The position numbers were made by a program, and so were the translations under genes. From Candidatus Campbellbacteria bacterium RIFOXYC2_FULL_35_25 (GTDB taxonomy: Bacteria; Patescibacteriota; Minisyncoccia; Phycocordibacterales; UBA12079): a DNA stretch of 64,000 nucleotides. Every line of letters starts with the position of its first letter. Position 1 is the stretch's first letter. A model generated the notes under the pieces. It did not search any database. It was given only the letters and a program-made list of their open reading frames with translations, and was not told where the DNA came from. Of this stretch, positions 1 to 64,000 are shown one piece after another. The stretch is taken from contig MFAE01000014.1 in assembly GCA_001774495.1 (NCBI GenBank), positions 10,573 through 74,572 of the forward strand, written 5' to 3'.

Positions 1-1
1 A

Positions 2-1966
2 AGAGCATTATTAAGAGAGCAGGGGATACAAGTTCCTGATGAAGTTAGAAAAATAACACAACAAAGTAAAAAATATTTTAAAAATCCTTTAGCTGAATTT
101 ATTTACTACCGTTCTTATTCACGTTGGAGAGAAAAAGACGGCAGAAGAGAGACTTGGATTGAAACTGTGGATAGATATATGGATTTTATGAAGGAAAATG
201 TCGGTAAGAAATTAAATGAAGGAGAATACAAAAAAGTAAGAGAATTTATTTTAACTCAAAAAACAATGCCATCCATGCGTTTAATGTGGAGTGCTGGTAC
301 TGCGGCAAGAAAGACAAATGTTTGTGGCTATAACTGTTCTTTCCTCGCAATTTCTGATCCTCAAGACTTCGGAGAAATCATGTATATCTCAATGTGTGGT
401 GGAGGAGTCGGTTTTAGTGTAGAAAGTCATAATGTTCAAAATCTCCCTCAAATAAAGAAACAAAATGGCGGAAAGATTAAAGCCCATGTCGTTGATGATA
501 GTAAAGAGGGCTGGGCAGATGCTTTTGTTTTAGGTATGAAAGCTTGGTTTGATGGAGGGGATGTTGAGTTTGATTATTCAAAACTTCGTGCTAAAGGAGC
601 AAAATTGAAGACTATGGGGGGGAAGAGTTCTGGACCTGATCCACTAATCGAATTAATGGGTTTTGTGAAGAGAAAGGTTTTAAATAGACAAGGGAAAAGA
701 CTTTCAAACTTGGATGTTCATGACATTGTTTGCAAGATAGGAGAAATCGTCGTGTCTGGTGGAGTAAGAAGAACAGCCTTAATCTCTTTGTCTGATTTAG
801 ATGACAGAGAAATGAGATCTGCGAAATTTGGTCAATTTTATATTACGGAACCTCAAAGAAGTATTGCGAATAATTCCGCTATTTATAATGAAAAGCCAAC
901 CAATCTTGAATTTATGGACGAATGGGTTGCTCTTATGAAGAGTGGTTCTGGAGAAAGAGGAATTTTTAATCGAGGCTCATTAGAAAAACAAATGCCAGAA
1001 AGAAGATGGGCAACTTTTAAGAAAGATTTAGATAGTTCAGGAGTAAATCCTTGCGGTGAAATTGTTTTAAAGTCAAAACAGTTTTGTAATCTATCAGAAA
1101 TAGTCGCGCGAGTAGACGATACCGAAAAAACACTTATTGAAAAAGCTAAAATTGCCGCGATTTTAGGAACATATCAATCAACCCTAACTAACTTTGGTTA
1201 TTTGTCTAAAGATTGGGAAAAGAATTGTAAGGAGGAAAGGTTGTTGGGAGTTTCGATTACTGGGCAATGGGATTGCAAGATTTTAAGAAACAATGATGCT
1301 TTGTTGAGAAAATTAAAAAATCAGATAATAAAAACAAACAGAGAATATGCAAAGAAGTTCGGGGTTAACGCTTCAACCGCCACTACTTGTGTTAAACCTT
1401 CAGGAACAGTTTCTCAACTAGTAGACTCTTCTTCAGGTATGCATCCAAGACACTCAGAATATTATATAAGAAGAGTTCGAATTTCATCTACGGACAGTTT
1501 GTTCGAAATGCTGAAAGACCAAGGAGTTCCTTATTACCCAGAAGTTGGGCAAAGTATGGAAACTGCAAATACCTATGTATTAGAGTTCCCAGTAAAGGCT
1601 CCACTTAAATCAGTTTTTAAAAATGACCTAACAGGTATTCAACAATTGGAACAATGGAAAGAGGTAAAGGTTAATTTTACAGAACACAATCCTTCGGTAA
1701 CGGTTTCTGTTGGGGAAAATGAATGGATAGAAGTAGGGAATTGGGTTTATGAAAATTGGGAAATTGTTGGAGGACTTTCATTTTTGCCTCGCTCCAACCA
1801 TGTTTACAAAATGGCTCCGTATGAAGAGATAGACAAGAAGACTTATGAAGAAATGTTAAAAAGATTCAAGAACATAGATTTCTCCAAGATTGTTACTTAC
1901 GAAAAAGAAGACGAGACCGAGGGAGCAAAAGAGATGGCTTGTGTAGCAGGGCTTTGTGAGGTGTAA
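2..1966 (+). CDS. nrdJ: Class II (adenosylcobalamin-dependent) ribonucleotide reductase, 5'-partial. The frame is open back to the window start, so the tool's start at 167 is internal.
   Basis: Frame is stop-free from nt 2; N-terminal FIYYRSYSRW..ETWIETVDR motif; active-site loop NPCGEI; C-terminal redox cysteines CVAGLC. Confidence 0.7.
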   Translation, partial: RALLREQGIQVPDEVRKITQQSKKYFKNPLAEFIYYRSYSRWREKDGRRETWIETVDRYMDFMKENVGKKLNEGEYKKVREFILTQKTMPSMRLMWSAGTAARKTNVCGYNCSFLAISDPQDFGEIMYISMCGGGVGFSVESHNVQNLPQIKKQNGGKIKAHVVDDSKEGWADAFVLGMKAWFDGGDVEFDYSKLRAKGAKLKTMGGKSSGPDPLIELMGFVKRKVLNRQGKRLSNLDVHDIVCKIGEIVVSGGVRRTALISLSDLDDREMRSAKFGQFYITEPQRSIANNSAIYNEKPTNLEFMDEWVALMKSGSGERGIFNRGSLEKQMPERRWATFKKDLDSSGVNPCGEIVLKSKQFCNLSEIVARVDDTEKTLIEKAKIAAILGTYQSTLTNFGYLSKDWEKNCKEERLLGVSITGQWDCKILRNNDALLRKLKNQIIKTNREYAKKFGVNASTATTCVKPSGTVSQLVDSSSGMHPRHSEYYIRRVRISSTDSLFEMLKDQGVPYYPEVGQSMETANTYVLEFPVKAPLKSVFKNDLTGIQQLEQWKEVKVNFTEHNPSVTVSVGENEWIEVGNWVYENWEIVGGLSFLPRSNHVYKMAPYEEIDKKTYEEMLKRFKNIDFSKIVTYEKEDETEGAKEMACVAGLCEV

Positions 1967-2002
1967 GTAAGATTTAAGATTTAAGATTTAGGAATAAAAA
2001 AC

Positions 2003-2047
2003 AAATGGCTCAAATTGCTTCGCAATTTGAGCCATTTGTTTTCTTTG
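2003..2047 (+). terminator. Rho-independent terminator after nrdJ
   Basis: Hairpin caaatggctcaaattgc/gcaatttgagccatttg followed by a T-run. Confidence 0.6.
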
Positions 2048-2134
2048 TGGAGGCAAGGTATGAAGTAATTTAGAGGTAAAGACTCCATTGAGAAGGTTCG
2101 TATAGGTAAGTTACTTAAATTTTAGCTATTTTGT

Positions 2135-2163
2135 TTGACAAATACTTTTGTTTGTTATATAAT
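2135..2163 (+). promoter_or_regulatory. Near-consensus sigma70-type promoter TTGACA-17-TATAAT
   Basis: TTGACA at 2135-2140 and TATAAT at 2158-2163 with a 17-nt spacer. Confidence 0.5.
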
Positions 2164-2169
2164 TAATAA

Positions 2170-2468
2170 TAGAAATAGAGTTGGCATAAGGCTGACTCTG
2201 AAAAATCACGGGGGTGATAAGATGGCTCGACAGGTTGTTATTATAGAAAAAAACGGAAGCAAGACTACCCAAAGGGTAATTTGGGTAGAAGAAGGCAGAA
2301 GGGCTTCTCAGGTGAGCGCCGAAACCTTCTTTTCAACTTCGGCTGGGAGGGGAAGTAACCCCAAACGACTTCGTCAATCTGCTCGTATTCGCTAGCGCTA
2401 ACATGAGCACAAAAAGCCCTGGGAGGATTCACATCTCCCGGGGCTTTCATTTTTATTTGATTTTTTTT
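2170..2468 (+). ncRNA. Candidate ~300-nt non-coding transcript, family unassigned. It is bounded by the consensus promoter and a 9-bp GC hairpin terminator at 2417-2443 plus a T-tract. An alternative reading is a 57-aa basic ORF at 2222..2395.
   Basis: GC-richer than its surroundings; no convincing long ORF (the 86-aa tool ORF starts inside the promoter); hairpin ccctgggag..ctcccgggg then tttcatttttatttgatttttttt. Confidence 0.3.
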
Positions 2469-2581
2469 AGAAATCGTGTAATATATAGTGATTATATGGA
2501 GCGAGCATATAATTACGTCACTCGGATTATATAAAAACACATTATTATCATAATCGTTTTTACAAATCCTCGCTAGAAATT

Positions 2582-2899
2582 ATGAAATTTGCAGTAATAG
2601 AAACAGGAGGAAAACAATATAAGGTATCAGAAGGTGATATCATTAAGATTGAGAAACTTTCCGATGAAAATAAAGTAGGAGATAAGATAACTTTTGATAA
2701 GGTGCTTCTTATTGATGATGGAAAAACAACAAAGATAGGTTCTCCTTATATAGCAAAAGCTGTTGTTTCCGCAACACTTGAAGAAGAAGGAAAAGACAAA
2801 AAAATTCACATCATAAAATTTAAATCAAAGAGTAACTATTCAAAGAAGATAGGACACCGACAACCTTTTAATAAGGTAAAAGTTGAGAAGATTGCTTAA
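2582..2899 (+). CDS. rplU: 50S ribosomal protein L21
   Basis: MKFAVIETGGKQYKVSEGD matches the L21 N-terminal signature; 105 aa. Confidence 0.9.
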   Translation: MKFAVIETGGKQYKVSEGDIIKIEKLSDENKVGDKITFDKVLLIDDGKTTKIGSPYIAKAVVSATLEEEGKDKKIHIIKFKSKSNYSKKIGHRQPFNKVKVEKIA

Positions 2900-2905
2900 A
2901 TGATA

Positions 2906-2929
2906 AAATCCCCGCAAGGGGATTTTTTA
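2906..2929 (+). terminator. Rho-independent terminator after rplU
   Basis: aaatccccgcaaggggattttttag. Confidence 0.7.
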
Positions 2930-3227
2930 GTAGGTTCTATGGAAAGTAAGTTTATTTCCTCGTCCTTATTATGAGAGGAAGTTTTGAAAAAAGATTTCTT
3001 TTGAGAGACTGCACTCTCCTGAATAATTTGCTAAAGTGAGATTTCTCCTTTAAAAAATTTTTACGTTCTTGGCGGGTGAAAGGAAATACTTTTCTTTTTG
3101 TAGGCATAGAACCTCCTCGTAAGTTGAAAGGACCATTATTTTTCTAAATAAACAATAGCAAAGGTATGTTTAGTTTACAAGTTTTTAGGTAGCAAAAGCG
3201 CTAGAATTTTTATCCTTTTTGTATTAT

Positions 3228-3331
3228 AATTGCGAGCGAGGATAAATAAGAATAAATCTAAATTTATTCTTATTATATCCGAGCGAAGGAATTATATGCT
3301 TCGCATATAATTGCGAGCGAGGATAAATAAG
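3228..3331 (+). repeat. Two direct copies of the 25-nt motif ATAATTGCGAGCGAGGATAAATAAG, separated by small hairpins, just upstream of tRNA-Cys
   Basis: Exact 25-mer at 3228-3252 and 3307-3331; related TATAATTGCGAGC at 20744-20756; the CGAGCGAG/CTCGCT motif also occurs near the rplU start. Confidence 0.6.
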
Positions 3332-3347
3332 GGGGAATCGGATAAAA

Positions 3348-3419
3348 GGCGTAGTGGCGAAGTGGTAACGCTGTGGTTTGCAAAACCACCATGCGCCGGT
3401 TCGATTCCGGCCTACGCCT
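3348..3419 (+). tRNA. tRNA-Cys (GCA)
   Basis: Acceptor GGCGTAG/CTACGCC, anticodon loop TTGCAAA, T-arm GCCGGTTCGATTCCGGC, discriminator T. Confidence 0.85.
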
Positions 3420-3436
3420 CAGTTGTTCTTTAAATT

Positions 3437-3518
3437 GCCTAGGTGGCGGAATTGGTATACGCGCACGACTTAAAATCGTGTCTCTCACGGGATGCGGGTT
3501 CGACTCCCGCCCTAGGCA
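3437..3518 (+). tRNA. tRNA-Leu (TAA)
   Basis: Acceptor GCCTAGG/CCTAGGC, anticodon loop CTTAAAA, long variable arm, T-arm GCGGGTTCGACTCCCGC. Confidence 0.85.
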
Positions 3519-3900
3519 CATTAGAAATACTAAATATAATTTATTAAAAATTATATTTAGTATTTCTAATTCGTAAGTTGAGGGAGTCGAACAGAACTTT
3601 TTAAAAGCAAATTTCTTTGCTTTTAAAAAGTCCGAGGCTTCGGAGGAAAAAATTTTGATGTCGTTTCACGACCAAAAATTTTTGGAGGAGAAGGACTCCC
3701 GCCCTAGGCACATTAGAAACATTGAATATATTTTTTGTGGGGTATATTCAATGTTTCTAATCCGTAGGTTGCGGGAGTCGAACAGAACTTTTTAAAAGCA
3801 AATTTTTTTGCTTTTAAAAAGTCCGAGGCTTCGGAGGAAAAAGTTTTCTTTATCGCTTTGCGATTGAAAACTTTTGAGGGAGAAGGACTCCCGCCCTAGG
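3519..3900 (+). repeat. Two tandem ~190-nt structured units (3519-3710 and 3711-3900). Each ends with a direct copy of the tRNA-Leu 3' end (GGACTCCCGCCCTAGG, followed by CA in the first unit).
   Basis: Each unit has a ~50-nt perfect palindrome (cattagaaatactaaatataatttattaaaaattatatttagtatttctaat), then tcgtaag, then gagggagtcgaacagaac (the reverse complement of the Leu T-arm), then small hairpins, then the tRNA 3' copy. Confidence 0.7.
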
Positions 3901-3914
3901 AAAATTAGAAATAT

Positions 3915-3987
3915 CCGTTCGTAGCTCAGTTGGTAGAGCAACCGGCTCTTAACCGGTAGGTCGAAGGTTCGAACCCTTCCGAGCGGA
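3915..3987 (+). tRNA. tRNA-Lys (CTT)
   Basis: Acceptor CCGTTCG/CGAGCGG with one G-U pair, anticodon loop CTCTTAA, T-arm GAAGGTTCGAACCCTTC. Confidence 0.85.
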
Positions 3988-4181
3988 CAAGTGAGCCCTT
4001 TTTGGGCGAGCGCGGAAGTTCGGAGAAAAGCAAACAATTTTGCTTTTCGTAAGGGTTCGAACGACGGAACATGTCGAGCAGAGCGAGACAGTGAGTCGCG
4101 TCCAGTAGTACTTAAATTTTTACGAGCGAAGCGAAGTAAAAAGTTTAGTAACTATGGGACGAACCCTTCCGAGCGGACAAG
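3988..4181 (+). repeat. ~190-nt tRNA-linked element ending with a direct copy of the tRNA-Lys 3' end (GGGACGAACCCTTCCGAGCGGACAAG at 4156-4181)
   Basis: Contains ttcgtaagGGTTCGAACgacggaacatg (reverse complement of the Lys T-arm) and a core related to the Trp- and Ala-linked elements. Confidence 0.65.
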
Positions 4182-4566
4182 CGAGTCTTTATTAGATGAG
4201 CATAAAAAAAGTACAAAAACATTTATAAATTAAAAAATAATAAGTATGTCACAAGATCAATTGATAAAACTAGCATGCCAGGATTGTAAAAGGATTAATT
4301 ACTGGAGCAGGAAAAACAAAAAACTTGTCACCAAAAAGATAGAACTTAAAAAGTTTTGTAAGTGGTGTAAGAAGCAGACTAATCACAAAGAAGTTAAGAA
4401 ATAAACTTAAATTTAGCGCAGGGCTTTGTCGGTTTCAGAAAAATTTGTTTCACCGTATTTGTAATACGTTTCAAAAAATTTTTCCTTACCTCCTCGCCCT
4501 GCATCTAAATTAAAATTTATTTAACGATTTTGTAATTTGGTGATTGAAATTTGTTATTTTAAACAC

Positions 4567-4638
4567 TGGGTCTATAGTTTCAATGGTAAAACATCGGTTT
4601 CCAAAACCGCAGTTCGAGGTTCGAGTCCTCGTGGACCC
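4567..4638 (+). tRNA. tRNA-Trp (CCA)
   Basis: Acceptor GGGTCTA/TGGACCC, anticodon loop TTCCAAA, T-arm CGAGGTTCGAGTCCTCG, discriminator G. Confidence 0.8.
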
Positions 4639-4682
4639 GCAAAATAAAAGCCCCCTAAGGGGGCTTTTATTTTGCGGGTCCA
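4630..4682 (+). terminator. Perfect 25-bp inverted repeat with a 3-nt loop that incorporates the tRNA-Trp 3' acceptor strand; probable intrinsic terminator
   Basis: gtggacccgcaaaataaaagccccc taa gggggcttttattttgcgggtccac. Confidence 0.6.
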
Positions 4683-4692
4683 CAGCAAAGTG

Positions 4693-4870
4693 CCTGCGCA
4701 CTTTGCGTGAGGACTCGAACGGCGGAGACATGTTTTGCAAAGCAAAACAGTCGAGCCGCGTCCAGCGATACTTTGTAAATTTTGAGGTACGAAAAAATTT
4801 ACTTAGTAATCGCGGGACGAGTCCTCGTGAAAGTGCCTGCGCACTTTGCGTGAGGGCTCGAACGGCGGAG
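4693..4870 (+). repeat. tRNA-Trp-linked element. It ends with a direct copy of the T-loop/T-stem (GGGACGAGTCCTCGTG, 4814-4829) and is followed by a second partial copy of its 5' part (4830-4870).
   Basis: aaagtgcctgcgcacttt hairpin, then gcgtgaGGACTCGAACggcggagacatgttttgcaaagcaaaacagtcgagccgcgtccag; the hairpin plus gagggctcgaacggcggag is repeated at 4830-4870. Confidence 0.65.
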
Positions 4871-4940
4871 CAGTTTTGTGAATATAAAAAAGAGGTGTGC
4901 CCATCACGAGCACACCTCCTTGTTCTTAAACCCAGAGCCA

Positions 4941-5504
4941 TTAGTTTGGCCATGCTTCAATCAAAGCTTCGAGAATTCTTGCCATTTCCATACTGCCACC
5001 ACATTGCCCAGTGACGATTGCTTCGTCGACAAACCCATGTTTTTTGAGGTTCTGTAGACTCGGAAATTTATCCTTAAGGCCACAATCGCAAGTTAGCGTC
5101 GCGATGTAAGCATCCGGGAAGTCATCCCTTAAGGACTCGGTAAAATGAGTGGCTTCAGAAAAGCCAGACAGCCCGAGGTAAATCATGAAAAATAGGTTCT
5201 CGTGCAGGACAACTTCTGGATGTTCCCCGAGCAAACATTGTTCTACGTTTTGCTGGCAAATACTGGCCCTCATCTCCATTTGTGAAGGAGATGACCATTC
5301 CGAAACTCGTTCTCTGTGTCCATTTTCCGTTTCGCTCGCCGAGTAAACACTCAAACCTTGTTTCCCCGTGTCCACTTGGCCCCTATAACCCTGAATGCTG
5401 TTATAGGAGGTGAAGACGGCCGATAATTGACTTTTGCCTTTAATAATTTCTGGTATCTTCGCAATAAAATCTTCGGGTTTGATTAGCATCTCGGATTCCT
5501 CCAC
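4941..5504 (-). CDS. Hypothetical protein with visibly higher GC than its neighbours
   Basis: 187-aa ORF containing CDCG and GQCGGS motifs; a hairpin terminator at 4893-4920 lies downstream on the minus strand; no family recognised. Confidence 0.45.
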   Translation of the reverse strand: MEESEMLIKPEDFIAKIPEIIKGKSQLSAVFTSYNSIQGYRGQVDTGKQGLSVYSASETENGHRERVSEWSSPSQMEMRASICQQNVEQCLLGEHPEVVLHENLFFMIYLGLSGFSEATHFTESLRDDFPDAYIATLTCDCGLKDKFPSLQNLKKHGFVDEAIVTGQCGGSMEMARILEALIEAWPN

Positions 5505-5606
5505 AGAGAAGATTAATATAAAAGACTACCTACTCGAAATCTACGGTAAAAGGTACCAGGAAAAAATATTTTTGTCAACAAAAAACCCCTTACGGGGTTC
5601 CTCAAA

Positions 5607-5936
5607 CTAAGACCGGCTTTCCTTAGATATTTCATCAATCCTTTGCCTATTTTTTTCTCCTTTATCTATTTCAAAATCAAAAAAGGGAACTGATTTCATC
5701 TTTAATTTACTCTTTGCAAAACTCTTGAAGTCTTTCCTTTTTCTCTTTACGAAATTTAGCGCCGATTCTTCTCCAGCAGTTGGATAAACTGTTATAAAAA
5801 TTGTAGCACGTTTTAAGTCTTTTGAAACATCCGCGCTTGTAACCGTAATCAAAGAAGTATAGTTAGATTCGTTCTGCAAAAACTGTGCCGCCAAGCTCTT
5901 TAATAATTCTGTTACTTTTTCTTGTCTTTGGGTCAT
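5607..5936 (-). CDS. rbfA: Ribosome-binding factor A
   Basis: 109 aa starting MTQRQEKVTELLKSLAAQFL, a typical RbfA N-terminus; sits upstream of infB in the usual operon order. Confidence 0.8.
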   Translation of the reverse strand: MTQRQEKVTELLKSLAAQFLQNESNYTSLITVTSADVSKDLKRATIFITVYPTAGEESALNFVKRKRKDFKSFAKSKLKMKSVPFFDFEIDKGEKNRQRIDEISKESRS

Positions 5937-6026
5937 AAATTAGTTTTTAGTCTATAGTTTTTAGTTTTTAGATTTGGGAATTAAATTAAATATTAATAAT
6001 TTGTATTCTTATTAGAAATTTATTTT

Positions 6027-7562
6027 CTATTCTTCAACTACGATAAATGCTTCTAGTATATCTCCTGGGGCAATTTCTTTTTTTGATTCAACTACCGAGC
6101 CAAATTCTTCTCCTTCTCTAACTTCTTTGGTTTCGATTTTTTGAGACTGTAAACCAAGAACCTTTCCTTCTCCTATTTCATGCTCTCTTCTTGATATTTT
6201 AACTTTTGCACCGACAGAGATGGTTCCTTCTAATATTTTTCCTCCAATCACTTGCTTGTCTTTTGTTTGGCTAAAAATTCTTATTATTTTCGCCTTACCT
6301 ATAACTTTATTTGTCTTTACCTTGGGAGTTTTTTCTTTTATTTTTTCTTCTAACCACTCAGTCAATTTATATATTATATTGAAAGTATTTGTTTGAATTT
6401 TCATTTTCTCTGAAGAATCCTTGGCCTCTCTGTCTATTTTTACATTGAATCCAACTACGATAGTATTTGGGTCTCCTCCCGCTGTTTGGATATCATTTTC
6501 TGTTACATTTCCGACTCCCGCTTTAATTATTTTTACTGTAACTCGTTCATTTTTGATTTTCTCTATTTCGTGTTGAATTGCCTCTAGGGTTCCGAGAACA
6601 TCCACTTTTATGATTATTGGGATTATGGCTTTTTCTCCAGTAAAATCTGTTTCAGTGGCTCCCTGTTCTTTTGTCCCTTTGTTTTCTTTTATTTCTTTAC
6701 TTGCTATATATTCAAGTGCTTTTTTTTCAGCATCTTTTTTGGAACTGAAAGAATAAAAAGGGGAACCCACGGTGGGGATCTCCTTAAACCCTGTGACTTT
6801 TATTGGGCTCGAGAAAGAAGCTTCTTTTATTGGTTCGCCCAAGAAATTATTCATTGTCCTGACTGGTGCATATTTATCTTCGCAAACAATGAAAGAACCT
6901 GTTTTTAATGTTCCATCTTTAACCACCAAAGTAACACAAACTCCTTTTTTGGAATCGTGGTTGGCTTCAAGAACAATCCCTTCAGCTAATTTACTCTCAT
7001 CACTCCTTAATTCTTCCATTTCTGCCATTAAAAGGACGTTATCAAGCAATTCAGACACTCCTTCTCCTGTCTTGGCTGATATCGGGTTGTAGGGGATATC
7101 CCCACCATAACCTTCCAAATATATTTCATTTTCAATTAAGTTCTGTTTTACTTTCTCAACATTGGCTCCGGGTCTGTCTATTTTATTAATAGCCACAATA
7201 AAAGGAATCCCGGCTTCTTTTATGGACTTCAGAGCCTCTAGTGTTTGTGGCTTTGGTCCTTCTTCGGCTGATATGATAAGAATAGCAATATCAGCTATAT
7301 TTGCCCCTCTTAGACGCATAGCAGTAAAGGCCGCGTGTCCTGGGGTGTCGAGAAAAGTTATTTTTTTATTTTTTCCATCCTTGGTTTTATGGACAACTTC
7401 ATAGGCTGAAATATGCTGGGTAATTCCTCCCGCTTCTCCCTCAACAATATTTGATTTTCTTATGTAGTCTAGGAGGGCAGATTTTCCATGGTCAATATGC
7501 CCCATAATAGCAATTACAGGCGGTCTCTCAACAGTATTGTTTTTTTCTGCATTTTTATCCAT
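6027..7562 (-). CDS. infB: Translation initiation factor IF-2, short form (511 aa)
   Basis: G-domain motifs GHIDHGKS, DTPGH and NKID. Confidence 0.9.
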   Translation of the reverse strand: MDKNAEKNNTVERPPVIAIMGHIDHGKSALLDYIRKSNIVEGEAGGITQHISAYEVVHKTKDGKNKKITFLDTPGHAAFTAMRLRGANIADIAILIISAEEGPKPQTLEALKSIKEAGIPFIVAINKIDRPGANVEKVKQNLIENEIYLEGYGGDIPYNPISAKTGEGVSELLDNVLLMAEMEELRSDESKLAEGIVLEANHDSKKGVCVTLVVKDGTLKTGSFIVCEDKYAPVRTMNNFLGEPIKEASFSSPIKVTGFKEIPTVGSPFYSFSSKKDAEKKALEYIASKEIKENKGTKEQGATETDFTGEKAIIPIIIKVDVLGTLEAIQHEIEKIKNERVTVKIIKAGVGNVTENDIQTAGGDPNTIVVGFNVKIDREAKDSSEKMKIQTNTFNIIYKLTEWLEEKIKEKTPKVKTNKVIGKAKIIRIFSQTKDKQVIGGKILEGTISVGAKVKISRREHEIGEGKVLGLQSQKIETKEVREGEEFGSVVESKKEIAPGDILEAFIVVEE

Positions 7563-7601
7563 ATTATTTTTTTTGAAATGTGAAGCCTCTTCATAAAAGT
7601 A

Positions 7602-8069
7602 TTACTTACCTTTATTCAATTTCACCTTTTGCAAAACCTCTTTTTCTTCTCCTGACAACTCATGTTCACAAAGCCAATTCTTTATTGGTTTCGCAAAAAC
7701 ACTGACCTTTTCTCTAGAATAAAGACTTGATATAACAACTCCGTTTCCATTGTTGTCGATCATGGCTGTAGCAAAGCTTTGATTTCCGCCGATGCCATCT
7801 CCTTTGAAAGGATTAAATCTTACTGTTTCAATTCCTTGAATAGATTTGTCTATTTCTACATCTATACTTTGAATTTTATTATTTGTGGCATTCTTAAATT
7901 CATTTAGAATATTTGTATTTTTTTGAAGAGCTCCAATTTGGTCATTCAAATTCTGATTATTTTTTACAGAAGGAATGTTCTTAATTTTTACTTCAAGTCG
8001 AATAATCCACAAAATCAGTAAAAAACTGATAGCAATTAGGGAATAAATCATTATTTCTTCTGTTGACAT
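7602..8069 (-). CDS. Hypothetical membrane-anchored protein, possibly DUF4446-like
   Basis: N-terminal TM helix, coiled-coil, RFNPF..GNQSF..GNGVVISSLY segment. Confidence 0.45.
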   Translation of the reverse strand: MSTEEIMIYSLIAISFLLILWIIRLEVKIKNIPSVKNNQNLNDQIGALQKNTNILNEFKNATNNKIQSIDVEIDKSIQGIETVRFNPFKGDGIGGNQSFATAMIDNNGNGVVISSLYSREKVSVFAKPIKNWLCEHELSGEEKEVLQKVKLNKGK

Positions 8070-8145
8070 AACTATAAAAATTAACTTATATACTTAAAGA
8101 TTATACATTTTTAATGCTTTTTTGCAATTTTATGTAATTTATAAT

Positions 8146-8910
8146 TTATATTACTTCGATTGTGTAATTATAATTTGCGAAATGTTTTTCAACCATTTTT
8201 CTGAAATTCGGAGAATCTTGGGAAATTATAAATTTTAGTTCACCATCTCCAACATTATTATTAAACTTTGAGAGAGCGGTTTCGGCTACAACAGAAGCTG
8301 GGTCAAAGATTTCAACTTTTCTCCCAATTTTTTTAAAAGATTGCTCAAATTTATCTAGGAAGAAAGGATAGTGAGTACAACATAAAATAACCTTATCAAA
8401 ATTATCTTGGGAGACCCCTGTTGTTGCCTCATCGATTATTCTTTCAATTTCATTTTCATCTGCTCCAAATTCAATTGCTCCAGCTAACTCGGCAATCGGA
8501 AATGTTTTTATTTCTACGTTATGTTTTCTAAAATTTTCTTGGTATGCCCCTGACTCTATTGTGGCTGGTGTAGCAAAGATCAAGATTTCCCCAGAATGAT
8601 TTTTAAATTCTGATACGGTTGGGTTTATCATCTCAACTATTCCAAACGGAACATCCGACAAGAGTCCAATTTCTTCAAGAACCATAAAAGCGGAAACACT
8701 ATTGCAAGCGCTTAAAATATTTGTTGCCCCATTTTCAAGAAGTTTTTTTACTCCAAGAGCGGTTAATATTTTTAAATCGTCTTGCGTTTTTATTCCATAA
8801 GGAGCATTTTTTATATCACCAAAATAAACCACATCTGTTTGCGGAGATTTTTCTTTGAGAGCTTTTAAAACAGTAAGCCCTCCGATTCCTGAATCAAAAA
8901 TACCAATCAT
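8146..8910 (-). CDS. murI: Glutamate racemase
   Basis: IGIFDSGIGGLTV N-terminus and CTHYP motif. Confidence 0.85.
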   Translation of the reverse strand: MIGIFDSGIGGLTVLKALKEKSPQTDVVYFGDIKNAPYGIKTQDDLKILTALGVKKLLENGATNILSACNSVSAFMVLEEIGLLSDVPFGIVEMINPTVSEFKNHSGEILIFATPATIESGAYQENFRKHNVEIKTFPIAELAGAIEFGADENEIERIIDEATTGVSQDNFDKVILCCTHYPFFLDKFEQSFKKIGRKVEIFDPASVVAETALSKFNNNVGDGELKFIISQDSPNFRKMVEKHFANYNYTIEVI

Positions 8911-8982
8911 GAGGATAATTATACTCTGAGAGTCAAAAAGTTAAAAGTTTAAGAGCTCTTTTTATGAAAAGAGAGGTTGAGG

Positions 8983-9537
8983 TTATTCTTGCGCTAAAAT
9001 AAGAATAATGTCATCAGAATTATATAAATTAAGACCTATTCCATCTGGACCGTATGATCCAAGAGCAACGGCGTTTTCTCCTGCTACAGTATAGTCCGTG
9101 TCGAGAAAATAAGGATGTCCCCATGGGTCAATTATATTTGCATTGATATAAGGTCCCCGCCATCCTGAGTAAGGAGTGATAGGGTCGTTAGCTGTTAGAC
9201 CAGCCGATGCAACTGTAATATCTTCTACCTCATTACTTCCACAGGCACCACAAACACTGTAGGGAGTCTGGTGCCCTGGCCATTCTCCAGTATCCATTTC
9301 CATTACTTCCATTGCTGTGCGTATATTACCAAGTTCAGCTATTGCTTTGGCAGTACGGGCTTTTGCTCGGGCACCATTTAAGGAAGCCATGACCACAGAG
9401 GATAAAATACCAATAATTGCGATAACCACTAGGAGTTCGATTAAAGTGAAACCAAAGTTATTTGATAGTTGATAGTTTTTAGTTTTTAGTAATAAAAATT
9501 TGCTACGTAAATTTTTATCTTTTTTATTCTTTAACAT
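8983..9537 (-). CDS. Type IV pilin / pseudopilin with a prepilin-type N-terminal cleavage-methylation domain
   Basis: G-FTLIELLVVIAIIGIL with G-1, F+1 and E+5; a long basic leader partly encoded by an AT-rich micro-repeat. Confidence 0.75.
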   Translation of the reverse strand: MLKNKKDKNLRSKFLLLKTKNYQLSNNFGFTLIELLVVIAIIGILSSVVMASLNGARAKARTAKAIAELGNIRTAMEVMEMDTGEWPGHQTPYSVCGACGSNEVEDITVASAGLTANDPITPYSGWRGPYINANIIDPWGHPYFLDTDYTVAGENAVALGSYGPDGIGLNLYNSDDIILILAQE

Positions 9538-9687
9538 TTTTTTATTATATCAATTTTTTTGTTTTTTGTTTTCAACAGAATAGAGGATTGTTCCTAATTC
9601 TTTATTTTTTGATTCGCGTATAGTTTTATGCGATAATGAATCTAATTATAACTCATTATGTTTAAAATAAGAAAAACAAGAATATTT

Positions 9688-10839
9688 ATGGACTATGCTA
9701 CATCTACTCCTATCAGAAAGGAGGTTTTGAAAGCGATGCAACCTTACTGGATCGAAAAATACGGTAATCCCGGAACCATTCATCAATTTGGGGTAGAAGC
9801 AAAAAAGGCACTGGATGATTCTCGAAAAAAAATATCTCAGATTTTGAAATGCCATTCTGATGAAATAATTTTTACTGCGAGCGGAACAGAATCAAATAGC
9901 ATGGCTATTTTCGGTGTAATAGAAAAATTAGCAGAAAAAGGGGCTGATTTAAATAAATTACACATGATAACAACTGTTATGGAGCACCCATCTATTTTGG
10001 AGTGGTTTGCTCGATATGAAAAAAAAGGAGTGAGAGTGAATTACATTGGAATAGACGAAGAGGGAATCATTGATTTAAAAGAATTGCGGAAAGTTCTTTG
10101 TCCAGAAACATTTTTTGTGTCTGTTATGTATGTAAATAATGAAATCGGAACAATTCAGCCTATTACAAAAATAGCCCATATAATAAAAGACCATAATAAA
10201 AAATTTACAGGCGTGAAGCGGTTACCAACTATTTTTCATACTGATGCGAGCCAAGCCCCTTTGTATCTACCTTTGGATATTCACAGCTTGGGGGTGGATA
10301 TGCTTACTATTGATGGACAAAAAATTTATGGGCCAAAAGGAGTGGGAGTTTTATTTAAGAAAAGGGAAGTAGAAATAAGTCCGTTGGTTGTAGGAGGGAG
10401 CCAAGAAGGAGGTTTGAGAGCGGGAACAGAAAATATTCCTCTTATTGTTGGGTTGGCAAAAGCATTAGAATTAGCTAATGAAGACAGGGAGAAAGAATCT
10501 GCCCGTCTTACAAAAATAAGAAATGGTTTTATAGATAGGGTTCTGAAAGAGATTTCTGGCTCCGTGTTAAACGGTAGTAGAGAAAAAAGATTACCCAACA
10601 GTGTTAACGTTTCAATCCCCAATATTGATACAGAATTTACCATTATAAAATTAGACAGTAAAGGAATCGCTTGTTCCTCAAAAAGTGCCTGTATGGGAAA
10701 ATCAAAAAAAGATTCTTACGTTGTAGAGGCTTTGGGAAATAATATGGGTAATTCTTTAAGATTTACTCTCGGGAGAAGCACCTCCAAAAAAGATGTAGAT
10801 TATGTGGTTGATATGATAAAGCGAAGTATTGGCAAATGA
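9688..10839 (+). CDS. Cysteine desulfurase (class V aminotransferase, IscS/NifS-like)
   Basis: MDYATSTP start, HTDASQA, TIDGQKIYGPKG PLP-lysine region; tool start at 9658 is probably upstream of the true start. Confidence 0.8.
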   Translation: MDYATSTPIRKEVLKAMQPYWIEKYGNPGTIHQFGVEAKKALDDSRKKISQILKCHSDEIIFTASGTESNSMAIFGVIEKLAEKGADLNKLHMITTVMEHPSILEWFARYEKKGVRVNYIGIDEEGIIDLKELRKVLCPETFFVSVMYVNNEIGTIQPITKIAHIIKDHNKKFTGVKRLPTIFHTDASQAPLYLPLDIHSLGVDMLTIDGQKIYGPKGVGVLFKKREVEISPLVVGGSQEGGLRAGTENIPLIVGLAKALELANEDREKESARLTKIRNGFIDRVLKEISGSVLNGSREKRLPNSVNVSIPNIDTEFTIIKLDSKGIACSSKSACMGKSKKDSYVVEALGNNMGNSLRFTLGRSTSKKDVDYVVDMIKRSIGK

Positions 10840-10846
10840 ATTTCAC

Positions 10847-11920
10847 ATGAAAAATTATCTTATAAACAAAAAAGAGAGATTGAAGGGACACTTCTCTACT
10901 TCAAAAAATTGGGTGGAAAAAAATGACAAATATTTATCACCCGCTTTTTTTATTGCTGGTTTTATCTTAGATAATTTGACTCTGACAAGGATTGATATGT
11001 TTTTTGATAATGCTATTCTTTTTGGTTATTTATCCTTAGTTGCTTTCAGCATAATTATGATGAGAGCAGTTAAGCGAGAGGGAATCGTTAAATATTTACC
11101 ATTTGTTTTGCAGTTTGCTTTTGGAGGTTTGTTCAGCGGTTATGTGATTTTTTATACAAAAAGCGCTTCTTTGGCATCAAGTTGGATTTTTCTCTTTCTT
11201 TTGTATGGGTTATTTTTAGGGAACGAAAGACTTAGGCATTATTATAAAAAATCAGATTTTCAGATAATAATTTTCTTTGTCGCAATTTTCTCTTTTATGA
11301 TTTTCTTTATTCCAGTTTTATTGAAGGAAATGGGCTGGCAAATCTTTATTCTTAGTGGACTCGTAAGTTTATTAGTTATTTATCTGTTCATTTTTTTCAC
11401 TTTAAAATTTTCTGAGGTTAGAGGAAAAAGAGACTTTAGAAATATATTGGTTGTTTACATTATTTTTAATATTCTTTATTTTACAAATATCATTCCTCCG
11501 GTACCATTATCTTTAAAAAACCTAGAACTTTATCATTCTGTTGAGAAAAGTTTTTCTGGAAATTATATCGTGCAAAAGGAAGTAGGGGCTTGGAGTTTGT
11601 TTAATAAATTCACAAAAACACAAAATAGTTCTATTTATGTTTATAGCTCTGTTTTTGCTCCCACTGATTTAAACATCGATGTTGTTAATGTTTGGCGAAA
11701 ATATGATGAGAAAAAAGGCGAGTGGGTGACGAGAGAAAGAATAACGTATTCAATAAAAGGGGGGAGGTCCGAAGGATACCGAGGTTACTCTTTCATTTCA
11801 AATGTTGAGACCGGAAAATGGAAGGTTAGTATCGAGACAGAAAGGGGGCAAACTTTGGGAGTAATAAAATTTAAAGTAATAGAAGGAAAACCAGAACTGG
11901 AAACAGAGGAAATAAGATAA
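10847..11920 (+). CDS. Hypothetical polytopic membrane protein
   Basis: Multiple hydrophobic segments; start ambiguous (TTG at 10829 or ATG at 10847). Confidence 0.45.
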   Translation: MKNYLINKKERLKGHFSTSKNWVEKNDKYLSPAFFIAGFILDNLTLTRIDMFFDNAILFGYLSLVAFSIIMMRAVKREGIVKYLPFVLQFAFGGLFSGYVIFYTKSASLASSWIFLFLLYGLFLGNERLRHYYKKSDFQIIIFFVAIFSFMIFFIPVLLKEMGWQIFILSGLVSLLVIYLFIFFTLKFSEVRGKRDFRNILVVYIIFNILYFTNIIPPVPLSLKNLELYHSVEKSFSGNYIVQKEVGAWSLFNKFTKTQNSSIYVYSSVFAPTDLNIDVVNVWRKYDEKKGEWVTRERITYSIKGGRSEGYRGYSFISNVETGKWKVSIETERGQTLGVIKFKVIEGKPELETEEIR

Positions 11921-12028
11921 AGAATAAAGAGTTAACTTAGGTGGTGTGGTTGACATCTGGCATAGTTTTGTTATCCTATCCTAGGAAATGTTACCATTTT
12001 TTTTAAATTTTAGAGTTGGAGGAGCAGA

Positions 12029-12448
12029 ATGATGAAGAGAGTGTGGAGTATTTGTTTGCTTATTGGGTTGATGTTGTGGTGTTCTACATCCACGGCTTCA
12101 ACCCTGACCCCCGCAGTTTCAGGTCTTTCATTTCACCAGGGTGAAACAGGAGACTTTGAATGGGAAATTTTAAAAAAAGGAGGGAAGGAACACAAGAGCG
12201 AATCAGTTCGCTTTGAGGACAAAAAAAATGAACGGGAGGGGTCTTTTTGGATGACGGGGGGGCATTATGGCGTCGACGATTTTAAAAAAGAAAAAATTCG
12301 TTTTGATAAAAAAGGAAAAGGTCATCACTACGGACGGGGAAAGAATCCCCCTCGTTGTGAAGTCCCTGCACCCTCGAGTATTCTTTTGCTCACCGCCGGC
12401 TTGGTTGGTCTAGCCAGTTTTGGGGCAATCTTAAAAAAGAAGGCGTAA
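12029..12448 (+). CDS. Small secreted protein with a PEP-CTERM-like C-terminal sorting signal (VPAPSS variant), in a GC-rich patch
   Basis: N-terminal signal peptide; C-terminus VPAPSSILLLTAGLVGLASFGAILKKKA. Confidence 0.5.
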   Translation: MMKRVWSICLLIGLMLWCSTSTASTLTPAVSGLSFHQGETGDFEWEILKKGGKEHKSESVRFEDKKNEREGSFWMTGGHYGVDDFKKEKIRFDKKGKGHHYGRGKNPPRCEVPAPSSILLLTAGLVGLASFGAILKKKA

Positions 12449-12633
12449 TTTTTTATGCACGCCTTCGCGCAATAACCTTGTCGTCTCTTTGTGAGATGAC
12501 GAGGTTATTTTTTTATTTGAAATCTATTGACAGACAGGCAATAAGAGTGTAAGTTTATAGAGAAATTTTGCAGTTCTTCGAAGTTTAGAGGGGGGCGTTT
12601 TGCCTAAAATTAAGAACACAAGGAGAGAACAGA

Positions 12634-13307
12634 TGCAACAAACGAAGAGGGTAAGTATGGCCGATTTTCTTGCCGGGATGGTTGGTAACGACGAATCGTT
12701 CATTTTTGGGGTACCCCGTGAGACGATGGCAAGGGAAAGCCCTAAAGATCGTCTTCTGCGAAAAGCAGTGACCGACGGAGAGGCTGCCAAACCGATTGAC
12801 CTCCTTTCTGTCCATGCGGAAACCGTTTCGGCCCTTGCCGCGGCCGACTATTTCCAGGAGCTCTTGGATCTGTCACTCGCGACGAGTGAAGATCTTCGAA
12901 ACAAACTCGAGGTGATGACTCATATCAAGAATGTTCAGGAGAAAAGGGCGAACTCTTTATTCAAAAGGCTGAAGGGGCTCTCTGAGGAAGAGCCTCTCAA
13001 GCAGGCGGTAGTCACGCGGATGAAGAGCCGGATAGCATCTCTGGAGGAGATCACAAACGCCCTTGCCGAGGAAAACGAGCTTCTTATGGAAGCTCTCGAC
13101 ACAATCTCTGCACTCATTGCCTCTCCTCCCAAGTGTTCCCCTCCGGCGAAGAAGGATCGGGTACCTTTAATCAAGCGGATTAAGGAAATCTCGGATGCCT
13201 TTGGTAGTTCCTTCATTCCGTTGGATCAGGCTCCTAAGCCAGGCTGGGTGGAACCGGAAAAAGATTGGCCTCGGTTGCCCATCGACAAACCGAAGTCCGA
13301 GTGTTAG
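12634..13307 (+). CDS. Hypothetical protein, GC-rich with atypical codon usage
   Basis: SD aaggagag 6 nt before the ATG at 12634; GC-rich stem-loop terminator at 13340-13385. Confidence 0.45.
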
Positions 13308-13513
13308 GGGAAATCCGGCTATAGCCGTTTTCCCAAGAGTTTCACGCCGCGCGCCCTTCACAGGGTTGCGCGGTGTTTTTTATTTAAAATCATCTTTTAT
13401 AAACTCACCCTTTTATTTTATCTGTTGATTTATAAAATTATTTATAATACAATAGTTCTTGCCTATATTTTGGGTTAGTTTCATTTTGAAATTAGTTGAT
13501 TTGTTTACGTTTT

Positions 13514-13587
13514 GGGCCAGTAGCTCAGTTGGCTAGAGCGCCTCATTTGCACTGAGGAGGTCGGGGGTTCGATTCCTCTCTGGTCCA
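13514..13587 (+). tRNA. tRNA-Ala (TGC)
   Basis: Acceptor GGGCCAG/CTGGTCC with the G3:U70 identity pair, anticodon loop TTTGCAC, T-loop TTCGATT. Confidence 0.85.
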
Positions 13588-13593
13588 CACAAC

Positions 13594-13632
13594 CAAAATA
13601 AAACACCATTTTTTTAGATGGTGTTTTATTTT
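13594..13632 (+). terminator. Palindromic rho-independent terminator after tRNA-Ala
   Basis: aaaataaaacaccat ttttttag atggtgttttatttt. Confidence 0.7.
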
Positions 13633-13639
13633 GTGTTGC

Positions 13640-13850
13640 TGTGCCAGAAGAAAGCAAACTGCTTTGCTTTCGTGAGGAATCGAAAGGCGGAATCATGTTT
13701 TGCGAAGCAAAACAGACGAGCCGGGGTCGCGAGCACTTAATAGATTTCGAGCCGAAGACGAAGAAATATATTTAGTGACTCGTGACCGATTCCTCTCTGG
13801 TCCATATTTTTACTTAGAACTGGGGACCGATTCCTCTCTGGTCCACCAAA
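13640..13850 (+). repeat. tRNA-Ala-linked element with two direct copies of the tRNA-Ala 3' end (GACCGATTCCTCTCTGGTCCA at 13784-13804 and 13825-13845)
   Basis: ctttcgtgaGGAATCGAAaggcggaatcatgttttgcgaagcaaaacagacgagccggggtcgcgagcactt; the core is homologous to the Trp-linked element. Confidence 0.65.
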
Positions 13851-14399
13851 ATCTAGACCCAAAAGCGACAGCTTTCGGGCCTAGATTTTGGTGGAATATT
13901 CTAGACTTTGCGCGAAATTATTTTGAGAACGAATGAAGCTTACGCTCCGATTTCTTCTAAACTTTAAACCGCCTGCTACGCCCCACTAAAGCGGAAGTTT
14001 CGGCGAAACGACTTGTCGCCTCCGTAAACTCTGGCGACAACCAACACCAAAAAAATTCTTTTCCTTTTCTCTCTAGGGTCTGTTCAAGATTTCACCGCAA
14101 ACATATATTATTTACTACTCTAAAGAGTAGAGTTTGCTTGTCGGCTAAAACTTCATAATTTTGGCTACAAATTTTTAAAATTTCGTCAGTATATCTTGAT
14201 ATACTTCTTCAATTTTTAAAATTTTCGCACAAAATTCTGAAGTTTTATCTCGACATGAAATCTTGAACAAACTCTTGAAATTTGGGGGGGGCGAAAAAAG
14301 AAAGGAAAAAACGCAAAGAAATTTTTTTGGGTTGGTTTCGAACTTATAGGCAGTATCTTAATACTTTAAGATGCTGCCCGCTTCTAGCCATTTTTTGTT

Positions 14400-14427
14400 C
14401 CAACGGCTCAACGACTTGAGCCGTTGG
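14400..14427. repeat. Copy 1 of the palindromic motif CAACGGCTCAACGA(C/G)TTGAGCCGTTG; further copies at 18387-18410 and 20755-20780
   Basis: Three near-identical 11-12 bp stem palindromes in intergenic positions: copy 1 ahead of the first island gene, copy 2 inside the island, copy 3 after the last. Confidence 0.7.
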
Positions 14428-14496
14428 TTTATCGACATACCGTTATATTATAATATAACATTGTGGTATACTATAACAAGCGATATACTGTTGATA

Positions 14497-14703
14497 ATGA
14501 ATGGTGAATCTGAAAAACTTGGTAAAAATTTAAATAAAATTAGAACAAGTAAAAAAATATCGCAAGGTGATATTGCTCGCTCGTTAGGAGTTAGCCGTGG
14601 TTTTATTAGTAACATAGAAAATGGTAAAACTAACCCTACACTTGCAACGATTAGTAAAATAGCAAAAGCTGTTGGTGTTTCTACTGACGAATTATTAAAA
14701 TAA
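14497..14703 (+). CDS. XRE-family HTH regulator, resembling a restriction-modification controller (C) protein
   Basis: ~68 aa; LGKNLNKIRTSKKISQGDIARSLGVSRGFISNIENGKTNPTLATISKIAKAVGVS. Confidence 0.65.
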   Translation: MNGESEKLGKNLNKIRTSKKISQGDIARSLGVSRGFISNIENGKTNPTLATISKIAKAVGVSTDELLK

Positions 14704-14705
14704 TT

Positions 14706-15776
14706 ATGAGTAAAGAAAAAACAAGTTCAAATAGTAACCTACATAAAGCTAATAGGGCAAAAAAAGACGAGTTTTATACTCAGCTTATTGATATTGAAAA
14801 GGAGTTAAAACACTACAAAGAACAATTTCGTGACAAGGTAGTATATTGTAACTGCGATGACCCCTTTGAAAGTAATTTTTTCAAATATTTTGCCTCAAAC
14901 TTTAATGTTCTGGGCTTAAAAAAACTCATTGCCACCAGTTACAAACCATCCCCAATTGCTAATACTCAATTAGGATTATTTGGTGATGACAAAAAACTCT
15001 CAAAATCAAAAGGTCGCCCAAAAACAACAGCTAATAAATTTATCATCAACGAAGCTAGTGATTTTGATGGTGATGGTGCATTTGACCTTCATGATATAGC
15101 AGAACAACTAAAGGCTAATAAAAATAATGAGTGGGCTCCTCTTAAAGGTGATGGGGATTTTAAAAGCCCAGAAAGTATAGAACTTTTAAAACAAGCAGAT
15201 ATTGTCGTAACTAATCCACCTTTTTCATTATTTAGGGAATATGTTGCTCAATTAGTTGAGTATGATAAAAAATTTTTAATATTAGGTCAGCAGGGAGCGG
15301 TGATCTATAAAGAATTTATTCCTCTAATCAAAGAAAATAAAGTTTGGCTCGGACATGATAATGGTGGAACAAAATGGTTTCAAGTTCCTATGGATTATGA
15401 CATCCCAACAGAATCAAGAAAAAAAAATGTTGACGGTGTAAAATATTTCAGCATGGGAAGTGTTAATTGGTATACAAATCTCGAAGTTGCTCGTCGCCAC
15501 AATGATCTTGTATTATATAAAAAATATAATCCTAAGGAATATTTTAAATATGATAATTATGATGGAATTAACGTAAATAGATATATCGATATCCCAATGG
15601 ATTATGAAGGAGTAATGGGTGTACCAATTACTTTTCTTAACTACCATAACCCTGATCAGTTTGAGATTATAGGATTAGATAGGTACACGGGAAAGAATGG
15701 AGATAAAGATTTTACTATTAACGGGAAAATGTTGTTTCGTCGTATATTAATTAAAAATAAAAGACCACAAAAATAA
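14706..15776 (+). CDS. N6-adenine (amino-class) DNA methyltransferase
   Basis: DEFYTQ (motif X-like), VYCNCDDPFESNFF (motif I-like), IVVTNPPFS (motif IV, NPPF). Confidence 0.65.
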   Translation: MSKEKTSSNSNLHKANRAKKDEFYTQLIDIEKELKHYKEQFRDKVVYCNCDDPFESNFFKYFASNFNVLGLKKLIATSYKPSPIANTQLGLFGDDKKLSKSKGRPKTTANKFIINEASDFDGDGAFDLHDIAEQLKANKNNEWAPLKGDGDFKSPESIELLKQADIVVTNPPFSLFREYVAQLVEYDKKFLILGQQGAVIYKEFIPLIKENKVWLGHDNGGTKWFQVPMDYDIPTESRKKNVDGVKYFSMGSVNWYTNLEVARRHNDLVLYKKYNPKEYFKYDNYDGINVNRYIDIPMDYEGVMGVPITFLNYHNPDQFEIIGLDRYTGKNGDKDFTINGKMLFRRILIKNKRPQK

Positions 15777-15780
15777 TGAT

Positions 15781-16884
15781 ATGATAATAAATTTACATAA
15801 GATTAAAATCTCTGAGATTGTAAAGGATTATAAGGACAGCGATGAAGAAGGGGTGTCTGCTTTTGGTGGTAAATTAGATATTCGTCCTAAGTATCAAAGA
15901 GAGTTTGTATATAGTGGTAAACAAAGAGATGAAGTGATCAGAACTGTCAAAAATGGTTTTCCTTTAAATGTTATGTATTGGGTGAAAAAAGAAGACAAAA
16001 ATTTTGAAGTACTTGATGGACAACAAAGGACAATTAGTATCGCCCAATTTGTAAATGGAGATTTTTCAATTGAATTTAACGGAAGAATCGCAATGTTTCA
16101 TAATCTAACTAAAGAAGAACAAGAGCAGATTATGAATTATGATCTTATGATTTATCACTGTGAAGGAACCGATAAGGAAAAGCTCGACTGGTTTAAGATT
16201 ATTAATATTGCTGGTGAGAAATTGTTTCCTCAAGAGCTACGAAATGCTGTGTATACTGGCCCATGGCTTTCAGATGCAAAGCTGAAGTTTAGTAAATCAA
16301 ATTGTGCGTCTTATTTGTTAGCAAATGACGGTGGTCAATTAATAACAGGTTCTCCTATAAGACAAGAGTATCTAGAAACTGCATTATCATGGATAAACAA
16401 TGATGAAATAGAACAATATATGGCACAACATCAACATGACAAAGATGCAGATGAGTTGTGGCAGTATTTTCAAAATGTAATCCATTGGGTACGGAAAACT
16501 TTTCCTCATTATAGAAAAGAGATGTCAGGCGTAAATTGGGGCGAACTCTATAACGCATTTAAAAACAAAAAACTTAATCCAGAAAAATTAGAGAAAGAAA
16601 TTAAAAGATTGATGCAAGATGAAGACGTCACAAAAAAATCTGGGATCTATTCATATATATTAACTCTCAAGGAGCGATACCTTTCTATACGGGCATTCAC
16701 ACCAAATATGAAACGTGAAGCATATGAAAGACAAAATGGTGTTTGCCCTGAATGTAATAAAGATTTTTCACTTTCAGAAATGGAAACGGATCATATTGAT
16801 CCGTGGCATGAAGGTGGAAGAACAATAGCAGAAAATTGCCAGATGTTATGCAAAGAATGTAATAGACGAAAATCTGGAAAATAA
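15781..16884 (+). CDS. DUF262 (ParB-like, DGQQR) plus C-terminal HNH nuclease fusion; GmrSD-like restriction-type nuclease
   Basis: LDGQQRT motif; C-terminus CPECN..HIDPWHEGGRT..NCQMLCKECNRRK. Confidence 0.65.
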   Translation: MIINLHKIKISEIVKDYKDSDEEGVSAFGGKLDIRPKYQREFVYSGKQRDEVIRTVKNGFPLNVMYWVKKEDKNFEVLDGQQRTISIAQFVNGDFSIEFNGRIAMFHNLTKEEQEQIMNYDLMIYHCEGTDKEKLDWFKIINIAGEKLFPQELRNAVYTGPWLSDAKLKFSKSNCASYLLANDGGQLITGSPIRQEYLETALSWINNDEIEQYMAQHQHDKDADELWQYFQNVIHWVRKTFPHYRKEMSGVNWGELYNAFKNKKLNPEKLEKEIKRLMQDEDVTKKSGIYSYILTLKERYLSIRAFTPNMKREAYERQNGVCPECNKDFSLSEMETDHIDPWHEGGRTIAENCQMLCKECNRRKSGK

Positions 16885-16888
16885 AATT

Positions 16889-17998
16889 ATGAAAAAAATC
16901 GAAGTAAAAATCACAGAAAAAGATAAGGGTACAAAAGACCTGTCCTTGCTTAACCTACGCGATGAAGTTGTTAATTTTCTATATAAAGATACCGTTGCTA
17001 ATTCAACAAAAACAGACATGCAATTCTTCGTTTTGCTTTTCTTTGCGTCTATTCAAGTTGAACAAAAGACCTTTTTGGAAAAAATTTTAGAAGACGGTGT
17101 GCCGAAATTCAAAAAGCTAAATGCAGTATTTTCAAACAGAAAAGGATATTTACATGCAGGAGAGTATAAAAAGATGGTTGACGAACATGGGCTTACTGAG
17201 TTGTTTAAAAACGATATTTTCTTTGTAATTATTGAAGCCGTTTTAAATATTGACGAAATAAAAAGTCGTTTCTCTGAGCTTTTTGAAAAACATAAAAAAT
17301 TAGGAGATTCCATAATTTCAATCGGAGAAAAATATTCAAGAGATTTAGAAGAAAGTTTCAAAGATTTCCAGACCTCAAGAATTCAGGACGATAGATACGA
17401 TGAGCACGGAAATTATCATGATTTAAGCAAAAGCGTATATAGGACTGTTAGGATGCGAAATTCTAGGAACCTTGATTTAAATCTTCAGCGATATACCTCA
17501 ATAAAGAAGATTACCAGTGAATCGCCAGTTGATTTAACCTTTCTTCAACATATTGATCCACAAATCATTTTTGATTTGTGGGATAAGTATCAAGTTGCTG
17601 AATACATGAAGTCAATGTGGAGTACAGCAAATAATAGCCCGATAATCGCTAATACAGTTGGGGGTATTTTTGGTGGATTGGTTGTGCTGTATGCTCAATG
17701 GAAACTTATCGACGGAAGAAAAAATAGAACAGAAAAAAAGAAAGCGAAGCAAAAATTCGAAAAATCAAAAACAGAGAACGGACATATTCTTGATGATCTT
17801 ACACTTAGGCTTGTTGATTCTGTGTTAAAGGCAAACGAAAGATTAGAAAAAGAGGTTGAGGTAAATAGAACAAAAGTTCGAGAACTTTCGAGTGAAAATC
17901 TCCTGATTCAAGATAAAGATAAAATAAAAAAGCTTGAAGAGCGAATTGCTCAACTTGAAAACTTATCTGTACAAGCAAAAGTTATTGACTATAAGTAG
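16889..17998 (+). CDS. Hypothetical protein with a C-terminal coiled coil
   Basis: 369-aa ORF tightly packed after the nuclease gene. Confidence 0.4.
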   Translation: MKKIEVKITEKDKGTKDLSLLNLRDEVVNFLYKDTVANSTKTDMQFFVLLFFASIQVEQKTFLEKILEDGVPKFKKLNAVFSNRKGYLHAGEYKKMVDEHGLTELFKNDIFFVIIEAVLNIDEIKSRFSELFEKHKKLGDSIISIGEKYSRDLEESFKDFQTSRIQDDRYDEHGNYHDLSKSVYRTVRMRNSRNLDLNLQRYTSIKKITSESPVDLTFLQHIDPQIIFDLWDKYQVAEYMKSMWSTANNSPIIANTVGGIFGGLVVLYAQWKLIDGRKNRTEKKKAKQKFEKSKTENGHILDDLTLRLVDSVLKANERLEKEVEVNRTKVRELSSENLLIQDKDKIKKLEERIAQLENLSVQAKVIDYK

Positions 17999-18081
17999 AT
18001 GATAGGGAGCCACGCTTGCGCGCTTATGAGCAGGTGAGGCAATCACAATATGATTTGTTTATGGTGTGTTAAAATAAACTT

Positions 18082-18372
18082 ATGAATTTTATACTTTTAA
18101 TAATAGTTGCAATAGCAGGAATAATTATCGGAAGTTATTTTGGTGTGAAAAAAGATGGTTTGATTTTTGGGCAAACGAAGAAAAAGAAAGAAAACAAGGA
18201 AAGAATATTGAAATTTTTGGAAACTAATGAAAAAGTGACAAATAATGATATTGAGAAATTATTAGGAGTATCTGATGCAACTGCAACAAGGTATCTAAAT
18301 GAATTAGAAAAAGAGCAAAAAATCAAACAAATCGGCACGGTCGGTCATGCCGTATATTATCGCTTAATGTAG
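18082..18372 (+). CDS. Small membrane-anchored protein with a C-terminal winged-HTH tail
   Basis: N-terminal TM helix; C-terminus ATATRYLNELEKEQKIKQIGTVGHAVYYRL. Confidence 0.45.
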   Translation: MNFILLIIVAIAGIIIGSYFGVKKDGLIFGQTKKKKENKERILKFLETNEKVTNNDIEKLLGVSDATATRYLNELEKEQKIKQIGTVGHAVYYRLM

Positions 18373-18408
18373 CCACGAAGTGGCTGAACGGCTCAACGAG
18401 TTGAGCCG

Positions 18409-20061
18409 TTGAAAAGATTTATGAAAGACAAAGAATATTATTCAAATTTTGAAAACCAGCGTGATGAACACACTCAGAATATTTTAGGTTCGGAAAGCAA
18501 AAATAAAATTATTCTTGCTGGACCAGGAACTGGAAAAAGTTATTTATTTCAACAAATATGTAAAAACAATATTGAAAATGATCTTAACAACAATTTGACT
18601 CTATCTTTTATCAACGAATTAGTTAATGATTTATCAAAAGATTTACACGGACTTTCTGATGTAAAAACATTACACAGTTTTGCCTTAAAAAACATCTCTA
18701 AAAATACTAATTTTTTTATGAATTTAGGTGATGTAATTCAAGAAGATTATAAAATTATAAAAAATAAAGAAGTTAGTTTTAAAGATATATTTTATAACCT
18801 TGAGGAAGAAAAAGAAGACGAATTAAATTTTTATTCAGAAAGGAGAAAATTTTATAATTTCTTTGGTCCAAACTGTTCTATATATACATTAATAAAAATA
18901 TTTGAAAATAATGAAGAAAAAATTCCAAAATATTCTCAAATTTTAATAGATGAATTTCAAGACTTTAATAAATTAGAAAGCCGCCTGATAGACTTATTGG
19001 CAGAAAAAAACTCAATGGTCATTGCTGGGGACGATGACCAATCATTATATTCTTTCAAAAATGCAAATCCTCAAGAAATAAGAGACAAACACAAATCAGA
19101 AGAATATACATCTTTTGAGTTACCTTTTTGTTCAAGATGTCCTGAAGTTATAATAAATTCTTTTCATAATATAGTCGACAAAGCTAAGGCAGAAGGTTTT
19201 TTGAAAGATAGAATTTCAAAAGAATACAAGTATTTTCCTTCAGTAGAAAAAGACCTACTATCATCGCAAAACCCTAAACTCATAATAAATAAAGGGGTAT
19301 ATCAAAACCAAATTGCTTTTAACATTGAAAAAGAAATAAAAAGCATATCTGATTCAGGAAAAAAAGATTTTTCTGTTTTAGTAATATGTTCTTTAAAATC
19401 ACAAATAAAAAGCTTAGAGAAAGCTTTGCGTAAAAAAGGCTTTAATAATATTGAATCACCTCAAGAAAAGAAAGGAGGTGATTTAATTGACGGGCTAAAA
19501 TTGTTACAAAAAGATAAAGAATGTAATTTAGGGTGGAGAATTGTCTCAAAAATAATTTTAGAAAATAATAATAAAGATATTAAAGATATTATTAAAAAAA
19601 GCCACTCTAATTTAAATAAAAAATTTTATGAATTATTAGATAAAAATGATGTTAAATATATAAAACAAGTACTCGCAATATTTAAAAAAGTTAATGAAAA
19701 TAAATCATTAAAAAAAGAAGAGTATCAAAAAATTTTAGATTGTTTCGGTTATAATCAAGAAAATATTGTGTTAGAAAAATTAAAAGAAGATTTTCAAGAT
19801 AACAATAATCAAAAAACAAATTACAAGAATATACCTATAAAAATAACAACCATTCTCGGCTCAAAAGGGCTGACCAATGATTATGTCTTTCTTGTCAATT
19901 TTGATGATGGATATCTTTTTGGAAAAGAGAAAAAAATAACTGATGAAAATATTTGTAAATTTTTAGTTGCGTTAACAAGAGCAAAGAAAAAAATCTATCT
20001 TTATGCAAACAACAACAAGTTACCTACTTTTGTAAATTGGATTGATAAAAATAATTATTAA
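18409..20061 (+). CDS. Superfamily 1 (UvrD/PcrA-like) helicase, short form
   Basis: Walker A AGPGTGKS, motif II ILIDEFQDF, C-terminal ILGSKGL...VALTRAKKKIYLY. Confidence 0.6.
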   Translation: MKRFMKDKEYYSNFENQRDEHTQNILGSESKNKIILAGPGTGKSYLFQQICKNNIENDLNNNLTLSFINELVNDLSKDLHGLSDVKTLHSFALKNISKNTNFFMNLGDVIQEDYKIIKNKEVSFKDIFYNLEEEKEDELNFYSERRKFYNFFGPNCSIYTLIKIFENNEEKIPKYSQILIDEFQDFNKLESRLIDLLAEKNSMVIAGDDDQSLYSFKNANPQEIRDKHKSEEYTSFELPFCSRCPEVIINSFHNIVDKAKAEGFLKDRISKEYKYFPSVEKDLLSSQNPKLIINKGVYQNQIAFNIEKEIKSISDSGKKDFSVLVICSLKSQIKSLEKALRKKGFNNIESPQEKKGGDLIDGLKLLQKDKECNLGWRIVSKIILENNNKDIKDIIKKSHSNLNKKFYELLDKNDVKYIKQVLAIFKKVNENKSLKKEEYQKILDCFGYNQENIVLEKLKEDFQDNNNQKTNYKNIPIKITTILGSKGLTNDYVFLVNFDDGYLFGKEKKITDENICKFLVALTRAKKKIYLYANNNKLPTFVNWIDKNNY

Positions 20062-20063
20062 AA

Positions 20064-20735
20064 ATGCCACCAGAAGAAAATCAAAAAAATACAGTTGAAG
20101 AAATTCCTGTTTCGGCTCCGCCGAAACAGGAAGTCGTTGAAAATGTTCCCGTTGTTGAAGAAACCCCTGCTCCAATTGAAACTCTTGTGGAAGAACAAAC
20201 TGAAAATATTGAAAATATTGAAAATGTTGAAACTGAAGTCGTTGAGCCAATAATAATTGAGTCTGTAACAGAAACGCCGATTATTGAAACGACTGAACCG
20301 ATAGAACAAATAGAAAACGAAGAAACTGGATTGCTTCACTTTGTTCGCAAAGACGAAGCTGTTGAAGAAATTCCACAAGTTGAAGAAGTGAAACAGTCTC
20401 AATCTGTTCAACAAGAACAACCTCAACCGCAGTCAGAACCTCAACCACAACAAACTCAAACTGTTGAAAAAATTATTTATCAAACTCCGCCTAATTTGAT
20501 TCAAAATCTCTTAACCAAAGCGAGAGCAAAAATTCAAGAAAGGAAAAATAAGAAGTTGAATAAAATAATGTCACTTTTTGAATCAAATTCAAATATTTCT
20601 AACTCGGATGTTCAAAAATTGCTACGAACTACTAAAAGAAGTGCAACAAGATATTTAAATATTCTTGAAAAAGAGCAAAAGATAATTCAAGTTGGAAATG
20701 CTGGCAGAGGTGTAAAATACATCAAAAAACCTTAA
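20064..20735 (+). CDS. Acidic low-complexity protein (ENIENIENVETEVVEP, QPQPQSEPQPQQ) carrying the same winged-HTH tail as the 18082 gene
   Basis: C-terminus SATRYLNILEKEQKIIQVGNAGRGVKYI. Confidence 0.45.
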   Translation: MPPEENQKNTVEEIPVSAPPKQEVVENVPVVEETPAPIETLVEEQTENIENIENVETEVVEPIIIESVTETPIIETTEPIEQIENEETGLLHFVRKDEAVEEIPQVEEVKQSQSVQQEQPQPQSEPQPQQTQTVEKIIYQTPPNLIQNLLTKARAKIQERKNKKLNKIMSLFESNSNISNSDVQKLLRTTKRSATRYLNILEKEQKIIQVGNAGRGVKYIKKP

Positions 20736-21036
20736 GATAGAATATAATTGCGAGCAACGGCTCAACGAGTTGAGCCGTTGATTTAAATCAATTTTATATT
20801 TTTTAACATCATATAGATTAAATTTGCACAATCTGTTTTCTTAATATAAAATCTACCTTAGATTTGTTCTCGAAATTTGAATAGTTGTAAAAACTAAAAC
20901 CGAAAGCAATAACCGTTTTTACGGTTTTTTAATTTTACTGAAAAAAGGAGGTGATTAAATTGGTGTAATTAACGAAGTACCTGACAAGAAATAGGAAGTT
21001 CAGCATGACAAACAAAAAAGACCTAAGGAGGTCAAG

Positions 21037-22245
21037 ATGAAAAGACTGATTTTTCTTTCTCTAATTTTGTTGGGAATAACATTTTCCCAGCATGTGTTCG
21101 CTTCAACTGTAAACTACCAGCCGACACCATATCCTCTTTTGGATAAAAACGGGGATTCAATGTCTCAAGATTTGGACAAGGTTCACCTCTGGGACGGATG
21201 GCTTCCAAGTTACTACTATAACCAAGAGTTTACTCGCGACGATAAACTGCAACTCGGTGGTTGGGGTGACCAGTATCGTATTTATGTCAAATTTGATATT
21301 GAAGGACTTCCTTACGATCCCGATGACGTAATTATGTTTATGAAATCGTTTGACCGTGGAGATTCTTCAACGGCTACACCTTTTGCTTTTTGCCAGGCGA
21401 GTAGTTCGTGGGATTTGTCGTTAACGTGGAATACTCAACCCTCGTTTTCTGGATGTTGGGGTTGGTATAGCGCACCTACACCAGGCGATTGGTGGGGGCG
21501 GTATATAACACCAATGTACTCTGATTGGAAAGATGGGACATCGACAAATTATGGAGTAATGATGTATCCTCAAAACACAAATAATAACTTTAACGTGTTT
21601 AGGAGCTCTCGGTATTCAACCGCAAGTTATCGCCCTGTTTTGCAATTTGTTTTTACTCCAACGATTGAACTCAAAATGCCACTTCCTGGAAATCACACAT
21701 GGTTGGTAACAACCGAAACTGGTGGTTGGGATTGTATGGGTGATTACGACCAATATCATGACGGCACGAATTATTTCTCTCTAGATTTTTCTTGGAGAAA
21801 CCAAGCTGATGCTGGAGCGGCAGTGTATGACGAATCAACTGATGATATTCCTATTCTCGCCGCTGGTGGAGGAAAGGTCTACCAAGCAACGTACTCATCA
21901 GCAAATGGCTATTACGTTGTGATTGATCATGACGGAGACGGTAATATTAACACAGGAGTGTCTACCAGATATCTTCATCTTAAATATTCCCCCTCCGTAA
22001 CAGCTGGTAATACCGTTCAGCAAGGAGCTCTCATCGGTTATATGGGAGATACCGGCTTAAGTAATGGTGTTCATCTTCATTTTGGGGTTCGCTATCAAGA
22101 TAGTGGTTCATCGAGTGTTAACCAGCTTAGTAAAGTAACCGTGGATGGTCAAATTCTGAAAGGATACCAGACAAAATGCTCGGAGAGCAACGGCATCCCA
22201 ACAGATTGGATTCGTTATTATCGTTCTTACAACACAGCTTATTAG
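21037..22245 (+). CDS. Secreted M23-family (LytM-like) metallopeptidase
   Basis: Signal peptide; YVVIDHDGD and GVHLHFGVRY zinc-ligand motifs; SD cctaaggaggt. Confidence 0.75.
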   Translation: MKRLIFLSLILLGITFSQHVFASTVNYQPTPYPLLDKNGDSMSQDLDKVHLWDGWLPSYYYNQEFTRDDKLQLGGWGDQYRIYVKFDIEGLPYDPDDVIMFMKSFDRGDSSTATPFAFCQASSSWDLSLTWNTQPSFSGCWGWYSAPTPGDWWGRYITPMYSDWKDGTSTNYGVMMYPQNTNNNFNVFRSSRYSTASYRPVLQFVFTPTIELKMPLPGNHTWLVTTETGGWDCMGDYDQYHDGTNYFSLDFSWRNQADAGAAVYDESTDDIPILAAGGGKVYQATYSSANGYYVVIDHDGDGNINTGVSTRYLHLKYSPSVTAGNTVQQGALIGYMGDTGLSNGVHLHFGVRYQDSGSSSVNQLSKVTVDGQILKGYQTKCSESNGIPTDWIRYYRSYNTAY

Positions 22246-22334
22246 ATTTAATCTCGTAAGTTTTACACAGCGGGGCTTTTTGCCTCGCTGTTTTTGTATT
22301 GGAATTATTTAAATTTAATATATAATAATAGATT

Positions 22335-22874
22335 ATGAAAAACAAAAAAATTCTTTTAATTCTTATTATTATCTTAATAATCTTAGGTTTCTTTTATTTT
22401 ACAAAATACGATAAAAATAATAGCGAAGTAATTATTTTGAATGACAACCAAGATGGAACAAAACATCTTGAAACTTATTCAAACGAGAAATATGGTTTTA
22501 TTTTTTCTTACCCTCAAGATTGGAATGCTAAAGCAGAAAATTCTGAATTGATACAACTTTATAATTATTCAAAAATAGGAGACCAAACACTTTCTGAAAA
22601 TGTTTTAAATAAAGTTGAAGTTGTTATTATTGAAGAAATAAATTATGAAGAATCCAGCGATTATCCAGAAGAAAATAAATCTATATCTGATACAGTCATC
22701 GGAGGACAAAATGCGAAGAAAGTTGAGGTAGAACTTATTGGGGGAGAAAAAATTAACTCTTATTATGTTCAAATTCCTTCAATAAACAAATATATTTCTT
22801 TGAGTATTTACGGAGATTCAAAGAATTTCTATGTTCTCGATAATATAGCCAATAGTTTGAGATGGACAAAATAA
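22335..22874 (+). CDS. Hypothetical membrane-anchored protein
   Basis: N-terminal TM helix (ILLILIIILIILGFFYF). Confidence 0.4.
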   Translation: MKNKKILLILIIILIILGFFYFTKYDKNNSEVIILNDNQDGTKHLETYSNEKYGFIFSYPQDWNAKAENSELIQLYNYSKIGDQTLSENVLNKVEVVIIEEINYEESSDYPEENKSISDTVIGGQNAKKVEVELIGGEKINSYYVQIPSINKYISLSIYGDSKNFYVLDNIANSLRWTK

Positions 22875-23040
22875 TTTAATAAATCTACAAAGCCAAAAGG
22901 GACAAATACACCATTTGTCCCTTTTATCATACAAAACCACACGAAGTGTGGTTTTGGTTGTTTAGGGAGCTTTTTTGTGTGCGCTGGGAGGGTTGGGGCA
23001 AACACAAGATAGAAAGCGTTTTAGTTTTGTTTTGTTTTTC

Positions 23041-23157
23041 TTTGGAGCATATTATAAGGCAATAAAAGAAGAAAGATTGTTAACAAAACATTTTTCTAAT
23101 GAATATTCTGAATATAAAAAACAAGTAAGGGCTTTAATTCCTTTTATTTTCTAGCTC
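23041..23157 (+). pseudogene. 3' remnant of an isoprenylcysteine-carboxyl/phospholipid methyltransferase-family gene
   Basis: Translates FGAYYKAIKEERLLTKHFSNEYSEYKKQVRALIPFIF*, the typical C-terminus of ICMT/PEMT-family enzymes; no upstream body. Confidence 0.45.
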
Positions 23158-23401
23158 AAAAGAAGAAATAATTTACAGCAACTTTAACTTATTGGTTATT
23201 TGGTTTAGGCCTATTCTAGTTATCCACAATTCATCTAAAAAAGCTTGCTTTTTTTTCTGAGTTTAGTATACTAATTAAAGTACTTATTATTTAGCTTGCT
23301 ACTTAATAGGTACTATGAAAGAAATCGCTTCGGCGGTTTTTTTCATATCTACTGAAGCCATTTTGAGTAGAGGTGAAAAAAACTGACGGTGGTTTAAAAA
23401 C

Positions 23402-23637
23402 AAAAATCCACAGTAGCCAGGCTACTGTGGATTTTTGTTTAGTAACTAAAAACTATCGACTATAAACTATAAACTAAAAACTATTCTTTCTCCTCTTTCA
23501 ACTGTACAAAGAATGTTGAACCTTTTCCTTCTCCTTCCGATTCTGCCCCTATCTTAACATCCTTTTCGGATGTTCGGGCGAACATTTTACCACTAAAACA
23601 ATTTATAAAATTGTTTTAGTGGTAAAATGTTTTAGCC
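23402..23637. repeat. Copy A of a repeat family derived from the 3' end and terminator of the histidine-kinase gene at 36506..38092; copy A also carries a ~115-nt hairpin insertion
   Basis: Hairpin aaaatccacagtagccaggctactgtggattttt; micro-repeat ctatcgactataaactataaactaaaaacta; antisense of ...AESEGEGKGSTFFVQLKEEKE*. Confidence 0.75.
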
Positions 23638-23713
23638 AAATTGTTCCAGGTTCAGTGTTGAATTCAAGATTTATGTTTATAGAAACTTGTTTTTGGGGTA
23701 TAATGATAAAATT

Positions 23714-25003
23714 ATGAAAAAACATATTATTATTGCCACCTATGATGGAATCGGTACTTATTATTCAGGAGTGGGGACCATTGCAAAAAATATCGTTGAT
23801 TCACTTACCATTCTTTCAGATAAAATAGACATAAAAGTCAGTATTGCTTATGTGAGTATGGATAAACAATCAGATGTTTTTAATAAAGGATGTTTTGATA
23901 CAGCAAATAATCTAACCATAAAAACTGGAGGTAAAATGATTCCTTTGTGTAACACCACAAAAGGTCAGAGTGAATGGGATATGTGGAGGAGTTTTGATGA
24001 ATGGAGATTTACTTGTGTGTCACTTGTAACTGCTTTAAACCTTATATTAGATGAGAAAGATGACAATATCATTATTCTTAATGACACGCCATTTTTATTT
24101 TTTTCTAAGTATAAAGACTTGGTTTTAGACAAAAATTTAAAATGTTTCTATTTCCCTTTGAGTACCGGGAAAAATCATGCTTTTGGCGATGAAGATTGGA
24201 GAAATCATAGAATTAAAGCCGAAGAAAGGTGTTTCGAAATAGTTCAAAAGGATCCAAATTCAAAAGTAATATCTTTGGGTGAAAAATTTGCTGAGAGAAT
24301 GAATCAAGATTATGGGTTGAAGTTTGGAGAAGTTGACTATTTGCAAAATGGCTTATGTTTTGATAAATATAAAGATTTTCTTGATACTAAGTTTTCTAAT
24401 AAAGATTTACAAAAATATGGGATTAAAATAGAAGAAGACAAAAAAATAATTTTTGCTTGGGGTAGATGTTCTATCGCAAAAGGATTTAAGGAACTTGCAT
24501 TGGCTTGGGTTAAAGCACATAATTTTTTACCAAATCATTATTTACTTTTACAAATACCAAATAATTCAGGCGAGACTGATTACTTCGATGAGATTAAAGG
24601 AATTCTGAAGAATATTCCTAGGGTTATTATTTTAGACAATTTTAATCCAAATATTTGGAAAACAGTTTTAAGGTCAGTAAATACTGAAATTGTTTGCATC
24701 CCCTCATTAATGGACCCTTTTCCTCACACTTCTATAGAAGCAAAACTTTTCTCAAAAGGAATGAATTATATCACTTTAATTAGCGATATCGACGGAGCCG
24801 TAGACGCTTTCCACGAAGATGAGTGTATATATGTTGATCCTAGGGATACAAAAACTTTTACTGATAAAATTATCGAAGTAGCTAATTTAGATAATTCACA
24901 AAAGAGAGAAATGATTGATAAAAACATTCAGACAATTCAAAATTTCAATTTTCCTAAAATCCTTGAAAAATTTATAAATTCGAATTTATTTAAAAGCAAA
25001 TAG
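23714..25003 (+). CDS. GT-B fold glycosyltransferase (GT4-like)
   Basis: DGIGTYYSGVGT N-terminal motif; C-terminal E..K....G......D.DG motif; preceded by the extended -10 tggggTATAAT. Confidence 0.6.
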   Translation: MKKHIIIATYDGIGTYYSGVGTIAKNIVDSLTILSDKIDIKVSIAYVSMDKQSDVFNKGCFDTANNLTIKTGGKMIPLCNTTKGQSEWDMWRSFDEWRFTCVSLVTALNLILDEKDDNIIILNDTPFLFFSKYKDLVLDKNLKCFYFPLSTGKNHAFGDEDWRNHRIKAEERCFEIVQKDPNSKVISLGEKFAERMNQDYGLKFGEVDYLQNGLCFDKYKDFLDTKFSNKDLQKYGIKIEEDKKIIFAWGRCSIAKGFKELALAWVKAHNFLPNHYLLLQIPNNSGETDYFDEIKGILKNIPRVIILDNFNPNIWKTVLRSVNTEIVCIPSLMDPFPHTSIEAKLFSKGMNYITLISDIDGAVDAFHEDECIYVDPRDTKTFTDKIIEVANLDNSQKREMIDKNIQTIQNFNFPKILEKFINSNLFKSK

Positions 25004-25024
25004 ATATTATTTTAAATTATAAGT

Positions 25025-25777
25025 ATGATATTTAGATGGACAATATGGGGGGAATATAAATTAAAAAATATTGAATTATTAAAATATAGTATTCTTTCAT
25101 TTAAAAAACAATTTGGTGAGAGTCATAATTATGTAGTTTATACAGATGATGAAAAAACTCTTAAAGAGAATCTTAGAGGAATTGCTGAAATTTTTAATAT
25201 TAACTCTTGTGTTGAAAATAAATACAACATTAAATCCAAGGCTACTTGGATGAAATGGTGCCCTTTGGTTAAATTAGATATTGATAAAACTGAGATTTAT
25301 GTTGATTCTGATGTTTTTTTGTTAAAATATCCCATTGAAATTGAAAATTTCATTACTAATCCTAAATTAAAATTTGCAATTATGGATGAGTTTTACGGTC
25401 AGCCATGGCAACATGGAGCTATGCAAAAAAGGGCAACAAAAGTTACTCCTTTTGTTAATGCTGGCCTTTTTATTCAAAAAGCTGGATATAGTATTTCCGG
25501 TGAACTTTCGGAAGAATTTGATTGGTGGGTACAAAATATTTCAAAAGATGAACAGACTCATCATGATGAACAGGGAGCACTGGCAGTAGCCTTAACTAAT
25601 TATTTAGAAAAACAAGAGTTATATATTTTACCTAAAGATAAATATATGTTAATTGGTCCAAACGAGAACAAAGGTATAAAAGATCTAGAGCAAGTTATAT
25701 TATTTCATGCGGTTTATCCTGATCACCCAGCTTTTTATAAATTTAAAGATTATCTCGATAAAATACTTAATTTATAA
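25025..25777 (+). CDS. Hypothetical protein, possibly a GT-A-like glycosyltransferase with a DxD motif
   Basis: YVDSDVFLL motif. Confidence 0.35.
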   Translation: MIFRWTIWGEYKLKNIELLKYSILSFKKQFGESHNYVVYTDDEKTLKENLRGIAEIFNINSCVENKYNIKSKATWMKWCPLVKLDIDKTEIYVDSDVFLLKYPIEIENFITNPKLKFAIMDEFYGQPWQHGAMQKRATKVTPFVNAGLFIQKAGYSISGELSEEFDWWVQNISKDEQTHHDEQGALAVALTNYLEKQELYILPKDKYMLIGPNENKGIKDLEQVILFHAVYPDHPAFYKFKDYLDKILNL

Positions 25778-25806
25778 GTAAAGGTTGTAAATGATATAAT
25801 GTAAAT

Positions 25807-27507
25807 ATGAAAAATAAGTCTAAAGTTGCAATTTTAATGTCTGTAAGAAATGAAGAGATTTTGGTTGATTTTAATATTGCATACCATTTAGATTTAGGTT
25901 TCGACTATATTTTTGTTGCAAACCATTGCTCCACTGATCAAACTAATGAGATTTTAAATTCTTACAAGGATAATCCTCGGGTTGTTGTTATTAATGAAGT
26001 TAACCATGTTTTTGATCATGCTAAAATAATCAATAAACTTTTGAATTTTGCAAATAAAAACTTTAAGATTGATTGGCTCGCTTTTTTGGATGTGGATGAA
26101 TTTCTTTCTATTAAAGAGAAAAACATTCATGAATTTGTTGCAAGGTTAGATTCAAAAAGAATTCCTTATGCGACAATAGGATGGGCAAATGCACTATTCG
26201 ATTATACTCATTCAGATTACACATGTTCTCCTGTGAATAAAATAGATACATTAAAATTTTATTATCCTTGGCCAGAAAAAAACTGGCAAGAATATGGACA
26301 TTTCAGAAAGACGATTGTTAAAAACCATAAAAATATTGAAGTAGTTGCTGGAGGTCACTACGTAAAAACTGAAAATAATCTGAGTTTTTTTGGTGAATTT
26401 GATTGGAATCCTTTCGCTATTCCTTTTGAAGAAGCAAAATTATTACATTTTGAATTTAGAGATACCGCGGAAGCTTTATATGAAAAGTGGCAAAAACTCG
26501 CAGAATTTGAAAATGACACTACCTCAAGTAATAGTGCCCCTTGGTTAGAAAGAATTCAGACAATAAGAAAGTATGTAAAATATTATAAAGATGACATTGA
26601 GAGTATAAATAAAAAATGGTTTTATAATCACAGTACTTTTTGGGGGACTACTATCCCAGAAAATAAAATAATTTATGATAATACTTTAGCTTTATGGTAT
26701 GGTAAATATTTAAGAAATAAAATAAAAAAAGGAAAAATAAAATCTTTGTGTTTATTGCGAAGTGGTAATCTGGGGGATGTTATAATGACTGAACCAATTG
26801 CCAGATTTTTATTAAAATATGTTGACGAAATAGTGCTGGCAACTGATGTAGTAAATTTTAATTTAATCAATAAGACTTATAAAAAAATCATTCCGTTTAA
26901 AAGTGCCTTTATAAATAATAGCTTTGACGCAACAATAAGGCTTGCTTATGAATTCAGTGATAATCAAAAAACATATATTCAAGGATTTATGGAGTCTATA
27001 GGTTTCGGAGATATTGTGATTAATGATATCCCTAGTTTGAATAATAATTTTGAGAATATTGTTAATGAAAAATATGTATTAATTGCTCCTCATATTAGTA
27101 GTTGGGAGGATAAGAAGCGAAATTGGGGTTACTTAAAATTTATTGAGTTAGCTGATCTTATCGAAAAAAATTTAAACATTAAAACCATTATTTTAGAAAA
27201 CACCCATACTTTTAAGGAAATGTTATCTTTGATCTATCATTGTGAATACTTTATAGGAAACGATTCTGGCCCAGGAATAATTTCTCAAAGTTTTAATAAA
27301 AAATCTTTTTTAATTTTTGGAGCAACTCACCCTAAATATTTGCATTTATTAAAATCTACTGTATATATATATGATAAGAATAGACACGCTTTATGCCAAC
27401 ATAAAACACGTCAAGAAGAAATTGATTGCTGCGAATCGTTTTGTATGGATAAATTAAGGGTTAATAGAGTATTTGAAATAATAAAAAACAATTATGAACA
27501 AAAATAA
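25807..27507 (+). CDS. Bifunctional glycosyltransferase: N-terminal GT2 domain and C-terminal heptosyltransferase-like (GT9) domain
   Basis: AILMSVRNEE...DQTNEIL (GT2); LLRSGNLGDVIMTEPIARFL and the C-terminal GT9-like region. Confidence 0.6.
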   Translation: MKNKSKVAILMSVRNEEILVDFNIAYHLDLGFDYIFVANHCSTDQTNEILNSYKDNPRVVVINEVNHVFDHAKIINKLLNFANKNFKIDWLAFLDVDEFLSIKEKNIHEFVARLDSKRIPYATIGWANALFDYTHSDYTCSPVNKIDTLKFYYPWPEKNWQEYGHFRKTIVKNHKNIEVVAGGHYVKTENNLSFFGEFDWNPFAIPFEEAKLLHFEFRDTAEALYEKWQKLAEFENDTTSSNSAPWLERIQTIRKYVKYYKDDIESINKKWFYNHSTFWGTTIPENKIIYDNTLALWYGKYLRNKIKKGKIKSLCLLRSGNLGDVIMTEPIARFLLKYVDEIVLATDVVNFNLINKTYKKIIPFKSAFINNSFDATIRLAYEFSDNQKTYIQGFMESIGFGDIVINDIPSLNNNFENIVNEKYVLIAPHISSWEDKKRNWGYLKFIELADLIEKNLNIKTIILENTHTFKEMLSLIYHCEYFIGNDSGPGIISQSFNKKSFLIFGATHPKYLHLLKSTVYIYDKNRHALCQHKTRQEEIDCCESFCMDKLRVNRVFEIIKNNYEQK

Positions 27508-28519
27508 TTTTAAAATAAAACTTTCTTTTGTTAAAGGTTTAAACAAAATTGTTGTAAAAGAAGTCAAAGAAAAAACATCTTATAAAATACTTGAACAAGG
27601 TGTTGATTTTGTTTATTTAAATTTTGATAAAAACTTTGGAAAATTATTTGTTTTAAAAAGTATAGGGTCAGTGAGTATCGTATTAAATGATTTATTGTAT
27701 AATCCTGCGTATTTGTCAAAGCACAAATCTATTTTGAAAGAAGTAATTGATGAAATAATAAATAAAAAGATAGATAAATTTTCTACTTTTAAAGTTTCTT
27801 GCGCTGGTTTAGATTCTCCAGAGGTAAAAAGTATTTCAAAATATATTGGAGATGAGTTTAAATTAAAGGAAAATGTAGAAGCAGATTTAAAAATTAATAT
27901 CGCTAAGGTTAACGATTTATGGGAAGTATCTGTTCAAGCCACAAGAAGGCCACTTTCTTTTAGAAGCTATAAAATTGTTAATATGAGTGGAGCCATGGAT
28001 CCTACAATCGCCTATGCTCTGAATGAGTATTGTAATGTAAAGAAAAAGAAAACATATCTGAATGCTTTTTCTGGAAGTGCGACTTTGTTGATTGAAGCTG
28101 GGTTAAGTAGCCAAGATTTAGAAACTTTAGTTGGTTTCGATAATGATAAATCACATTTGACATTGGCTTATCAAAATATAAAACAAGCAGGTTTAATTAG
28201 AAGGATAAAACTTCTTGAGCATGATATATATGAACAGCCAAAAATAGGGAAATTTGATGTTATCGTAGCAGATTTACCCTTTGGTATGGTTATTTCAAAA
28301 AATGAAGACTTGGAAAAAATGTATACCGCTTTTGTAAATTTTGCCGAAAATTCTTTAGAGGAGAAGGGTGTCTTAGGGGTTTATACTAATGAGTATAGGT
28401 TGTTTAAAGAGGTGTTAGATTTATCTAAATGGAAAATTATCGAAGAAGTTGACTTAAAGCTACCAACAAATGTTAATTCATATTTATATCCAAAAATATT
28501 CGTATGCAAGAAAATATAA
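27494..28519 (+). CDS. Class I SAM-dependent methyltransferase (UPF0020/RlmL-like, DLPFG motif)
   Basis: AFSGSATLLIEAG and VIVADLPFGMV. Confidence 0.5.
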   Translation: MNKNNFKIKLSFVKGLNKIVVKEVKEKTSYKILEQGVDFVYLNFDKNFGKLFVLKSIGSVSIVLNDLLYNPAYLSKHKSILKEVIDEIINKKIDKFSTFKVSCAGLDSPEVKSISKYIGDEFKLKENVEADLKINIAKVNDLWEVSVQATRRPLSFRSYKIVNMSGAMDPTIAYALNEYCNVKKKKTYLNAFSGSATLLIEAGLSSQDLETLVGFDNDKSHLTLAYQNIKQAGLIRRIKLLEHDIYEQPKIGKFDVIVADLPFGMVISKNEDLEKMYTAFVNFAENSLEEKGVLGVYTNEYRLFKEVLDLSKWKIIEEVDLKLPTNVNSYLYPKIFVCKKI

Positions 28520-29844
28520 TCGAATTAGATTTAAAAAAATACTTATTGCAATTTTCAGATAGCAAGGTTGATTTTTATCGTTTCCCTGGAAATTATGGAG
28601 ATTCTTTGATTTATCACGGAACAAAAACTTTATTAGATGAGTTAAATATAGGCATTGATCTTGTTGAAATAGATTCTGATGTTATTAATGATATTTTATT
28701 TATCGATGGTGGAGGGAATTTTGTGGATGAGTATGACGATGTTTATAATTTTCTAGTTAAAAAACACAGAATGTATAAAAAAATCGTATTATTACCTCAT
28801 ACAATTAGAGGAGAAAAAGAAGCTAGACTTATTCAGTCTTTGGATTCGAATGCAACTATTTTTTGTAGGGAAAAAATCACCTATGAATTTGTTAAAAAGA
28901 ATGCAAAAAAAGCAGAGTATTATCTTTGGAGTGATTGTGCTTTTTACAACGATTTAATAAATTACTTAGAAGTTGGTGAGGGAATTTTAAATTCTTTTAG
29001 AGTAGATGTTGAATCAAGCAAAAAAGAATTACCTGCTGATAATGAAGATATCTCATATGACGGATGGTGTATGAAGCCTTTGAAAGACTTTCTTGGAAAA
29101 ATACAAAAATATGAAGAGATTAGAACTGATAGATTACATGTTGCTATAGCTAGTGCTATGCTCGGTAAGAGAGTATTGTTTTATTCTAACTCGTATTATA
29201 AAAATAAGGCAGTTTACGAGTATTCGCTAAAAAAATACCCACAAGTCATATTTGTATATGAAAATGATTATAATCTAATTTCCTATAATCAAATCCGTTC
29301 TGTATTTTTGGAACATCTTAATAGTGAGACTGTTAAAACAAAAGATAATGTTTTGGATTTATTTAGTGAATTAATTTCTATAAACCATAAATTATGGCAC
29401 TTTGAGGACCTAGCAAGAAATTTAGAATCAACTGATAAATTAGTGAGAGAAATTAAAAAAAATATTGATAAATCAAATCAATCAAGAAATGATCTTATCA
29501 GAAAAATTGATTTTAATTTAATTGATCTACTAAACAACAAAGAGAGTAAGGATATAGAAAAGTTTATCTCTGAAAGTCCTGCTGTATTTATAGATAGGCT
29601 TTCAATTATGTTTATAAGAAAGTTTGAGATAGAAAGGCTTGTGTTTTGTATAAATGATAATCAAAATTTGAATGATATTTATATTCAAAAATTAGATGTA
29701 ATTAATAGTCAGATTAATTTTAATGGCAAGTTTTTAGAATCTCTTTTTAATAAGATAAGATTAGGAACAATATTTTTCAAAATATTTAATCCTGTAAAAA
29801 TATATAATGATCATAGAATCCAAAAATATATAGCTAAAACATAA
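28504..29844 (+). CDS. Polysaccharide pyruvyl transferase family protein
   Basis: FPGNYGDSLIYHG motif. Confidence 0.55.
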   Translation: MQENIIELDLKKYLLQFSDSKVDFYRFPGNYGDSLIYHGTKTLLDELNIGIDLVEIDSDVINDILFIDGGGNFVDEYDDVYNFLVKKHRMYKKIVLLPHTIRGEKEARLIQSLDSNATIFCREKITYEFVKKNAKKAEYYLWSDCAFYNDLINYLEVGEGILNSFRVDVESSKKELPADNEDISYDGWCMKPLKDFLGKIQKYEEIRTDRLHVAIASAMLGKRVLFYSNSYYKNKAVYEYSLKKYPQVIFVYENDYNLISYNQIRSVFLEHLNSETVKTKDNVLDLFSELISINHKLWHFEDLARNLESTDKLVREIKKNIDKSNQSRNDLIRKIDFNLIDLLNNKESKDIEKFISESPAVFIDRLSIMFIRKFEIERLVFCINDNQNLNDIYIQKLDVINSQINFNGKFLESLFNKIRLGTIFFKIFNPVKIYNDHRIQKYIAKT

Positions 29845-30130
29845 AAAGAGGGTAGACCTAAGGCACAAAGCATTTTTTACAGATAAAATAAGAGTTGATG
29901 AAAACAAACCTCAATTATATGGGGCACAAGTTAGAAAAAAAGAAAACGGAGAAATAGAATTAATTGAAATAGAAGACAGAGAAAATGTAAATAAAAGGAG
30001 AAAGGAACTTGGGATGGAATCGCTAGAGAAGTATTTGGAACAATTTGGTGTTAAGTAAAAAATTAATAGAAATTCTATTTTTAATTAGATTTATTTAAAA
30101 GTAACTTAAAATTTTAATAATCTCCTACAC

Positions 30131-30385
30131 CTGTGGATTTTTATTTAGTAACTATCGACTATAAACTATAAACTAAAAACTATTCTTTCTCCTCTTTCAA
30201 CTGCACAAAGAAAGTAGAACCTTTTCCTTCTCCTTCCGATTCTGCCCAAACTTTTCCTCCGTGAGCTTTTACGATTTCTTTTATATTTTAACATAATTTT
30301 AAAAATTTTTAGTTTTTTATTGACATTTTTATTGACAGTTACAAGACTTTTGCTTGACAAAATAGTTTAGGTTGTTATTATTTAA
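30131..30385. repeat. Copy B of the HK-3'-end-derived repeat, fused to a module carrying three TTGACA boxes
   Basis: ~100 nt near-identical to the antisense of the HK C-terminal codons, then ttttatattttaacataattttaaaaatttttagttttttattgacatttttattgacag...cttgacaa. Confidence 0.75.
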
Positions 30386-30442
30386 GTAAACACAGTTCTT
30401 TATGGTAAAGTAGTCTTAATTTAAGAAAATAAGGAGAATGCA

Positions 30443-30529
30443 ATGAATACAGAGATGACAATCGAAGAAGTTTTTAAAAAGGAACGTCGCGGGCCAAAGG
30501 GTGGTTGTTCTAACGGAATCGCGGTGTAA
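30443..30529 (+). CDS. 28-aa small peptide MNTEMTIEEVFKKERRGPKGGCSNGIAV; candidate precursor peptide
   Basis: SD aaggagaatgcaATG; own promoter upstream; hairpin terminator gaggtgacgcaagtcacctc downstream; ATP-grasp gene follows. Confidence 0.4.
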   Translation: MNTEMTIEEVFKKERRGPKGGCSNGIAV

Positions 30530-30616
30530 TAACACCAAGCTCTTTTTTAGCAGAGAGGTGACGCAAGTCACCTCTTAACTTTTTTAGAAATCAGATTTTA
30601 ACAAAAGGAGCTTAGA

Positions 30617-31576
30617 ATGTTATTAATATTTTCTAGTACCTTGTCAAAGAAAAGTTTTCAACTCCAATTATTTGTAGAGGAAATGAAAAGAAGAGGTCTT
30701 CCTTGTGTTGTTGTTGATGTTCATGACATCGCTACTAATACAAAATTCTCAATTCAGCATAGTAATGATGGTGCATTTTTGTTTGAAGATGGTCAAAAAA
30801 TAATATCACCCCAAAAAGTTTATGTCATGAATGTTTGGAGAACTGATTCAATTATACGTTTACCCCCAGATTTTGATAAACCTCAATTGATTAGAAACAG
30901 AGTCTCTCAATTCGTAAATGATATTCGTTTTATTTTTGAAGATTGCATGTGGGTTCCTGGGAGAATTGAGGATATTGAGCGGGCTGATTCAAAAATGAGG
31001 CTATTCAAAGAAGCAGTTAGTTGTGGCCTCAATGTTCCTCGTTTTACAATCGATTCGCCTCATTACGATGGTAAGTTTGGAATTCCCGTCTATAAAAAAA
31101 GTCTTGGGTACCCATTTTCTATTTCTTACTCTAAGCAAAAGAAAAAAGAGGTTGCAGTTATTACGACAAATCTTCTTGTTGACAAGGAAAGTGATTCTGT
31201 GGGAGATGGTTTATTGTGGCAGTGGCAAGCTCCAATTTTGTCGAGCAAACAGATTCGGTGTCATGTTGTTGGAAACAAAATTTGGTCGGTAATGTGGGAT
31301 CGTGGTGTTTGTGGCGTTGAAGATTACAGGCATACATCCAACATAAAAAATGAAGTCATCAATTGGAAGCCCCACTCTCTTCCGGCGGAGATTTCTTCTC
31401 AAATTTTAAAATTAATGAAAAACCTTTCTGTGTGTATGGCAAGCCCAGAGTTTCTCGTTGATAAAAACGGGGATTACATATTAATTGACCTTAATCCTTG
31501 TGGTGATTGGTATGGGTTCTTCTCTAAAATTCAACGCAAAGAAATTTTGGACTCGATTATCCAGTTGTGTTGTTAG
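30617..31576 (+). CDS. ATP-grasp ligase (RimK/MdnC-like)
   Basis: FGIPVYKKSLGYPFS, RCHVVGNKIW, and C-terminal EFLVDKNGDYILIDLNPCGDW resembling the ATP-grasp DxNxxP region. Confidence 0.55.
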   Translation: MLLIFSSTLSKKSFQLQLFVEEMKRRGLPCVVVDVHDIATNTKFSIQHSNDGAFLFEDGQKIISPQKVYVMNVWRTDSIIRLPPDFDKPQLIRNRVSQFVNDIRFIFEDCMWVPGRIEDIERADSKMRLFKEAVSCGLNVPRFTIDSPHYDGKFGIPVYKKSLGYPFSISYSKQKKKEVAVITTNLLVDKESDSVGDGLLWQWQAPILSSKQIRCHVVGNKIWSVMWDRGVCGVEDYRHTSNIKNEVINWKPHSLPAEISSQILKLMKNLSVCMASPEFLVDKNGDYILIDLNPCGDWYGFFSKIQRKEILDSIIQLCC

Positions 31577-31631
31577 GGAAAAATTTTTGTTCGAAACTTG
31601 TTGTAACCAGATAAAGGTTGCAACAAGTTTT

Positions 31632-32195
31632 TTAAAAATATTTTTTAACTTTTTCCGTATAATTTGGGTCTGATATATTGTGGTTAACATCGGGAATTAT
31701 AAAAATCTCTTTTTTAGGAGCAATGATTTTTTTGTAAGAAATTTTTGAACGACGAATTGTTAGTGGCCATTCATTACTACCAACTAAAAAAGTTGTTTTT
31801 GCAGATATTTGTTTTGGAAGTCTTGTAGATTTAAATTCCAACATTCTTCTTTTGCCAAGTATTTTAAAAGCCAAATCTGGTAATTTATTAATATCATCTT
31901 CAAAATAAGGGGATAAAGAGCAAGATATAATTTTGTCTATTTTCGTCTTTTCACTTGCTAATAATGCAATGAAAGCACCAAAAGAAAAACCTATCACTGT
32001 TGTATTTTGATGACTAGAACCAACTTTTTTTGAAAAATCACTCACCCAATCAGACATTTTTTTGTATTTCCATTCGGGTTCCCAAAAAACAACATCGTAC
32101 CCCTTTTCTTTTCCAGATTTTATTAGTTGTTTGTATCCTAGATTTTTTGGGGATTCATGATACCCAGGAATTATATATAATTTTTCTTTTTGCAT
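31632..32195 (-). CDS. Small alpha/beta hydrolase (Ser_hydrolase/YdeN-like); paralog 1 of 4
   Basis: LYIIPGYHES N-terminus and GFSFGA nucleophile elbow. Confidence 0.5.
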   Translation of the reverse strand: MQKEKLYIIPGYHESPKNLGYKQLIKSGKEKGYDVVFWEPEWKYKKMSDWVSDFSKKVGSSHQNTTVIGFSFGAFIALLASEKTKIDKIISCSLSPYFEDDINKLPDLAFKILGKRRMLEFKSTRLPKQISAKTTFLVGSNEWPLTIRRSKISYKKIIAPKKEIFIIPDVNHNISDPNYTEKVKKYF

Positions 32196-32242
32196 AATAA
32201 TTACTACTTACTACTTAATACCCAATACTTGATACTTGATAC

Positions 32243-32560
32243 TATTCTTTCTCCTCCTTCAACTGTACAAAGAATGTTGAACCTTTTCCTTCTCCTTCCG
32301 ATTCTGACCCTATCTTAACATCCTTTTCGGATGTTCGGGCGAACATTTTACAACTAAAACAATTTATAAAATTGTTTTAGTGGTAAAATGTTTTAGCCAA
32401 ACCTTTCCTCCAGGGGCTTTTACTATTTCCTTTATATTTTAACATAATTTTAAAAATTTTTAGTTTTTTATTGACAGTATGCTTAAACGAGAGTAGCATT
32501 CAAGCGTAAGAGTTTGTATAGGATAAACTCTGTTCTTTGAGTATTTTTCAGATGGAAACT
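32243..32560. repeat. Copy C of the HK-derived repeat, with the same ~115-nt hairpin insertion as copy A plus the TTGACA promoter module and a palindromic leader
   Basis: ttattgacagtatgcttaaacgagagtagcat then caagcgtaagagtttgtataggataaactct. Confidence 0.75.
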
Positions 32561-32580
32561 TGTTTTAAGGAGGTTTCGTT

Positions 32581-32796
32581 ATGTCAAAGTGGACAGACAA
32601 GGATACGTCGGATTATTCGGGGGATTCCCCGAGTAAGGTTTCATCAGCAGAACATCAGGCTCGCGACGATGCCGAAAGGGCTGGATTATTTGAACGTGGT
32701 AATTCTGAGAAAAACAGGGAGCGTTTCAGCCACACAGATGAATCTGGTAAGGAGGCGACAAGTTTTTGGGAATCCATTTTCGGATCCAAAAAATAA
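32581..32796 (+). CDS. 71-aa hydrophilic small protein, GC-richer than its surroundings
   Basis: SD aaggaggtttcgttATG; terminator ggcgggcaaatggaaaaaatgcccgcc downstream. Confidence 0.45.
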   Translation: MSKWTDKDTSDYSGDSPSKVSSAEHQARDDAERAGLFERGNSEKNRERFSHTDESGKEATSFWESIFGSKK

Positions 32797-32974
32797 GAAG
32801 TGTGGTGTTGATTTACGGCGGGCAAATGGAAAAAATGCCCGCCACTTTTAATTTATCTTGTTTTTGTTGTATTATATTAAGATAAATCATGAACCATAAA
32901 ATGGTTTCTTATAATTAATTTAATGGCGAATAAGTTAAAATTACAAATCATTTTTATAATTTAAAGCAATTAAT

Positions 32975-33511
32975 ATGAATAGAATTTATAATATAAAATA
33001 TACAGATGCCTATTATATTGATTTATCTTACGGGCATAACAAAAAATTACATAAGACAAAATTATCAGAGCATGAGGCTTATGGGTATGCAGAAAAATAT
33101 GGTAATAATATCGTAATTGCTTTTATAAAAGAAGAAAAAGACGATAGAAAAATCTCAGATAAAATAAAAAGAAAGGAGCATCTCATTAAAGGGATTATTG
33201 TTCCGGATACATCCATTCTATCTAAATTAACAAGTTTTAAAAGAAATATTTTCAAAAATATTCCTTTGGGATCAGAGGTGGTTGTTAATTGGAGAGATAT
33301 AGTTATTGTTGCAAATCAATCAAGATATGACTGTTCCACTATGTATACAGAGGGAGTATTTTTTAGAAACGAAGAAGATCATATTGTTTTAAAAAATCCA
33401 GAAACTATTCGTACCTATCCGACACCAGTTACAAATCATCCGATGGAAAAACCTCTTTTTTATGTTATTCCGAAGTCGTTTATCGTTGATATTTCTCCTG
33501 TAAATAATTAG
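32975..33511 (+). CDS. Hypothetical protein
   Basis: 178-aa ORF with local codon usage; no recognisable motifs. Confidence 0.35.
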   Translation: MNRIYNIKYTDAYYIDLSYGHNKKLHKTKLSEHEAYGYAEKYGNNIVIAFIKEEKDDRKISDKIKRKEHLIKGIIVPDTSILSKLTSFKRNIFKNIPLGSEVVVNWRDIVIVANQSRYDCSTMYTEGVFFRNEEDHIVLKNPETIRTYPTPVTNHPMEKPLFYVIPKSFIVDISPVNN

Positions 33512-33512
33512 A

Positions 33513-33758
33513 ATGGAAAAAAATAATTTAAAAAAAGAGAGAGAAGAAAACCAAATTGTAGAAATTATTCTGCACGATGATTCAAATACAATAAAAAAGT
33601 ATAAATGTGTTGGTGTTCTGATGAAAGAAAATGAAAAAACGTTAAGAATTGGATTTAACGCTGTTGAAAATGTTGTTAAAGATTATTTAGATATTAAGAA
33701 AAAAAATATAGTGGATATAAAAACAATTAATCCGAAAGAAATTTCTTCTTTATTTTGA
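33513..33758 (+). CDS. Hypothetical small protein
   Basis: 81-aa ORF immediately following the previous one. Confidence 0.3.
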   Translation: MEKNNLKKEREENQIVEIILHDDSNTIKKYKCVGVLMKENEKTLRIGFNAVENVVKDYLDIKKKNIVDIKTINPKEISSLF

Positions 33759-33785
33759 GGTTAAATTTATTTCTATCAATGCCTA

Positions 33786-34080
33786 AAAAATCCACAGTAG
33801 CCAGGCTACTGTGGATTTTTGTTTAGTAACTAAAAACTATCGACTATAAACTATAAACTAAAAACTATTCTTTCTCTTCCTTCAACTGCACAAAGAAAGT
33901 AGAACCTTTTCCTTCTCCTTCCGATTCTGCCCAAACTTTTCCTCCATGAGCTTTTACGATTTCTTTTATATTTTAACATAATTTTAAAAATTTTTAGTTT
34001 TTTTATTGACAGTATACTTAAATGAGGGTAATATTTAAGTGTAAAAGTTTGTATAGTACAAACTTTGTTCTTTGAGTAGC
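33786..34080. repeat. Copy D of the HK-derived repeat with promoter TTGACA-17-TAATAT and a palindromic leader
   Basis: Full hairpin, micro-repeat, ~100-nt HK 3' antisense, tttttattgacagtatacttaaatgagggtaatat, agtttgtatagtacaaact. Confidence 0.75.
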
Positions 34081-34123
34081 TTTTACTCTAAATTTTTTTG
34101 TGCCAAAAAAGGAGGTGGGAGAA

Positions 34124-34237
34124 TTGGGCAAAGATATTATTGAGAAGATTATTCGTGATTCCTGTTATTTGGATAATTATTGTGACACACCGGGATATAA
34201 TGATCATTCCGGAAGTGATGAACATAACAAAAATTGA
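34124..34237 (+). CDS. 37-aa small peptide (TTG start) MGKDIIEKIIRDSCYLDNYCDTPGYNDHSGSDEHNKN; candidate precursor peptide
   Basis: SD aaggaggtg 5 nt upstream of TTG; hairpin terminator ggagggtgtggtaaaaacaccctcc; radical-SAM gene 74 nt downstream. Confidence 0.4.
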   Translation: MGKDIIEKIIRDSCYLDNYCDTPGYNDHSGSDEHNKN

Positions 34238-34310
34238 TGGAGGAAAAGTTGAAGGAGGGTGTGGTAAAAACACCCTCCTTCTTTAATAAAAAAGGTAATG
34301 AGGTGTTACC

Positions 34311-35399
34311 ATGTTTTATCCGACGCTTAAAGTTGTTTCTAGTAATTGTAATTTAAGATGCGTTTATTGTTATTACAAAGGAATTCACAGAAAAAAACCA
34401 ATAAGGATGAATGATATAACTTTAAAGAGCATAATTCAAAAATTATTAGCACTTAGCGGCGAAGAGAAAGAAGTTCATTTTTACTGGCACGGAGGAGAGC
34501 CTCTTTTAGCCGGAATAGATTTTTATCAAAAGATTATTTTACTGGAAAATGAATTAAATGTGTATGGTAAGAAAATCTGTAACCATATTCAAACAAATGC
34601 CACTTTGTTAACCGATAATTGGGTAGATTTTTTAGTGGGCAATGATTTTAATGTTGGAATTAGTCTTGATGGTCCAAAAGAAATTCAAGACGTCAATCGG
34701 CCAACTATTTCTGGGGGAGGGAGTTTTGATTCTGTGATGAAAGGTTTGAAACTTTTTCAAGAAAGAGAAAAATTTCCTAGTATCATTTCGGTTGTAACCA
34801 ACGAATCCCTCGGTAATGCTAACAAAATCTTTGATTTTTTTGTTGAAAACAAAATTAAAAGATTTTTACCAAAGGATTGCTGTGAAAGAGATGAAACTGG
34901 TAAATTTCTTCCTTTTTCAACAACTCCCGATGAGTATGTTGATTTTTTGATTGAATTATTTGAGTGTTGGATGAGTAAAAACGATCCAACTATCGAAATT
35001 AGAAATCTCTACCAAATAATCAGGGGTGTTGTTGGAGGGAAGACAACCCTTTGTGAGTATAGTGGGAGGTGCCATTTGTTCTTGACGATTGAGTATGATG
35101 GAACAATTGGCGGTTGTGACAGTTTCCCTGTAAAAAATTATCCAATGGGGAACATAAATGATTCCGCTGTTAGCAGTATTTTCGGGAGTCATGGTTATAA
35201 ATCTTTTTTAAGGGATATGGAATCAACAAGATTAGACTGTCACCATTGTGAGTGGTTTGGCAATGTTTGTGGTGGTGGGTGTTTGGGTCATTCCTATTCC
35301 GAACAAAATTCTGCTTGGGGGAAAAATATTTTTTGTACTCCCAAAAAGAGACTCTTTGAATATATAAAAAGAAGAGTCTCCGAAATACAAAATAATTGA
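34311..35399 (+). CDS. Radical SAM enzyme with C-terminal SPASM domain (anSME-like peptide/protein maturase)
   Basis: CNLRCVYC radical-SAM cluster, WHGGEPLL, auxiliary clusters CEYSGRCH and CHHCEWFGNVCGGGC. Confidence 0.8.
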   Translation: MFYPTLKVVSSNCNLRCVYCYYKGIHRKKPIRMNDITLKSIIQKLLALSGEEKEVHFYWHGGEPLLAGIDFYQKIILLENELNVYGKKICNHIQTNATLLTDNWVDFLVGNDFNVGISLDGPKEIQDVNRPTISGGGSFDSVMKGLKLFQEREKFPSIISVVTNESLGNANKIFDFFVENKIKRFLPKDCCERDETGKFLPFSTTPDEYVDFLIELFECWMSKNDPTIEIRNLYQIIRGVVGGKTTLCEYSGRCHLFLTIEYDGTIGGCDSFPVKNYPMGNINDSAVSSIFGSHGYKSFLRDMESTRLDCHHCEWFGNVCGGGCLGHSYSEQNSAWGKNIFCTPKKRLFEYIKRRVSEIQNN

Positions 35400-35453
35400 G
35401 TGAAACGGCAGGTAAACACATTGTTGCCTGTCGTTTTTTAATAAGATTTTAAA

Positions 35454-36434
35454 TTACCTTATTATTTTAATAATTTCACTTATAAAGTGTTTATCTATTT
35501 TTTTATTATCGTTTAAATATTCTTTGATCAGAGGATGTAGGTTTATCGCTATAAAAAAGTACACACCTATTTCATCATTTCTAGTTATGTTGCTTTTGTT
35601 ATTTTTAACAGATATAAAAGTATTTTTGTATTTTTTGAGATTTGAAGACGTTGTTTCTTTCGGGTGTTTGTAAAAATATTTATTTGACAAAAATCCGTGG
35701 TAAGAAAACAAAGAATGAACGACAATTTCTTCCATGGTATTTCTCAGGTCACGATAGGGTATTATTTTACTCTTCCCATTCTCTTCATAGAAATGACTGC
35801 TAATTATTCTAATTTTTTTTCCAAATAGCATGTGTAAAAATTCATGGTAAACAACAGATATTGCGTTGTTCAAAATCTCTTTTCCTGTCTCTGAAAGGTC
35901 GTTGCATTCAATTGTTATCCCTTTGTTTTTTAAGTTAGCTCCACCAGATACAATCTTATTTTTGTAAGGGTGTTGCAGTAGATAAATATCAAATTTTCTT
36001 CTTCTAATTTTACCGAATAAAGTTTCTAAAGCATTTATTATTTTTGGTAAAGTCTTATTAATTTCTTTTGTTAATATTTTAATATTTTTTTCTAAAATCT
36101 GGGAATTCCAGATTTCTTTGAATTTATCTTCAAAAATATCAAAAATTTCTTTTAATTCTCCTAGCTCTGTTTTTGTGACAATCTTTGAAAGATTTTTCCA
36201 AACCTTTTTTTCTTTACTTGTGATAAAAAATAATCCTAAATAATTTGCAAAATTATATTTTTGTAAAATTTTTTTAAATTGTTCTAGTGAATTTTTTTCT
36301 TTTTTTGATAAATCGCCGATTTTATTCAGCCAAACTTCATTATAATTTTTTCTGCAAGAAAAATGCCATTCTGTTAAATTTGAAACAAAGAAAAATTTAT
36401 TACCCATTCTGCTATATTTAATATTAAATTGCAT
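35454..36434 (-). CDS. Hypothetical protein
   Basis: 326-aa ORF, AT-rich and lysine-rich, no motifs recognised. Confidence 0.4.
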   Translation of the reverse strand: MQFNIKYSRMGNKFFFVSNLTEWHFSCRKNYNEVWLNKIGDLSKKEKNSLEQFKKILQKYNFANYLGLFFITSKEKKVWKNLSKIVTKTELGELKEIFDIFEDKFKEIWNSQILEKNIKILTKEINKTLPKIINALETLFGKIRRRKFDIYLLQHPYKNKIVSGGANLKNKGITIECNDLSETGKEILNNAISVVYHEFLHMLFGKKIRIISSHFYEENGKSKIIPYRDLRNTMEEIVVHSLFSYHGFLSNKYFYKHPKETTSSNLKKYKNTFISVKNNKSNITRNDEIGVYFFIAINLHPLIKEYLNDNKKIDKHFISEIIKIIR

Positions 36435-36505
36435 ATCTATACCTGTGGATTTTTATTTAGTAACTACAAACTAAAAACTATCGACTATAAACTATAAACT
36501 AAAAA

Positions 36506-38092
36506 CTATTCTTTCTCCTCTTTCAACTGCACAAAGAAAGTTGAACCTTTTCCTTCTCCTTCCGATTCTGCCCAAACTTTTCCTCCGTGTGCTTTTACGA
36601 TTTCTTTTACTAAATAGAGACCCAAGCCCGTTCCCATCACACTAACGCTGTTGGCATTTTCGAGTCTGATAAATTTCTTGAAGATTTTGTGAGCTTCCTT
36701 CTTTGGTAATCCGATACCAGTATCTTGTATTTTTAATAGTATTTTATGAGCTTTTTTTGATAGGCTAATATGAATAGAACCCTTCGGAGTATATTTGATT
36801 GAATTATCAATCAAATTGGTGACAATTTGTCTTATTTTTTCTGGGTCAATTTGTGAAAAGAATATTCCTTCTTGTAATTCAAATTTCATTTTTAGGCCTT
36901 TTTCTTCAATAACATGTTTCATGTCATTAACGACTTCTTGAACTATGGGTTTAATATCGGCTTTAACAAAATTAAATTCAATTTTACCTCTCTCTATCCT
37001 TGAAAGGTTAAGGAAGTCGTCTACGATAAAAGCTAGATTGCTACTTGATTGAAAAATTCTTTTAATTATTTCAGAAATTTTTTCAGATGTCGGTCCGTAT
37101 GATCCTTCCATCACCATTGAAGAGTAGCCCTTTATGGAAGCAATAGGGGCTCTTAATTGGTGAGAGGCAACGGAAACAAAATCAGATTTTTGTTGGTCAA
37201 GTTTTTTAAGTCTAATATTCGCTTTTTCAAGTTCCTCTGCAAGTAATTCGATTTTTCTTTTCGCTTGTATTTCTTTGAAAATACTTCTGTTCAGGAGAAC
37301 CACAAAAATGACCATCATGACAAATAAGGCAAAATTTATCATCCATTCATCTACCGAATTCGTTGGCTTCAAAAAATTAAACAAGAAGATTAAGGCCATT
37401 GCTCCAGAAAAAAGTTGAGCAGAGATTATTTTTGTATTTAAAAATTTGTATTTAAGGATAGCGTAACTTACAAAAAATACATATAAGATTATAAAATAAT
37501 TTCCAAAAGGATAAATATTGAAAAGTTGAGGAAAAAAGTTTGTAATTCCCCCACTGAAACCAATAAATCCAGCAATTATTTGGTTTCTTATCTGCCCACG
37601 GTAAAGATAATCTTTTTTATTTTTTAAGTATGTTTTTATTAGATACAGTAAAGAGATTATTATTATAATTATAAAAAAGGTCGGAAATAAAAAATAATAT
37701 TTTCCGGGATCTACCCAATAAAAATCAAAAGTTTTTACCACTCCTAGTTTGAACAATGGAGAAAAACTAAAAATTGCTAATAATCCAGTGAGAAAAAGGA
37801 CAGCTTTTTTAAAATTAGTTTTTTTTATTTCTAAAAAATTAAAAATAAAATTAAGATATAGAATAGGAATAAAAATTGCTGTAAAGTCTAAGCAATATAA
37901 CCATAATAAAGCTGAATTTTCTGTTTGGGAGTAAGCCCCTTTGTAAAGAAAAATGCTCCAAAAAGCAATAAATATAGATAAAATTAACCAAGATTTATTT
38001 AGTTTTGATCTTCTGTTGCTAGAGTATACAATTAAACCAAAACCGATACTGGTAAAAAAAGTTATAATACTTGTTATTCCAAATAATGTCAT
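36506..38092 (-). CDS. Sensor histidine kinase (polytopic N-terminal membrane domain, HisKA and HATPase_c)
   Basis: SHQLRAPIASIKGY H-box; GTGLGLYLVKEIVKAHGGKVWAESEGEGKGSTFF G-box region; its 3' end is the source of the repeat family. Confidence 0.8.
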   Translation of the reverse strand: MTLFGITSIITFFTSIGFGLIVYSSNRRSKLNKSWLILSIFIAFWSIFLYKGAYSQTENSALLWLYCLDFTAIFIPILYLNFIFNFLEIKKTNFKKAVLFLTGLLAIFSFSPLFKLGVVKTFDFYWVDPGKYYFLFPTFFIIIIIISLLYLIKTYLKNKKDYLYRGQIRNQIIAGFIGFSGGITNFFPQLFNIYPFGNYFIILYVFFVSYAILKYKFLNTKIISAQLFSGAMALIFLFNFLKPTNSVDEWMINFALFVMMVIFVVLLNRSIFKEIQAKRKIELLAEELEKANIRLKKLDQQKSDFVSVASHQLRAPIASIKGYSSMVMEGSYGPTSEKISEIIKRIFQSSSNLAFIVDDFLNLSRIERGKIEFNFVKADIKPIVQEVVNDMKHVIEEKGLKMKFELQEGIFFSQIDPEKIRQIVTNLIDNSIKYTPKGSIHISLSKKAHKILLKIQDTGIGLPKKEAHKIFKKFIRLENANSVSVMGTGLGLYLVKEIVKAHGGKVWAESEGEGKGSTFFVQLKEEKE

Positions 38093-38769
38093 TTTATTTT
38101 TTTAAATTCTAATATTTGCCAACCTCTTTTTTTTGCTTCTTTTTTTAATTTTGTGCTCGGGTTAACAATAAAAGGATATTTAACTAATTCTAGCACAAAA
38201 ATATCTGAAAAATGATCACCGTATCCCCAACTTTCTTGGTCTTCTAAAGAGATACCTTTTTCCTGTAAGAAATCTAGCATTTTTTTTACTTTATTTTTGC
38301 CATATGTGACATTTCCACTTATTTTTCCTGTAAAAAAACCATCTTTTGTTTCTAGTTTTGTGCAAATATAATCATTAATAGTTAGATGGTTGGCCACTTC
38401 TTTGATTATAATCTCAATAGCGTTGGAGAGTAAAATTATTCTTCTTCCTTTTTCTTTATGTTCTTTTAGTAAGTTCAAAGCCTCTTCGTAGAAATATTTA
38501 GATAGATTATTATCAAAAAAATCTTTGGAAATTTTTTCTATATCGCTCACATTTTTATCTTTAAATAACTCGAAAGAGTATTCGGCAATTTTTTGAGGAT
38601 CACTAACAAAACCTAGTTTATAAAAAATAAACCAAATCATTATTTTAAAATATTTAAGATAAGATAAAAGACCTTTTTTGAGAAGGTATTTTATAAATAA
38701 TTGCTGACTCTGAGTTTTAATCAAAGTATCATCAACATCTAAGATAACTATGCCGTTATTGATTCCCAT
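38089..38769 (-). CDS. HAD-superfamily hydrolase (HAD-IB/SerB-like)
   Basis: ILDVDDTL motif I. Confidence 0.55.
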   Translation of the reverse strand: MGINNGIVILDVDDTLIKTQSQQLFIKYLLKKGLLSYLKYFKIMIWFIFYKLGFVSDPQKIAEYSFELFKDKNVSDIEKISKDFFDNNLSKYFYEEALNLLKEHKEKGRRIILLSNAIEIIIKEVANHLTINDYICTKLETKDGFFTGKISGNVTYGKNKVKKMLDFLQEKGISLEDQESWGYGDHFSDIFVLELVKYPFIVNPSTKLKKEAKKRGWQILEFKKIK

Positions 38770-39491
38770 TTTTCTCTGTGTGGATAAGGTTTATCTGATA
38801 ATTTTTCTATTCTGAGCATTATTTTTGTGGTCAATGTTCTTAATGCTTTTTTATTTAATTTTGCTTTCTCAGTATATGATGAAAGGTGAAGAGGTTCTCC
38901 AATATGTATTTCAATAATTTTTTTAAACTTTGGTTTCTTGTCATATCTAGTCATAACTTTTTCCGCATGCTTAATCCCCACAGGAACAACAGGAATATTG
39001 TTGAGTGTCGCATATTTTGCCACCCCAGTAAAAGCTTTTATCATTTGTGTTTCATCTGGGTTCCTTGTTCCCTCTGGGAAAATGCCGATCATAAATCCTC
39101 TGCTCAGGTGTTCGCTTACTAGGTTGTGAACCTCTCTTTTATCTTTACTTGTTCTCTTCACTTCGATTTGTCCCGTTATTCGCATTAGAGGAAGCCAAAA
39201 TCTATTTGTGAAAAATTTTTCGGCAGATAAGTAATGAATATTTCTAGGAGAGATAGCAATAAAACAGATAAAATCAAAATAGCTTTGATGGTTAAAGGCA
39301 ATAAGAACCGCTCCTTTTTTTGGTATATTTTCTAACCCGGTTATTTTTTTAACCCAAATTAATCTAACAATAGGGCCAAATATTTTTCTGATAAGGAAGT
39401 AAGAAAATTTAACAAAAGTAGTGTCACTTTTACAATTTATATGGGTATTTTTTTTCTGTTTATCGTTCTCGTCCGCTATATTTTCTTTCAT
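38748..39491 (-). CDS. plsC: 1-acyl-sn-glycerol-3-phosphate acyltransferase
   Basis: NHQSYFD (HX4D) and FPEGTR motifs. Confidence 0.7.
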   Translation of the reverse strand: MKENIADENDKQKKNTHINCKSDTTFVKFSYFLIRKIFGPIVRLIWVKKITGLENIPKKGAVLIAFNHQSYFDFICFIAISPRNIHYLSAEKFFTNRFWLPLMRITGQIEVKRTSKDKREVHNLVSEHLSRGFMIGIFPEGTRNPDETQMIKAFTGVAKYATLNNIPVVPVGIKHAEKVMTRYDKKPKFKKIIEIHIGEPLHLSSYTEKAKLNKKALRTLTTKIMLRIEKLSDKPYPHREKWESITA

Positions 39492-39552
39492 ATTTAAAAT
39501 TATACCCCAAAATTTGATATTAAAAAGTATTATAAAAAATTAGAAACAATTA

Positions 39553-40725
39553 TTATATTATTTCAAAACCTTCTATTGTATTATTCTCAATTTTTGATAT
39601 AGACTTATCTTTTTTAGGATATATATGAAGTCCGTTAGGTATTGATCTACCAGGTGCCACAATACATCCTGACCCGAGATAAACTCCGTTACCCAAACAA
39701 CTTCCTAAAAATATGTTTCCCGTATCAATTAAATGATTATCTTTTTTTGTTAAAACATTCTTATTATCAAGCCGAAGGTCGGTTAATATAACGCCAGCCC
39801 CAATAAAGACATCTTTCCCGATGATACTTGCTGATATCATTTGGTTTGCAATTTGTGCGTTTGAATAAATAGTTGAATAAAGAATATGTCCATCAACTAT
39901 TGTGCAGTTATTTCCTATAACTGAATATTCGATGGTTATTCCATTTCCAATAAATGAATCATTCCCGATTACAGATTCCCTTATTATCGTTCCGGCTCCT
40001 ATTGTTACATTATCACCTATGACGCTACATTCAACGATGGCTGTTGGGTGTATATCACATTTTTTTCCTATTTTGTTTAATGAACCTGCTATTTTCCATC
40101 TATTGAAAGAAAAATTTTTAATTGCAAGTAGCAATAAAAGTATTTTATTAGTTTTATTTGCTTGCTCAATTATTGTTATAACAAAAGCAAGATTTGCCGC
40201 CCATAGGTTACTCCAATGATCTATTTGTATGATCGATTTGGTCGTTAATGGTATAAAATATTTACCACTTTTTGATAAATGTTTAGGTAATGGCAAATAC
40301 TCAAATTTTTGGTTTAAATCAAAAATAATTTTTTTTGTTTCGCCCCTTAATTCTTTTGGTGGAAAATAAAATAAATTATAATTAAAATAATCTTTTTTAT
40401 TTTCAACATTTTGCAAATTAATGAAAGTTCTTTCTGTAAAAATTCCTTTTTTCATAGAACATACAGTATTAGATTTAATTTTTTTGGAATTCTGAATAAA
40501 CTCTTTCAAAAGTTCATATTCAAAATATATGTTGTCGTTTATTACCAGATGTTCCTCCTCATCTCTGATTTCAGATAAATTATCAACAATAACGGGGTTT
40601 AGATTAAGTTTCAAGAAATTATCATTCTGTATCTCGTTCAATTTTCTGTTTCCAATTTTTAAATCTTTAGACAACTTTTGAAAAGGTTCTATTAATTCCT
40701 GTTTTTTTATTACATAAATTTTCAT
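39553..40725 (-). CDS. Left-handed beta-helix (hexapeptide-repeat) transferase family protein
   Basis: Run of [LIV]GxxxxI hexapeptide repeats in the C-terminal half. Confidence 0.5.
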   Translation of the reverse strand: MKIYVIKKQELIEPFQKLSKDLKIGNRKLNEIQNDNFLKLNLNPVIVDNLSEIRDEEEHLVINDNIYFEYELLKEFIQNSKKIKSNTVCSMKKGIFTERTFINLQNVENKKDYFNYNLFYFPPKELRGETKKIIFDLNQKFEYLPLPKHLSKSGKYFIPLTTKSIIQIDHWSNLWAANLAFVITIIEQANKTNKILLLLLAIKNFSFNRWKIAGSLNKIGKKCDIHPTAIVECSVIGDNVTIGAGTIIRESVIGNDSFIGNGITIEYSVIGNNCTIVDGHILYSTIYSNAQIANQMISASIIGKDVFIGAGVILTDLRLDNKNVLTKKDNHLIDTGNIFLGSCLGNGVYLGSGCIVAPGRSIPNGLHIYPKKDKSISKIENNTIEGFEII

Positions 40726-40847
40726 ACTAAAATTATACCTTAAAACCTTTTATCGTAGAATGTTAAAGAGGGGATATTTATTAATTTTTTATCTGTTTTC
40801 GAAACAAAACCCCAAAAACCTTTGTTGAATTAAATTTTCTTTTATTT

Positions 40848-40977
40848 AAAAAAATGTTTAGCTGGAGCGGGGGATTAAAGAGAAAACCGTTGACATACAG
40901 GTCTGTTCTGTTACCATTAAGTCGATAGTTCTTAGGTAGTTTGCCTGTAATCTTTGGAAAAAAAGGAGGTGGTAAAA
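40848..40977 (+). promoter_or_regulatory. Promoter/leader cassette P1: G-rich box, TTGACA-16-TACCAT, conserved ~45-nt leader, SD AGGAGGTGGTAA
   Basis: tgtttagctggagcgggggattaaagagaaaaccgTTGACAtacaggtctgttctgtTACCATtaagtcgatagttcttaggtagtttgcctgtaatctttgg..aaggaggtggtaa. Confidence 0.6.
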
Positions 40978-41139
40978 GTGAAAGAGTTGTTGGGTAACAA
41001 CGGAGAAAGAGGAACCCCTTTCCTGTTAGGGTTTCTTGAGAAGATTGAGGTTCCACCAACTGGCTCAGCAAATTGCGCCACATATGTTGGAGCCACCCCA
41101 ACTCCAAGCGGAGACGCTTACGATTACGATCAAGATTAA
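40978..41139 (+). CDS. 53-aa small protein (GTG start) KELLGNNGERGTPFLLGFLEKIEVPPTGSANCATYVGATPTPSGDAYDYDQD
   Basis: Driven by cassette P1; SD 6 nt upstream; bidirectional terminator at ~41165-41215. Confidence 0.4.
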   Translation: MKELLGNNGERGTPFLLGFLEKIEVPPTGSANCATYVGATPTPSGDAYDYDQD

Positions 41140-41196
41140 TCGTCTTTCTAACCCGCGCAAAGGAAAAGATGCTGGTACACCGCCGGCATCTCTTTA

Positions 41197-41844
41197 TTAT
41201 TTATTTTTCAAGATTTTACGCATCGATTTGCTTTCCAAGCTATCCCCTAGAATGAGTTTTAATGTTTGATTTTTATATACTTCTGCTTTTCCATTTTCAC
41301 CAATTTTTTTATAGAAATTTGATAAACCCTGTTTTGCTAAAATTAATTCGTCTTTATTTTTTTTATCAGAAATTTTTTCTGTGTTTTTATACCACCAGAG
41401 TGCTTTATTGTTTTGGTTAAGTCTATCGTATATGTCAGCTAATCTATTTGAAGTTACTGGGTTTTTTTTAATTTTGTAATTTTCCTTTCCTAATTTTATG
41501 GCTTTTTTACTGTTGTTCAAAATAGCATATATTTGTGCTAGGTAAATTCGAGAGTTGAAGGTGATCGAATTTTTTATTTGGGGATCTTTTTTAATTATTT
41601 TTTCTAAAATTTTAATTGATTCGTTAAAATAATCTTTGATATTTCCGGTTTCCTTTTTGCTTTTCTTGTTTTGATATAATCGTTGGGTGGCATCATGATA
41701 CAGAAAAAAAGCTAATTGAAGCATAAGAGTATCTGCCGGAGGGTTTTTTTCTAGATATTTTCTTATAAGAAGAATAGCTCCTGACCGGTCACCCGACATA
41801 TTTAATTTTTTAAGTTTTTTCTCTAATTGGTTTGTTTTTTTCAT
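41197..41844 (-). CDS. TPR-like repeat protein
   Basis: Helical repeat composition (AQIYAILNN.KKAIKL, ALWWYKN). Confidence 0.4.
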   Translation of the reverse strand: MKKTNQLEKKLKKLNMSGDRSGAILLIRKYLEKNPPADTLMLQLAFFLYHDATQRLYQNKKSKKETGNIKDYFNESIKILEKIIKKDPQIKNSITFNSRIYLAQIYAILNNSKKAIKLGKENYKIKKNPVTSNRLADIYDRLNQNNKALWWYKNTEKISDKKNKDELILAKQGLSNFYKKIGENGKAEVYKNQTLKLILGDSLESKSMRKILKNK

Positions 41845-41847
41845 ATG

Positions 41848-42279
41848 CTAATTTATTAAATTTAAGCCGTTTTTTATTGATTCTTTTTCTTGTTCAAAAG
41901 CCAAATATGAATCAACTAAATCAAAAGAAACCCATTCTGCTTTTTCTATTGTAAAACCACCTTCGTTTTTAGAGTCTACTTTAATTTCATCATTTTTTGT
42001 ATTTTCAACAAGAAAAACTCGTACTTTATGTAATATTTCTCCAGCTTGGTACGAATATTTCTCTAATTCATCCATCAAAAGTAAATTTTCCAAACCTGTT
42101 TCCTCTTTTATTTCTCGTATAATAGTTTCCTCAGGTATCTCTCCTGTTTCTATTCCACCTTTTACCAAACGGTAATCAGTTCTGTCTCGCTCTTCGTCAT
42201 ATCTTTTCAATAGTAAAAATTCTACACGTCCTGTGTTTTTTTTAAAAATGACAGCTTGGGCATCTTTACTTATTTCCAT
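41848..42279 (-). CDS. NUDIX hydrolase
   Basis: Nudix box GGIETGEIPEETIIREIKEETGL. Confidence 0.75.
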   Translation of the reverse strand: MEISKDAQAVIFKKNTGRVEFLLLKRYDEERDRTDYRLVKGGIETGEIPEETIIREIKEETGLENLLLMDELEKYSYQAGEILHKVRVFLVENTKNDEIKVDSKNEGGFTIEKAEWVSFDLVDSYLAFEQEKESIKNGLNLIN

Positions 42280-42334
42280 AATATTTTTAATTTAAATATA
42301 ACTTTCTAAATAATAACACATAGGATGCCGTTCT

Positions 42335-43651
42335 TTGATTTTAAAACAAAATGTTAGTATTATTATAACAATGAGTATTTTAAATACATTTAATGTAGTT
42401 CGCTTTGAGAAAAAGCTTAGAAATGGCATTAAGGTTGTTTTATTTTACCGTCCCGGATCTCCCATTACAACACATGCTGTGCTTAATTCTGGCTCAAGAT
42501 TTGACCCTGTAGGTATGTTTGGGGTTGCTCATTTTTTGGAACATCTTGTGGTTGGAGGGTCAGCAGAATTTCCTACTAAAGATTTACTTGCTGAACACAT
42601 CGAATCAATCGGGGGGAGTTTTGGAGCAAGGACAGGTCAGGACTCTTTAATTATTGCAACAGAGGTTCCAGACAAATCTGATTATGGCAGGGTAGTCGAC
42701 ATCTTTAAAGCAACTCTTTGTGAGCCATTGATAGATAAAAAATTTTTTGAAAATGAAAAAAAGGTTGTTGTAAAAGAAGTTAATAGAAGTAATTCAAATC
42801 CTGCTCAGGTTTTAATTAAGACCTGCCGAGATTTATTTTTTAAGGGAACTTCTTTTTCACACGAGGTTCTCGGTGATGCGGAGAGTATTCAGGAACTTGA
42901 TTATGAAAAAGTTGTTGCTATCCATAAAAGAATGTTTGATAAAACAAGGATTACTTTTATCGTATCAGGAGATATTTCTATTGAAGAGCTTGTTTTAAAT
43001 TTAGAAAAACTTAATTTTTTAGAAGGGAATGATTTTTTTGAAAAAAGTTATGAACCTAAGGTTATTTATGAAAAGAGGATTTCATCTTCCCCCCTTGATA
43101 TTCCTCAAACATATATCTGTTTTGGGATTCCGGCACCTAAGCTGTTTAGCAAAGAGTTAGTCCATTTGAATCTAGCGGGAGACATACTAGCCGGTGGTCG
43201 CTCTTCTCGGTTAACAAAGCGTCTTCGTTATGATAAAGGGCTTGTTTACGGTGTAAGATACGGCAGAGTTGGTGGTTTAGAGCTTGGTTTTTGGGGATTT
43301 TTTACTGACACAGCAAGCGAGAATGTTAATGATTTGATGAGTGAAATTTCTGAGGAAATAAAAAATATTAGAACTAATGGAATTAAAGCCTCTGAATTAG
43401 AGTTTGTAAAAAACAAAAATATAAAGTCTCTTAAACGGACGATGCAAACATCAAATAGTTGGGTAGATTTTCATAATCTTTCAGAAGCGTTTTCATCAGA
43501 ACCTTATGATATAGATAATTTCGCAAAATATATTGAGGAAGCAACAGTAGAAGATATTGAAAATATTATTAATAAATACTTTCAAACAAACAATTGGAGA
43601 TTAGCTACTTGTGGGAAAACAGAAGAAGAATCCGTGATTTATAAAATATAG
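42335..43651 (+). CDS. M16-family (pitrilysin-like) zinc peptidase
   Basis: Inverted zinc motif HFLEH (HxxEH). Confidence 0.65.
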   Translation: MILKQNVSIIITMSILNTFNVVRFEKKLRNGIKVVLFYRPGSPITTHAVLNSGSRFDPVGMFGVAHFLEHLVVGGSAEFPTKDLLAEHIESIGGSFGARTGQDSLIIATEVPDKSDYGRVVDIFKATLCEPLIDKKFFENEKKVVVKEVNRSNSNPAQVLIKTCRDLFFKGTSFSHEVLGDAESIQELDYEKVVAIHKRMFDKTRITFIVSGDISIEELVLNLEKLNFLEGNDFFEKSYEPKVIYEKRISSSPLDIPQTYICFGIPAPKLFSKELVHLNLAGDILAGGRSSRLTKRLRYDKGLVYGVRYGRVGGLELGFWGFFTDTASENVNDLMSEISEEIKNIRTNGIKASELEFVKNKNIKSLKRTMQTSNSWVDFHNLSEAFSSEPYDIDNFAKYIEEATVEDIENIINKYFQTNNWRLATCGKTEEESVIYKI

Positions 43652-43682
43652 AGAAATAATTTAAGAAAATAAAAACTCAAAA

Positions 43683-43814
43683 ATCTGGTGGGGTCGATTT
43701 TACTTGACGAAACGCTTGAGGGGGGTAAAATATAGATGAAAGTTTACTTTATGTGAACTTAGTCCTTGGGCGATATTGTCCGTAAAATTCACTAACTACT
43801 AAGGAGGTAGAAAA
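43683..43814 (+). promoter_or_regulatory. Promoter region with G-rich box (tggtggggtcgatt) and TTGACG -35
   Basis: Shares the G-rich box with cassettes P1, P3, P4 and P5. Confidence 0.4.
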
Positions 43815-44027
43815 GTGAAGCATAAAAAGAATTTTGCAGTTAATGATGGGGATTTTAAAAAATCATCTTGGTCAAAGAATAACCCCAAAACCTGTGTCAT
43901 GGTTGCTGTTAAACCGGAGGGGGTTGCTGTTCGGGATAGTAAAGATCCGGCTAAACAGACATTATTTTTTGATCATGATGAGTGGACCGCCTTTGTTAAG
44001 GGCGTGGAAGGTGGTGAATTCCGCTGA
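43815..44027 (+). CDS. DUF397-like small protein (GTG start)
   Basis: CVMVAVKPEGVAVRDSKDPAKQTLFFDHDEWTAFVKGVEGGEF matches the DUF397 pattern; SD aaggaggtag. Confidence 0.45.
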   Translation: MKHKKNFAVNDGDFKKSSWSKNNPKTCVMVAVKPEGVAVRDSKDPAKQTLFFDHDEWTAFVKGVEGGEFR

Positions 44028-44102
44028 GTTCTGCATCATCACTGTTGTCGAGACGGATAGGTGTTAAATCTATCCGTCTTTTATTAGATAAAATATAGTA
44101 TT

Positions 44103-44585
44103 ATGGAAAAAACTTTATATATTATTCCAGGGCTTGGAGAAACTTGTCGGCGTAAACCATATCAATTATTAGCAAAAAAAGCCAAAGAGAAGGGTTATGA
44201 AGTAATCTTTAAGAATGTAGATTGGAATCAAAAATTATCTTTACAAACTTTTTCTGTATCCAAAGACGACATAATTTTTGGTTTTTCTTTGGGGGCTGTT
44301 TTGGCATGGTTGGTAGCACAGGATTATAAATGTAGACACATAATTTTAGCTTCAATGACACCTCATTATTCTTGGAAAGATAAAGAAATAAAAAAAGCAC
44401 TAATTGATTTATTAGGCTTAAAATTTGTAAATGATGTTATAAAAAAACTTGATTCAAAACATCAGGCCAAAAGACAAACAATAATGTATGGGGATCTTGA
44501 GAATGAAAAAGGTGATATTATTGTATCTAAAACAGAGCATGAATTAACTGAAAATTATCTTAAGGAAATTGAGCAAATAATTTAA
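44103..44585 (+). CDS. Small alpha/beta hydrolase, paralog 2
   Basis: LYIIPGLGET and GFSLGA. Confidence 0.5.
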   Translation: MEKTLYIIPGLGETCRRKPYQLLAKKAKEKGYEVIFKNVDWNQKLSLQTFSVSKDDIIFGFSLGAVLAWLVAQDYKCRHIILASMTPHYSWKDKEIKKALIDLLGLKFVNDVIKKLDSKHQAKRQTIMYGDLENEKGDIIVSKTEHELTENYLKEIEQII

Positions 44586-44588
44586 GAA

Positions 44589-45404
44589 ATGAAAATTAAA
44601 GACTTAACACAAAATTATATAACAAACATTTTAGAGAAAGATAATTTGGACTTATATAAAAAAAGTATGCCCGAGTTATTTTCTCATTATTTTGAGTATT
44701 GGGCTTTGGAAGATTACTTTCATAAATCGTTAAAAATAAAAGAAGAAGTTGAAGAAAAAACGGATTTGATAAAATCTCGTTTAGATTTTATTGAAGAAAA
44801 ACTTAAAGATTTTGGTTTTGATACTTCTGATGTAGAAATACTTTTGTTTGTTGGGCAAAACTGCACAAACGGACACGCTTTTGAAAAAGATGGAAAGTTT
44901 ATTGTCTGGCTACCGATTGAGGCTTATGAGAGTAAAGAAGATATTGATATTTTTGTAACCCACGAGATAATCCATGCTTTGCATTATTCTGTAAACCCCG
45001 ATTTTTATTTCAAAACAAAAGAAGAAAAAATGAATGTTGGTAGACAAATAATAACCGAGGGCCTTGCAACTTATCTTACATCAAAAGTTTTGAATATAAA
45101 CGAAGGAAAAGCCTTGTGGGCGGATTTTCTTAATAAAGATGAATTGAAAAATTGGTTTGATAGTTGTGAAGATAAACGATATGAGTTATATGATTTTGTT
45201 TTGAAAAATTTTAATTTTTCAAATAAAGATATTCAGATTTTTTGGGCAAATGATCCAAAAGACGTCTATAAGTATAGAGCGGGTTACTTTGTGGGGTCAG
45301 AATTAATAAAAGATTTTATAAAAAACAATAAGATAGAAGATAAGGACTTATTGTCTTTAGATAGGGTAAAATTTGAAAAAAAAATTACTGAGATGTTGAA
45401 ATAA
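44589..45404 (+). CDS. HExxH motif protein (putative zinc-dependent peptidase)
   Basis: VTHEIIHALHYS. Confidence 0.4.
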   Translation: MKIKDLTQNYITNILEKDNLDLYKKSMPELFSHYFEYWALEDYFHKSLKIKEEVEEKTDLIKSRLDFIEEKLKDFGFDTSDVEILLFVGQNCTNGHAFEKDGKFIVWLPIEAYESKEDIDIFVTHEIIHALHYSVNPDFYFKTKEEKMNVGRQIITEGLATYLTSKVLNINEGKALWADFLNKDELKNWFDSCEDKRYELYDFVLKNFNFSNKDIQIFWANDPKDVYKYRAGYFVGSELIKDFIKNNKIEDKDLLSLDRVKFEKKITEMLK

Positions 45405-45502
45405 AACCCCCAAAAACTGTTGTTGGTTTAGAGCTTATTTTATTTTAAAAGGCAAATAAAGAGGGCTGTTCTGCAGTCCTCTTTAAATATATAATAATAA
45501 TT

Positions 45503-46030
45503 ATGGAAAAAATCATTTATATCATTCCAGGATTGGGAGAAAATTGTAATTTGTTAAGATATAAAAAGTTAGCAGAGGCTTTACAATTTAGTGGTTACAA
45601 AGTGAATTGTGTTAACCCTGATTGGTACATGCCTATTTCTGGACAAGTTTTCAAAATCGAAAAAGAAGCTATTTTGCTCGGTTTTTCTTTCGGTGCCATT
45701 CTCGCTTACCTTGTTGCACAAAAATATCCTTGTAAAAAGGTTATTTTTGCTTCTATGTCACCAATACAGAAGTTTTCTTTTAAAGAACTCGAAAAAGATT
45801 TTAGGAGAGATATTGCCCCTAAGTTAGGAAAAAAGCTTGCTAAGGAAAGAGGGACTGAGTTGGCCAGAGATATAAAAAATATAAAAATTTCCTTGAAGGA
45901 ATTACAGACACCTTTTATTACATTAGTAGGAGAAAAAGAAGAGGAAATGATGCCCGCTGATTTTATTGTTCCACAAACAGGACATATTATGACGAATAGG
46001 TATATAAAATGTATTCAAAAATTAGTTTAA
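45503..46030 (+). CDS. Small alpha/beta hydrolase, paralog 3
   Basis: IYIIPGLGEN and GFSFGA. Confidence 0.5.
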   Translation: MEKIIYIIPGLGENCNLLRYKKLAEALQFSGYKVNCVNPDWYMPISGQVFKIEKEAILLGFSFGAILAYLVAQKYPCKKVIFASMSPIQKFSFKELEKDFRRDIAPKLGKKLAKERGTELARDIKNIKISLKELQTPFITLVGEKEEEMMPADFIVPQTGHIMTNRYIKCIQKLV

Positions 46031-46060
46031 ATTTTATCAAATAATTTTAAAATAAACCCA

Positions 46061-46549
46061 ATGACTAAATTTTATATTATCCCTGGACTGGGGGAAAAGA
46101 GAGAAAACTATCGGTGGCTAATATCAGAGGCAAAAAAGAAATATGATGTAGAATTTCTTAATTTACAACTAAAAAATAATTCTTTTTTAAAACTCACTCA
46201 AACAAAAATAGAACCAAATTCAGTAGTGTTTGGTTTTTCTGTGGGTGCACTTATCGCATATAAATTAAAAACTTATATACAGAAAGGAATTTATTGCTCA
46301 ATGTCTGATTTTTTGGGCAGTGATAGCAAGAAAGTGTTTAAAGATTTGGTTGATTTTTTTGGTGAAGAAACTGCTAATGAATTAAAAAAATTGAGGTATG
46401 GAAAACCAAAAGCAAAAGAAGTTTTTTTGTTTTGTGGAGATAGAGAGATGAGTGAAAGGATGAATAAGATCGGTGGTGTTAAAATTATTAAAAACACAGA
46501 ACACAAATTTACAAAGAACTATAAAAAAGCTGTTCTAGATGTTATTTGA
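46061..46549 (+). CDS. Small alpha/beta hydrolase, paralog 4
   Basis: FYIIPGLGEK and GFSVGA. Confidence 0.5.
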   Translation: MTKFYIIPGLGEKRENYRWLISEAKKKYDVEFLNLQLKNNSFLKLTQTKIEPNSVVFGFSVGALIAYKLKTYIQKGIYCSMSDFLGSDSKKVFKDLVDFFGEETANELKKLRYGKPKAKEVFLFCGDREMSERMNKIGGVKIIKNTEHKFTKNYKKAVLDVI

Positions 46550-46781
46550 ATTAAGAAAAAATAAATAAAAATTGTTTTTAAATTATAACATTATAATTTA
46601 AAAAACTAAAAAAAAGCAGGGGATTAGGGGTTATTTGGTTTCTAACTCCCAAAAACTGTTGTTGGTTTAGATTTCCTTTTATTTTAAAAAATTTCGGTTG
46701 GGGTGGGGTTATTGACTTTTCGCTTATAAAAGAGCATTTTCTAATTAGGTTGAACCTTTAATAATAGAGAGGAGGTTGGTG

Positions 46782-47423
46782 ATGTCACTAAAGGGAATAT
46801 TCATTGTAAGACATGCTGAGTCAGATGAAGATATTAATCCTAATTTAAATGGCGAAGTGGTAGACTCGGAGATATCTATCACCACGCTTGGTCAAAAGCA
46901 GGCTTTCGAAATAAAATCTCAACTCCAAAAAATCCTTCCAGTATTCAGAGGGTTGAGGGTTATTGTCTCTACGTCGAATCGAGCAATTGAAACAGCTAGA
47001 ATTTTAACTGAAGGATTTGTTGATGAGGGGAATAAGTATTATTCTTTCGAAAATTCGATACGGAACCTTAATTGGGGAGATGTTAATCAAACTAATGTTA
47101 GACAGATAGAAAAGGAGAGATATGAAGTGGGAGTTTTATTCTATAGTTTCCTTGGTGGGGACCATACTCCTGAGTATGTGAAAAACATCCAGTCTTTTAC
47201 CGACAGATGTCTAAAGGAAGGTTTGCAATCCAATCATCCAGAAGCATTACTGATTGTTGCTCATGGTTTTTCCATGAGAGTCATTGTGAAATGCTTTCTA
47301 GGTATGAGCGATGATGAATTCAAATGGCTAGCAAATCCCCACAACTGTTTTATTGTAAATCTTGCAGTGGATGGTGAACACATTAACCTTAAGACAAAGA
47401 TGCCTATCTATAAAGCAAGATAA
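46782..47423 (+). CDS. Histidine phosphatase superfamily (phosphoglycerate-mutase-like) protein
   Basis: IVRHAES (RHG-type) motif; preceded by the G-rich box ggttggggtggggttaTTGACT and SD gagaggagg. Confidence 0.65.
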   Translation: MSLKGIFIVRHAESDEDINPNLNGEVVDSEISITTLGQKQAFEIKSQLQKILPVFRGLRVIVSTSNRAIETARILTEGFVDEGNKYYSFENSIRNLNWGDVNQTNVRQIEKERYEVGVLFYSFLGGDHTPEYVKNIQSFTDRCLKEGLQSNHPEALLIVAHGFSMRVIVKCFLGMSDDEFKWLANPHNCFIVNLAVDGEHINLKTKMPIYKAR

Positions 47424-47484
47424 ATAATGGCGAAAAGCCTGTCTCTGGTTTCATTTAGAGCAGGCTTTTGTTATAATAATTTGT

Positions 47485-48015
47485 ATGAATAAATTAGATT
47501 TAGTACTTACAGACTTGTTAATATTTCCCACAAAAGAATATCCTAATCCAGAAAAATACGAAGAAAGAGTAACAGTAAAAGCGATTGTTGAGAACGGAGA
47601 AGGTAAAATTGCATTTGTTACAAATCCAGTACATGGATTTTATATTTTGCCTGGGGGTGGTGCCGAGTCAGACAATTTGATTGAAGAGGTTAAAAGAGAA
47701 TGTGATGAAGAAATAAATTGGGAAGTTGCTGAAGTTGCTGAAGTTGCAAGCATAGAAGAGTTTAGAAATAGAAATGCTAAACATTACATGACATATTGTT
47801 ATAGTGCAAAACCTACTAAAGAACTTCCTAGTGACACAAGAACTGATGACGAAAAAGAAAATGGACTTGAGGTTGTTTGGTTAGAAAAAAATGAGGCTAT
47901 TAAAAAATTATTGTCACAGACAGAATCTCTTAAAAGAGGTGAGGTAGAATTTTATAATACAGGATTTAACATACTTAGAGATTGCATGTTTCTACAGAAG
48001 TACTTAGATAATTAA
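47485..48015 (+). CDS. NUDIX hydrolase
   Basis: Nudix box GGGAESDNLIEEVKRECDEEI. Confidence 0.7.
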   Translation: MNKLDLVLTDLLIFPTKEYPNPEKYEERVTVKAIVENGEGKIAFVTNPVHGFYILPGGGAESDNLIEEVKRECDEEINWEVAEVAEVASIEEFRNRNAKHYMTYCYSAKPTKELPSDTRTDDEKENGLEVVWLEKNEAIKKLLSQTESLKRGEVEFYNTGFNILRDCMFLQKYLDN

Positions 48016-48016
48016 T

Positions 48017-49033
48017 TTATTTTTTGATAAAGTCTATAATAGTTTTAGTGACCTCTCTCTCTAAGTCTGGTTTTTCGTAAACTCTTTTCCAAGAGCTGTT
48101 GTTTTGTTTGTAGTGAAAGCTAGATTTTTCTAGAGTATATTGCCCTAGACATAAACATTGGAATTCAAATAAGTAAAACTTGCCATCTCTATAGCCAATA
48201 TCTAAAGACATAAACGGGGTGTTAAATTTCTCATATATTTTCTTTGAATAGTCCAACAAACCTTTTGGTGGAGTTATTTCAAAATTTAATTTACCACTCC
48301 CACTAGCTCTGAAATCATCTTTTCTATTTTCTCTGTACACACAGTAATATTTATCTCCATAGGCTAAAATCCTATAATCACCTTTTAAATCTGGTATAAA
48401 ATTTTGAATAATAAATTTACATCGATTATTAGACATAGGAGTGTATCTTCTACCTGTTTTAATTTTGGAGACCCACAATTTAAAATTTTCAAAAGTAAAA
48501 GACCTCGATATTTTATGGGCATATTTTCTCTTTTTTGATTGAGTATTTAGAAGTTCGATATTAGAACTTCTTGTTCCAGATCCAGGTTTAATTATTGTTA
48601 ATTTATTGGATTTGAATAGGTCACTTTTAGAATATTCTTCAAAGGTACCAAAACCTCGTGATTGTATATTTTTAATTTCATCAATATTCATAGAATCGCG
48701 AAGTATCTCCATAAAAACCTTGTTATGATGTGCTCTAAAATATGGAAAATTTGGAATAAGTTTTGCACCCTGTAATTCTAGAGCTAATACAATATCTTCT
48801 ATGTAACTTTTATATAGTAGATTAGGATCTTCTGACGATTGGTATAGTACCCATTCATTAGTGTAATTCTCTGTTCGGAAGTTTATTTCATGGAAATTTT
48901 TAATAATTAGGTCAAAACCAGCTTTTTTGAAATTAGCTTTAAGTTTATTAATATCTATACAAGCACCACGATATCGAGTTGAGAAATAAAACTGATCTCG
49001 GTAGTCTATTAGTAAGTAAATTTTATTATTCAT
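48017..49033 (-). CDS. ATP-grasp fold ligase-like protein
   Basis: LTIIKPGSGTRSSNIEL, FIIQNFIPDLKGDYRILAYGDKYYCV, FMSLDIGYRDGKFYLFEFQ. Confidence 0.45.
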   Translation of the reverse strand: MNNKIYLLIDYRDQFYFSTRYRGACIDINKLKANFKKAGFDLIIKNFHEINFRTENYTNEWVLYQSSEDPNLLYKSYIEDIVLALELQGAKLIPNFPYFRAHHNKVFMEILRDSMNIDEIKNIQSRGFGTFEEYSKSDLFKSNKLTIIKPGSGTRSSNIELLNTQSKKRKYAHKISRSFTFENFKLWVSKIKTGRRYTPMSNNRCKFIIQNFIPDLKGDYRILAYGDKYYCVYRENRKDDFRASGSGKLNFEITPPKGLLDYSKKIYEKFNTPFMSLDIGYRDGKFYLFEFQCLCLGQYTLEKSSFHYKQNNSSWKRVYEKPDLEREVTKTIIDFIKK

Positions 49034-49069
49034 ATGAATAATAAAACTTTACCCATAATAAAGCTCTTT

Positions 49070-49171
49070 GTCTAGTAAAATCGTTGACAGATTAAGCAAC
49101 TTTGTTACTATTAAGTTGATAGCTCTTAGGTAGTTTGTCTGTAATCTTTTGAAAGAAAGGAGGTGGTAAGA
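49070..49171 (+). promoter_or_regulatory. Promoter/leader cassette P2 (TTGACA, conserved leader, AGGAGGTGGTAA)
   Basis: tcgTTGACAgattaagcaactttgttactattaagttgatagctcttaggtagtttgtctgtaatcttttg..aggaggtggtaag. Confidence 0.55.
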
Positions 49172-49240
49172 ATGTCTGGTAACGGTGGAAACCATCAAGG
49201 TGGTGGAACTGGAGGGGGCGGCGGCGGCCGGAAGCAGTAA
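49172..49240 (+). CDS. 22-aa glycine-rich peptide MSGNGGNHQGGGTGGGGGGRKQ
   Basis: ATG 7 nt after the cassette SD; hairpin and T-run downstream; C39-like peptidase gene follows. Confidence 0.35.
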   Translation: MSGNGGNHQGGGTGGGGGGRKQ

Positions 49241-49298
49241 CCTTCGGTTTTTTCTAAAAGGGGTGGCTGTTGCCACTCCCTTTTTATATAATAAAGAC

Positions 49299-49940
49299 AT
49301 GAAAAAAATACCATTTTATTCTAATTTAAAAGATAATAATCATTGCATCCAAGCTTGTTTGAAGATGGTTATTAAGTATTACTTTCCAGCAAAAAATTAC
49401 TCTTTTAAAGAGTTAGACAAAATGTCAAAACATAAAAAAGGAATGTGGACTTGGCAGGGAGCTTCTTTGCTCGCTCTCGCAGATATGGGTCTTGAAGTTG
49501 TAAATATTGAAAATATAGATTACAAAAAATTTGCTGAGCAGGGGGAAATGTATTTACAAAATATTTGGAGTGAAGAGGTTTTTGCAACACAAGATAAATA
49601 TTCAGATTTAAAGCAAGAAAAGAAAATTGCACAAAAAATGGTTGAGAGTAAAAAAATGAAATTGGCAAATAGGGATGCAAAATTTTCTGATGTTGAGGGT
49701 TATTTTGCCAAGGATTATTTGGTTTTAGTTTCTGTGAATCCTTGTGTTTTTGAAAATAAAAAGTGTTATTGGAGTCACATTGTTTTAATTACCGATATAA
49801 ATGACCGCTGGGTCACATTTCATGATGTCGGTTTACCTCCTGTCGAAAATAGAAAAATCAGTAGAAAAATTTTTGAAAAAGCGATGACTAAACCTTGGAA
49901 AGAGGACACTAATGTCATTGCTTTAAAATATGAAAAATAA
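49299..49940 (+). CDS. Papain-like cysteine peptidase, C39-like (bacteriocin-processing type) domain protein
   Basis: NNHCIQACLKMVIKYY (Cys nucleophile context) and HIVLITDINDRWVTFHDVG (His context); tool start at 49185 lies upstream of the likely ATG at 49299. Confidence 0.45.
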   Translation: MKKIPFYSNLKDNNHCIQACLKMVIKYYFPAKNYSFKELDKMSKHKKGMWTWQGASLLALADMGLEVVNIENIDYKKFAEQGEMYLQNIWSEEVFATQDKYSDLKQEKKIAQKMVESKKMKLANRDAKFSDVEGYFAKDYLVLVSVNPCVFENKKCYWSHIVLITDINDRWVTFHDVGLPPVENRKISRKIFEKAMTKPWKEDTNVIALKYEK

Positions 49941-49982
49941 AAACTGTTGTTGGTTTAGATTTTTTTTATTTTAATTATATTT

Positions 49983-50110
49983 AAAAAATGTTTAGCTAGG
50001 GTGGGTGATTATGCAAAACCGTTGACATACAGGTCTGTTCTGTTACCATTAAGTCGATAGTTCTTGGGCAGTTTTCTTTAATCTCTTGTGAAGAAAAGGA
50101 GGTGGTAATA
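49983..50110 (+). promoter_or_regulatory. Promoter/leader cassette P3 (G-rich box, TTGACA-16-TACCAT, leader, SD)
   Basis: tgtttagctagggtgggtgatt..ccgTTGACAtacaggtctgttctgtTACCATtaagtcgatagttcttgggcag..aaggaggtggtaa. Confidence 0.6.
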
Positions 50111-50302
50111 GTGGGTTGGTTTACTGGAAACAGTGACGATGGATCAAAGGTGAAGGTTACGGATTCTGGGGATACTCACAAGACGGAAAAGATATCTTCC
50201 TCTGACCGTCCTCATTCTCATGACATCGTGAAGATTGATAAGCCCTCAGGATCTGTGAAGGAAATAAGTATTGGGCCTAATGCTTCACGAAGAGGCAAGT
50301 AA
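50111..50302 (+). CDS. 63-aa hydrophilic small protein (GTG start)
   Basis: Driven by cassette P3; hairpin terminator gacacagccctcacggctgtgtt. Confidence 0.35.
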   Translation: MGWFTGNSDDGSKVKVTDSGDTHKTEKISSSDRPHSHDIVKIDKPSGSVKEISIGPNASRRGK

Positions 50303-50410
50303 GCTTTTTATGTGGCAAGACACAGCCCTCACGGCTGTGTTTCATTTTATATTTATTCTATAATATAAAATGTAAGAAATTTAATTTTTTAGTAATATTT
50401 ATATAAATAA

Positions 50411-51637
50411 ATGAAAGCCCCATTCCAAAAAAAAGACAATGACTTATATGTCGTTAATTTCCCTCAAAAAACCAAGGATATTTTTTTTGATATTTATCTG
50501 AGAACTGGTTATTCTGAAGAATCAAATAATGAGTTTGGTATTGGCCATTTGCTAGAACATTATTTGGTAGAATCTCTAACTGATAATATGAAATTTGTTA
50601 ATGGTTCTACTGGACAAGATTTTACCAATTATTATTTACAGTCAGATTCTAAAAGAATAGTAAAAGATGTTAAAATTTTTTTGAATACTATTTTAAATTC
50701 AAATTTTAGCGACGAGAAATTATTTAAAAGAGAAAAAGAAGTAATTGAAAATGAAATTCGCAACAAAAAAAATATTAAAGAAGAATCTCTTAATTTTATT
50801 TTAAAAAAATTTTTTGGTAGTAATTTCCCCTACGCTAGAGAAAAAGTAAATCAAATTTCAAATATTAAAAAATTCAAATTTGGCGATATTAAGAAACACC
50901 ATAATAAGATTTTTTGTAGCGGAAATATTTTTTTTGTTCTTTCTGGTTTTAATATTGATGGGAAAATGGAAAATAATATTTTAAATATTATTAAAGAACA
51001 TAAACTTGCTAAAATTAAAAAAAATAAAAGAATAGAGTATTCTTTTTCGGGGGAAAAGTTTGTTAAAAACTCAAAATATTACTGGAATGACGAATTGATA
51101 GTTAATGTTTCTTTTGATTTTTCGAAGAAAATTAGAAAAAATACAAAAAACATAAAAGCTATAAACATGCTTAGAAAATATTTTGAAGATTTAGATTTTT
51201 ATTGTGCAAAAAATATGAGAGATTTGGGGATCTACTCTAGTTCTTTCGAATGGATGATTTGGGATAACGCGGGAATAGTTATTTTGTCTTCTATGTTAAA
51301 TGGAGGGAAGGCGAATATTATTTTGGGAGAGTTTTTAAAATTTTTAGAAAAAGTTAAAAAAGATGGAATTTCAAATGGCGATTTAGTCAAATTGAGGAGA
51401 AAAGAAAAAGAGGGGCTTACCAAAGCCTTCGGGAATAATGCAAGAAGATTAAGTTGGGTTGTAAATGATTTGCTCTCCTATGGCGATGTGACTTTATTAA
51501 AAGATGATATTAAAGAATTAAAGAGTATTGATTCCAATTATATAAAAAAAATTGCTAAAAAACTTTTTGATTTTGATAAGATGAATATAACTATCTTAGG
51601 AAAGGATGCTGGAAAGACTAAAATTAAACTGGACTAA
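50411..51637 (+). CDS. M16-family zinc peptidase
   Basis: HLLEH (HxxEH). Confidence 0.6.
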   Translation: MKAPFQKKDNDLYVVNFPQKTKDIFFDIYLRTGYSEESNNEFGIGHLLEHYLVESLTDNMKFVNGSTGQDFTNYYLQSDSKRIVKDVKIFLNTILNSNFSDEKLFKREKEVIENEIRNKKNIKEESLNFILKKFFGSNFPYAREKVNQISNIKKFKFGDIKKHHNKIFCSGNIFFVLSGFNIDGKMENNILNIIKEHKLAKIKKNKRIEYSFSGEKFVKNSKYYWNDELIVNVSFDFSKKIRKNTKNIKAINMLRKYFEDLDFYCAKNMRDLGIYSSSFEWMIWDNAGIVILSSMLNGGKANIILGEFLKFLEKVKKDGISNGDLVKLRRKEKEGLTKAFGNNARRLSWVVNDLLSYGDVTLLKDDIKELKSIDSNYIKKIAKKLFDFDKMNITILGKDAGKTKIKLD

Positions 51638-51654
51638 ATAATTTTAATTATATT

Positions 51655-51796
51655 TTTAAAAATGCTTGGTTGGAGTGGGGTATTAAAGAGAAAACCGTTG
51701 ACACAAGTAGTCGTTTTGTTATTATTAATGGGATAGTACTTTGTTTTTCGGTTCTAATTTTACAATTGGATATTTCCAAAAAAGGAGGTGGTGATC
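51655..51796 (+). promoter_or_regulatory. Promoter/leader cassette P4 (G-rich box, TTGACA, longer leader, SD aaggaggtggtga)
   Basis: tgcttggttggagtggggtattaaagagaaaaccgTTGACAcaagtag... Confidence 0.55.
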
Positions 51797-51959
51797 TGTG
51801 AATATCCCCGAAATAATGGTAACGGGTATTAACCCAGGTAAAAAACCCACTGGCTTTTATCTTGATGTTTCGCAAGGTTATAATGAATGTGAAAATGATA
51901 ATTGCGGTGGCGGTTTTGGGGATTGCTCTGATTGTGGAGCTGATCCAGATCCAAACTAA
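51797..51959 (+). pseudogene. Cysteine-rich small peptide gene with an apparent frameshift at the A-run at 51899-51901. The GTG-initiated frame stops at 51929-51931; the Cys-rich end (NCGGGFGDCSDCGADPDPN) is in the adjacent frame.
   Basis: Removing one A from gataaattgc would give the continuous 53-aa product NIPEIMVTGINPGKKPTGFYLDVSQGYNECENDNCGGGFGDCSDCGADPDPN; a sequencing error or a genuine frameshift. Confidence 0.3.
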
Positions 51960-52072
51960 TTATCAAATTGTTTTTAAGCACCTTATCCCTGATACAATTG
52001 GGGATGAGGTGTTTTTTGTGGTAATATACTTAATAATATAATGTCTAAAGTTAATAATTTTTAAATAAAAAT

Positions 52073-52696
52073 ATGAAATTTAATATATATTATTCCATTG
52101 ATTTTGATGTTGATCGGGTCTTAGAAACTATAAATAAATTTGAATGGTTTAAATCCAATAATTATAGTGTAATTTTACCTAAATACCTTGATTTATCTGA
52201 TATAAAAAAAATAACAAAAGAGGATGTCAAAAAAGTAATACTAAAAGAATATAACGAGCAAGATTATTTAAAACAAAAAGAGTATTTAGAAAATAATTTA
52301 GAAAAGTTGATATTAAATGAAAATATTGAAGAAAAAATTAAAAGCACAACCCTTGTTTTATCAAAAGACTATAATATCTATTTTACAAAATATGGTGTTG
52401 GTGGGAGTTACCATTTGCCAAATAAAATAGTAATAAACATAAATCGTTGTTTCGAATTTGGTTTACTTAGGACGATAATTCATGAAATTATTCATCTCTC
52501 AATCCAGCTTTTTGTTGAAAAATATAATATTAATCATTGGACAAAAGAAAGATTGGTTGATTTGTTATTTGATAAATTTGCTCCCAAAATAAATAAAATT
52601 CAAACGATTTCTATTGATACAAATTTAATTGATGAAAGTTTTGAAAAAAATTATCCAAATGTAGAAAAAATAATAAGTGAGATAAGAGAAAAATAG
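52073..52696 (+). CDS. HExxH motif protein (putative metallopeptidase)
   Basis: RTIIHEIIHLSIQ. Confidence 0.4.
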   Translation: MKFNIYYSIDFDVDRVLETINKFEWFKSNNYSVILPKYLDLSDIKKITKEDVKKVILKEYNEQDYLKQKEYLENNLEKLILNENIEEKIKSTTLVLSKDYNIYFTKYGVGGSYHLPNKIVININRCFEFGLLRTIIHEIIHLSIQLFVEKYNINHWTKERLVDLLFDKFAPKINKIQTISIDTNLIDESFEKNYPNVEKIISEIREK

Positions 52697-52861
52697 TATT
52701 GTTCGGTGAAATTTATTTTTTTTAACTCTTTCCTTGACTCTTATTAGTGTTTTTTGATATCCTTTTCTAGGAGGTATGGTGATGTTTATATTTTAGTTCT
52801 TTAAAATAAAACTCATTAATTAAGCAATATACAAAGATTTACAGACAAAAGGAGATAAGCA

Positions 52862-53908
52862 ATGACTGCTATAAGAAAAGTAGATCAAAACAATGAAATT
52901 ATTCCCCGCTCCGCTTGGATAACAGTTAATCGTGCTTGCAATTTTCGTTGTAGCGGATGCTATGCTAAAAATACAGGGTATGGTTTAAAGCAAAGCATGA
53001 GTTTTGAACTTTCAAAAAAGATCGCAAACCTTGTTTCATCGTTAGGGATTTCAAGAATTACAATAATTGGAGGAGAACCTACTTTATGGAATAATTTATC
53101 TAATTTCAATAAATTTTGTATAGATAAAGGTTTGCAAACTAGAATTGTTACAAATGCAATGAGATTTGGAGATGATAATTTTTGGTTAGATTATACAAAA
53201 AGCCCAAATACAAGAGCCGGAGTATCTATAAAAGCTTTTGATAAGAAAAGCTTAAAGGATATTACGGGAATTGATTCATTTGAATTTGTTAAAAAAGGTT
53301 TGCAGAGAGCTATTTCACATTTTAAATGTGGGGTTAGCACTGTTTATTCTACAACTTCGGCTAGTCATATACTTAATATTACTAAATTCGCTATGGATTG
53401 TGGGGCAAAAAGTATAAGTATAAGCCCTTGTACGCCAAGATTTTGTAATGGAAAAGTAGACGGCGCTTATGTTGTAGAGCCAGTAGCAATGACAAAACAT
53501 CTTATTAAAATCTATCCAAAACTTGTTGAGATCACTAATGGTAATATTGTATTTTTAATGAAATTACCTCTGTGTTTGTGGCCGGATGATTTTGTTAAAA
53601 ATCTAATAGAGGAAAATCAAATTAACACTATTTGCCAATTACAACATAGGAGTGGCATTATTTTTGATGTTGATGGAAAACTTATGTTATGTAATAGTCT
53701 TTTCGATTACCCTGTTGGTAAATATGGGGTTGATTTTTTTAACAAAAAATCGTTAATTGCTTTATTAAACAACCGGAAGACTCTTGATGTTTATGATAGG
53801 TTAACATCTTATCCATCAAAAAAATGTATGAATTGTAATCGTTACGATGTTTGTGCCGGTGGATGTCCTTTATTTTGGGCTCTTTTTGACCCAGAAAGTT
53901 TAATTTAA
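52862..53908 (+). CDS. Radical SAM enzyme with C-terminal SPASM-like cysteine cluster
   Basis: CNFRCSGCY, IIGGEPTL, C-terminal CMNCNRYDVCAGGCP. Confidence 0.75.
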   Translation: MTAIRKVDQNNEIIPRSAWITVNRACNFRCSGCYAKNTGYGLKQSMSFELSKKIANLVSSLGISRITIIGGEPTLWNNLSNFNKFCIDKGLQTRIVTNAMRFGDDNFWLDYTKSPNTRAGVSIKAFDKKSLKDITGIDSFEFVKKGLQRAISHFKCGVSTVYSTTSASHILNITKFAMDCGAKSISISPCTPRFCNGKVDGAYVVEPVAMTKHLIKIYPKLVEITNGNIVFLMKLPLCLWPDDFVKNLIEENQINTICQLQHRSGIIFDVDGKLMLCNSLFDYPVGKYGVDFFNKKSLIALLNNRKTLDVYDRLTSYPSKKCMNCNRYDVCAGGCPLFWALFDPESLI

Positions 53909-54011
53909 TTTTTTTAACACGAAAAAATTACTGATCAAAAATAAAGAAGGGTGGCTTTTGCTACCCTTCTTATTTTTTATACATTTTTATGTATAATATA
54001 CTCACAAAAAC

Positions 54012-56288
54012 ATGTCAGATAAAAATATTTTTAGAATAGGGAAGGGGCTTGTTGGGCTTTGGATAATCATAACCGTTGTTTTTTCTTTTTTTGTGATGAT
54101 GGGTTTTTTTGTAAGTATTCCCCAAGCTTCGATGGATCCTAAACACGAGATATTTGTCGCTCAGGAAAGAATAGATAAAGAGTTTCCTAATTCCGTCCAT
54201 CCTATACCTTTTGTGATATTAGGGGAAAATGGGGAAGACGTGCTTACAAAAGATGTTTTAGCAGAACTATACGAGAAGAGTCAGTCTTTAAGAGTCTCTG
54301 AATTAGGAAAAGAATATTTAAATGATTTTGCTCTTCCATTTTTGGGGAACACAGGGACTTTGGGATTATTTTCTCTCGCAGATATCACAGAATCTTTTTT
54401 AAACAAACAAGGTTCTTCATTAAAAGAAGCCACAGACGGTGAGGTAAAAAATGCTATTAGCATTTTGTTGGAAGACCCTCAGTACGGGAGTTTTCTTCAA
54501 GCTCAATTATCGAGTGAGGCTGAGTTTAAAAACGGAGAATGGCTTTCTCCCACTCTCGCTTTTTTTGTTAGTGCTAATAATGAGAAATTGGGTGGAGGGG
54601 TTTTTAGACGGACAGTTGGTGGTGACGAGGTCATGTTAGAAAAAGAAGAGTTTAACAGAAAGATAGAAGCTTCTCTCCAAGGAGAAAATTATAAACTTTT
54701 AGGGATCGGGATTGATCTCAATATTGAATCTGAAGAAGAGGGATATTCTCCTTCAATTTTAATTTTAATTTCTACGCTTTTGTTTACCTTGGCTATTTTT
54801 ACAGGCGTTCTATTTTCATCATTTCGTCTATTTTTACTCACTATGTTTGGTTTGCTCAGTGTTTTCATTTGGGTGAGAGGTTTTCCTCTTGCTACCTTTG
54901 GTTTGGTGAAGCCGTCTCTGACTACTGATGTAATTCTTCCAATCGCATTTATGTCGTTTGGTGTTGATTTTTTAATTCATGTCGTTCACCAGTACAAAGA
55001 AAAGTTAAAAACTTCTAGCCAGGGTTTTGAAAAATCTTTTATAGAGTCGTTTAGAAAAGTAAATCTAGCCCTTTTCTTGGCGATGTTTACTACCGCGATA
55101 GCTTTTGCTGCTAATTATGTTTCTAGTGTTGAGGCGGTTAAGGCTTTTGCGATAACGGGTTTCTTTGCTTCATTTGCTTCTTATTTCATTATGGGAATGA
55201 TTATTCCTTTTTTGTTTGCACTTTGGGAAAAAGATAAAACAAGCTCTAAAAGCTATCAACTAAAAACTAAAAACTATTTTAATATGGGAGCTTTAATGAA
55301 CTCTGTAATAAAAAATAAAAGCTTTGTCGTTATTTTATTATTTATAGCAACAGTTTTCTTTGGTTCAAATGTGTTCTTGGTAGAAAAAAGTCTTGATCCT
55401 ATAGATTTCATAAATTCAGAATCTAATTTTGTCGTCAGCTTAGACCAGCGTGATATTCATTATGGTGATACTCGGGGGGAAGAGGCTTCAATTTATATTA
55501 AAGGAAATTTCACTGATGCCAAGGTTCAAAGAGCGTTAGAAGATATTTTGGTTTTATTAAACAATAATTCTTATTTAGCTCATACTAAAGAAGGACAGTT
55601 GGTTTTGCCTTATGGTCTTCCAGAGGTCAACAAAATTGATGAGGAAACCTATTCTGAGAGAATTATTTTTGAAGTTATAGGAACAAGAGAGCAAAAGACA
55701 GTGAAGGAAGCTTTTGCAAGTTTAGAGTCAGACTTAAAAGTCTTTGACGGGATTGCTTCTTACGAGATAGTCGGGTCTCCATTTACAAGAGACGCCAGCT
55801 TAGAGGCTGTTACTGATTCATTGATAAGTACAATTATTACAGCATTGTTAATAATCTTTCTCGTTCTTTTGATTGTATTTCGCTCTTTCTTCTACGCCAT
55901 TATTACTCTTATTCCTATGCTTTTGGTTGTTGTTTGGATTTATGGATTAATGGGAATTTTTAATCTTTCACTCAATTTTATTACAGCCACCGTCGCAGCG
56001 GTTTCTTTGGGAGTGGGGATTGATTATTCAGTTCACCTCGTTCAGAGATTCAGACAAGAATACAAAAAAGAGATTTCTTTTGAAGAGACCCTAATGAGAG
56101 TTGGAAAGACAACAGGGTTTGCTCTTTTTGTTTCCGCTTTATCTAGTACTATTGGCTTTATGTTTCTTGCTCAAGCTCAAATGCCACTTTTTGCAACTTA
56201 TGGATTATTAGCAACTGCGATGATAATTTTTTCTTTCTTTGCTACTTTTTTTGTTCTCCCTCTTCTCCTCGCTTTAAAAAAGAAATAA
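54012..56288 (+). CDS. MMPL/RND-superfamily membrane transporter (two 6-TM bundles, 758 aa)
   Basis: Duplicated polytopic hydrophobic blocks separated by large soluble loops. Confidence 0.55.
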   Translation: MSDKNIFRIGKGLVGLWIIITVVFSFFVMMGFFVSIPQASMDPKHEIFVAQERIDKEFPNSVHPIPFVILGENGEDVLTKDVLAELYEKSQSLRVSELGKEYLNDFALPFLGNTGTLGLFSLADITESFLNKQGSSLKEATDGEVKNAISILLEDPQYGSFLQAQLSSEAEFKNGEWLSPTLAFFVSANNEKLGGGVFRRTVGGDEVMLEKEEFNRKIEASLQGENYKLLGIGIDLNIESEEEGYSPSILILISTLLFTLAIFTGVLFSSFRLFLLTMFGLLSVFIWVRGFPLATFGLVKPSLTTDVILPIAFMSFGVDFLIHVVHQYKEKLKTSSQGFEKSFIESFRKVNLALFLAMFTTAIAFAANYVSSVEAVKAFAITGFFASFASYFIMGMIIPFLFALWEKDKTSSKSYQLKTKNYFNMGALMNSVIKNKSFVVILLFIATVFFGSNVFLVEKSLDPIDFINSESNFVVSLDQRDIHYGDTRGEEASIYIKGNFTDAKVQRALEDILVLLNNNSYLAHTKEGQLVLPYGLPEVNKIDEETYSERIIFEVIGTREQKTVKEAFASLESDLKVFDGIASYEIVGSPFTRDASLEAVTDSLISTIITALLIIFLVLLIVFRSFFYAIITLIPMLLVVVWIYGLMGIFNLSLNFITATVAAVSLGVGIDYSVHLVQRFRQEYKKEISFEETLMRVGKTTGFALFVSALSSTIGFMFLAQAQMPLFATYGLLATAMIIFSFFATFFVLPLLLALKKK

Positions 56289-56401
56289 TTTAAAAATAAA
56301 AACCCAAAAATCTATGGAGTAGTGGATTAAATTAAAAAAGTTCCCCATATGCATACTACATACAATAGAGAACTTTACTCTTGTCTGCTTCTTAGGGGCA
56401 T

Positions 56402-56653
56402 TCAATGCCCAGCAGTACATTTCAGCGGGCAATTATTACTCTTAGGGAAGATGCTCCCACATTTGATGCACTGCAACTTGTTTCCTGGACTTAGCAGATT
56501 CCTCCCGTCGGTTCTTCCTTTTTTGCATACTGGGCAAAAAGCTTGTTCTGCTTTTATTCCAGAAAAAGTTAGACGACAATGAGGACAAAAAATCCTCTCT
56601 AAACTACTAGGCCATTCGCCGATTATTCTTATTGTTGTTCCTGTCACAACCAT
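56402..56653 (-). CDS. Small zinc-ribbon protein (4x CxxC) in a GC-richer patch
   Basis: CPHC..CPVC..CIKC..CPLKC; SD aaggaggtagcaaATG. Confidence 0.45.
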   Translation of the reverse strand: MVVTGTTIRIIGEWPSSLERIFCPHCRLTFSGIKAEQAFCPVCKKGRTDGRNLLSPGNKLQCIKCGSIFPKSNNCPLKCTAGH

Positions 56654-56923
56654 TTGCTACCTCCTTTTTCTAGGGCGCATAGTGATTAATAAGAAGATAA
56701 AGCATCAGCATTTCTTTTTACATATTATGTAAAAAACACCACACTGTCAATTCTTTTTTGATTCTTTTTGAAATTGACTTCTTTTGAACATTATGTGAAA
56801 ATACAAGTATATGAGAAGCAAAATAAATTCATCTTGGTGGTCTATTTTTTAAGGATTGTTAAGTCTGAAGTTTTTTATTTTGTTTTTTGAAATCTCTGAC
56901 TTAACAGGGGTTTTTTAATTATT

Positions 56924-57886
56924 ATGAAGATACCAAATAACATATATCATATAAAAGGAAATAACGGCGGGCCTAATGTTATGGTCTTGGGGGGGACTCA
57001 TGGAGATGAGGTTGTTGGTGTTGAGGTGGTTAGAAAACTTCTTGATTTTTTTGGGGTTAAAGGAGAGTCTGGAAAAACTTACGAAAATGAAATTATTTCT
57101 GGAAATTTGTATCTTGGTTTTGGTAATCCAGAGGCCATCAAGAAGGGGACTCGGGGGGCTGGTGTCGGTCCTGACCTAAATAGGTCTTTTCAAATTGATG
57201 AATTGAATACTCCTGCCTCTGAAGACGATAGGTATGATTTAGTAAGAGCCAGAGAACTTTTCCCACTTCTTGAAAATATGGATTATCTTTTTGATTTGCA
57301 TAGCACTTATACCCCGTCAGAACCTTTTATCTGTATGGGTAATTATAATTCTGAGAATCAAAATTTATATAATGTTGTTCCTTCAAAATATATTTTGGCT
57401 GACCCCGATAATGTTTTACCAAAAGATTTTAATAAAAAAGAATTGGGTACTACTGATTATGTTGTGAATACCAGCGGGGGAAGTGATTGGAGTGTTAAAA
57501 AATATGGAAAAAGAAAAGGGGTTGCTTTTGCATATGAGTCTGGCTCAAAGGAAGATTTGGGTAAAAGCGATAAGGTTTTTGAGACAGTGTTATTATTGCT
57601 GGGAGAAATTTCTTTGTTAAATAATAAAAGAGATTTGGCTGAAAATAATAAGCAGGAAGTGTACAAACTTTCTAAAATAATAAAAGCAAATAATACAGGC
57701 AAGTTTTCTTTTTATGATGAATTTAAAGATGGTTGGGTAGCTGTTAAGAAGGGTGATGCTATAGGTTTTTATTCTGAAAGTAATCAAAAAGAGATAGCCC
57801 CTTGTGAAGGTAGATTATTATTTCAAAAAGAAAAAGATGGCTTTGATAAAGGGGAGTCTCTCTGTTATTTAGCTACTTTGTTGTAA
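56924..57886 (+). CDS. Succinylglutamate desuccinylase/aspartoacylase (AstE/AspA) family zinc hydrolase
   Basis: VLGGTHGDEVVG motif. Confidence 0.65.
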   Translation: MKIPNNIYHIKGNNGGPNVMVLGGTHGDEVVGVEVVRKLLDFFGVKGESGKTYENEIISGNLYLGFGNPEAIKKGTRGAGVGPDLNRSFQIDELNTPASEDDRYDLVRARELFPLLENMDYLFDLHSTYTPSEPFICMGNYNSENQNLYNVVPSKYILADPDNVLPKDFNKKELGTTDYVVNTSGGSDWSVKKYGKRKGVAFAYESGSKEDLGKSDKVFETVLLLLGEISLLNNKRDLAENNKQEVYKLSKIIKANNTGKFSFYDEFKDGWVAVKKGDAIGFYSESNQKEIAPCEGRLLFQKEKDGFDKGESLCYLATLL

Positions 57887-57983
57887 TGTTTTTATCCTCT
57901 TGACTCATTTTTTTTAAAAAAGTACTATTAAGGAAACTGAGTCCTTTTTTAAATTGATGGTAAAAACAAAGGAGGTTCGAATC

Positions 57984-58679
57984 GTGAGAATTCAAAAAGT
58001 TCCATGGCAATGGCCCCAAAGGAGGAAAGGACAAATCAACATCAGTATTTTGGATGACCCACAGAAGCAACTCTCTCTCTACGAAGGTTTTTTTGACCAA
58101 GTGGTAGAGCAGGCAGACGATGTCGTCAGTAGGAGTTTCGGCTCATGCCTGAAGGGGTGCGATAGCACAAGAGAACATTTGTTAAATGTCGACTTGATCG
58201 CTATTGCGTATTCAGACAAAATTTTAGGTTTTGTCTCAGCTAAGATTTTTAAACCTCACAATCTGCTTTATATCCACGGTGTGGTAGTTGACCCTAGTGT
58301 CAAAGGAAAAGGAGTTTGTCGATTTTTGATTGATTCCTTGATTAAGAAAGAAGGTGTTGACTGGTTGTCTTTTACAACACAAAACCCAGTAATGTTTAAG
58401 GTATTAAATTCTTTTTGTGGCGAAGAAGTTTATCCTTCTCCAAACTCTTCTGCCCCATCTTCACTGGAAGGCTTAGCAAAAAACATAATCCAAGGTAGGG
58501 AAGGAACCTTCGATGCTCAAACTTTTGTTGTCAGCAACTTATATCAAGAATGCCTGTACGACAGCATTCCTTCTGTCACGGACCAAGATTTACACCAATG
58601 GTTTAACGATTCTCTTTGTATTGATGAGCTTAGAAAAAGTAATCATGGATTTTTATTTTTTGGAAAAATTTACCATTGA
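57984..58679 (+). CDS. GNAT-family N-acetyltransferase
   Basis: IHGVVVDPSVKGKGVCRFLIDSL acetyl-CoA binding motif; GTG start after SD aaggagg. Confidence 0.55.
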   Translation: MRIQKVPWQWPQRRKGQINISILDDPQKQLSLYEGFFDQVVEQADDVVSRSFGSCLKGCDSTREHLLNVDLIAIAYSDKILGFVSAKIFKPHNLLYIHGVVVDPSVKGKGVCRFLIDSLIKKEGVDWLSFTTQNPVMFKVLNSFCGEEVYPSPNSSAPSSLEGLAKNIIQGREGTFDAQTFVVSNLYQECLYDSIPSVTDQDLHQWFNDSLCIDELRKSNHGFLFFGKIYH

Positions 58680-58800
58680 AATTTCGGAACCCGCACTCTG
58701 CTGTTTTAAAGAGGCGGGTTTTTTAGTATCGCAAGAAATCTTTACAATTAAAGAAACAAACTCTTGCTTGTTACCATTAAGTAGATATAATTAATTTATT

Positions 58801-60219
58801 ATGCAGAGAATTTATATTAAAGATTTAAAAGAACATATAGGGAAAGAAGTTACTATTAAAGGTTGGGTTGATACGGTTAGACACCAAGGGAAGATGGCAT
58901 TTTTTGATTTTCGAGACACAACCGGAAAAATTCAAGGAGTAGTTTTTGGCAAGCCAGAAGTGTTAGAAAAAACAAAAGAAATGAGAGACGAATTTGTTGT
59001 TGAGGTATCAGGAATTGTTAATGAACGACCTGAAAAATCAAGAACAGAAGCTCAAAATGGCAGTATTGAATTGGAGGTTACTAATATAGAAGTTTTAAAT
59101 AAAGCCGAGACCCCTGTTTTTGATACAAAGGAAGATACTCGAAAAATAAGTGAGGAGGTTCGTTTAAAGAACCGTTATTTAGATTTGCGTTCCGAAAGAA
59201 TGCAAAAAAATCTTATTAATAGACATAAAGTAATTAAATTTATTCGCGACTTTTTAGATAAAGAAAATTTTATTGAAGTTGAAACTCCGATGCTTACGAA
59301 ATCAACTCCCGAAGGGGCAAGAGATTATCTTGTGCCTTCCCGATTGTATCCCGGAAGATTTTTTGCTCTTCCACAATCACCACAACAATACAAACAACTG
59401 TTGATGGCATCTGGTGTTGAAAAATATTTTCAAATTGCCCGATGTATGCGAGATGAAGACATGAGAGGGGACAGACAGCCAGAATTTACTCAATTAGATA
59501 TGGAAATGGCTTTTGTTAAAGAAGAAGATGTCTTGCAACTAAACGAAAAACTTTTAATCGAGATTGTTGAAAAATTGTATCCAGAAAAAAGAATTCAGCA
59601 AGTTCCTTTTCCTAGGATCACTTATAAAGAGTCGATGGAAAAACATGGAAATGATAGGCCGGATATAAGGGAAGATAAAGAAGATAAAAATTTATTAGCT
59701 TTTTGTTGGGTAGTAGATTTTCCATTTTTTGAAAAAACAGCAAATTCTGATGACCCCCAAGCAAAAGGGGAATGGACTTTTACCCACAATCCTTTTTCTC
59801 TCGCAAAAACAGAGGATATTGAAAAGTTAAAGAATGGGGAAGAGATTGGTTCTATTACAGCGGCTCAATATGATATTGCTTTGAATGGTTCTGAAATCGG
59901 GGGTGGAAGTATTAGAGCCCATGACCCAGAGATTTTAAAATCTATCTTGGGTATCTTGGGGCATTCTGAAGAAAAGATTGAAGAAAATTTTGGTCATATG
60001 CTGAAAGCTTTGGGTTCCGGGACACCACCACATGGGGGGATCGCTTGGGGCTTGGACAGGCTCTTAACTATTCTACAAGGGGAAGAAAGTATTAGAGAGG
60101 TAATCGCTTTTCCAAAGACTCGAGAAGCTCGGGATCTATTAATGGAAGCACCTGCAGAAGTTTCATCAGAACAACTTAACGAATTAGGGATTACGATAAA
60201 AAAAGATTCTAAAAAATAA
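58801..60219 (+). CDS. aspS: Aspartyl-tRNA synthetase, short form (472 aa) lacking the bacterial insertion domain
   Basis: Class II motifs FRDEDMRGDRQPEFTQLD and GGGSIR; N-terminal OB fold. Confidence 0.85.
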   Translation: MQRIYIKDLKEHIGKEVTIKGWVDTVRHQGKMAFFDFRDTTGKIQGVVFGKPEVLEKTKEMRDEFVVEVSGIVNERPEKSRTEAQNGSIELEVTNIEVLNKAETPVFDTKEDTRKISEEVRLKNRYLDLRSERMQKNLINRHKVIKFIRDFLDKENFIEVETPMLTKSTPEGARDYLVPSRLYPGRFFALPQSPQQYKQLLMASGVEKYFQIARCMRDEDMRGDRQPEFTQLDMEMAFVKEEDVLQLNEKLLIEIVEKLYPEKRIQQVPFPRITYKESMEKHGNDRPDIREDKEDKNLLAFCWVVDFPFFEKTANSDDPQAKGEWTFTHNPFSLAKTEDIEKLKNGEEIGSITAAQYDIALNGSEIGGGSIRAHDPEILKSILGILGHSEEKIEENFGHMLKALGSGTPPHGGIAWGLDRLLTILQGEESIREVIAFPKTREARDLLMEAPAEVSSEQLNELGITIKKDSKK

Positions 60220-60364
60220 TAATTGAAAAAAAACAAACTATACTAAAATTTATGCGGTCGCATAAATTTTAGTATAGTTTCTTTTTTATGTTTCTTTTCT
60301 ATAAAAAAACTCCCCAGTCGACGTGAGTTGACTGAAGAGTTTGTACAGGGGAGGGGGAAAGCTT

Positions 60365-60700
60365 TTAGTATCTCCCGTGAGGTTTGGGGACAAGTCTCCC
60401 TCCTCGGTATGGCCGGTCTTGATGCCTTACATTGCAAGGCCGGTGGTTGTAGTAAACCATGCGTGGCTGGTAGTAAACTACCGGCGGTGCATAGTAGACA
60501 GGGGGCACAGGTCGTTCATAGTAGTCACCGTTGCTGACTACCATCGGGGCTATCATCGGCCGACCGGTGATGATGGTCGTCAATGCATTGATTCCGAAAA
60601 CCCCGAGGATGACGGCTCCTGCATCGGATGCCTGACTCTTGGGAGCACTGGCTCCCAAAATTGCCATAACCATTACTGCAATTACCAGAATCCGTTTCAT
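60365..60700 (-). CDS. Small secreted Tyr/Pro-rich protein in a GC-rich patch
   Basis: Signal peptide MKRILVIAVMVMAILGASA; SD ataaggaggaagctATG. Confidence 0.45.
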   Translation of the reverse strand: MKRILVIAVMVMAILGASAPKSQASDAGAVILGVFGINALTTIITGRPMIAPMVVSNGDYYERPVPPVYYAPPVVYYQPRMVYYNHRPCNVRHQDRPYRGGRLVPKPHGRY

Positions 60701-61020
60701 AGCTTCCTCCTTATTGTGGGTGCTTGACCCACTTTTTTTGTTTTGATGAACTCCTAACTCCTATATAAATATTATACCATTTTATGATATTTGTCAAGAC
60801 TTATAGATTGGTTAATTTTAAAAATATTACACCTTAAGAAAGTAACTGTTTTTATCTTGTCTATCAACTAAAAACTACAAACTATAAACTACAAACCACA
60901 AACCACAAACCCTATTTTGGCTTTGATAAAACAACGCTTTGTTGTTAACTGTAAGCTGTCAGCTGTGAGCTTTTTTAATAACTATTGCTTAATATTCCGT
61001 CTTTTGTTAGTATATTGACT

Positions 61021-61536
61021 ATGTTGAAAATACGATTACAAAGAGTTGGGAGAAAGCACGATCCTTCATTCAGGGTTGTTTTAACTGATTCAAAAAATGG
61101 ACCTAAAAGTGGAAAGTTTTTAGAGGTACTTGGAAATTATGATCCTAAGAAAGATGTCAGAAAAGTGAATGGTGAAAGAGTAAAAGAATTAATGTCTCAG
61201 GGAGCTCAAATATCTGATACCCTTCATAATATTTTGGTAAGTGAAAAAGTAATTATTGGAAAGAAAATAAACGTTCTTCCTAAAAAATCTCCAGTGGTGA
61301 ATGAAAAAGCAGTAGCAGAAGCTAAAGCCAAAGAAGAAGCTGAAGCAAAAGCTAAGGCTGAAGCAAAGATAAGAGAAGAAGGAGAAGCTAAGGAAAAAGC
61401 TGAAGAAGAAAACAAAGAAACTGAAGAACAAAAGAACATAGAAACAAAGACGGAAGAAAAGATTGAAGAAACTCCAGTAGTAGAAGTTGAAGAAATCGCA
61501 AAAACAGAAGAAGCTCCTGTTGAAGAAGTTAAATAA
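61021..61536 (+). CDS. rpsP: 30S ribosomal protein S16 with a Lys/Glu/Ala-rich C-terminal extension
   Basis: MLKIRLQRVGRKHDPSFRVVLTDS; tool start at 60985 lies upstream of the conserved N-terminus. Confidence 0.85.
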   Translation: MLKIRLQRVGRKHDPSFRVVLTDSKNGPKSGKFLEVLGNYDPKKDVRKVNGERVKELMSQGAQISDTLHNILVSEKVIIGKKINVLPKKSPVVNEKAVAEAKAKEEAEAKAKAEAKIREEGEAKEKAEEENKETEEQKNIETKTEEKIEETPVVEVEEIAKTEEAPVEEVK

Positions 61537-61550
61537 TAAAATCAAAATTA

Positions 61551-61590
61551 AAAATCCACAGTAGCCTTGCTACTGTGGATTTTTAATTTC
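61551..61590 (+). terminator. Rho-independent terminator (another copy of the aaaatccacagtagcc..gctactgtggatttt hairpin)
   Basis: aaaatccacagtagccttgctactgtggatttttaatttctttttt. Confidence 0.7.
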
Positions 61591-61998
61591 TTTTTTAAGC
61601 TGTAGGCTGTCAGCTGTAAACTGTAAACTTTTTTTACCACTTACTACTTACTACTTATTACTGAATAACCCAGTTTAACCTTAACCCTTGTTAAGCTGGG
61701 TTATCCACAATTGACAAAACGGCCTGTTGACAAACTATTTTGTTTAGTATAAACTTTCCCTTAATCGTATATAGGAATTTGTTTTTGGCAACAAATTCTT
61801 TTTTCTGTTATATATTAGTTGCTGTTGAATTCTGAATAGATTATTTTTTAATAGTTAAGATGTCATCGAAATGGTCATAAAAAAGATGATATTAAATTTT
61901 TTGTTTGAATACAACAATAAAAAATAATTAAAAATTAAGGAAGACCTACTTTTTTGTGTGGTTTTTTTGTTTTTTAATTTTAATTTATTTAAATCAAT

Positions 61999-64000
61999 AT
62001 GAGTAATATGAATAACACACCTATAGAAAAGAAGTATTTTGGTAAATTCAAAGAACCTTTGGCAGATTTGCCTAACTTAATTGAAGCACAAACAACTTCC
62101 AATAAATGGTTTCTTGAGGAGGGTATAAAAGAAGTTTTAAAAGAATTTGGTCCTATTAGGGATTATTCTGAAAAGAAATTCGAATTAGAGTTTAAAGGCT
62201 TTAGTCTTGCAAAACCTGAGCACGATGAGTTTTATGCAAAAGAAAATAAACTAACTTATGACGCTTCTTTAAAAGTAAAAGTAAAACTAAAGAACATAAC
62301 ATTAAACTCAGAGAAGGAACAGGATATTTTCTTTCTTGATTTGCCTTTGATGACTGACCACGGAACATTTATCATAAATGGAGTTGAAAGAGTTGTTGTC
62401 CCACAGTTAACCCGTTCTTTCGGTGTTTTCTTTACATCCCAAGAAATTAAAGGGAAAAAATATTTTGGTTCAAAAATAATTCCTCAAAGAGGTGCTTGGA
62501 TAGAGTTTGAATCAGACTCAGATGGAGTGATTTATGTAAGAATAGATAGAAAGAGAAAATTCCCAGTAACTTCGTTATTGCGAATCATAACTAATTCAGA
62601 TGATTTGAAATCAGTAATCAGTGATAAAAATATTAAAGCTATTTTAGAACCTTCTTTTGCAAAAGACCCAGCTAAGACATTGAATGAGTCTTATGTTGAA
62701 GTTTACAGAAGATTGAGAGACGGCGGAATGGTAGCTCCTAGTCATGCTAGAGAGTTTGTTGATTCTGTTTTTAGTTCTGAAAAGTATGACTTGTCTGAGG
62801 TAGGAAGATACAATTTCAATAATAGATTTAAAAGATCTTTAGAAAAGAAGGATCTTGCCCTACGATTGATAACCGAAGAAGATATTAAAATTATTATTGA
62901 GAGGATTGTTAAGTTAAACAGTACTCCTAATTCTGTTGAGGATGATATCGACCACTTGGGAATGAGAAGAGTTAGATATTATGGAGAAATGATTCAACAA
63001 AAGTTTCGAGTTGGAATGTTGCAAATGAAAAGAAATATTCAGGACAGAATGTCTATCATTGATGCTGAATCTGTTTTGCCTGTTCAATTTATAAGTGCGA
63101 GACCTCTTCAAGCAAGAATTAAAGAATTCTTTACGACTAACCAGTTGTCTCAGTTCATGCCACAAGATAACATTTTGTATGAGCTAGAAAGTTTGAGAAC
63201 CGTTTCCGCTCTTGGCCCCGGTGGTCTTGTTAGAGAAAGAGCCAGCTTCGAAGTTCGAGACGTTCACACTTCTCACTATGGAAGATTGTGTCCAATCCAG
63301 ACTCCAGAAGGACCAAACATCGGTCTTATTCTAAGATTGGCTAGTTATGCTAGAGTAAATCCTTACGGGATGATTGAAACTCCTTTTGCAAAAGTAAAAA
63401 ATGGTAAAATAACAAATGAAATCGTTTTCCTAAATGCTTTGGAAGAAGAAGAAAAAAATATTGCTCACTCTGCGATTGGCTATGATAAAAATGGTGTGAT
63501 TTTGGATAAATTCGTTGAAGTAAGAAACACCGGGAAACCAGCTTTGGTTGATAAAAATGATGTTGATTACATCGACGTCGCAACTAACCAAGCCTTTTCT
63601 ATCGGAACCACAATGATTCCTTTCGTGAACCACGATGATGCCAACAGAGCTTTGATGGGTTCAAACATGCAGAAACAAGCAGTTCCTTGTCTTATCCCAG
63701 AGGCTCCTTTGGTAGCTACCGGTATAGAAGAAAAGGCTGCAAAAGATGTAGGAAGACTTGTCTTCGCTAAAGAAGGAGGAGTTGTTTCATATGTTGACGC
63801 TAAAAAAATAAAAGTAAAAAATTCTTCAGGTAAAGAAGACGAATATAACCTTGTTAACTTTTCTAGAACTAACAATTTTTCAGCCTTCCACCAAAGACCT
63901 TCTGTTGATTTAGATCAAAAAGTAAAGAAAGGGGATGTGTTAGCTGATGTTACATCTAGTGATAAAGGACAGATCGCCGTTGGGCAAAATATGTTGGTAG
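61999..64000 (+). CDS. rpoB: DNA-directed RNA polymerase subunit beta, 3'-partial (runs off the window end)
   Basis: GTFIINGVERVVV, HTSHYGRLCPIQTPEGPNIGL, NHDDANRALMGSNMQKQAVP; not in the ORF track because there is no stop within the window. Confidence 0.9.
   Translation, partial: MSNMNNTPIEKKYFGKFKEPLADLPNLIEAQTTSNKWFLEEGIKEVLKEFGPIRDYSEKKFELEFKGFSLAKPEHDEFYAKENKLTYDASLKVKVKLKNITLNSEKEQDIFFLDLPLMTDHGTFIINGVERVVVPQLTRSFGVFFTSQEIKGKKYFGSKIIPQRGAWIEFESDSDGVIYVRIDRKRKFPVTSLLRIITNSDDLKSVISDKNIKAILEPSFAKDPAKTLNESYVEVYRRLRDGGMVAPSHAREFVDSVFSSEKYDLSEVGRYNFNNRFKRSLEKKDLALRLITEEDIKIIIERIVKLNSTPNSVEDDIDHLGMRRVRYYGEMIQQKFRVGMLQMKRNIQDRMSIIDAESVLPVQFISARPLQARIKEFFTTNQLSQFMPQDNILYELESLRTVSALGPGGLVRERASFEVRDVHTSHYGRLCPIQTPEGPNIGLILRLASYARVNPYGMIETPFAKVKNGKITNEIVFLNALEEEEKNIAHSAIGYDKNGVILDKFVEVRNTGKPALVDKNDVDYIDVATNQAFSIGTTMIPFVNHDDANRALMGSNMQKQAVPCLIPEAPLVATGIEEKAAKDVGRLVFAKEGGVVSYVDAKKIKVKNSSGKEDEYNLVNFSRTNNFSAFHQRPSVDLDQKVKKGDVLADVTSSDKGQIAVGQNMLV

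Follow-up and report, generated by a model that had tools for sequence, protein, structure and literature searches.

A short open reading frame directly ahead of an ATP-grasp ligase gene raises the question of whether the two form a system for a modified ribosomal peptide and, if so, which bond the ligase would close. In the initial annotation of the window (the whole 64-kb stretch of DNA analyzed), such a pair, with a promoter of its own and a hydrolase gene converging on it, was interpreted as graspetide-like. All of these elements lie where they had been placed: a small ORF, a hairpin, and the ATP-grasp ligase gene on the plus strand, followed by the convergent hydrolase gene on the minus strand. 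The same order recurs at every homologous locus examined, and hence the arrangement is beyond chance.

The promoter region (30277..30381, plus strand) contains the three reported TTGACA boxes, at 30320, 30332, and 30354. Since TTGACA occurs only 30 times in the window, against approximately 41 expected, three copies within 40 nt are a genuine local cluster. The best −35/−10 pair (30354–30381), which also matches the sigma-70 pattern most strongly (11 of 12 positions), consists of TTGACA and TATTAT separated by 16 nt and has a TG upstream. The peptide gene taken from the ORF list (30443..30529, plus strand; 28 aa, MNTEMTIEEVFKKERRGPKGGCSNGIAV) is preceded by the strong Shine–Dalgarno sequence AAGGAG (30431..30436, plus strand), which is 6 nt away from the ATG at 30443. 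Behind it, the predicted terminator is also present as an intrinsic-terminator-like hairpin (30553..30586, plus strand), in which a G+C-rich stem of 10 bp (30553–30576) is followed by a T-run. Its folding energy is −27.6 kcal/mol (z = −4.5), and none of 200 shuffled sequences was as stable. The ligase gene starts 87 nt after the peptide stop codon, at the ATG at 30617, with its own Shine–Dalgarno sequence AAAGGAG (30604..30610, plus strand). A bidirectional terminator hairpin of 16 bp (31593..31631; inverted repeat I5; fold z = −5.4) is common to the ligase gene and the hydrolase gene converging on it, and no obvious promoter of its own was seen for the hydrolase gene in the window. Rfam models matched only five tRNAs in the whole window, none of them in or near the module; the conserved upstream region thus corresponds to no known riboswitch or leader RNA. 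In 25 of 26 loci, a G+C-rich hairpin, unrelated in sequence, stands between the gene for the peptide and that for the ligase; the one in the window is presumed to be an attenuator that keeps the precursor:enzyme ratio high.

The ligase (30617..31576, plus strand; 319 aa) was characterized by NCBIfam, sequence searches of PDB, AlphaFold2, Foldseek, and a profile search. As Pfam gave no match, even at E <= 10, the family assignment was drawn from NCBIfam, PDB, and fold searches. The only NCBIfam matches were MvdC, SAV_5884, MvdD, and grasp-with-SPASM maturases (E-values from 6e-19 to 2e-6), the scores of 68.3, 64.0, and 58.7 bits being far below the respective cut-offs of 425, 350, and 475 (TIGR04184, TIGR04185, TIGR04187); neither rimK_fam nor glutathione synthase appeared at E <= 1. 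Among solved structures, MdnC, AMdnB, CdnC, and MdnB are closest in sequence, with PruB also among the PDB profile matches, and identity to solved graspetide ligases is 14–18%. The AlphaFold2 model (pLDDT 93) retrieved CdnC, MdnC, PruB, AMdnB, MdnB, and PsnB as the leading Foldseek matches; the top 30 are all graspetide ligases, and RimK appears from rank 31. Thus, of the earlier label “RimK/MdnC-like,” the second half stands on all three kinds of evidence (NCBIfam, PDB, and fold), whereas RimK ranks behind.

The residues expected of a graspetide-type enzyme are in place. Nine positions are invariant in the family (R75, K126, K161, E178, R214, R238, E278, D291, and N293), and the Mg/ATP ligands are retained. 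The D-x-R loop is kept as DYR in the window and DLR in the family consensus, compared with DWR, so that its aromatic position is occupied by Y or L. In PsnB, Arg213 recognizes the carboxylate and is conserved across graspetide ligases, and the roles of the D(F/W)R loop and of the ligands have been described likewise (10.1101/2021.03.09.434688). The family segment “qiRcvvvg” aligns with “ELRITIVG” of MdnC/CdnC and, by way of the reported conservation, its arginine would be the equivalent of PsnB Arg213.

A profile search of 1.84 billion representative sequences yielded 48 matches at E <= 1e-30. Members of this clade score at least 120 bits; below a gap, canonical MvdC/MvdD/SAV_5884-type maturases start at approximately 100 bits. 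The ligase is therefore a divergent member of the graspetide macrocyclase superfamily and falls in a discrete clade, which has about 48 representatives. A housekeeping enzyme of the RimK/GshB type is ruled out by the NCBIfam results, the Foldseek order, and the identity of the outgroup in the profile search, where the ligase fell not with RimK or GshB but beside graspetide-type maturases. Every locus of the clade with an organism name comes from a CPR bacterium, and the ligase gene is always accompanied by a small peptide gene of its own.

The third gene is as constant as the first two. It encodes the small alpha/beta hydrolase (31632..32195, minus strand; 187 aa) that had been noted as converging on the pair, and matches Pfam Ser_hydrolase. 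The protein has a GFSFG nucleophile motif with Ser71 and an invariant His172, the family retaining GFSxG with this serine and the histidine, and in fold it most resembles esterases and thioesterases. In tblastn searches of the fetched loci, it co-occurred with the ligase in 40 of 43, i.e., in all that have downstream DNA, and it was also found in loci L044–L050. The hydrolase is thus an obligatory part of the module and not an incidental neighbor. Over 27 distinct genomic contexts, the ligase and the hydrolase are the only recurring genes, and the module is self-contained. Neither an exporter nor a recognizable peptidase belongs to it, and no conserved target gene or other candidate substrate was found nearby in about 27 contexts. 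For the proteins of the module and of the neighboring cassettes, PADLOC and PHROGs returned nothing but a generic radical-SAM match, leaving an origin from a known defense system or phage unsupported.

Co-conservation of peptide and ligase is complete, a short upstream ORF being present at all 33 distinct homologous loci that have upstream DNA. One of these ORFs (L003) is partial, cut by a contig end; the 32 complete ones encode 24–51 aa, mostly 24–36 aa, and end 13–89 nt before the ligase gene. An SD-like GGAG or AGGAGG precedes most of them (exceptions are L002, L005, L010, and L015). Codons vary synonymously across the loci: Thr is encoded by ACT, ACC, ACA, and ACG, His by CAT and CAC, Gly by all four codons, and all three stops are used. 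Approximately 26 of 31 peptides share the motif (S/T)(I/L)x(D/E)(L/I/V), which is amphipathic, leader-like, and kept 12–21 residues before the conserved hydroxyl residue described below. In the window peptide, this consensus is fitted by T6-I-E-E-V10 (30458..30472, plus strand), predicted, by analogy with graspetide leaders, to be the element that the ligase recognizes.

The C-terminal part follows a different rule. The sixth residue from the C-terminus, position −6, is Thr or Ser in all 33 distinct peptides and is the sole invariant residue, while Ser and Thr together make up only 15% of all residues in the family; in every case, exactly five further residues separate position −6 from the stop codon. 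Positions −5 to −1 fall into the unalignable classes xHHCG, (R/Y)Y(I/L)GG, NGIAV, and NWLAL. The class has switched several times over the ligase tree, and the rule of Thr/Ser at −6 has been kept throughout. In most members, Pro directly precedes this residue. In the window, the predicted core would extend from Ser23 at position −6 through Asn-Gly-Ile-Ala to Val28 with the C-terminal carboxylate (30509..30526, plus strand); this ring class, SNGIAV, is supported by three loci only, namely, the window, L001, and L002, the last having an ORF with no visible SD.

If the product were a canonical graspetide, the ligase would form an omega-ester or omega-amide among side chains such as T3, T6, E4, E8, E9, K12, K13, and E14. 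The window peptide, with four Glu, two Thr, and several Lys, could supply these, and the ligase is homologous to the MdnC/PsnB type with the carboxylate-binding arginine and the D-x-R loop kept. The rest of the family makes this reading distinctly improbable. Seven distinct peptides (L002, L005, L009, L010, L025, L026, and L049) contain neither Asp nor Glu, and no acidic position is conserved. The glutamates of T-I-E-E-V align with the leader-like motif, in which the acidic site is N, Q, A, or S in some members. The last six residues are free of Asp and Glu in 32 of 33 peptides, the exception being TYDIGG of L003, and the ligase itself scores 68 bits against an equivalog cut-off of 425. On account of the acid-free peptides, side-chain crosslinking is rejected for the family as a whole. 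The earlier suggestion that Thr, Glu, and Lys of the window peptide are the crosslinked residues finds no support, as T-I-E-E-V is the family leader motif and 7 of 33 peptides have no acid to offer. The broader graspetide-like label holds for the ligase superfamily and for the adjacent conserved precursor; canonical graspetide chemistry is a poor fit for the peptide family, which lacks a conserved Asp/Glu acceptor.

These observations point to another carboxylate. In the acid-free peptides, the C-terminus is the only one that an ATP-grasp enzyme could activate, and the constant six-residue spacing of the Thr/Ser from it suggests a link from that side chain to the alpha-carboxylate. An invariant Thr/Ser together with dispensable acidic residues thus indicates non-canonical chemistry. 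RimK acts on the C-terminal carboxylate of a protein, and its place as the next-best structural neighbor favors chemistry at the C-terminus.

The general part of the resulting model is, in our view, very probably correct as far as comparative sequence evidence goes. The ORF at 30443–30529 would be a genuine ribosomal precursor peptide with its own strong promoter, the hairpin would let only part of the transcription pass into the ligase gene, and the ligase would recognize the N-terminal T-I-E-E-V and act on the 28-aa peptide, with the hydrolase as an obligatory partner. To the more specific part we give about an even chance. Here, instead of joining two side chains, the ligase would phosphorylate the C-terminal alpha-carboxylate of Val28, and the hydroxyl of the invariant Ser/Thr (Ser23) would attack the acyl-phosphate, yielding a six-residue side-chain-to-tail macrolactone from Ser23 to Val28, cyclo-O-(Ser-Asn-Gly-Ile-Ala-Val), with the leader still attached. 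The hydrolase might then either cut off the leader or re-open the lactone for turnover or self-protection. In the literature searched, no ATP-grasp RiPP enzyme was found to use a C-terminal alpha-carboxylate for macrocyclization, so this step has no precedent in the enzyme clade; the same literature contained none of the accessions of the ligase family and no HHCG peptides.

The argument from the only available carboxylate applies equally to an intermolecular reaction, in which the ligase would join the peptide C-terminus to amino acids, as RimK does, to an amine, or to a lysine of a target protein in the manner of a Pup- or ubiquitin-like tag, and the hydrolase would remove it. Such a write/erase pair fits a ligase combined with an ester/amide hydrolase, RimK-type enzymes are the next structural neighbors, and Gly is the final residue in 29 of the 32 complete distinct peptides, preceded by a second Gly in many and by Cys in others. 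We nevertheless consider it rather unlikely: it leaves unexplained why a hydroxyl at −6 is invariant while the intervening residues change class, the peptides of the window clade terminate in AV or AL and not in GG, the nearest relatives of the ligase are intramolecular macrocyclases, not RimK, and no conserved target gene accompanies the module.

Still another possibility is that the ATP-grasp protein phosphorylates the hydroxyl of the Thr/Ser at −6, or acylates it with the carboxylate of a small molecule, the C-terminus serving merely as an anchor. Some enzymes of the ATP-grasp fold, e.g., inositol-phosphate kinases, are indeed kinases, and the invariant residue does carry a hydroxyl. Retention of the carboxylate-recognizing arginine and the D-x-R loop of the ligase clade, and a partner that is no phosphatase but a Ser-His hydrolase of esterase-like fold, make such a reaction very improbable.

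The fixed spacing to the stop codon also admits an explanation that does not involve modification of the peptide. The short ORF could be a regulatory leader, with attenuation or ribosome arrest at its stop codon controlling the terminator and ligase expression, and the substrate of the ligase lying elsewhere. The succession of a short ORF, an intrinsic terminator within 7–28 nt, and an enzyme gene, seen in 25 of 26 loci, is what such a leader would look like, and arrest peptides such as TnaC typically conserve residues at a set spacing from the stop codon. The His-His-Cys of one peptide class could even be regulatory codons; the other classes lack it. All relatives of the ligase, however, modify a peptide encoded next door, the module stands by itself in about 27 contexts and has no second candidate substrate close by, and the leader-like motif is conserved as well. 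Moreover, RiPP operons often have a terminator behind the gene for the precursor, and the roles of regulatory leader and precursor are not mutually exclusive. A purely regulatory role is therefore improbable.

Under the lactone reading, preferred here, the module resembles several known systems. With graspetides (microviridin MdnA/MdnB/MdnC, plesiocin PsnA/PsnB, chryseoviridin CdnA/CdnC, and prunipeptin PruB), it shares the macrocyclase superfamily in sequence and fold, the carboxylate-binding arginine, the D-x-R loop, the ATP/Mg ligands, a short precursor immediately upstream with an N-terminal recognition motif, a hydroxyl as the likely nucleophile, and a stem-loop between the precursor and enzyme genes. 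It differs in a ligase below all curated family cut-offs and with no Pfam match, a precursor of mostly only 24–36 aa without a conserved Asp/Glu acceptor, a predicted link from side chain to alpha-carboxylate instead of side chain to side chain, a strictly co-occurring small esterase-like hydrolase, and named loci that are all from CPR bacteria. RimK, which poly-glutamylates ribosomal protein S6 at its C-terminus, and LysX/LysW likewise represent ATP-grasp activity on a C-terminal residue or carboxylate of a ribosomal polypeptide. In contrast to the predicted reaction, theirs is intermolecular, with free amino acids or carrier-bound intermediates being attached and no ring formed, and their substrates are housekeeping proteins (for RimK, S6 ending in Glu-Glu), not dedicated small peptides.

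Graspetide-type ATP-grasp loci in CPR genomes were described by Makarova et al. (2022; PMC8939145) as branches 1 and 2, found in WWE3, Giovannoni-, Gottesman-, Woese-, and Yanofskybacteria, branch 2 having radical SAM/SPASM proteins and possibly alpha/beta hydrolases as neighbors. The predicted precursors of these branches are 50–140 aa long, with acidic cores of the TxxxTx(6-10)Dx(1-4)D type and a Phhx(1,2)h leader, and the loci always include a “cluster 23” secreted protein; the authors suggest that small precursors may have been missed (PMC8939145). As the acidic core, the Phhx(1,2)h leader, and the cluster 23 protein are absent from the module, these are different systems. Accessions of the present ligase family were absent from the part of the PMC8939145 supplement available to us, and the portion consulted of the supplement of Carter (2026; 43 graspetide groups, PMC13097080) contained no entries for PF06821, PF12146, Parcubacteria, or Campbellbacteria.

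The genomic setting adds a further candidate component. The module sits in a cassette array whose borders are repeated copies of the 3′ end of a histidine kinase gene. The left copy, c1 (30125..30318, minus strand; direct-repeat family D1, alignment A1), consists of a terminator, a spacer, and the final 100 nt or so of the gene, encoding KEIVKAHGGKVWAESEGEGKGSTFFVQLKEEKE up to the stop codon, and is 98% identical to the real 3′ end at 36476–36609. In the right copy, c2 (32212..32476, minus strand), the kinase fragment is broken by a hairpin insertion of about 90 nt and reads straight into the hydrolase gene on the minus strand; on the plus strand, c2 is followed by the next cassette's copy of the shared promoter. 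A 42-nt promoter stretch with TTATTGACA at its end is 100% identical across three cassettes. The gene whose 3′ end is repeated encodes a seven-transmembrane histidine kinase (36506..38092, minus strand; Pfam HisKA_7TM, HisKA, and HATPase_c, with a weak HATPase_c_5 match at E 0.002). Its orthologs adjoin the module in L005, L007, L010, L028, L033, and L047, and 7 of approximately 34 loci show such adjacency overall. This recurrence makes the kinase a possible functional partner; no response regulator was seen among the 28 window ORFs scanned.

A membrane kinase beside a predicted lactone calls to mind the Agr autoinducing peptides (AIPs) and the Enterococcus GBAP (AgrD/AgrB, FsrD/FsrB). The predicted topology of a ring closed from a side chain to the C-terminus is the same as theirs, a (thio)lactone that joins a Cys/Ser side chain to the C-terminal carboxyl and has an exocyclic N-terminal tail, the precursors are short and ribosomal, and a multi-pass membrane histidine kinase recurs nearby; the lactone would thus be AIP/GBAP-like, made by an unrelated ATP-driven route. 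In Agr systems, the membrane protease AgrB closes the AIP ring by cleaving a C-terminal tail without ATP, whereas the module encodes an ATP-dependent ligase and its ORF has the predicted ring at its very end, which leaves no tail for cleavage. The ring sizes are 5 (AIP) and 9 (GBAP) compared with the predicted 6, the kinase is of the HisKA type with HisKA_7TM and not AgrC/HPK10, no AgrB/FsrB-type membrane peptidase recurs with the peptide, which is joined only by the ligase and a soluble hydrolase, and no LytTR response regulator was seen among the window ORFs scanned.

One may speculate further. If the leader were cut just before the Thr/Ser, the lactone could pass spontaneously, through an O-to-N acyl shift, into a cyclic hexapeptide of the head-to-tail type. 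Its role might be that of a diffusible signal for the recurrent seven-transmembrane kinase, in which case the co-transcribed esterase might degrade the signal or proofread it, and CPR episymbionts might thereby possess a peptide circuit for quorum or host sensing. For the cassettes, exchange would proceed through single crossovers that integrate them at the ends of the kinase operon. Taken as a single scenario, with a lactone closed by the ATP-grasp enzyme onto Thr/Ser at −6, possible head-to-tail conversion, signaling to the kinase, and cassette exchange all included, this is unlikely to be correct in full.

Judging from the compared loci, the peptide, ligase, and esterase genes are a unit of three, with all named occurrences in CPR bacteria. 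The conserved pattern of the peptides suggests ring closure onto their own C-terminal end, a reaction undescribed for this enzyme class in the literature searched. The rules now used in graspetide mining search for patterns of Asp/Glu acceptors and would overlook this peptide family. If the proposed reaction is true, the reach of ATP-grasp RiPP enzymology would grow beyond side-chain carboxylates to include the C-terminal alpha-carboxylate, and depsipeptide rings of the side-chain-to-tail kind, otherwise products of NRPS thioesterases or AgrB-type proteases, would become accessible by ribosomal synthesis. The module would also be a very small system for enzymatic C-terminal macrocyclization, consisting of a precursor of 24–36 aa and a ligase of 310–320 aa, and would be a sign that CPR bacteria make a dedicated peptide product. 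As the reduced genomes of these bacteria retain few biosynthetic pathways, a conserved, autonomous, and horizontally shuffled module of this kind probably matters in the interactions that symbionts have with one another or with their hosts.

The initial annotation had described a promoter-driven small ORF separated by a hairpin from an ATP-grasp gene, on which a hydrolase gene converges, and re-reading each element in the sequence bore this layout out. A motif search of the window placed three TTGACA boxes at 30320, 30332, and 30354, with 30 occurrences of TTGACA observed in the entire 64 kb against approximately 41 expected. The best sigma-70-like promoter (30354–30381, plus strand) starts at the third box and consists of TTGACA, a 16-nt spacer, and TATTAT with an upstream TG, matching 11 of 12 positions. 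The 28-aa ORF, MNTEMTIEEVFKKERRGPKGGCSNGIAV, occupies 30443–30529 on the plus strand, and its Shine-Dalgarno (SD) sequence AAGGAG lies 6 nt upstream of the ATG at 30443. It is followed on the same strand by a hairpin with a 10-bp G+C-rich stem (30553–30576), which is far more stable than shuffled sequence (z = -4.5) and has a T-run behind it, and by the 319-aa ligase ORF (30617–31576, plus strand), whose ATG is 87 nt past the peptide stop and is preceded by the SD sequence AAAGGAG. The 187-aa hydrolase gene (31632–32195, minus strand) shares a 16-bp hairpin with the ligase gene on which it converges. The promoter boxes are also direct 9-mer repeats, TTATTGACA, TTATTGACA, and TGCTTGACA (30317–30359, plus strand), with spacings of 12 and 22 nt such as the binding site of a response regulator could have; a single 9-mer copy is present in each of cassettes 2 and 3 of the surrounding array.

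A Candidatus Campbellbacteria MAG matches the window, and the ligase shows 100% identity to OGD66764.1. No Pfam family matches the ligase. Its four NCBIfam matches (MvdC, SAV_5884, MvdD, and grasp-with-SPASM) are all ATP-grasp ribosomal-peptide maturases, with scores far under the curated cut-offs (68 bits vs. 425). Among PDB sequences, both the ligase and the family profile match graspetide macrocyclases only (AMdnB, MdnC, CdnC, MdnB, PruB). For an AlphaFold2 model built with 33 family members as input (pLDDT 93, pTM 0.90), the top 30 Foldseek matches are CdnC, MdnC, PruB, AMdnB, MdnB, and PsnB, and RimK ranks behind them; the comparison with graspetide clades suggested in the initial annotation came out on the graspetide side. 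The family retains the Arg aligned with the conserved Arg of MdnC and CdnC, the D-x-R loop, and the ATP/Mg ligands. By its reported conservation, this Arg corresponds to Arg213 of PsnB, which escorts the ring-forming carboxylate to ATP (residue roles according to the PsnB study, 10.1101/2021.03.09.434688). The retention of carboxylate-binding residues makes a kinase-type reaction by the ATP-grasp protein unlikely. A family-profile search against 1.84 billion representatives yielded 48 matches at E <= 1e-30, below which scores go from 120 bits or more down to about 100 bits, the level at which ordinary MvdC/MvdD/SAV_5884-like maturases set in. Judging by the NCBIfam, PDB, and Foldseek matches, the retained residues, and this gap in profile scores, the ligase is a discrete, divergent sister group of graspetide ligases.

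All organism-named loci of the family belong to CPR bacteria (Campbell-, Vogel-, Nomura-, Zambryski-, Saccharibacteria or Paceibacterota). Graspetide ligases of CPR bacteria are already known from two branches (Makarova et al., 2022; PMC8939145), but these come from other phyla, their precursors are acid-rich and 50–140 aa long, and a "cluster 23" protein is always present. Accessions of the present family were not found in the accessible part of the supplement to that study. A 2026 RODEO survey of 43 graspetide groups (PMC13097080) depends on donor/acceptor residue patterns, and the accessible part of its supplement has no entries for the hydrolase Pfam families or for the CPR taxa considered here.

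All ORFs within 300–450 nt upstream of the ligase were listed for 50 homologous loci. Wherever a locus included DNA ahead of the ligase gene, it contained one ORF of 24–51 aa, in most cases with an SD sequence, that stops 13–89 nt before that gene; the small ORF and the ligase are hence co-conserved in related genomes, a point on which the initial annotation had made its reading depend. The sample contains 33 distinct peptides, including one partial peptide truncated by the contig end. Their codons differ synonymously among loci and all three stop codons occur, demonstrating conservation at the protein level. A strong hairpin, rich in G+C but unrelated in sequence, separates the stop codon of the peptide from the SD of the ligase at 25 of 26 loci. 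Such a hairpin between precursor and enzyme genes is the usual way to make much precursor and little enzyme.

The N-terminal half of the peptides contains a loose motif (S/T)(I/L)x(D/E)(L/I/V), situated 12–21 residues ahead of the C-terminal block (TIEEV in the window; SIDEL, SIEEI, SLESL, TIDEL, SIKDL, and TLASL at other loci), the sort of element that a leader-dependent ligase would recognize. The C-terminal hexapeptides fall into mutually unalignable classes, namely, T-x-H-(H/F)-C-G; T-(R/Y)-Y-(I/L)-G-G and T-Y-D-I-G-G; and, in the clade of the window, S-(N/S)-G-I-A-V and S-N-W-L-A-L. Position -6, counted from the C-terminus, is Thr or Ser in all 33 peptides, although these two residues constitute only 15% of the peptides overall, and exactly five further residues precede the stop codon in every case. 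The fixed distance to the stop codon, together with the ORF-terminator geometry, would also fit a small ORF acting purely as an attenuation or arrest peptide, but an autonomous ligase would then have no substrate. We consider it highly probable that the 28-aa peptide is a precursor served by a graspetide-type ligase.

Asp and Glu are dispensable in the family: both are absent from seven distinct peptides, e.g., MKTIATPKKAVKVNKWKPRITKHHCG and MKKQIIAIVLQMGKKPRPTRHHCG (the latter from locus L049), and only one peptide has an acidic residue among its last six positions. The initial annotation had placed the pair among graspetides with crosslinked side chains. The enzyme neighborhood was right in both sequence and fold, whereas canonical side-chain crosslinking is contradicted family-wide by the acid-free peptides.

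ATP-grasp enzymes of the graspetide-ligase clade activate a carboxylate by phosphorylation, and a nucleophile then receives the acyl group. In the acid-free peptides, the sole carboxylate is that of the C-terminus. We infer that the peptide is the substrate of the ligase, which would activate the C-terminal alpha-carboxylate. The Thr/Ser(-6) hydroxyl, kept at a fixed distance from this end, is most simply read as the intramolecular nucleophile that would close the ring. The predicted product is a six-residue side-chain-to-tail macrolactone, in the window linking Ser23-O to Val28-CO with residues 1–22 as the leader. The chances of this specific ring, from Thr/Ser(-6) to the C-terminus, seem to us about even. 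In the neighbor-joining ligase tree, the HHCG class is basal, YIGG occurs in two or three clades, and the class of the window forms one derived clade, which means that the ring sequence was swapped repeatedly while the Thr/Ser(-6) rule was kept. The closest known product topology is the (thio)lactone of Agr AIP and GBAP, which is made by an unrelated protease, and a literature search found no description of ATP-grasp macrocyclization onto a C-terminal carboxylate.

The convergent hydrolase gene is located directly downstream of the ligase in 40 of 43 loci analyzed by tblastn, the three exceptions being contigs that end too early, and it is again present among the gene calls of seven further loci (L044–L050). 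Clustering of ORFs from 27 distinct loci revealed no further generally recurring gene, and hence the module consists of three genes. The protein retains the GFSxG serine and a histidine and matches Pfam Ser_hydrolase; the fold modeled for it (pLDDT 82) is similar to those of small esterases, lipases, and type II thioesterases (ABHD10, feruloyl esterases, RedJ, TesA). The pairing of ligase and hydrolase, as well as the Gly-rich peptide ends, accords with intermolecular C-terminal ligation, i.e., RimK-like tailing or a Pup-like tag, but this reading leaves Thr/Ser(-6) without explanation. The hydrolase could be either the leader peptidase in a minimal precursor/cyclase/protease set or an esterase re-opening the lactone. 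At four loci from Zambryskibacteria and metagenome contigs (L012, L040, L041, L042), no more of the ligase can be detected than its final ~29 residues, beside a hydrolase gene that is intact; such loci may be remnants of modules that have decayed except for the hydrolase.

Within a 13-kb island of four cassettes, the module occupies one. The cassettes are bounded by five direct repeats, each made up of the final ~100 nt of a histidine-kinase gene (36506–38092, minus strand) together with spacer and terminator. The copies (c0, 23419–23640; c1, 30125–30325; c2, 32212–32476; c3, 33803–34010; and 36437–36609) have 89–98% mutual identity; c1, c2, and c3 each lead into a 42-nt promoter stretch (100% identical), and a small ORF is first in each of their cassettes. 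On the minus strand, kinase fragment c2 continues directly into the hydrolase gene, with an intact version in L007, and six other loci have an orthologous seven-transmembrane kinase next to the module. In L033 and L029, the module is flanked by direct repeats from the opposite end of the same kinase operon, which runs acyltransferase-HAD-kinase. Those of L033 (312–492 and 2441–2620; 183 nt, 82% identity) reach into the 5' end of its acyltransferase gene; those of L029 are at 205–289, 2113–2188, and 4966–5011. The arrangement resembles the outcome of repeated single-crossover (Campbell-type) integration at the operon ends, including the kinase 3' end. No integrase was found in the four cassettes of the window. 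Kinase fragments c2 and c0 both contain an insertion of ~90 nt (32311–32396; 23549–23640) with a near-perfect hairpin (arms 32342–32365 and 32369–32392, 96% complementary) and could represent a miniature mobile element. In the closest homologous locus, L001, a transposase-like gene (2829–3671, minus strand) with a faint match to Pfam rve (integrase core) is immediately 5' of the peptide gene, as would fit a mobile module.

A second RiPP candidate seems to be present in cassette 3, which comprises a 45-aa ORF (34100–34237, plus strand) with a GTG start, a weak SD, and three Y-x-D motifs (YLD, YCD, YND); a radical SAM/SPASM enzyme (34311–35399, plus strand), whose NCBIfam matches, all below cut-off, are anaerobic sulfatase maturase and the cyclophane-forming maturases DynA, GrrM/OscB, and YhhB; and a convergent 326-aa protein with a zincin-type HEFLH motif (35454–36434, minus strand). 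As far as the start codon, the 5' leaders of cassettes 2 and 3 share 74% identity. Cassette 2 has on the plus strand an ORF for a hydrophilic product of 71 aa, preceded by a strong SD (32581–32796), and then genes for two proteins with no family match, of 178 aa (32975–33511) and 81 aa (33513–33758). A relative of the 178-aa protein is close to the module in L029, L030, and L036. At 18 kb from the module, a 251-aa ORF (49185–49940, plus strand) has a weak Peptidase_C39 match just below cut-off (E 4.6e-4); C39 peptidases remove the leaders of many bacteriocins and RiPPs. Directly 5' of c1, 70 codons with no start (29846–30058, plus strand) match Pfam DUF6624 toward its C-terminus (E 1.3e-5; positions 101–162 of the 173 in the profile) and appear to be a gene remnant. 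According to the 2026 survey (PMC13097080), DUF6624 is highly frequent in graspetide groups 18, 20, 23, and 42.

Overall, the feature is real, and the comparative evidence points to a new variant of the graspetide theme that combines a minimal precursor and an obligatory esterase with a lactone predicted to join Thr/Ser to the C-terminus. We judge the module, with its predicted chemistry, to merit experiment.

What the first reader, a model, noticed from the sequence alone, without database searches (positions are those of the whole stretch)
34111..35399. TTG-initiated 37-aa Cys-containing peptide directly upstream of a radical-SAM/SPASM enzyme: sacti/ranthipeptide-like candidate
MGKDIIEKIIRDSCYLDNYCDTPGYNDHSGSDEHNKN has AAGGAGGTG 5 nt before a TTG start, the copy-D promoter upstream and a hairpin terminator downstream. 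74 nt later a 362-aa enzyme begins with CNLRCVYC (radical-SAM cluster), GGEPLL, and two auxiliary Cys clusters ending CHHCEWFGNVCGGGC (SPASM). SPASM radical-SAM enzymes next to short Cys-bearing peptides are the hallmark of thioether-crosslinked RiPPs. The alternative is an anSME-type sulfatase maturase, but no sulfatase is nearby.
Basis: partly seen in the sequence, partly recalled or inferred. Interest (0 to 1): 0.7.

Follow-up and report, generated by a model that had tools for sequence, protein, structure and literature searches.

The report
Cyclophane-type peptide gene cluster, not thioether
The small peptide and the radical-SAM enzyme are a real peptide-modification pair, conserved with a third metalloprotein gene in many tiny uncultured (CPR) bacteria. 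The conserved residues point to aromatic-to-side-chain carbon rings (a triceptide), not to the cysteine thioether bridges first proposed.

Summary
A TTG-started 37-aa ORF (34124..34237) lies behind a strong RBS and a repeated TTGACA promoter cassette. It is followed by a 12-bp hairpin and, 73 nt later, a 362-aa radical-SAM/SPASM enzyme (34311..35399).

- **Real precursor.** The peptide recurs beside homologous enzymes in about 35 fetched loci and 43 database clusters (45 unique cores), with synonymous codon turnover.
- **No conserved Cys.** What is invariant is three aromatic-x-X motifs: [H/Y]-x-D, [Y/H]-N-D and H-x-[K/R] (or [H/F]-x-N). This is the triceptide signature. Tyr-to-Asp (YxdB) and His-to-Lys (HtkB) rings have been demonstrated elsewhere.
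- **Enzyme.** It has no RRE domain and is closest to anaerobic sulfatase maturases, but scores below their curated cut-off. It falls outside their clade in an NJ tree, and no sulfatase is nearby; two true anSMEs checked as controls each have one.
- **Third partner.** A convergent 326-aa HExxH zincin-fold protein (35454..36434) with no Pfam or NCBIfam model sits next to this rSAM family in about 21 of 25 CPR genome loci. Its role, leader peptidase or oxygenase, is unresolved.

Verdict: a CPR-restricted, uncurated variant of the triceptide class. The chemistry is inferred, not shown.

The parts
33835..34010 (+). Promoter cassette (third of three copies). About 130 nt are copied from the 3' end of the histidine-kinase gene (opposite strand) and fused to a shared AT-rich segment ending in TTGACA.
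   Evidence: Repeat families D1/D2. Four-way alignment with 30120-30446, 32200-32583 and the source copy at 36432-36700.
34006..34034 (+). Sigma-70-like promoter, TTGACA-17 nt-TAATAT.
   Evidence: 10 of 12 consensus positions, the best site in 33700-36600. A consensus match only; function not shown.
34044..34066 (+). Palindrome in the 5' UTR (aaagtttgtatagtacaaacttt). Also present in cassette B, with changes on both arms that keep the pairing.
   Evidence: Sequence reading; repeat D4, 82% identity. Role unknown.
34109..34117 (+). Ribosome-binding site AAGGAGGTG, 6 nt before the TTG start.
   Evidence: Sequence.
34124..34237 (+). Precursor peptide gene, 37 aa: MGKDIIEKIIRDSCYLDNYCDTPGYNDHSGSDEHNKN. 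The leader carries the family motif G-K-x-I-I-x-K-I.
   Evidence: Conserved next to rSAM and/or HExxH homologs. 43 database clusters. Synonymous codon turnover at invariant residues.
34163..34234 (+). Predicted core, C14 to N37. It holds four aromatic-x-X motifs: Y15-L-D17, Y19-C-D21, Y25-N-D27 and H34-N-K36. The last three correspond to the three family-wide motifs.
   Evidence: 45 unique cores: aromatic-1 is H 33 / Y 12, and X3 is D in 45 of 45. Aromatic-2 is Y 41 / H 4, but that position was fixed to Y/H/F/W by the regex that selected the cores. The third motif is H-x-K/R in 37 and [HF]-x-N-[WF]-x-N in 6. Permutation test: 16 motifs observed against 5.5 expected, 0 of 20,000 shuffles reach this.
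34251..34281 (+). 12-bp G+C-rich hairpin between the precursor and the enzyme, probably an attenuator or mRNA stabiliser.
   Evidence: z = -6.9. A comparable hairpin follows the precursor stop codon in all 13 loci that gave a result, with no sequence conservation.
34311..35399 (+). Radical-SAM/SPASM maturase, 362 aa, with no RRE domain. Predicted three-residue cyclophane-forming enzyme, anSME-like.
   Evidence: Pfam and NCBIfam. PDB: anSMEcpe 203 bits, ChlB 94, CteB 64. NJ tree and HMM scores separate it from true anSMEs.
35404..35440 (.). Imperfect hairpin followed by a T-run, between the convergent rSAM and HExxH genes (possible bidirectional terminator).
   Evidence: Sequence reading only. 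Not flagged by the scan.
35454..36434 (-). 326-aa HExxH metalloprotein (H197-E198-x-x-H201 plus E236), zincin-like fold. The conserved third gene of the cassette.

Best explanation
This is a three-gene RiPP cassette of the triceptide (three-residue cyclophane) type, belonging to a family that appears restricted to CPR/Patescibacteria.

1. **Precursor.** The 37-aa peptide is the precursor. Its N-terminal helix motif (G-K-x-I-I-x-K-I) serves as the leader. The C-terminal core carries aromatic-x-X triplets: YLD, YCD, YND and HNK.
2. **Ring formation.** The anSME-like radical-SAM/SPASM enzyme cleaves SAM reductively. The 5'-deoxyadenosyl radical abstracts a hydrogen from C-beta of the third residue (Asp or Lys). 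The carbon radical adds to the ring of the Tyr or His two residues upstream, and the auxiliary clusters take the electron on re-aromatisation. Each ring costs 2 Da, so 3 to 4 rings give -6 to -8 Da.
3. **Stoichiometry.** The hairpin after the precursor gene keeps the precursor in excess over the enzyme.
4. **Third gene.** The convergent HExxH zincin-fold protein acts on the same peptide. I favour leader removal (about 55%) over ChlH-like oxidative tailoring (about 35%).

Shown here: the gene anatomy, the family-wide co-occurrence, the motif conservation and the separation from sulfatase maturases. Inferred: the cross-link chemistry, the atoms joined, the role of the HExxH protein and the biological function of the product.
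For: **Precursor conservation, reached by three routes**
- Through rSAM homologs: L002, L003/4, L005, L006, L013, L014.
- Through a DNA pattern for the core: 5 of 5 metagenome hits sit beside the rSAM.
- Through the HExxH protein in CPR genomes.

**Motif evidence**
- In 45 unique cores, aromatic-1 is only H or Y, X2 takes 9 different residues and X3 is Asp in 45 of 45. The second motif is Y (41) or H (4) followed by N then D (44) or N (1); my regex allowed only Y/H/F/W at its first position. The third is H-x-K/R, or [H/F]-x-N-[W/F]-x-N.
- More divergent members keep the logic with Trp (L020 WDD/WGD/WSD; L038 WDK/WDD/WQD) or YGD repeats (L013).
- Aromatic-x-D is enriched 3-fold over composition-preserving shuffles (16 against 5.5, and 31 against 10.6; 0 of 20,000 shuffles in each set). 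The control registers D-x-aromatic, aromatic-D and aromatic-x-x-D are not enriched, apart from D-x-aromatic being marginal in the second set (16 against 10.6, 3.8% of shuffles).

**Experimental precedents**
- YxdB makes a Tyr-C3 to Asp-C-beta link on YxD (PMC11002830).
- HtkB makes a His-C2 to Lys-C-beta link on HTK (PMC11499958).
- MicB modifies YSK, HAS and FTK motifs (PMC12912966).

**Enzyme**
- About 360 aa, SPASM domain, no RRE, like known triceptide synthases.
- After anSME, the best HMMs are DynA, GrrM/OscB and YhhB, all aryl-to-C-beta cross-linkers.
- The PDB order is anSME, then ChlB (a cyclophane synthase), then CteB (a thioether synthase).
- In a 135-leaf tree, all 32 context-positive rSAMs lie outside the 53-leaf clade that holds all 7 annotated anSMEs.

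**Coding and expression**
- Invariant P, D, Y, N and G columns use 2 to 5 synonymous codons.
- A hairpin follows the precursor stop codon in all 13 loci that gave a result.
Against: - No chemistry was measured. C-C, C-N (as in dynobactin's His-N to C-beta link) and C-O links on the same residues cannot be told apart from sequence.
- The enzyme reaches no curated cyclophane-synthase model: GrrM/OscB 181 bits against 310, YhhB 178 against 445, XyeB 92 against 450, FxsB 135 against 370. Its single best match is the sulfatase maturase family.
- I could not obtain the YxdB or HtkB sequences for a direct comparison.
- The cyclophane model does not explain several conserved residues: the Pro two residues after the first Asp, the [S/T]-G after the second motif, and the Cys at position -1 in 42% of cores.
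- The sequences are related, so the permutation result overstates independence.
Confidence: 0.65

Rival explanations
1. Same residues, different bond. The enzyme abstracts the C-beta hydrogen of Asp or Lys but forms a C-N link (His nitrogen to C-beta, as DynA does in dynobactin) or a C-O link (daropeptide-like ether), not a C-C cyclophane. It may do so at some motifs only.
For: The DynA model is the second-best family for the whole clade, at 218-289 bits. His is the commonest aromatic at motifs 1 and 3. Daropeptide maturases and three-residue cyclophane enzymes are reported to share a common origin (PMC12912966).
Against: All characterised aromatic-x-X enzymes acting on Tyr or His with Asp, Lys, Arg or Ala at position 3 make C-C bonds. 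The daropeptide motif aromatic-x-aromatic is not conserved here. The DynA score is far below its 450-bit cut-off.
Confidence: 0.13
2. One reading: a thioether RiPP (sacti- or ranthipeptide). The enzyme joins the Cys sulfur to a carbon of another residue, for example Cys14 or Cys20 to Asp C-beta, as PapB does on C-x3-D motifs.
For: The window peptide has two Cys. 19 of 45 cores have a Cys immediately before the first [H/Y]-x-D motif, giving C-x-x-D. A C-beta radical on Asp could in principle be captured by a thiolate. My own knowledge: PapB makes Cys-to-Asp thioethers.
Against: Cys is absent from 26 of 45 cores at that position and from many whole peptides (L002, L003, L009-L011), whereas the aromatic and the Asp are invariant. 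The enzyme has no RRE domain. PapB scores 137.6 bits against 340, the SCIFF maturase 79.8 against 425, and CteB only 64 bits in the PDB search. At most this is an additional modification in a sub-family.
Confidence: 0.07
3. An anSME-type two-electron oxidation. The enzyme oxidises a Ser, Thr or Cys (for example the conserved [S/T] in D-H-S-G) to formylglycine or a ketone. The target is either the peptide or a sulfatase encoded elsewhere.
For: anSME is the best HMM (278.5 bits) and the best PDB match (203 bits). The anSMEcpe residues Tyr24 and Asp277 (roles recalled from the anSMEcpe structure paper, not checked here) align with Tyr and Asp in this enzyme. A [S/T]-G follows the second motif in most cores.
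Against: The score is below the curated cut-off, while true anSMEs score 407-421. The enzyme lies outside the anSME clade. There is no C/S-x-P-x-R motif in the peptide and no sulfatase signature in the window. No Sulfatase Pfam hit appears among the called genes of the 11 related loci for which gene tables were returned; the other loci were not scanned. Both control anSMEs have an adjacent sulfatase. The Ser position also takes Gly.
Confidence: 0.07
4. The small ORF is not a substrate: it is a chance ORF or a regulatory leader peptide, and the enzyme acts on something else.
For: The ORF is short, starts with TTG, and was not called as a gene in several assemblies (e.g. L042).
Against: 43 database clusters and 45 unique cores. 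The leader and core are conserved down to about 30% identity of the partner enzymes. Synonymous codons turn over at invariant residues. The peptide is always adjacent to the rSAM or the HExxH gene.
Confidence: 0.02

Closest known systems
Triceptides and their three-residue cyclophane-forming radical-SAM enzymes (YxdB on YxD, HtkB on HTK, YhhB, HaaB, MicB, ChlB)
   Same: Both have a precursor with C-terminal aromatic-x-X motifs whose middle residue is free. Both use an RRE-less rSAM/SPASM enzyme of about 360 aa. The window's YxD and HxK motifs have direct experimental precedents (Tyr-C3 to Asp-C-beta; His-C2 to Lys-C-beta). Several rings per peptide occur in both. An HExxH protein in the cluster has a precedent in ChlB.
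   Different: The enzyme reaches no curated cyclophane-synthase HMM and sits next to the sulfatase maturases in sequence space. The precursor family ([H/Y]-x-D-G-P-[G/S]-Y-N-D-x-[S/T]-G-x-x-x-H-x-K) matches no Pfam or NCBIfam model. The HExxH partner is a separate gene of an unmodelled family. The system was found almost only in CPR/Patescibacteria MAGs. Nothing here has been characterised experimentally.
Anaerobic sulfatase-maturating enzymes (anSMEcpe, AtsB; TIGR03942)
   Same: This is the closest sequence and structure relative: 203 bits to PDB 4k36, with the same length and the same three-cluster Cys pattern. Both chemistries begin with abstraction of a C-beta hydrogen.
   Different: The score is below the family cut-off (278 against 349). 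It forms a separate tree clade, has no sulfatase and no C/S-x-P-x-R substrate motif nearby, and is always paired with a small peptide and usually with the HExxH protein.
DynA (dynobactin maturase)
   Same: Second-best HMM. It is also anSME-like and RRE-less, and it cross-links an aromatic residue to the C-beta of the residue two positions on.
   Different: 219 bits against a 450 cut-off. The dynobactin core (WNSNVHSYRF, recalled from my own knowledge and not checked here) is unrelated, and DynA makes one C-C and one N-C link.
Alpha-KG-dependent HExxH hydroxylases of RiPP clusters (ChlH domain of ChlB, BpmH, PflC/PosC; IPR026337 / TIGR04267)
Ranthipeptides and sactipeptides (PapB/freyrasin, CteB, AlbA)
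   Same: Both pair an rSAM/SPASM maturase with a short precursor. The C-x-x-D arrangement in 42% of cores recalls PapB's Cys-x3-Asp thioether motif.
   Different: No RRE domain, no invariant Cys, and low HMM scores (PapB 138 against 340). The conserved feature is an aromatic residue, not Cys.

Membership tests
Triceptide (three-residue cyclophane) RiPP system | The precursor core contains aromatic(1)-X2-X3 motifs, where X3 has a C-beta hydrogen. | tested here: met
   Window: YLD, YCD, YND, HNK. In 45 unique cores the aromatic positions hold only H/Y (motif 1, unconstrained), Y/H (motif 2, fixed to Y/H/F/W by the selecting regex) and H/F/W (motif 3), and X3 holds only D, K, R or N. Enrichment over shuffles.
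Triceptide (three-residue cyclophane) RiPP system | An rSAM enzyme with a SPASM/twitch auxiliary-cluster domain is encoded with the precursor. | tested here: met
   Pfam Radical_SAM plus SPASM. Adjacent to the precursor in the window and in all 5 metagenome pattern hits.
Triceptide (three-residue cyclophane) RiPP system | A C(sp2)-C(sp3) bond between the aromatic ring and C-beta of X3 (-2 Da per motif). | not testable with these tools
   Needs co-expression, MS/MS and NMR.
Triceptide (three-residue cyclophane) RiPP system | The enzyme belongs to a curated cyclophane-synthase family (GrrM/OscB TIGR04261, YhhB NF041707, XyeB TIGR04496, FxsB TIGR04269, AmcB NF041718). | tested here: not met
   181 bits against 310, 178 against 445, 92 against 450, 135 against 370, 129 against 425. 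This shows it is not a member of those subfamilies. The class itself spans many sequence clusters (PMC11499958).
Anaerobic sulfatase maturase (TIGR03942) | Score at or above the curated cut-off of 349.45 bits. | tested here: not met
   Window 278.5. The other context-linked homologs scanned score 294-334. Annotated anSMEs score 407-421.
Anaerobic sulfatase maturase (TIGR03942) | A sulfatase substrate with a C/S-x-P/A-x-R motif is encoded nearby or in the genome. | tested here: not met
   No sulfatase signature in the 6-frame translation of the 64-kb window. No Sulfatase Pfam hit among the called genes of the 11 related loci for which gene tables were returned. Controls P0076 and P0066 each have PF00884 adjacent. 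The rest of the genome was not seen.
Sactipeptide / ranthipeptide system | Conserved Cys residues in the precursor core act as sulfur donors. | tested here: not met
   No invariant Cys. The Cys at position -1 is present in 19 of 45 cores, and many peptides have no Cys.
Sactipeptide / ranthipeptide system | The maturase has an N-terminal RRE (PqqD-like) domain. | tested here: not met
   CxxxCxxC begins at residue 13 and the Radical_SAM domain at residue 9, so there is no N-terminal extension.
Sactipeptide / ranthipeptide system | The maturase belongs to a curated thioether-maturase family (PapB, SCIFF/CteB, CcpM, RumMC). | tested here: not met
   137.6 bits against 340, 79.8 against 425, 108.6 against 500, 61.1 against 720.
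Alpha-KG-dependent HExxH hydroxylase (IPR026337 / TIGR04267), for the 326-aa partner | Sequence membership of the family model. | tested here: not met
   No NCBIfam hit at E <= 10 for the window protein or 9 other members. I take TIGR04267 to be the NCBIfam counterpart of IPR026337 and did not check that release 20 holds it. No sequence match to solved ChlH or SjiH at E <= 10.
Alpha-KG-dependent HExxH hydroxylase (IPR026337 / TIGR04267), for the 326-aa partner | HExxH plus a carboxylate (2-His-1-carboxylate) on a zincin-like fold. | tested here: met
Alpha-KG-dependent HExxH hydroxylase (IPR026337 / TIGR04267), for the 326-aa partner | Fe(II)/alpha-KG/O2-dependent hydroxylation of the modified peptide. 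| not testable with these tools
   Needs an in vitro assay.

The most novel reading that the evidence does not exclude
The cassette defines a distinct, CPR-wide RiPP class. In it, an anSME-derived radical-SAM enzyme and a previously unmodelled stand-alone HExxH zincin-fold enzyme family (at least 704 cluster representatives) together make a His/Tyr/Asp-rich polycyclic peptide.

In this genome the peptide is one of three small-peptide operons wired to the same duplicated promoter cassette, next to a 7TM histidine kinase. That arrangement would fit a peptide-signalling or metal-binding island used by an episymbiotic bacterium to interact with its host or its kin. The HExxH enzyme may perform chemistry not yet described for this fold.
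Probability: 0.25. Interest if true: 0.75.

Novelty: new variant of a known kind. Interest (0 to 1): 0.55.

Why it matters
- **Unexpected in CPR.** CPR/Patescibacteria have very small genomes and are thought to encode little secondary metabolism. Yet the same three-gene peptide cassette was found in MAGs labelled Saccharibacteria, Paceibacteria, Woesebacteria, Wolfebacteria, Jorgensenbacteria, Kerfeldbacteria and Minisyncoccia. Keeping it implies a function worth the cost, possibly in host or kin interaction.
- **New enzymes.** It supplies an untapped clade of His/Tyr-to-Asp/Lys cyclophane-forming enzymes lying right at the boundary with sulfatase maturases. That is useful for asking how C-beta oxidation evolved into C-C cross-linking.
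- **New family.** It brings with it a sizeable unmodelled HExxH family.
- **Annotation.** These enzymes score best on the 'anaerobic sulfatase maturase' model but fall below its cut-off, so they risk that label or end up as a generic 'radical SAM protein'. The precursors are often not called as genes at all.

Tried and rejected
- **Thioether reading.** Rejected as the class-defining chemistry, because Cys is not conserved.
- **Sulfatase maturase.** Rejected on HMM cut-off, tree position, absence of a sulfatase and positive controls.
- **H-S-G as a fourth motif.** Rejected. Gly has no C-beta, and the His varies (H, K, N, Q, S).
- **Frame error.** Searches scanned the peptide one base out of frame. 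Redone, with no family hit.
- **Genome scan with the core DNA pattern.** 0 hits. The pattern was too strict: it required H or N after Y-N-D, and L017 has K. The family was later found in genomes through the HExxH protein.
- **Literature.** The JACS 2022 triceptide landscape paper is not held and the HtkB paper's supplement is not held. So the YxdB, HtkB and HaaB sequences could not be compared, and the HtkB D214 specificity position could not be checked.
- **AFDB Foldseek.** The library was unavailable.
- **Foldseek against the PDB.** Nothing significant for the HExxH model (best E = 0.15).
- **Profile comparison.** The HExxH family against the window's second, 207-aa HExxH protein gave a weak result only (probability 15%).
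- **First tree query.** The midpoint-rooted MRCA of all HExxH-context rSAMs spanned the whole tree because of the divergent L022. Re-asked from the anSME side, the split is clean. The tree is neighbour-joining without bootstrap.
- **Literature search for CPR RiPPs of this kind.** It found only general BGC surveys.
Full report
**1. Observation**

- An RBS AAGGAGGTG (34109-34117) lies 6 nt before a TTG at 34124. The 37-aa ORF runs 34124..34237 and encodes MGKDIIEKIIRDSCYLDNYCDTPGYNDHSGSDEHNKN.
- A 12-bp hairpin lies at 34251-34281. The 75-nt spacer folds at -28.2 kcal/mol, z = -6.9.
- 73 nt after the stop codon a 362-aa ORF begins (34311..35399). It has CNLRCVYC at residues 13-20, GGEPLL, and a complete SPASM cysteine pattern. 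Pfam finds Radical_SAM at 9-166 and SPASM at 258-314.
- The promoter TTGACA-17-TAATAT (34006-34034) is the best site in the region, matching 10 of 12 positions.
- The promoter belongs to a cassette present three times (30150-30325, 32212-32476, 33835-34010). Each copy carries about 130 nt copied from the 3' end of the histidine-kinase gene at 36506..38092.
- In some searches I scanned the peptide one base out of frame. The correct peptide matches no Pfam or NCBIfam family.

**2. Is the peptide real?**

Yes. Three independent routes lead to it.
- *Through the enzyme.* Contigs encoding the closest rSAM homologs (63-45% identity) carry a related small ORF beside the enzyme:
  - L002: ..SLSHNDTPGYNDHSGDGDHNKG
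  - L003/4: ..FLTHTDGPGYNDHSGDPDHNKSA
  - L005: ..FQHGDDPGYNDHSGSDDHTKS
  - L006: ..PCHGDGPSYNDNTGDPGHNKHVD
- *Through the peptide.* A degenerate DNA pattern for the core has 0 expected chance matches in the window. It found 5 metagenome contigs, and in all 5 the match lies in a small ORF next to the rSAM.
- *Through the third gene.* See section 5.

A profile of 15 such peptides retrieved 43 protein clusters from 5.8 billion, all unnamed. Invariant amino-acid columns (P, D, Y, N, G) use 2 to 5 different synonymous codons across 14 loci, which indicates selection on the protein. The TTG start is confirmed by homologs that begin ATG-G-K at the same position (L001 and L012).

**3. What is conserved, and what is not**

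I analysed 45 unique cores.
- The residue at the first aromatic position is His (33) or Tyr (12) and nothing else.
- The next residue takes 9 different identities.
- The third residue is Asp in 45 of 45.
- The second motif is Tyr (41) or His (4), then Asn, then Asp (44) or Asn (1). My selection regex allowed only Y, H, F or W at its first position, so that column is not an independent result.
- The third motif is H-x-K/R in 37 cores and [H/F]-x-N-[W/F]-x-N in 6.
- More distant members keep the rule with other aromatics. L020 has WDD, WDD, WSE, HSD, WGD and WSD. L038 has WDK, WDD and WQD. L013 has YGD three times plus YSD. L031 has HSD, HID, YGD, YID and HRD.

A composition-preserving permutation test on the last 25 residues gives these results.
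- Peptides found through rSAM homology: 16 aromatic-x-D motifs against 5.5 expected.
- Peptides found through the HExxH gene: 31 against 10.6.
- In both sets, 0 of 20,000 shuffles reach the observed count.
- The control registers D-x-aromatic, aromatic-D and aromatic-x-x-D are not enriched. The one exception is D-x-aromatic in the HExxH-derived set, which is marginal (16 against 10.6; 3.8% of shuffles reach it).
- The sequences are related, so this is not a true probability.

Cysteine is not conserved. The only recurrent Cys is the residue just before the first motif, in 19 of 45 cores. Many family peptides have none.

The window peptide carries four motifs: Y15-L-D17, Y19-C-D21, Y25-N-D27 and H34-N-K36.

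**4. The enzyme**

- Its best NCBIfam model is the anaerobic sulfatase maturase TIGR03942, at 278.5 bits, below the 349.45 cut-off.
- Next come DynA (219.5), GrrM/OscB (181.2) and YhhB (178.2). All three cross-link an aromatic ring to the C-beta of the residue two positions on.
- Thioether maturases score far lower: PapB 137.6, SCIFF maturase 79.8.
- The seven other context-linked homologs scanned score 294-334 on TIGR03942. Three source-annotated anSMEs score 407-421.
- In the PDB, anSMEcpe gives 203 bits, the cyclophane synthase ChlB 94, and the thioether synthase CteB 64.
- In a neighbour-joining tree of 135 sequences, the 7 annotated anSMEs fall in a 53-leaf clade with no peptide- or HExxH-linked member. 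All 32 context-positive enzymes lie in the complement. The window enzyme sits in a 14-leaf clade: 12 leaves have the HExxH neighbour, one has the precursor beside it but no HExxH gene within its short contig, and one lies on a truncated contig. The tree has no bootstrap support.
- The window has no sulfatase signature in any frame. Two anSME-clade controls each have a PF00884 sulfatase gene beside them.
- There is no N-terminal RRE domain.

**5. The third gene**

- Convergent with the rSAM lies a 326-aa ORF (35454..36434, minus strand) with no Pfam or NCBIfam hit.
- A homolog is adjacent in 9 of the 10 close loci that have enough flanking sequence.
- Its profile finds 704 cluster representatives at E <= 0.001 among 1.84 billion.
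- Across 146 diverse members, H197, E198, H201 and E236 are 99-100% conserved. G164, Y306, D314 and W35 are conserved at 90% or more. No Arg or Lys reaches 85%.
- Scanning one genome per species with this family returned 26 loci, almost all in Patescibacteria/CPR MAGs. About 21 of 25 evaluable loci have a homolog of the window rSAM (30-49% identity) next to the HExxH gene. Most have a precursor directly upstream of the HExxH gene.
- The conserved unit is therefore precursor, rSAM and HExxH protein. In the window the precursor precedes the rSAM. In L006, L008 and most genome loci it precedes the HExxH gene.

**6. Mechanism (inferred)**

The pattern is an aromatic residue, a free residue, then a residue with a C-beta methylene. 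That is the defining substrate motif of triceptides (PMC11499958).

Both window motif types have experimental precedents:
- YxdB links Tyr-C3 to Asp-C-beta (PMC11002830).
- HtkB links His-C2 to Lys-C-beta on HTK.
- MicB modifies YSK, HAS and FTK in one peptide (PMC12912966).

I therefore propose the following steps.
1. Reductive SAM cleavage produces the 5'-deoxyadenosyl radical.
2. The radical abstracts a hydrogen from C-beta of Asp or Lys.
3. The carbon radical adds to the Tyr or His ring two residues upstream.
4. Oxidation and deprotonation through the auxiliary clusters restore aromaticity.
5. The result is 3 to 4 rings in this peptide (-6 to -8 Da).

The hairpin after the precursor gene is found in all 13 loci that gave a result, with no sequence conservation. 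It fits the usual RiPP arrangement of excess precursor over enzyme.

For the HExxH protein I lean toward a leader peptidase.
- It has the gluzincin catalytic set HExxH, Glu and Tyr, and a GGAN strand 33 residues upstream that resembles the M1 GxMEN strand.
- It has no conserved basic residue for alpha-KG, although I do not know which residues bind alpha-KG in ChlH.
- From general knowledge of CPR physiology, these organisms are largely anaerobic and lack a TCA cycle.

A ChlH-like hydroxylase of Asp or His in the preformed rings is a serious alternative (PMC12636437). PflC/PosC-like oxidative cleavage is another.

**7. Comparison and novelty**

The system works like a triceptide cluster, but it belongs to no curated family.
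- The enzyme reaches no cyclophane-synthase or anSME cut-off.
- The precursor has no model.
- The HExxH partner is an unmodelled family and is a separate gene, not a fusion as in ChlB.

The distribution is essentially CPR. I could not check whether the 2022 triceptide landscape study already lists these sequences, because the paper is not held. Open-access searches found no description. I rate it a new variant of a known kind.

The window's own taxon is inferred from its nearest relatives, its 32.7% G+C and its synteny with L006. It was not determined directly.

**8. Unexplained**

- The Cys at position -1 in 42% of cores.
- The invariant Pro two residues after the first Asp.
- The [S/T]-G after the second motif.
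- A 'QQ' 3 to 5 residues upstream of the first motif in many leaders.
- Why promoter cassettes containing a kinase-gene fragment drive three different small-peptide operons.

Noticed in passing
window 30120-30446, 32200-32583, 33800-34127; source copy 36432-36700: There are three promoter cassettes. Each is a copy of about 130 nt from the 3' end of the histidine-kinase gene, fused to a shared AT-rich TTGACA promoter. Each drives the same layout: small ORF, hairpin, then enzyme gene(s). The island looks as if it was built by segmental duplication with promoter capture.
   Followed up: partly
window 30444-31576: Cassette A drives a 28-aa ORF (30444..30530, MNTEMTIEEVFKKERRGPKGGCSNGIAV), a hairpin, and an ATP-grasp enzyme (30617..31576). 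The enzyme weakly matches the MvdC/MvdD graspetide maturases (68 bits, far below cut-off). This is a possible second RiPP pair.
   Followed up: no
window 32581-33758: Cassette B drives a 71-aa Ser/Asp/Glu/Lys-rich ORF (32581..32796), a hairpin, and then proteins of 178 and 81 aa. None of the three has a family match.
   Followed up: no
window 34044-34066 and 32513-32535: A 5'-UTR palindrome is shared by cassettes C and B, with changes on both arms that preserve pairing (aaagttt..aaacttt against agagttt..aaactct). It could be a regulatory hairpin or an operator.
   Followed up: no
window 50411-56288: A second radical-SAM cluster is present. It contains an M16 peptidase, a Cys-rich small ORF (51798..51959, ..CENDNCGGGFGDCSDCGADPDPN), a 207-aa HExxH protein (52073..52696), an rSAM enzyme with C-terminal Cys motifs but no Pfam SPASM hit (52862..53908) and an MMPL transporter. 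Homologous rSAMs occur in L006 (followed by a Cys-rich ORF and a 152-aa HExxH protein) and in L034. This cluster is a better thioether-peptide candidate than the finding itself.
   Followed up: partly
L044 (ERZ4902915, coverage 1.8) against window 23548/33786 and 35643: One contig with the identical peptide and rSAM joins window position 23548 to 33786 at the repeated cassette, and breaks off inside the HExxH gene at 35643. This is either a strain-level deletion mediated by the repeats or a chimeric low-coverage assembly.
   Followed up: partly
L006 5700-5783, 8426-8605, 10508-10600 (source gene 2734-3486): A related genome, syntenic for kinase, HAD and acyltransferase genes, shows the same trick with a different source. 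Fragments of the 5' end of the acyltransferase gene are repeated, and one of them lies just upstream of the precursor gene.
   Followed up: no
precursor family (P0277-P0319; window residue C14): A Cys immediately precedes the first [H/Y]-x-D motif in 19 of 45 unique cores, and it is usually the only Cys in the peptide. P0319 carries two tandem cores.
   Followed up: partly
window 31632-32195 (-), 44103-44585, 45503-46030, 46061-46549: There are four small ORFs (160-187 aa) sharing an N-terminal 'YIIPGLGE'-type motif. Only 31632..32195 was scanned, and it matches Pfam Ser_hydrolase weakly. One sits inside the peptide island, and L001 also has an alpha/beta-hydrolase gene beside its cassette.
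   Followed up: no
L013 3434-9098: A more distant relative of the rSAM (37% identity), with a YGD-repeat precursor, is followed by a transglutaminase-like protease gene. About 2 kb further on lie a YcaO gene and a nitroreductase gene. This suggests hybrid or neighbouring RiPP pathways in that CPR genome.
   Followed up: no

Follow-up and report, generated by a model that had tools for sequence, protein, structure and literature searches.

We identify a reiterated expression module, composed of a promoter, a 5' leader and an SD, that stands in front of four small ORFs in the stretch of DNA analyzed here (the window, 64 kb in length). The available sequences indicate that this is genuine, lineage-specific reuse of a promoter and not a structured regulatory RNA, and we hold with moderate confidence that it represents a young, lineage-specific, recombining module of the kind described as a "putative mobile promoter". 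Judging from their alignments, the copies are mosaic recombinants restricted to one lineage, an aspect overlooked in an earlier reading of the sequence alone (the sequence-only reading), and these two features suggest that the promoter was reused recently and not conserved from ancient times.

Anatomy of the module

The window comes from an uncultured groundwater bacterium, Candidatus Campbellbacteria RIFOXYC2_FULL_35_25, with a GC content of ~31%, and the analysis covered ~70 kb of this one genome. A pattern count with CGTTGACA-N13-TGTTAYYATTAA over the whole window recovered exactly four occurrences, each on the + strand (40888, 49082, 50020 and 51696), and the SD block AAAGGAGGTGGTRA likewise occurs exactly four times, all on the + strand (40962, 49156, 50095 and 51781), versus ~0.01 occurrences expected by chance from shuffles. 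A nhmmer profile run on the window found the same four copies and no others. Thus, the four full copies that the sequence-only reading had reported (at 40848, 49070, 49983 and 51655) are a real repeat, and its placement of a promoter and leader before small-peptide genes is borne out by the reiterated promoter, 5' leader and SD lying directly 5' of four ORFs (53, 22, 63 and 53 aa, in this order), all on the same strand (Table 1).

The core promoter of all four copies contains a perfect -35, a 16-nt spacer and an extended -10. Among the + strand promoter predictions in the 40.7-52.9 kb region the four modules, with 11, 10, 10 and 10 of 12 matches to the consensus, account for four of the five top scores and are the only ones that combine a score of at least 10/12 with a TG extension. 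Of the six terminators predicted in the same scan, four lie 3' of the four small ORFs. The leader comes in two forms, type I (~54 nt) and type II (~65 nt), both of which end in an A-tract, and is followed by an SD with 10 nt complementary to the usual anti-SD (AAAGGAGGTG), placed 8-9 nt 5' of the start codon. We propose that these parts would together act as one expression module: a promoter of the sigma-70 type close to consensus (TTGACA, 16 nt, TG-extended TAYYAT), then an unstructured leader and a strong SD. On these consensus predictions, which also provide the putative transcription start site, promoter activity and terminator function, the short-peptide gene of each unit is predicted to be strongly transcribed and translated, while the hairpin terminator would either insulate the unit or attenuate read-through into the downstream peptidase/maturase genes, namely those for the C39-like and M16-like proteins and the HExxH protein with the radical SAM and MMPL proteins.

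Table 1. Module copies, partial copies, small ORFs and predicted terminators, in window coordinates
Feature	Coordinates	Strand	Details
Module copy 1, type I, full	40807..40977	+	46-nt repeat 40807-40852; G-rich box CTGGAGCGGGGGA 40862-40874; -35 TTGACA 40890-40895; TG-extended -10 TACCAT 40912-40917; leader ~54 nt; SD AAAGGAGGTGGTAA 40962-40975 (repeat, promoter and SD scans; alignment; nhmmer)
Small ORF 1	40978..41139	+	53 aa; GTG start; VKELLGNNGERGTPFLLGF...DAYDYDQD
Predicted intrinsic terminator hairpin	41167..41191	+	3' of ORF 1
Partial copy	43686..43731	+	G-box variant AAAAATCTGGTGGGGT, then own promoter TTGACG-16-TAAAAT; 5' of DUF397 gene (43815-44027)
Lone 46-nt repeat copy	45405..45450	+	immediately 3' of DUF2268 gene stop codon
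Partial copy	46644..46717	+	46-nt repeat 46644-46689; G-box TGGGGTGGGGTT 46699-46710; -35-like TTGACT 46712-46717
Module copy 2, type I leader	49078..49171	+	-35 49084-49089; -10 TACTAT 49106-49111; SD 49156-49169
Small ORF 2	49172..49240	+	22 aa; MSGNGGNHQGGGTGGGGGGRKQ
Predicted terminator hairpin	49260..49279	+	3' of ORF 2; C39-like gene starts ~20 nt on, at 49299
Module copy 3, type I, full	49932..50110	+	46-nt repeat 49932-49977; G-box CTAGGGTGGGTGA 49996-50008; -35 50022-50027; -10 TACCAT 50044-50049; SD 50095-50108
Small ORF 3	50111..50302	+	63 aa; GTG start
Predicted terminator hairpin	50318..50342	+	3' of ORF 3
Module copy 4, type II	51636..51797	+	G-box TTGGAGTGGGGTA 51670-51682; -35 51698-51703; -10 TATTAT 51720-51725; distinct leader ~65 nt; SD AAAGGAGGTGGTGA 51781-51794
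Small ORF 4	51798..51959	+	53 aa; C-terminus Cys/Gly/Asp-rich
Predicted terminator hairpin	51976..52014	+	3' of ORF 4

Upstream of the core promoter, a G-rich box is present in three of the four copies and missing in the one at 49070, just as had been noticed before. A similar box was also said to precede the promoters of the DUF397 and phosphatase genes; both boxes are there (43686 and 46699), but what was taken for the promoter of the histidine-phosphatase gene (46782-47423), 5' of which the second partial copy lies, consists of a -35-like TTGACT alone, with no convincing -10. Depending on the site, the box is separated from the -35 by 3, 10, 14 or 16 nt, and the 16-mer AAAAATCTGGTGGGGT of the DUF397 upstream site (about 43680-43686) is also found in a metagenomic contig (L015). 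A further shared element, a 46-nt repeat, includes the 20-mer AAAACTGTTGTTGGTTTAGA, which occurs exactly at 45413, 46652 and 49940 (0.04 expected); the three sites given for it earlier hold, with two of the positions (45411 and 46637) a few bases off. A fourth copy of the repeat, at 78% identity, starts at 40807, and downstream of the copy at 45405 lie a hairpin and the start of a gene, with no module promoter.

Mosaic structure and distribution of the copies

Pairwise comparisons revealed that different parts of the module have different relationships. Copies 1 and 3 share an identical 51-nt stretch that extends from just 5' of the -35 to about +10, showing 100% identity across the promoter, spacer included, and 82% across the leader. 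Between copies 1 and 2 the leader is 89% identical and the spacer 38%; copy 2, whose spacer is unrelated to that of any other copy and which has neither G-box nor 46-mer, has only the -10, the leader and the SD in common with the others. The conserved leader of ~45 nt postulated by the sequence-only reading is thus found in the copies at 40848, 49070 and 49983 (type I, 79-89% identity) and not in that at 51655, whose leader is 11-12 nt longer and in global alignments 48-52% identical to these three, a value similar to the 39-57% between unrelated coding regions; type II and type I leaders overall are 48-54% identical.

At the 3' end, identity falls from 90% in the SD block to 39-57% within a few bases past the start codon; given that the latter range is the same as in comparisons of unrelated leaders, the homology ends at the start codon. 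This boundary, which is seen in every copy, could alternatively reflect selection on a leader-encoded function, and high identity alone does not separate recent duplication from purifying selection. We suggest that homologous recombination or gene conversion between copies may have brought the module before five or more small-protein genes unrelated to one another (four of them in the window and one on L015), with the 3' crossover possibly at the shared SD.

Searches beyond the window restricted the module to one lineage. No copy was detected with blastn-short and nhmmer in the loci of relatives that code for 69-79% identical C39-like proteins, and when 185,579 species genomes were scanned for the exact pattern, the outcome was single chance matches only. 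A scan of metagenomes yielded two true matches: 1) L015, with a type II module 5' of a different small ORF (89% identity to copy 4 over 151 nt); 2) L017, with a type I module and ORF 1 in a different upstream context, where 22 nt are inserted between the 46-mer and the G-box. Independent assemblies (ENA, JGI and Logan) reproduce the arrangement of copies 2-4 (48.8-64 kb) at 99.9-100%. Two contigs of ~2x coverage, L033 and L034, would, if genuine, indicate ongoing recombination; the junction in L034 lies inside the 51-nt stretch common to copies 1 and 3 and so could be a misassembly.

The small ORFs and their neighbors

Sequence searches indicate that the ORFs are unrelated to one another and that three of the peptides have their own homologs elsewhere in Patescibacteria, these homologs lacking the module. 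ORF 1 is an orphan, with the same protein of Candidatus Campbellbacteria RIFOXYC2_FULL_35_25 as its sole database match; its C-terminus is rich in Thr and Asp, and it includes the stretch P-F-L-L-G-F (compared by eye with the motif in PMC8939145). ORF 3 is a member of a conserved family of small hydrophilic proteins typified by the motif KTERISS..RPHxHDIVKVDKPSGxVKEIS, with 10 cluster representatives recovered at E<=1e-3. ORF 2-like peptides are encoded 5' of the C39-like peptidase gene in three relatives (L044, L045 and L046), where the leaders are unrelated. ORF 4 is followed by genes for a 207-aa HExxH protein, a radical SAM enzyme and an MMPL transporter, and on L041 a similar Cys-rich peptide is encoded between the radical SAM gene and that of the 207-aa homolog, with no module upstream. 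The pairing of a small gene with a maturase or peptidase is kept in other genomes for two of the four ORFs, ORF 2 (with the C39-like gene, in the three relatives above) and ORF 4 (with the HExxH and radical SAM genes, on L041 and the P0005 contig).

Some of the peptides appear RiPP-like, any modification being putative, and the module probably lets their genes, along with those of other small proteins, be expressed strongly and in a coordinated manner. The copies are probably co-regulated, as they share upstream pieces (the 46-mer and the G-rich box) and the +1 region. The window also contains a second, unrelated family of promoter-leader repeats, likewise 5' of small ORFs, so that reusing such modules seems habitual in this part of the genome.

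Alternative explanations

One possibility, albeit an unlikely one, is that a single transcription factor binds the 46-mer, the G-rich box (~-52 to -62) and the stretch from +1 to +22. A candidate, named by the sequence-only reading too, is the response regulator that would partner the histidine kinase encoded at 36506-38092 (HisKA_7TM, HisKA and HATPase_c domains are recorded for the identical gene on L023). The genes would then form a regulon conserved by selection, a view that can coexist with module reuse and departs from it over what keeps the sequence conserved. G-rich boxes are rare at ~31% GC, yet they lie 5' of five to six + strand promoters, including the two otherwise unrelated ones of the DUF397 and phosphatase genes, and one of their variants, AAAAATCTGGTGGGGT, recurs in the window (43680) and on L015. 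Further, GAYAG-N2-CTT is retained right after the -10 in both leader types, and on L046 the peptide-2/C39-like pair neighbors acyltransferase, HAD and histidine-kinase genes. However, the varied spacing between box and -35 is not helically consistent, copy 2 lacks both the box and the 46-mer, and Pfam searches of most of the window ORFs of at least 90 aa turned up neither a Response_reg nor a LytTR protein. LytTR-type 9-bp direct repeats ~21 nt apart were absent from the inspected -100 to -36 regions and from a direct-repeat scan, and the 11-nt-spaced imperfect direct repeat in the +1 to +22 region (GATAGTTC / GGTAGTTT) was spotted by eye in AT-rich sequence from five sequences. A shared regulator site made up of the G-rich box and the +1 region is a possible candidate. 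It is quite improbable that conservation is instead imposed on the RNA, be it as a weak SD-sequestering hairpin (pyrimidine tract UCUUU/UUUCC, A-rich loop and SD, resembling a fourU-type thermometer) or as the target of a trans-acting sRNA or protein, controlling translation of all peptides jointly. Each copy has, 6-7 nt 5' of the SD, a short run of pyrimidines that can pair with AAGGAG(G) in MFE folds (consensus pairs 42-46 with 51-55), and copy 2 retains the leader homology despite its replaced promoter spacer; but the possible helix of 5-7 bp between UCUUU or UUUCC and the SD is weak and no better than in shuffles. The cis-regulatory RNA envisaged by the sequence-only reading found no support: Rfam gave no match at the gathering threshold in the whole window and, at E<=5 in 40700-52100, sub-threshold matches only, none within the module; single-sequence leader folds do not go beyond shuffles (z = -1.46, +1.02, +0.56, -0.21 and +0.56); and the structure and covariation check it had proposed yields a consensus fold of -0.88 kcal/mol with 0 compensatory pairs, at the low power of five sequences. 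Moreover, the leaders of the two types are unrelated in sequence and unequal in length, copy 4 being the one with the different leader, and an A-tract with a strong SD also lies 5' of other small ORFs in the window (20947 and 34111), so that it looks generic.

As to the origin of the copies, the four units might be paralogs of one ancestral small gene, with coding parts diverged beyond recognition and the 5' region kept, which we regard as very improbable. Local duplication has been active, as seen in three tandem paralogous hydrolase-like genes (44103-46549), a weak N-terminal G-N-G motif is common to ORFs 1, 2, 3 and the L015 ORF, and a 13-nt run, AACGGAGAAAGAG, is common to ORF 1 and the L015 ORF. 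Arguing against such segmental duplication, ORFs 2, 3 and 4 each have separate homologs elsewhere with different upstream regions, the drop in identity past the SD block is completed within a few bases of the start codon, and breakpoints inside the promoter, as in copy 2, are not expected from whole-gene duplication. That the copies are a miniature element of the MITE, Correia or REPIN type with an outward-facing promoter, or else an assembly artifact, is extremely improbable. Promoter-bearing miniature elements are known (PMC3575422) and many metagenome contigs end at or close to the copies, but the module ends display neither terminal inverted repeats nor consistent flanking duplications, all copies have a single orientation (+) and abut start codons, no transposase or recombinase was found with Pfam among the scanned window ORFs (most of those of at least 90 aa), and neither a phage collection nor viral contigs gave a match; the agreement between the independent assemblies speaks against an artifact.

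Comparison with known systems

Putative mobile promoters were defined by Matus-Garcia, Nijveen and van Passel (2012) as upstream regions that are 80% or more identical over 50 nt or longer and lie before non-paralogous genes of one genome; no known mobile element is attached to them, and recent duplication versus selection is left undecided there (PMC3575422). In the interval from -150 to -50 relative to the start codon, to which this threshold applies (PMC3575422), identity exceeds it at 83% over ~100 nt for copies 1 and 3 and at 85% for copy 4 and L015; copy 2 reaches 57-61% in this interval, since its homology is located at -75 to -1. The genes qualify as non-paralogous, with 39-57% coding identity and separate homologs of the peptides. 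The module hence resembles putative mobile promoters in being a highly similar upstream region before non-paralogous genes without a known mobile element. Unlike them, it covers the entire 5' UTR including the SD, with its boundary at the start codon, is built of separable sub-modules (46-mer, G-box, core promoter and two leader types) recombined differently at each site, and serves small-peptide genes only. It also resides in a genome of the CPR/Patescibacteria, for which a literature search found no promoter-level description.

In the bacteriocin operons of lactic acid bacteria (the pln, blp and spp regulons), near-identical promoters on separate small-peptide and processing units are under joint control: two 9-bp direct repeats ~21 nt apart are bound by a LytTR response regulator encoded beside its kinase, and leader and SD lie outside the shared unit. 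The near-identity of the promoters across small-peptide units and the nearby histidine kinase are features that the module has in common with these systems; unlike them, it has no 9-bp repeats, no response regulator among the scanned ORFs, and a shared leader and SD.

RiPP precursor genes can have a promoter of their own and, ahead of the maturase genes, a leaky terminator. CPR graspetide and radical SAM/SPASM loci carry genes for a TPR protein and hydrolase-like proteins near the precursors; promoters are not mentioned in their description (0 occurrences), nor is promoter-leader sharing among unrelated precursors (PMC8939145). A TPR protein and hydrolase-like genes are close by here too, and the order of a small precursor-like ORF, a hairpin and then C39-like, M16-like, HExxH, radical SAM and MMPL genes is like that of CPR RiPP loci. 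ORF 1, with its Phhx(1,2)h-like stretch and Thr/Asp-rich tail, resembles CPR RiPP precursors, while ORF 3, unlike hypervariable RiPP precursors, comes from a conserved small-protein family.

The vsp, vlp and vsa genes of Mycoplasma have a near-identical promoter and 5' UTR with differing coding parts, reshuffled by recombination between copies; their shared part also takes in a conserved signal peptide, they encode lipoproteins, and switching depends on dedicated site-specific recombinases or on repeat tracts. A small-genome, host-associated bacterium and a common promoter and 5' UTR before divergent coding parts are points of likeness, whereas no shared signal peptide, lipoprotein products, dedicated recombinases or repeat tracts are seen for the module genes. 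By this analogy the module might, speculatively and rather improbably, be at once a regulon handle, for one putative regulator acting via the G-rich box and the +1 repeats, and a recombination substrate for swapping, deleting or recruiting peptide genes in an episymbiotic CPR bacterium. Hints of this kind are the L034 junction in the shared 51-mer, the type II module before another ORF on L015 and the occurrence of ORF 1 elsewhere on L017. If so, one regulator would switch on unrelated RiPP-like products and small hydrophilic proteins together, and the peptide repertoire would vary from strain to strain, as in the expression-site systems of Mycoplasma.

Results

Four copies of a promoter-leader module precede small ORFs

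A direct-repeat scan and a four-way alignment place the repeats where the sequence-only reading had put them, and its interpretation as a promoter plus leader cassette is right: the repeat exists, at the place reported. There are four occurrences in the window of the core CGTTGACA-N13-TGTTAYYATTAA and four of the block AAAGGAGGTGGTRA, all on the + strand, where about 0.01 would be expected for each. Likewise, an nhmmer profile derived from the module copies recovered exactly these four (E = 1e-24 to 1e-32), the next match (E=0.004) being merely an A-tract and SD preceding another small ORF. In a simple promoter scan of the + strand from 40.7 to 52.9 kb the module copies supply four of the best five predictions (11, 10, 10 and 10 of 12 matches), and their promoters are the only ones predicted at 10 or more matches with a TG extension.

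From 5' to 3' the unit comprises an optional 46-nt repeat (46-mer), an optional G-rich box (G-box), the core promoter, the leader, an A-tract with the SD, a spacer of 8-9 nt, a GTG or ATG start, the small ORF and a hairpin terminator; each of the four small ORFs is directly followed by one of the six predicted terminators. The G-box and the 20-mer reported earlier were both confirmed, the latter as part of the 46-mer. Other details required revision. The shared leader holds for three copies (type I, ~54 nt) and fails for the 51655 copy, whose leader is different and longer (type II, ~65 nt); the promoter spacer of the 49070 copy is unrelated to those of the other copies; and the distance from the G-box to the -35 element is not fixed, ranging from 3 to 16 nt.

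Copies 1 and 3 have identical promoters, including the spacer (100%; 51 identical nt), and leaders that are 82% identical, while copies 1 and 2 are 38% identical in the spacer and 89% in the leader. Copy 4 and L015, a metagenome contig carrying a type II module, agree at 100% in the promoter and 84% in the leader, and type II leaders are 48-54% identical to type I. Judged from the alignments, these segment-wise identities are those of a mosaic. The SD block is 74-90% identical in all pairs, and from the first codon onward identity is 39-57%, a range equal to that of unrelated leader pairs; the start codon is therefore where the shared unit stops. The window contains 11 instances of the motif GGAGGTG, with GGAGGTGGT confined to the four module copies, and five of the seven occurrences of AAAGGAGGTG (the four copies and 34111) were confirmed to precede small ORFs.

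Features in the window (window coordinates) and in compared contigs
Feature	Position	Strand	Details
Module copy 1	40848	+	-35 TTGACA; spacer 16 nt; -10 TACCAT
Module copy 2	49070	+	-35 TTGACA; spacer 16 nt; -10 TACTAT
Module copy 3	49983	+	-35 TTGACA; spacer 16 nt; -10 TACCAT
Module copy 4	51655	+	-35 TTGACA; spacer 16 nt; -10 TATTAT
ORF 1	40978-41139		53 aa
ORF 2	49172-49240		22 aa
ORF 3	50111-50302		63 aa
ORF 4	51798-51959		53 aa
Glycine-rich peptide + C39-like gene	49172-49940; L044 5648-6413; L046 9767-10573
C39-like peptidase	49299-49940
M16-type peptidases (two)	42371-43651; 50411-51637
Radical SAM enzyme	52862-53908
338-aa protein	48017-49033
319-aa protein	30617-31576
DUF397 (BldB-like) small protein	43815-44027
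Hydrolase-like paralogues (three)	44103-46549		160, 175, 162 aa
Duplicated paralogue upstream segments	44077-44147; 45480-45547
Inverted repeat/hairpin segment	46575-46640
Same segment in L017	~300-370	-
L033 match	48665-50388		100% identity
L034 (whole contig) match	40234-40980 + 49939-50413
Second repeat family	23425-23548; 30125-30325; 32241-32543; 33809-34078; 36443-36609
Original of second family	36506-36609	-	histidine-kinase gene 3' end
Small ORF after second-family copy	30444-30530		28 aa
Small ORF after second-family copy	32582-32797		71 aa
Small ORF after second-family copy	34125-34238		37 aa, then radical SAM/SPASM gene
Further G-box promoter	11942-12030		TTGACA-16-TATCCT
Unannotated ORF	12029-12448		139 aa
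Degenerate G-box segment	56290-56320		after MMPL gene
Uncalled ORF	56420-56660	-	~80 aa
Adenine methyltransferase match	14706-15776
Tandem duplication	3502-3914; 4687-4878		~192 bp, 84% identity
75% repeat	4703-4826; 13668-13795

The small ORFs and their neighbors

The four small ORFs are real and unrelated to one another. ORF 1 found only itself in homology searches and is an orphan; by eye it contains a Phhx(1,2)h-like stretch and a Thr/Asp-rich tail, and a TPR gene adjoins it. Graspetide precursors of the CPR have a similar stretch and tail (PMC8939145), a likeness that we take as a lead, not a test. Two further proteins, of 338 and 319 aa, gave only a sub-threshold GSH-S_ATP match (E=0.035); examined as candidate ATP-grasp ligases, they showed no PDB sequence match and no mutual similarity.

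ORF 2 (MSGNGGNHQGGGTGGGGGGRKQ) has counterparts in relatives (MSGNGGNHGGGGQGGGGGGRGK and MSGNGGNHNGGGQGGGGGGKDGK), each immediately upstream of a C39-like gene; the C39-like proteins of these relatives share 77% and 69% identity with that of the window, the leaders are unrelated, and a terminator lies between the two genes in the relatives. More generally, a glycine-rich peptide of 22-23 aa (MSGNGGNH..GGGGGG..) stands directly before a stand-alone C39-like gene in several Patescibacteria. The C39-like mRNA may be leaderless, because in the window and in L044, one of these relatives' loci, the start codon comes only ~8 nt after a TATAAT-like sequence.

ORF 3 has no Pfam match. It belongs to a conserved, unannotated family of hydrophilic small proteins, for which a search gave 10 representatives at E<=1e-3 (the best at 3.6e-16); most are 66-75 aa in length, and they have the motif DGS.MKV....KTERISS..RPHxHDIVKVDKPSGxVKEIS. 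ORF 4 is Cys-rich. The 207-aa protein encoded next to it has homologues across Patescibacteria, also with a small ORF in front; at one such locus (L041), where no module stands upstream, an ORF 4-like Cys-rich peptide has a radical SAM gene on one side and the 207-aa homologue on the other. The SD sequence AAAGGAGGTG also precedes the relatives' small genes in L041 and L044.

Besides the peptidases and the radical SAM enzyme, the 40-54 kb region codes for the 207-aa HExxH protein, an MMPL transporter, a histidine phosphatase, two NUDIX proteins, a DUF397 protein and a DUF2268 protease-like protein. The DUF397 family is typical of actinomycetes; here the gene comes with a G-box promoter and a terminator of its own and lacks an adjoining XRE-type regulator. 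A short alpha/beta-hydrolase-like gene is present as three tandem diverged paralogues, upstream segments of which are duplicated too, and in a strain variant (L025) a TatD-like gene takes the place of the DUF2268 gene after the first paralogue.

The source bin is a member of the Parcubacteria/CPR from aquifer groundwater. NCBI entries A2442_01470 and A2442_01540 are 98-100% identical to ORF 1 and the 207-aa protein, and groundwater metagenomes of PRJNA292723 contain contigs identical to window sequence. GC content is ~27-36% in most 2-kb slices of the window. Elsewhere, the EcoRI-type adenine methyltransferase family is matched very strongly (Pfam E=2e-133), suggestive of a restriction-modification system. 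A tandem duplication lies in the tRNA cluster region, and a 75% repeat connects the region at 4.7 kb with that at 13.7 kb, which is in a GC-rich (45%) stretch adjoining a tRNA.

Distribution of the module

Searching 185,579 GTDB species genomes with the exact core pattern yielded eight single matches in unrelated taxa, all attributable to chance, and viral contigs yielded none; blastn of the module against a phage collection also found nothing. The relatives' loci L041-L046 contain no diverged module copy detectable by blastn-short or the nhmmer profile, and the 6 kb of contig beyond the window end carry no further copies, only rpoB, rpoC and dnaG. The metagenome collection held two true copies. 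L017 is a type I module with ORF 1, identical from the G-box on; its upstream region differs from that of copy 1 and matches the repeat upstream of the phosphatase gene, and the 46-mer and the G-box are separated by a 22-nt insertion. L015 is a type II module of 89% identity before a different, 60-aa ORF. The segment upstream of the phosphatase gene contains a perfect 10-bp inverted repeat, TAAATTATAA-CA-TTATAATTTA, and then a hairpin, GGGGATTAG..CTAACTCCC, which would act as a minus-strand terminator; it is 87.5% conserved upstream of ORF 1 in L017.

In the 48.8-64 kb stretch, copies 2-4 are arranged alike, at 99.9-100%, in independent assemblies of the same population, and many short contigs stop at the repeats. 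In the contig L034 the sequence that lies upstream of copy 1 leads into ORF 3, the change-over falling within the 51-mer common to copies 1 and 3; this junction reflects either a 9.1 kb deletion by direct-repeat recombination or a misassembly at 2x coverage. Another contig, L033, matches the window around copies 2 and 3 between unrelated flanks.

A second repeat family

Comparison of the window with itself revealed a second repeat family, 88-98% identical, which consists of a fragment of the 3' end of a histidine-kinase gene. Of its five copies, three have a promoter after them (30125, 32241 and 33809), with TTATTGACAGTAT in two of these, and the 32241 and 33809 copies have most of a leader in common. 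A leader hairpin in two copies shows G-to-A on one side and the matching C-to-T on the other (AGAGTTT..AAACTCT vs AAAGTTT..AAACTTT). Since the three promoter-bearing copies too stand before further small ORFs, promoter-leader reuse ahead of small-peptide genes seems general in this part of the genome.

Alternative explanations

The suggestion that the conserved leader is a cis-regulatory RNA is not supported. No Rfam family matches the modules, either at the gathering threshold or at E<=5; single-sequence fold energies of the leaders are no different from those of shuffles; and the consensus fold has -0.88 kcal/mol and 0 compensatory pairs. The SD can pair, weakly, with a short pyrimidine tract in each copy. 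Complementarities between leader and coding sequence (I1, I3 and I2) were judged to be chance, because the leader portion concerned differs from copy to copy. As for a mobile element, an inverted-repeat search gave no consistent terminal inverted repeats of the kind that end MITEs, and the window ORFs scanned include neither a transposase nor a recombinase.

A regulator site shared by the modules is plausible: G-rich boxes are rare and yet stand upstream of five to six promoters, two of them otherwise unrelated, and GAYAG-N2-CTT is retained downstream of the -10 in type I and type II leaders. However, the spacing of the G-box is inconsistent, copy 2 has none, and the window ORFs scanned include no response regulator, which had been suggested as a possible regulator. 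An ECF-sigma-type promoter, in which the G-box would be the -35 and the invariant CGTT the -10, was considered and set aside, as the spacing varies (17-19 nt) and copy 2 is without the box. A further G-rich box (TGGTGTGG) abuts a promoter upstream of an unannotated ORF, with a spacer end (GTTTTGTTAT) the same as in copy 4. A degenerate G-box segment (CAAAAATCTATGGAGTAGTGGATTAAA) follows the MMPL gene, and nearby is an uncalled minus-strand ORF that has a strong SD and zinc-ribbon-like CxxC pairs.

Discussion

The evidence is best fitted by a young, recombining expression module: a predicted strong promoter close to the consensus, a leader that shows no structure, and an SD of great strength. 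Within a single Campbellbacteria lineage the module would have been attached to small-protein genes that are unrelated to one another. Its sharp 3' boundary could come from a crossover at the SD, which these small genes have in common even in relatives; we infer that step. Given this anatomy and what is generally known of RiPP operons, the module probably gives high, coordinated peptide expression, and the terminators would set the ratio of peptide to the products of the downstream peptidase or maturase genes.

CPR/Patescibacteria are not cultivable alone, and to our knowledge almost nothing is known of their promoters, leaders and gene regulation. The module offers a first concrete, if predicted, handle on how promoters, leaders and RBSs are designed in a CPR bacterium, as well as on small peptides that would be expressed together. 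It is a strong candidate promoter and RBS, usable in reporter or heterologous-expression work, and it marks small-peptide genes that are probably high and co-expressed, some near radical SAM, peptidase and transporter genes. It is also a clean natural case of a regulatory module being reused, with the common part stopping exactly at the start codon. Promoter reuse is itself a documented phenomenon: putative mobile promoters have been catalogued as a class of such events (PMC3575422), and copies 1 and 3 fall within their operational definition.
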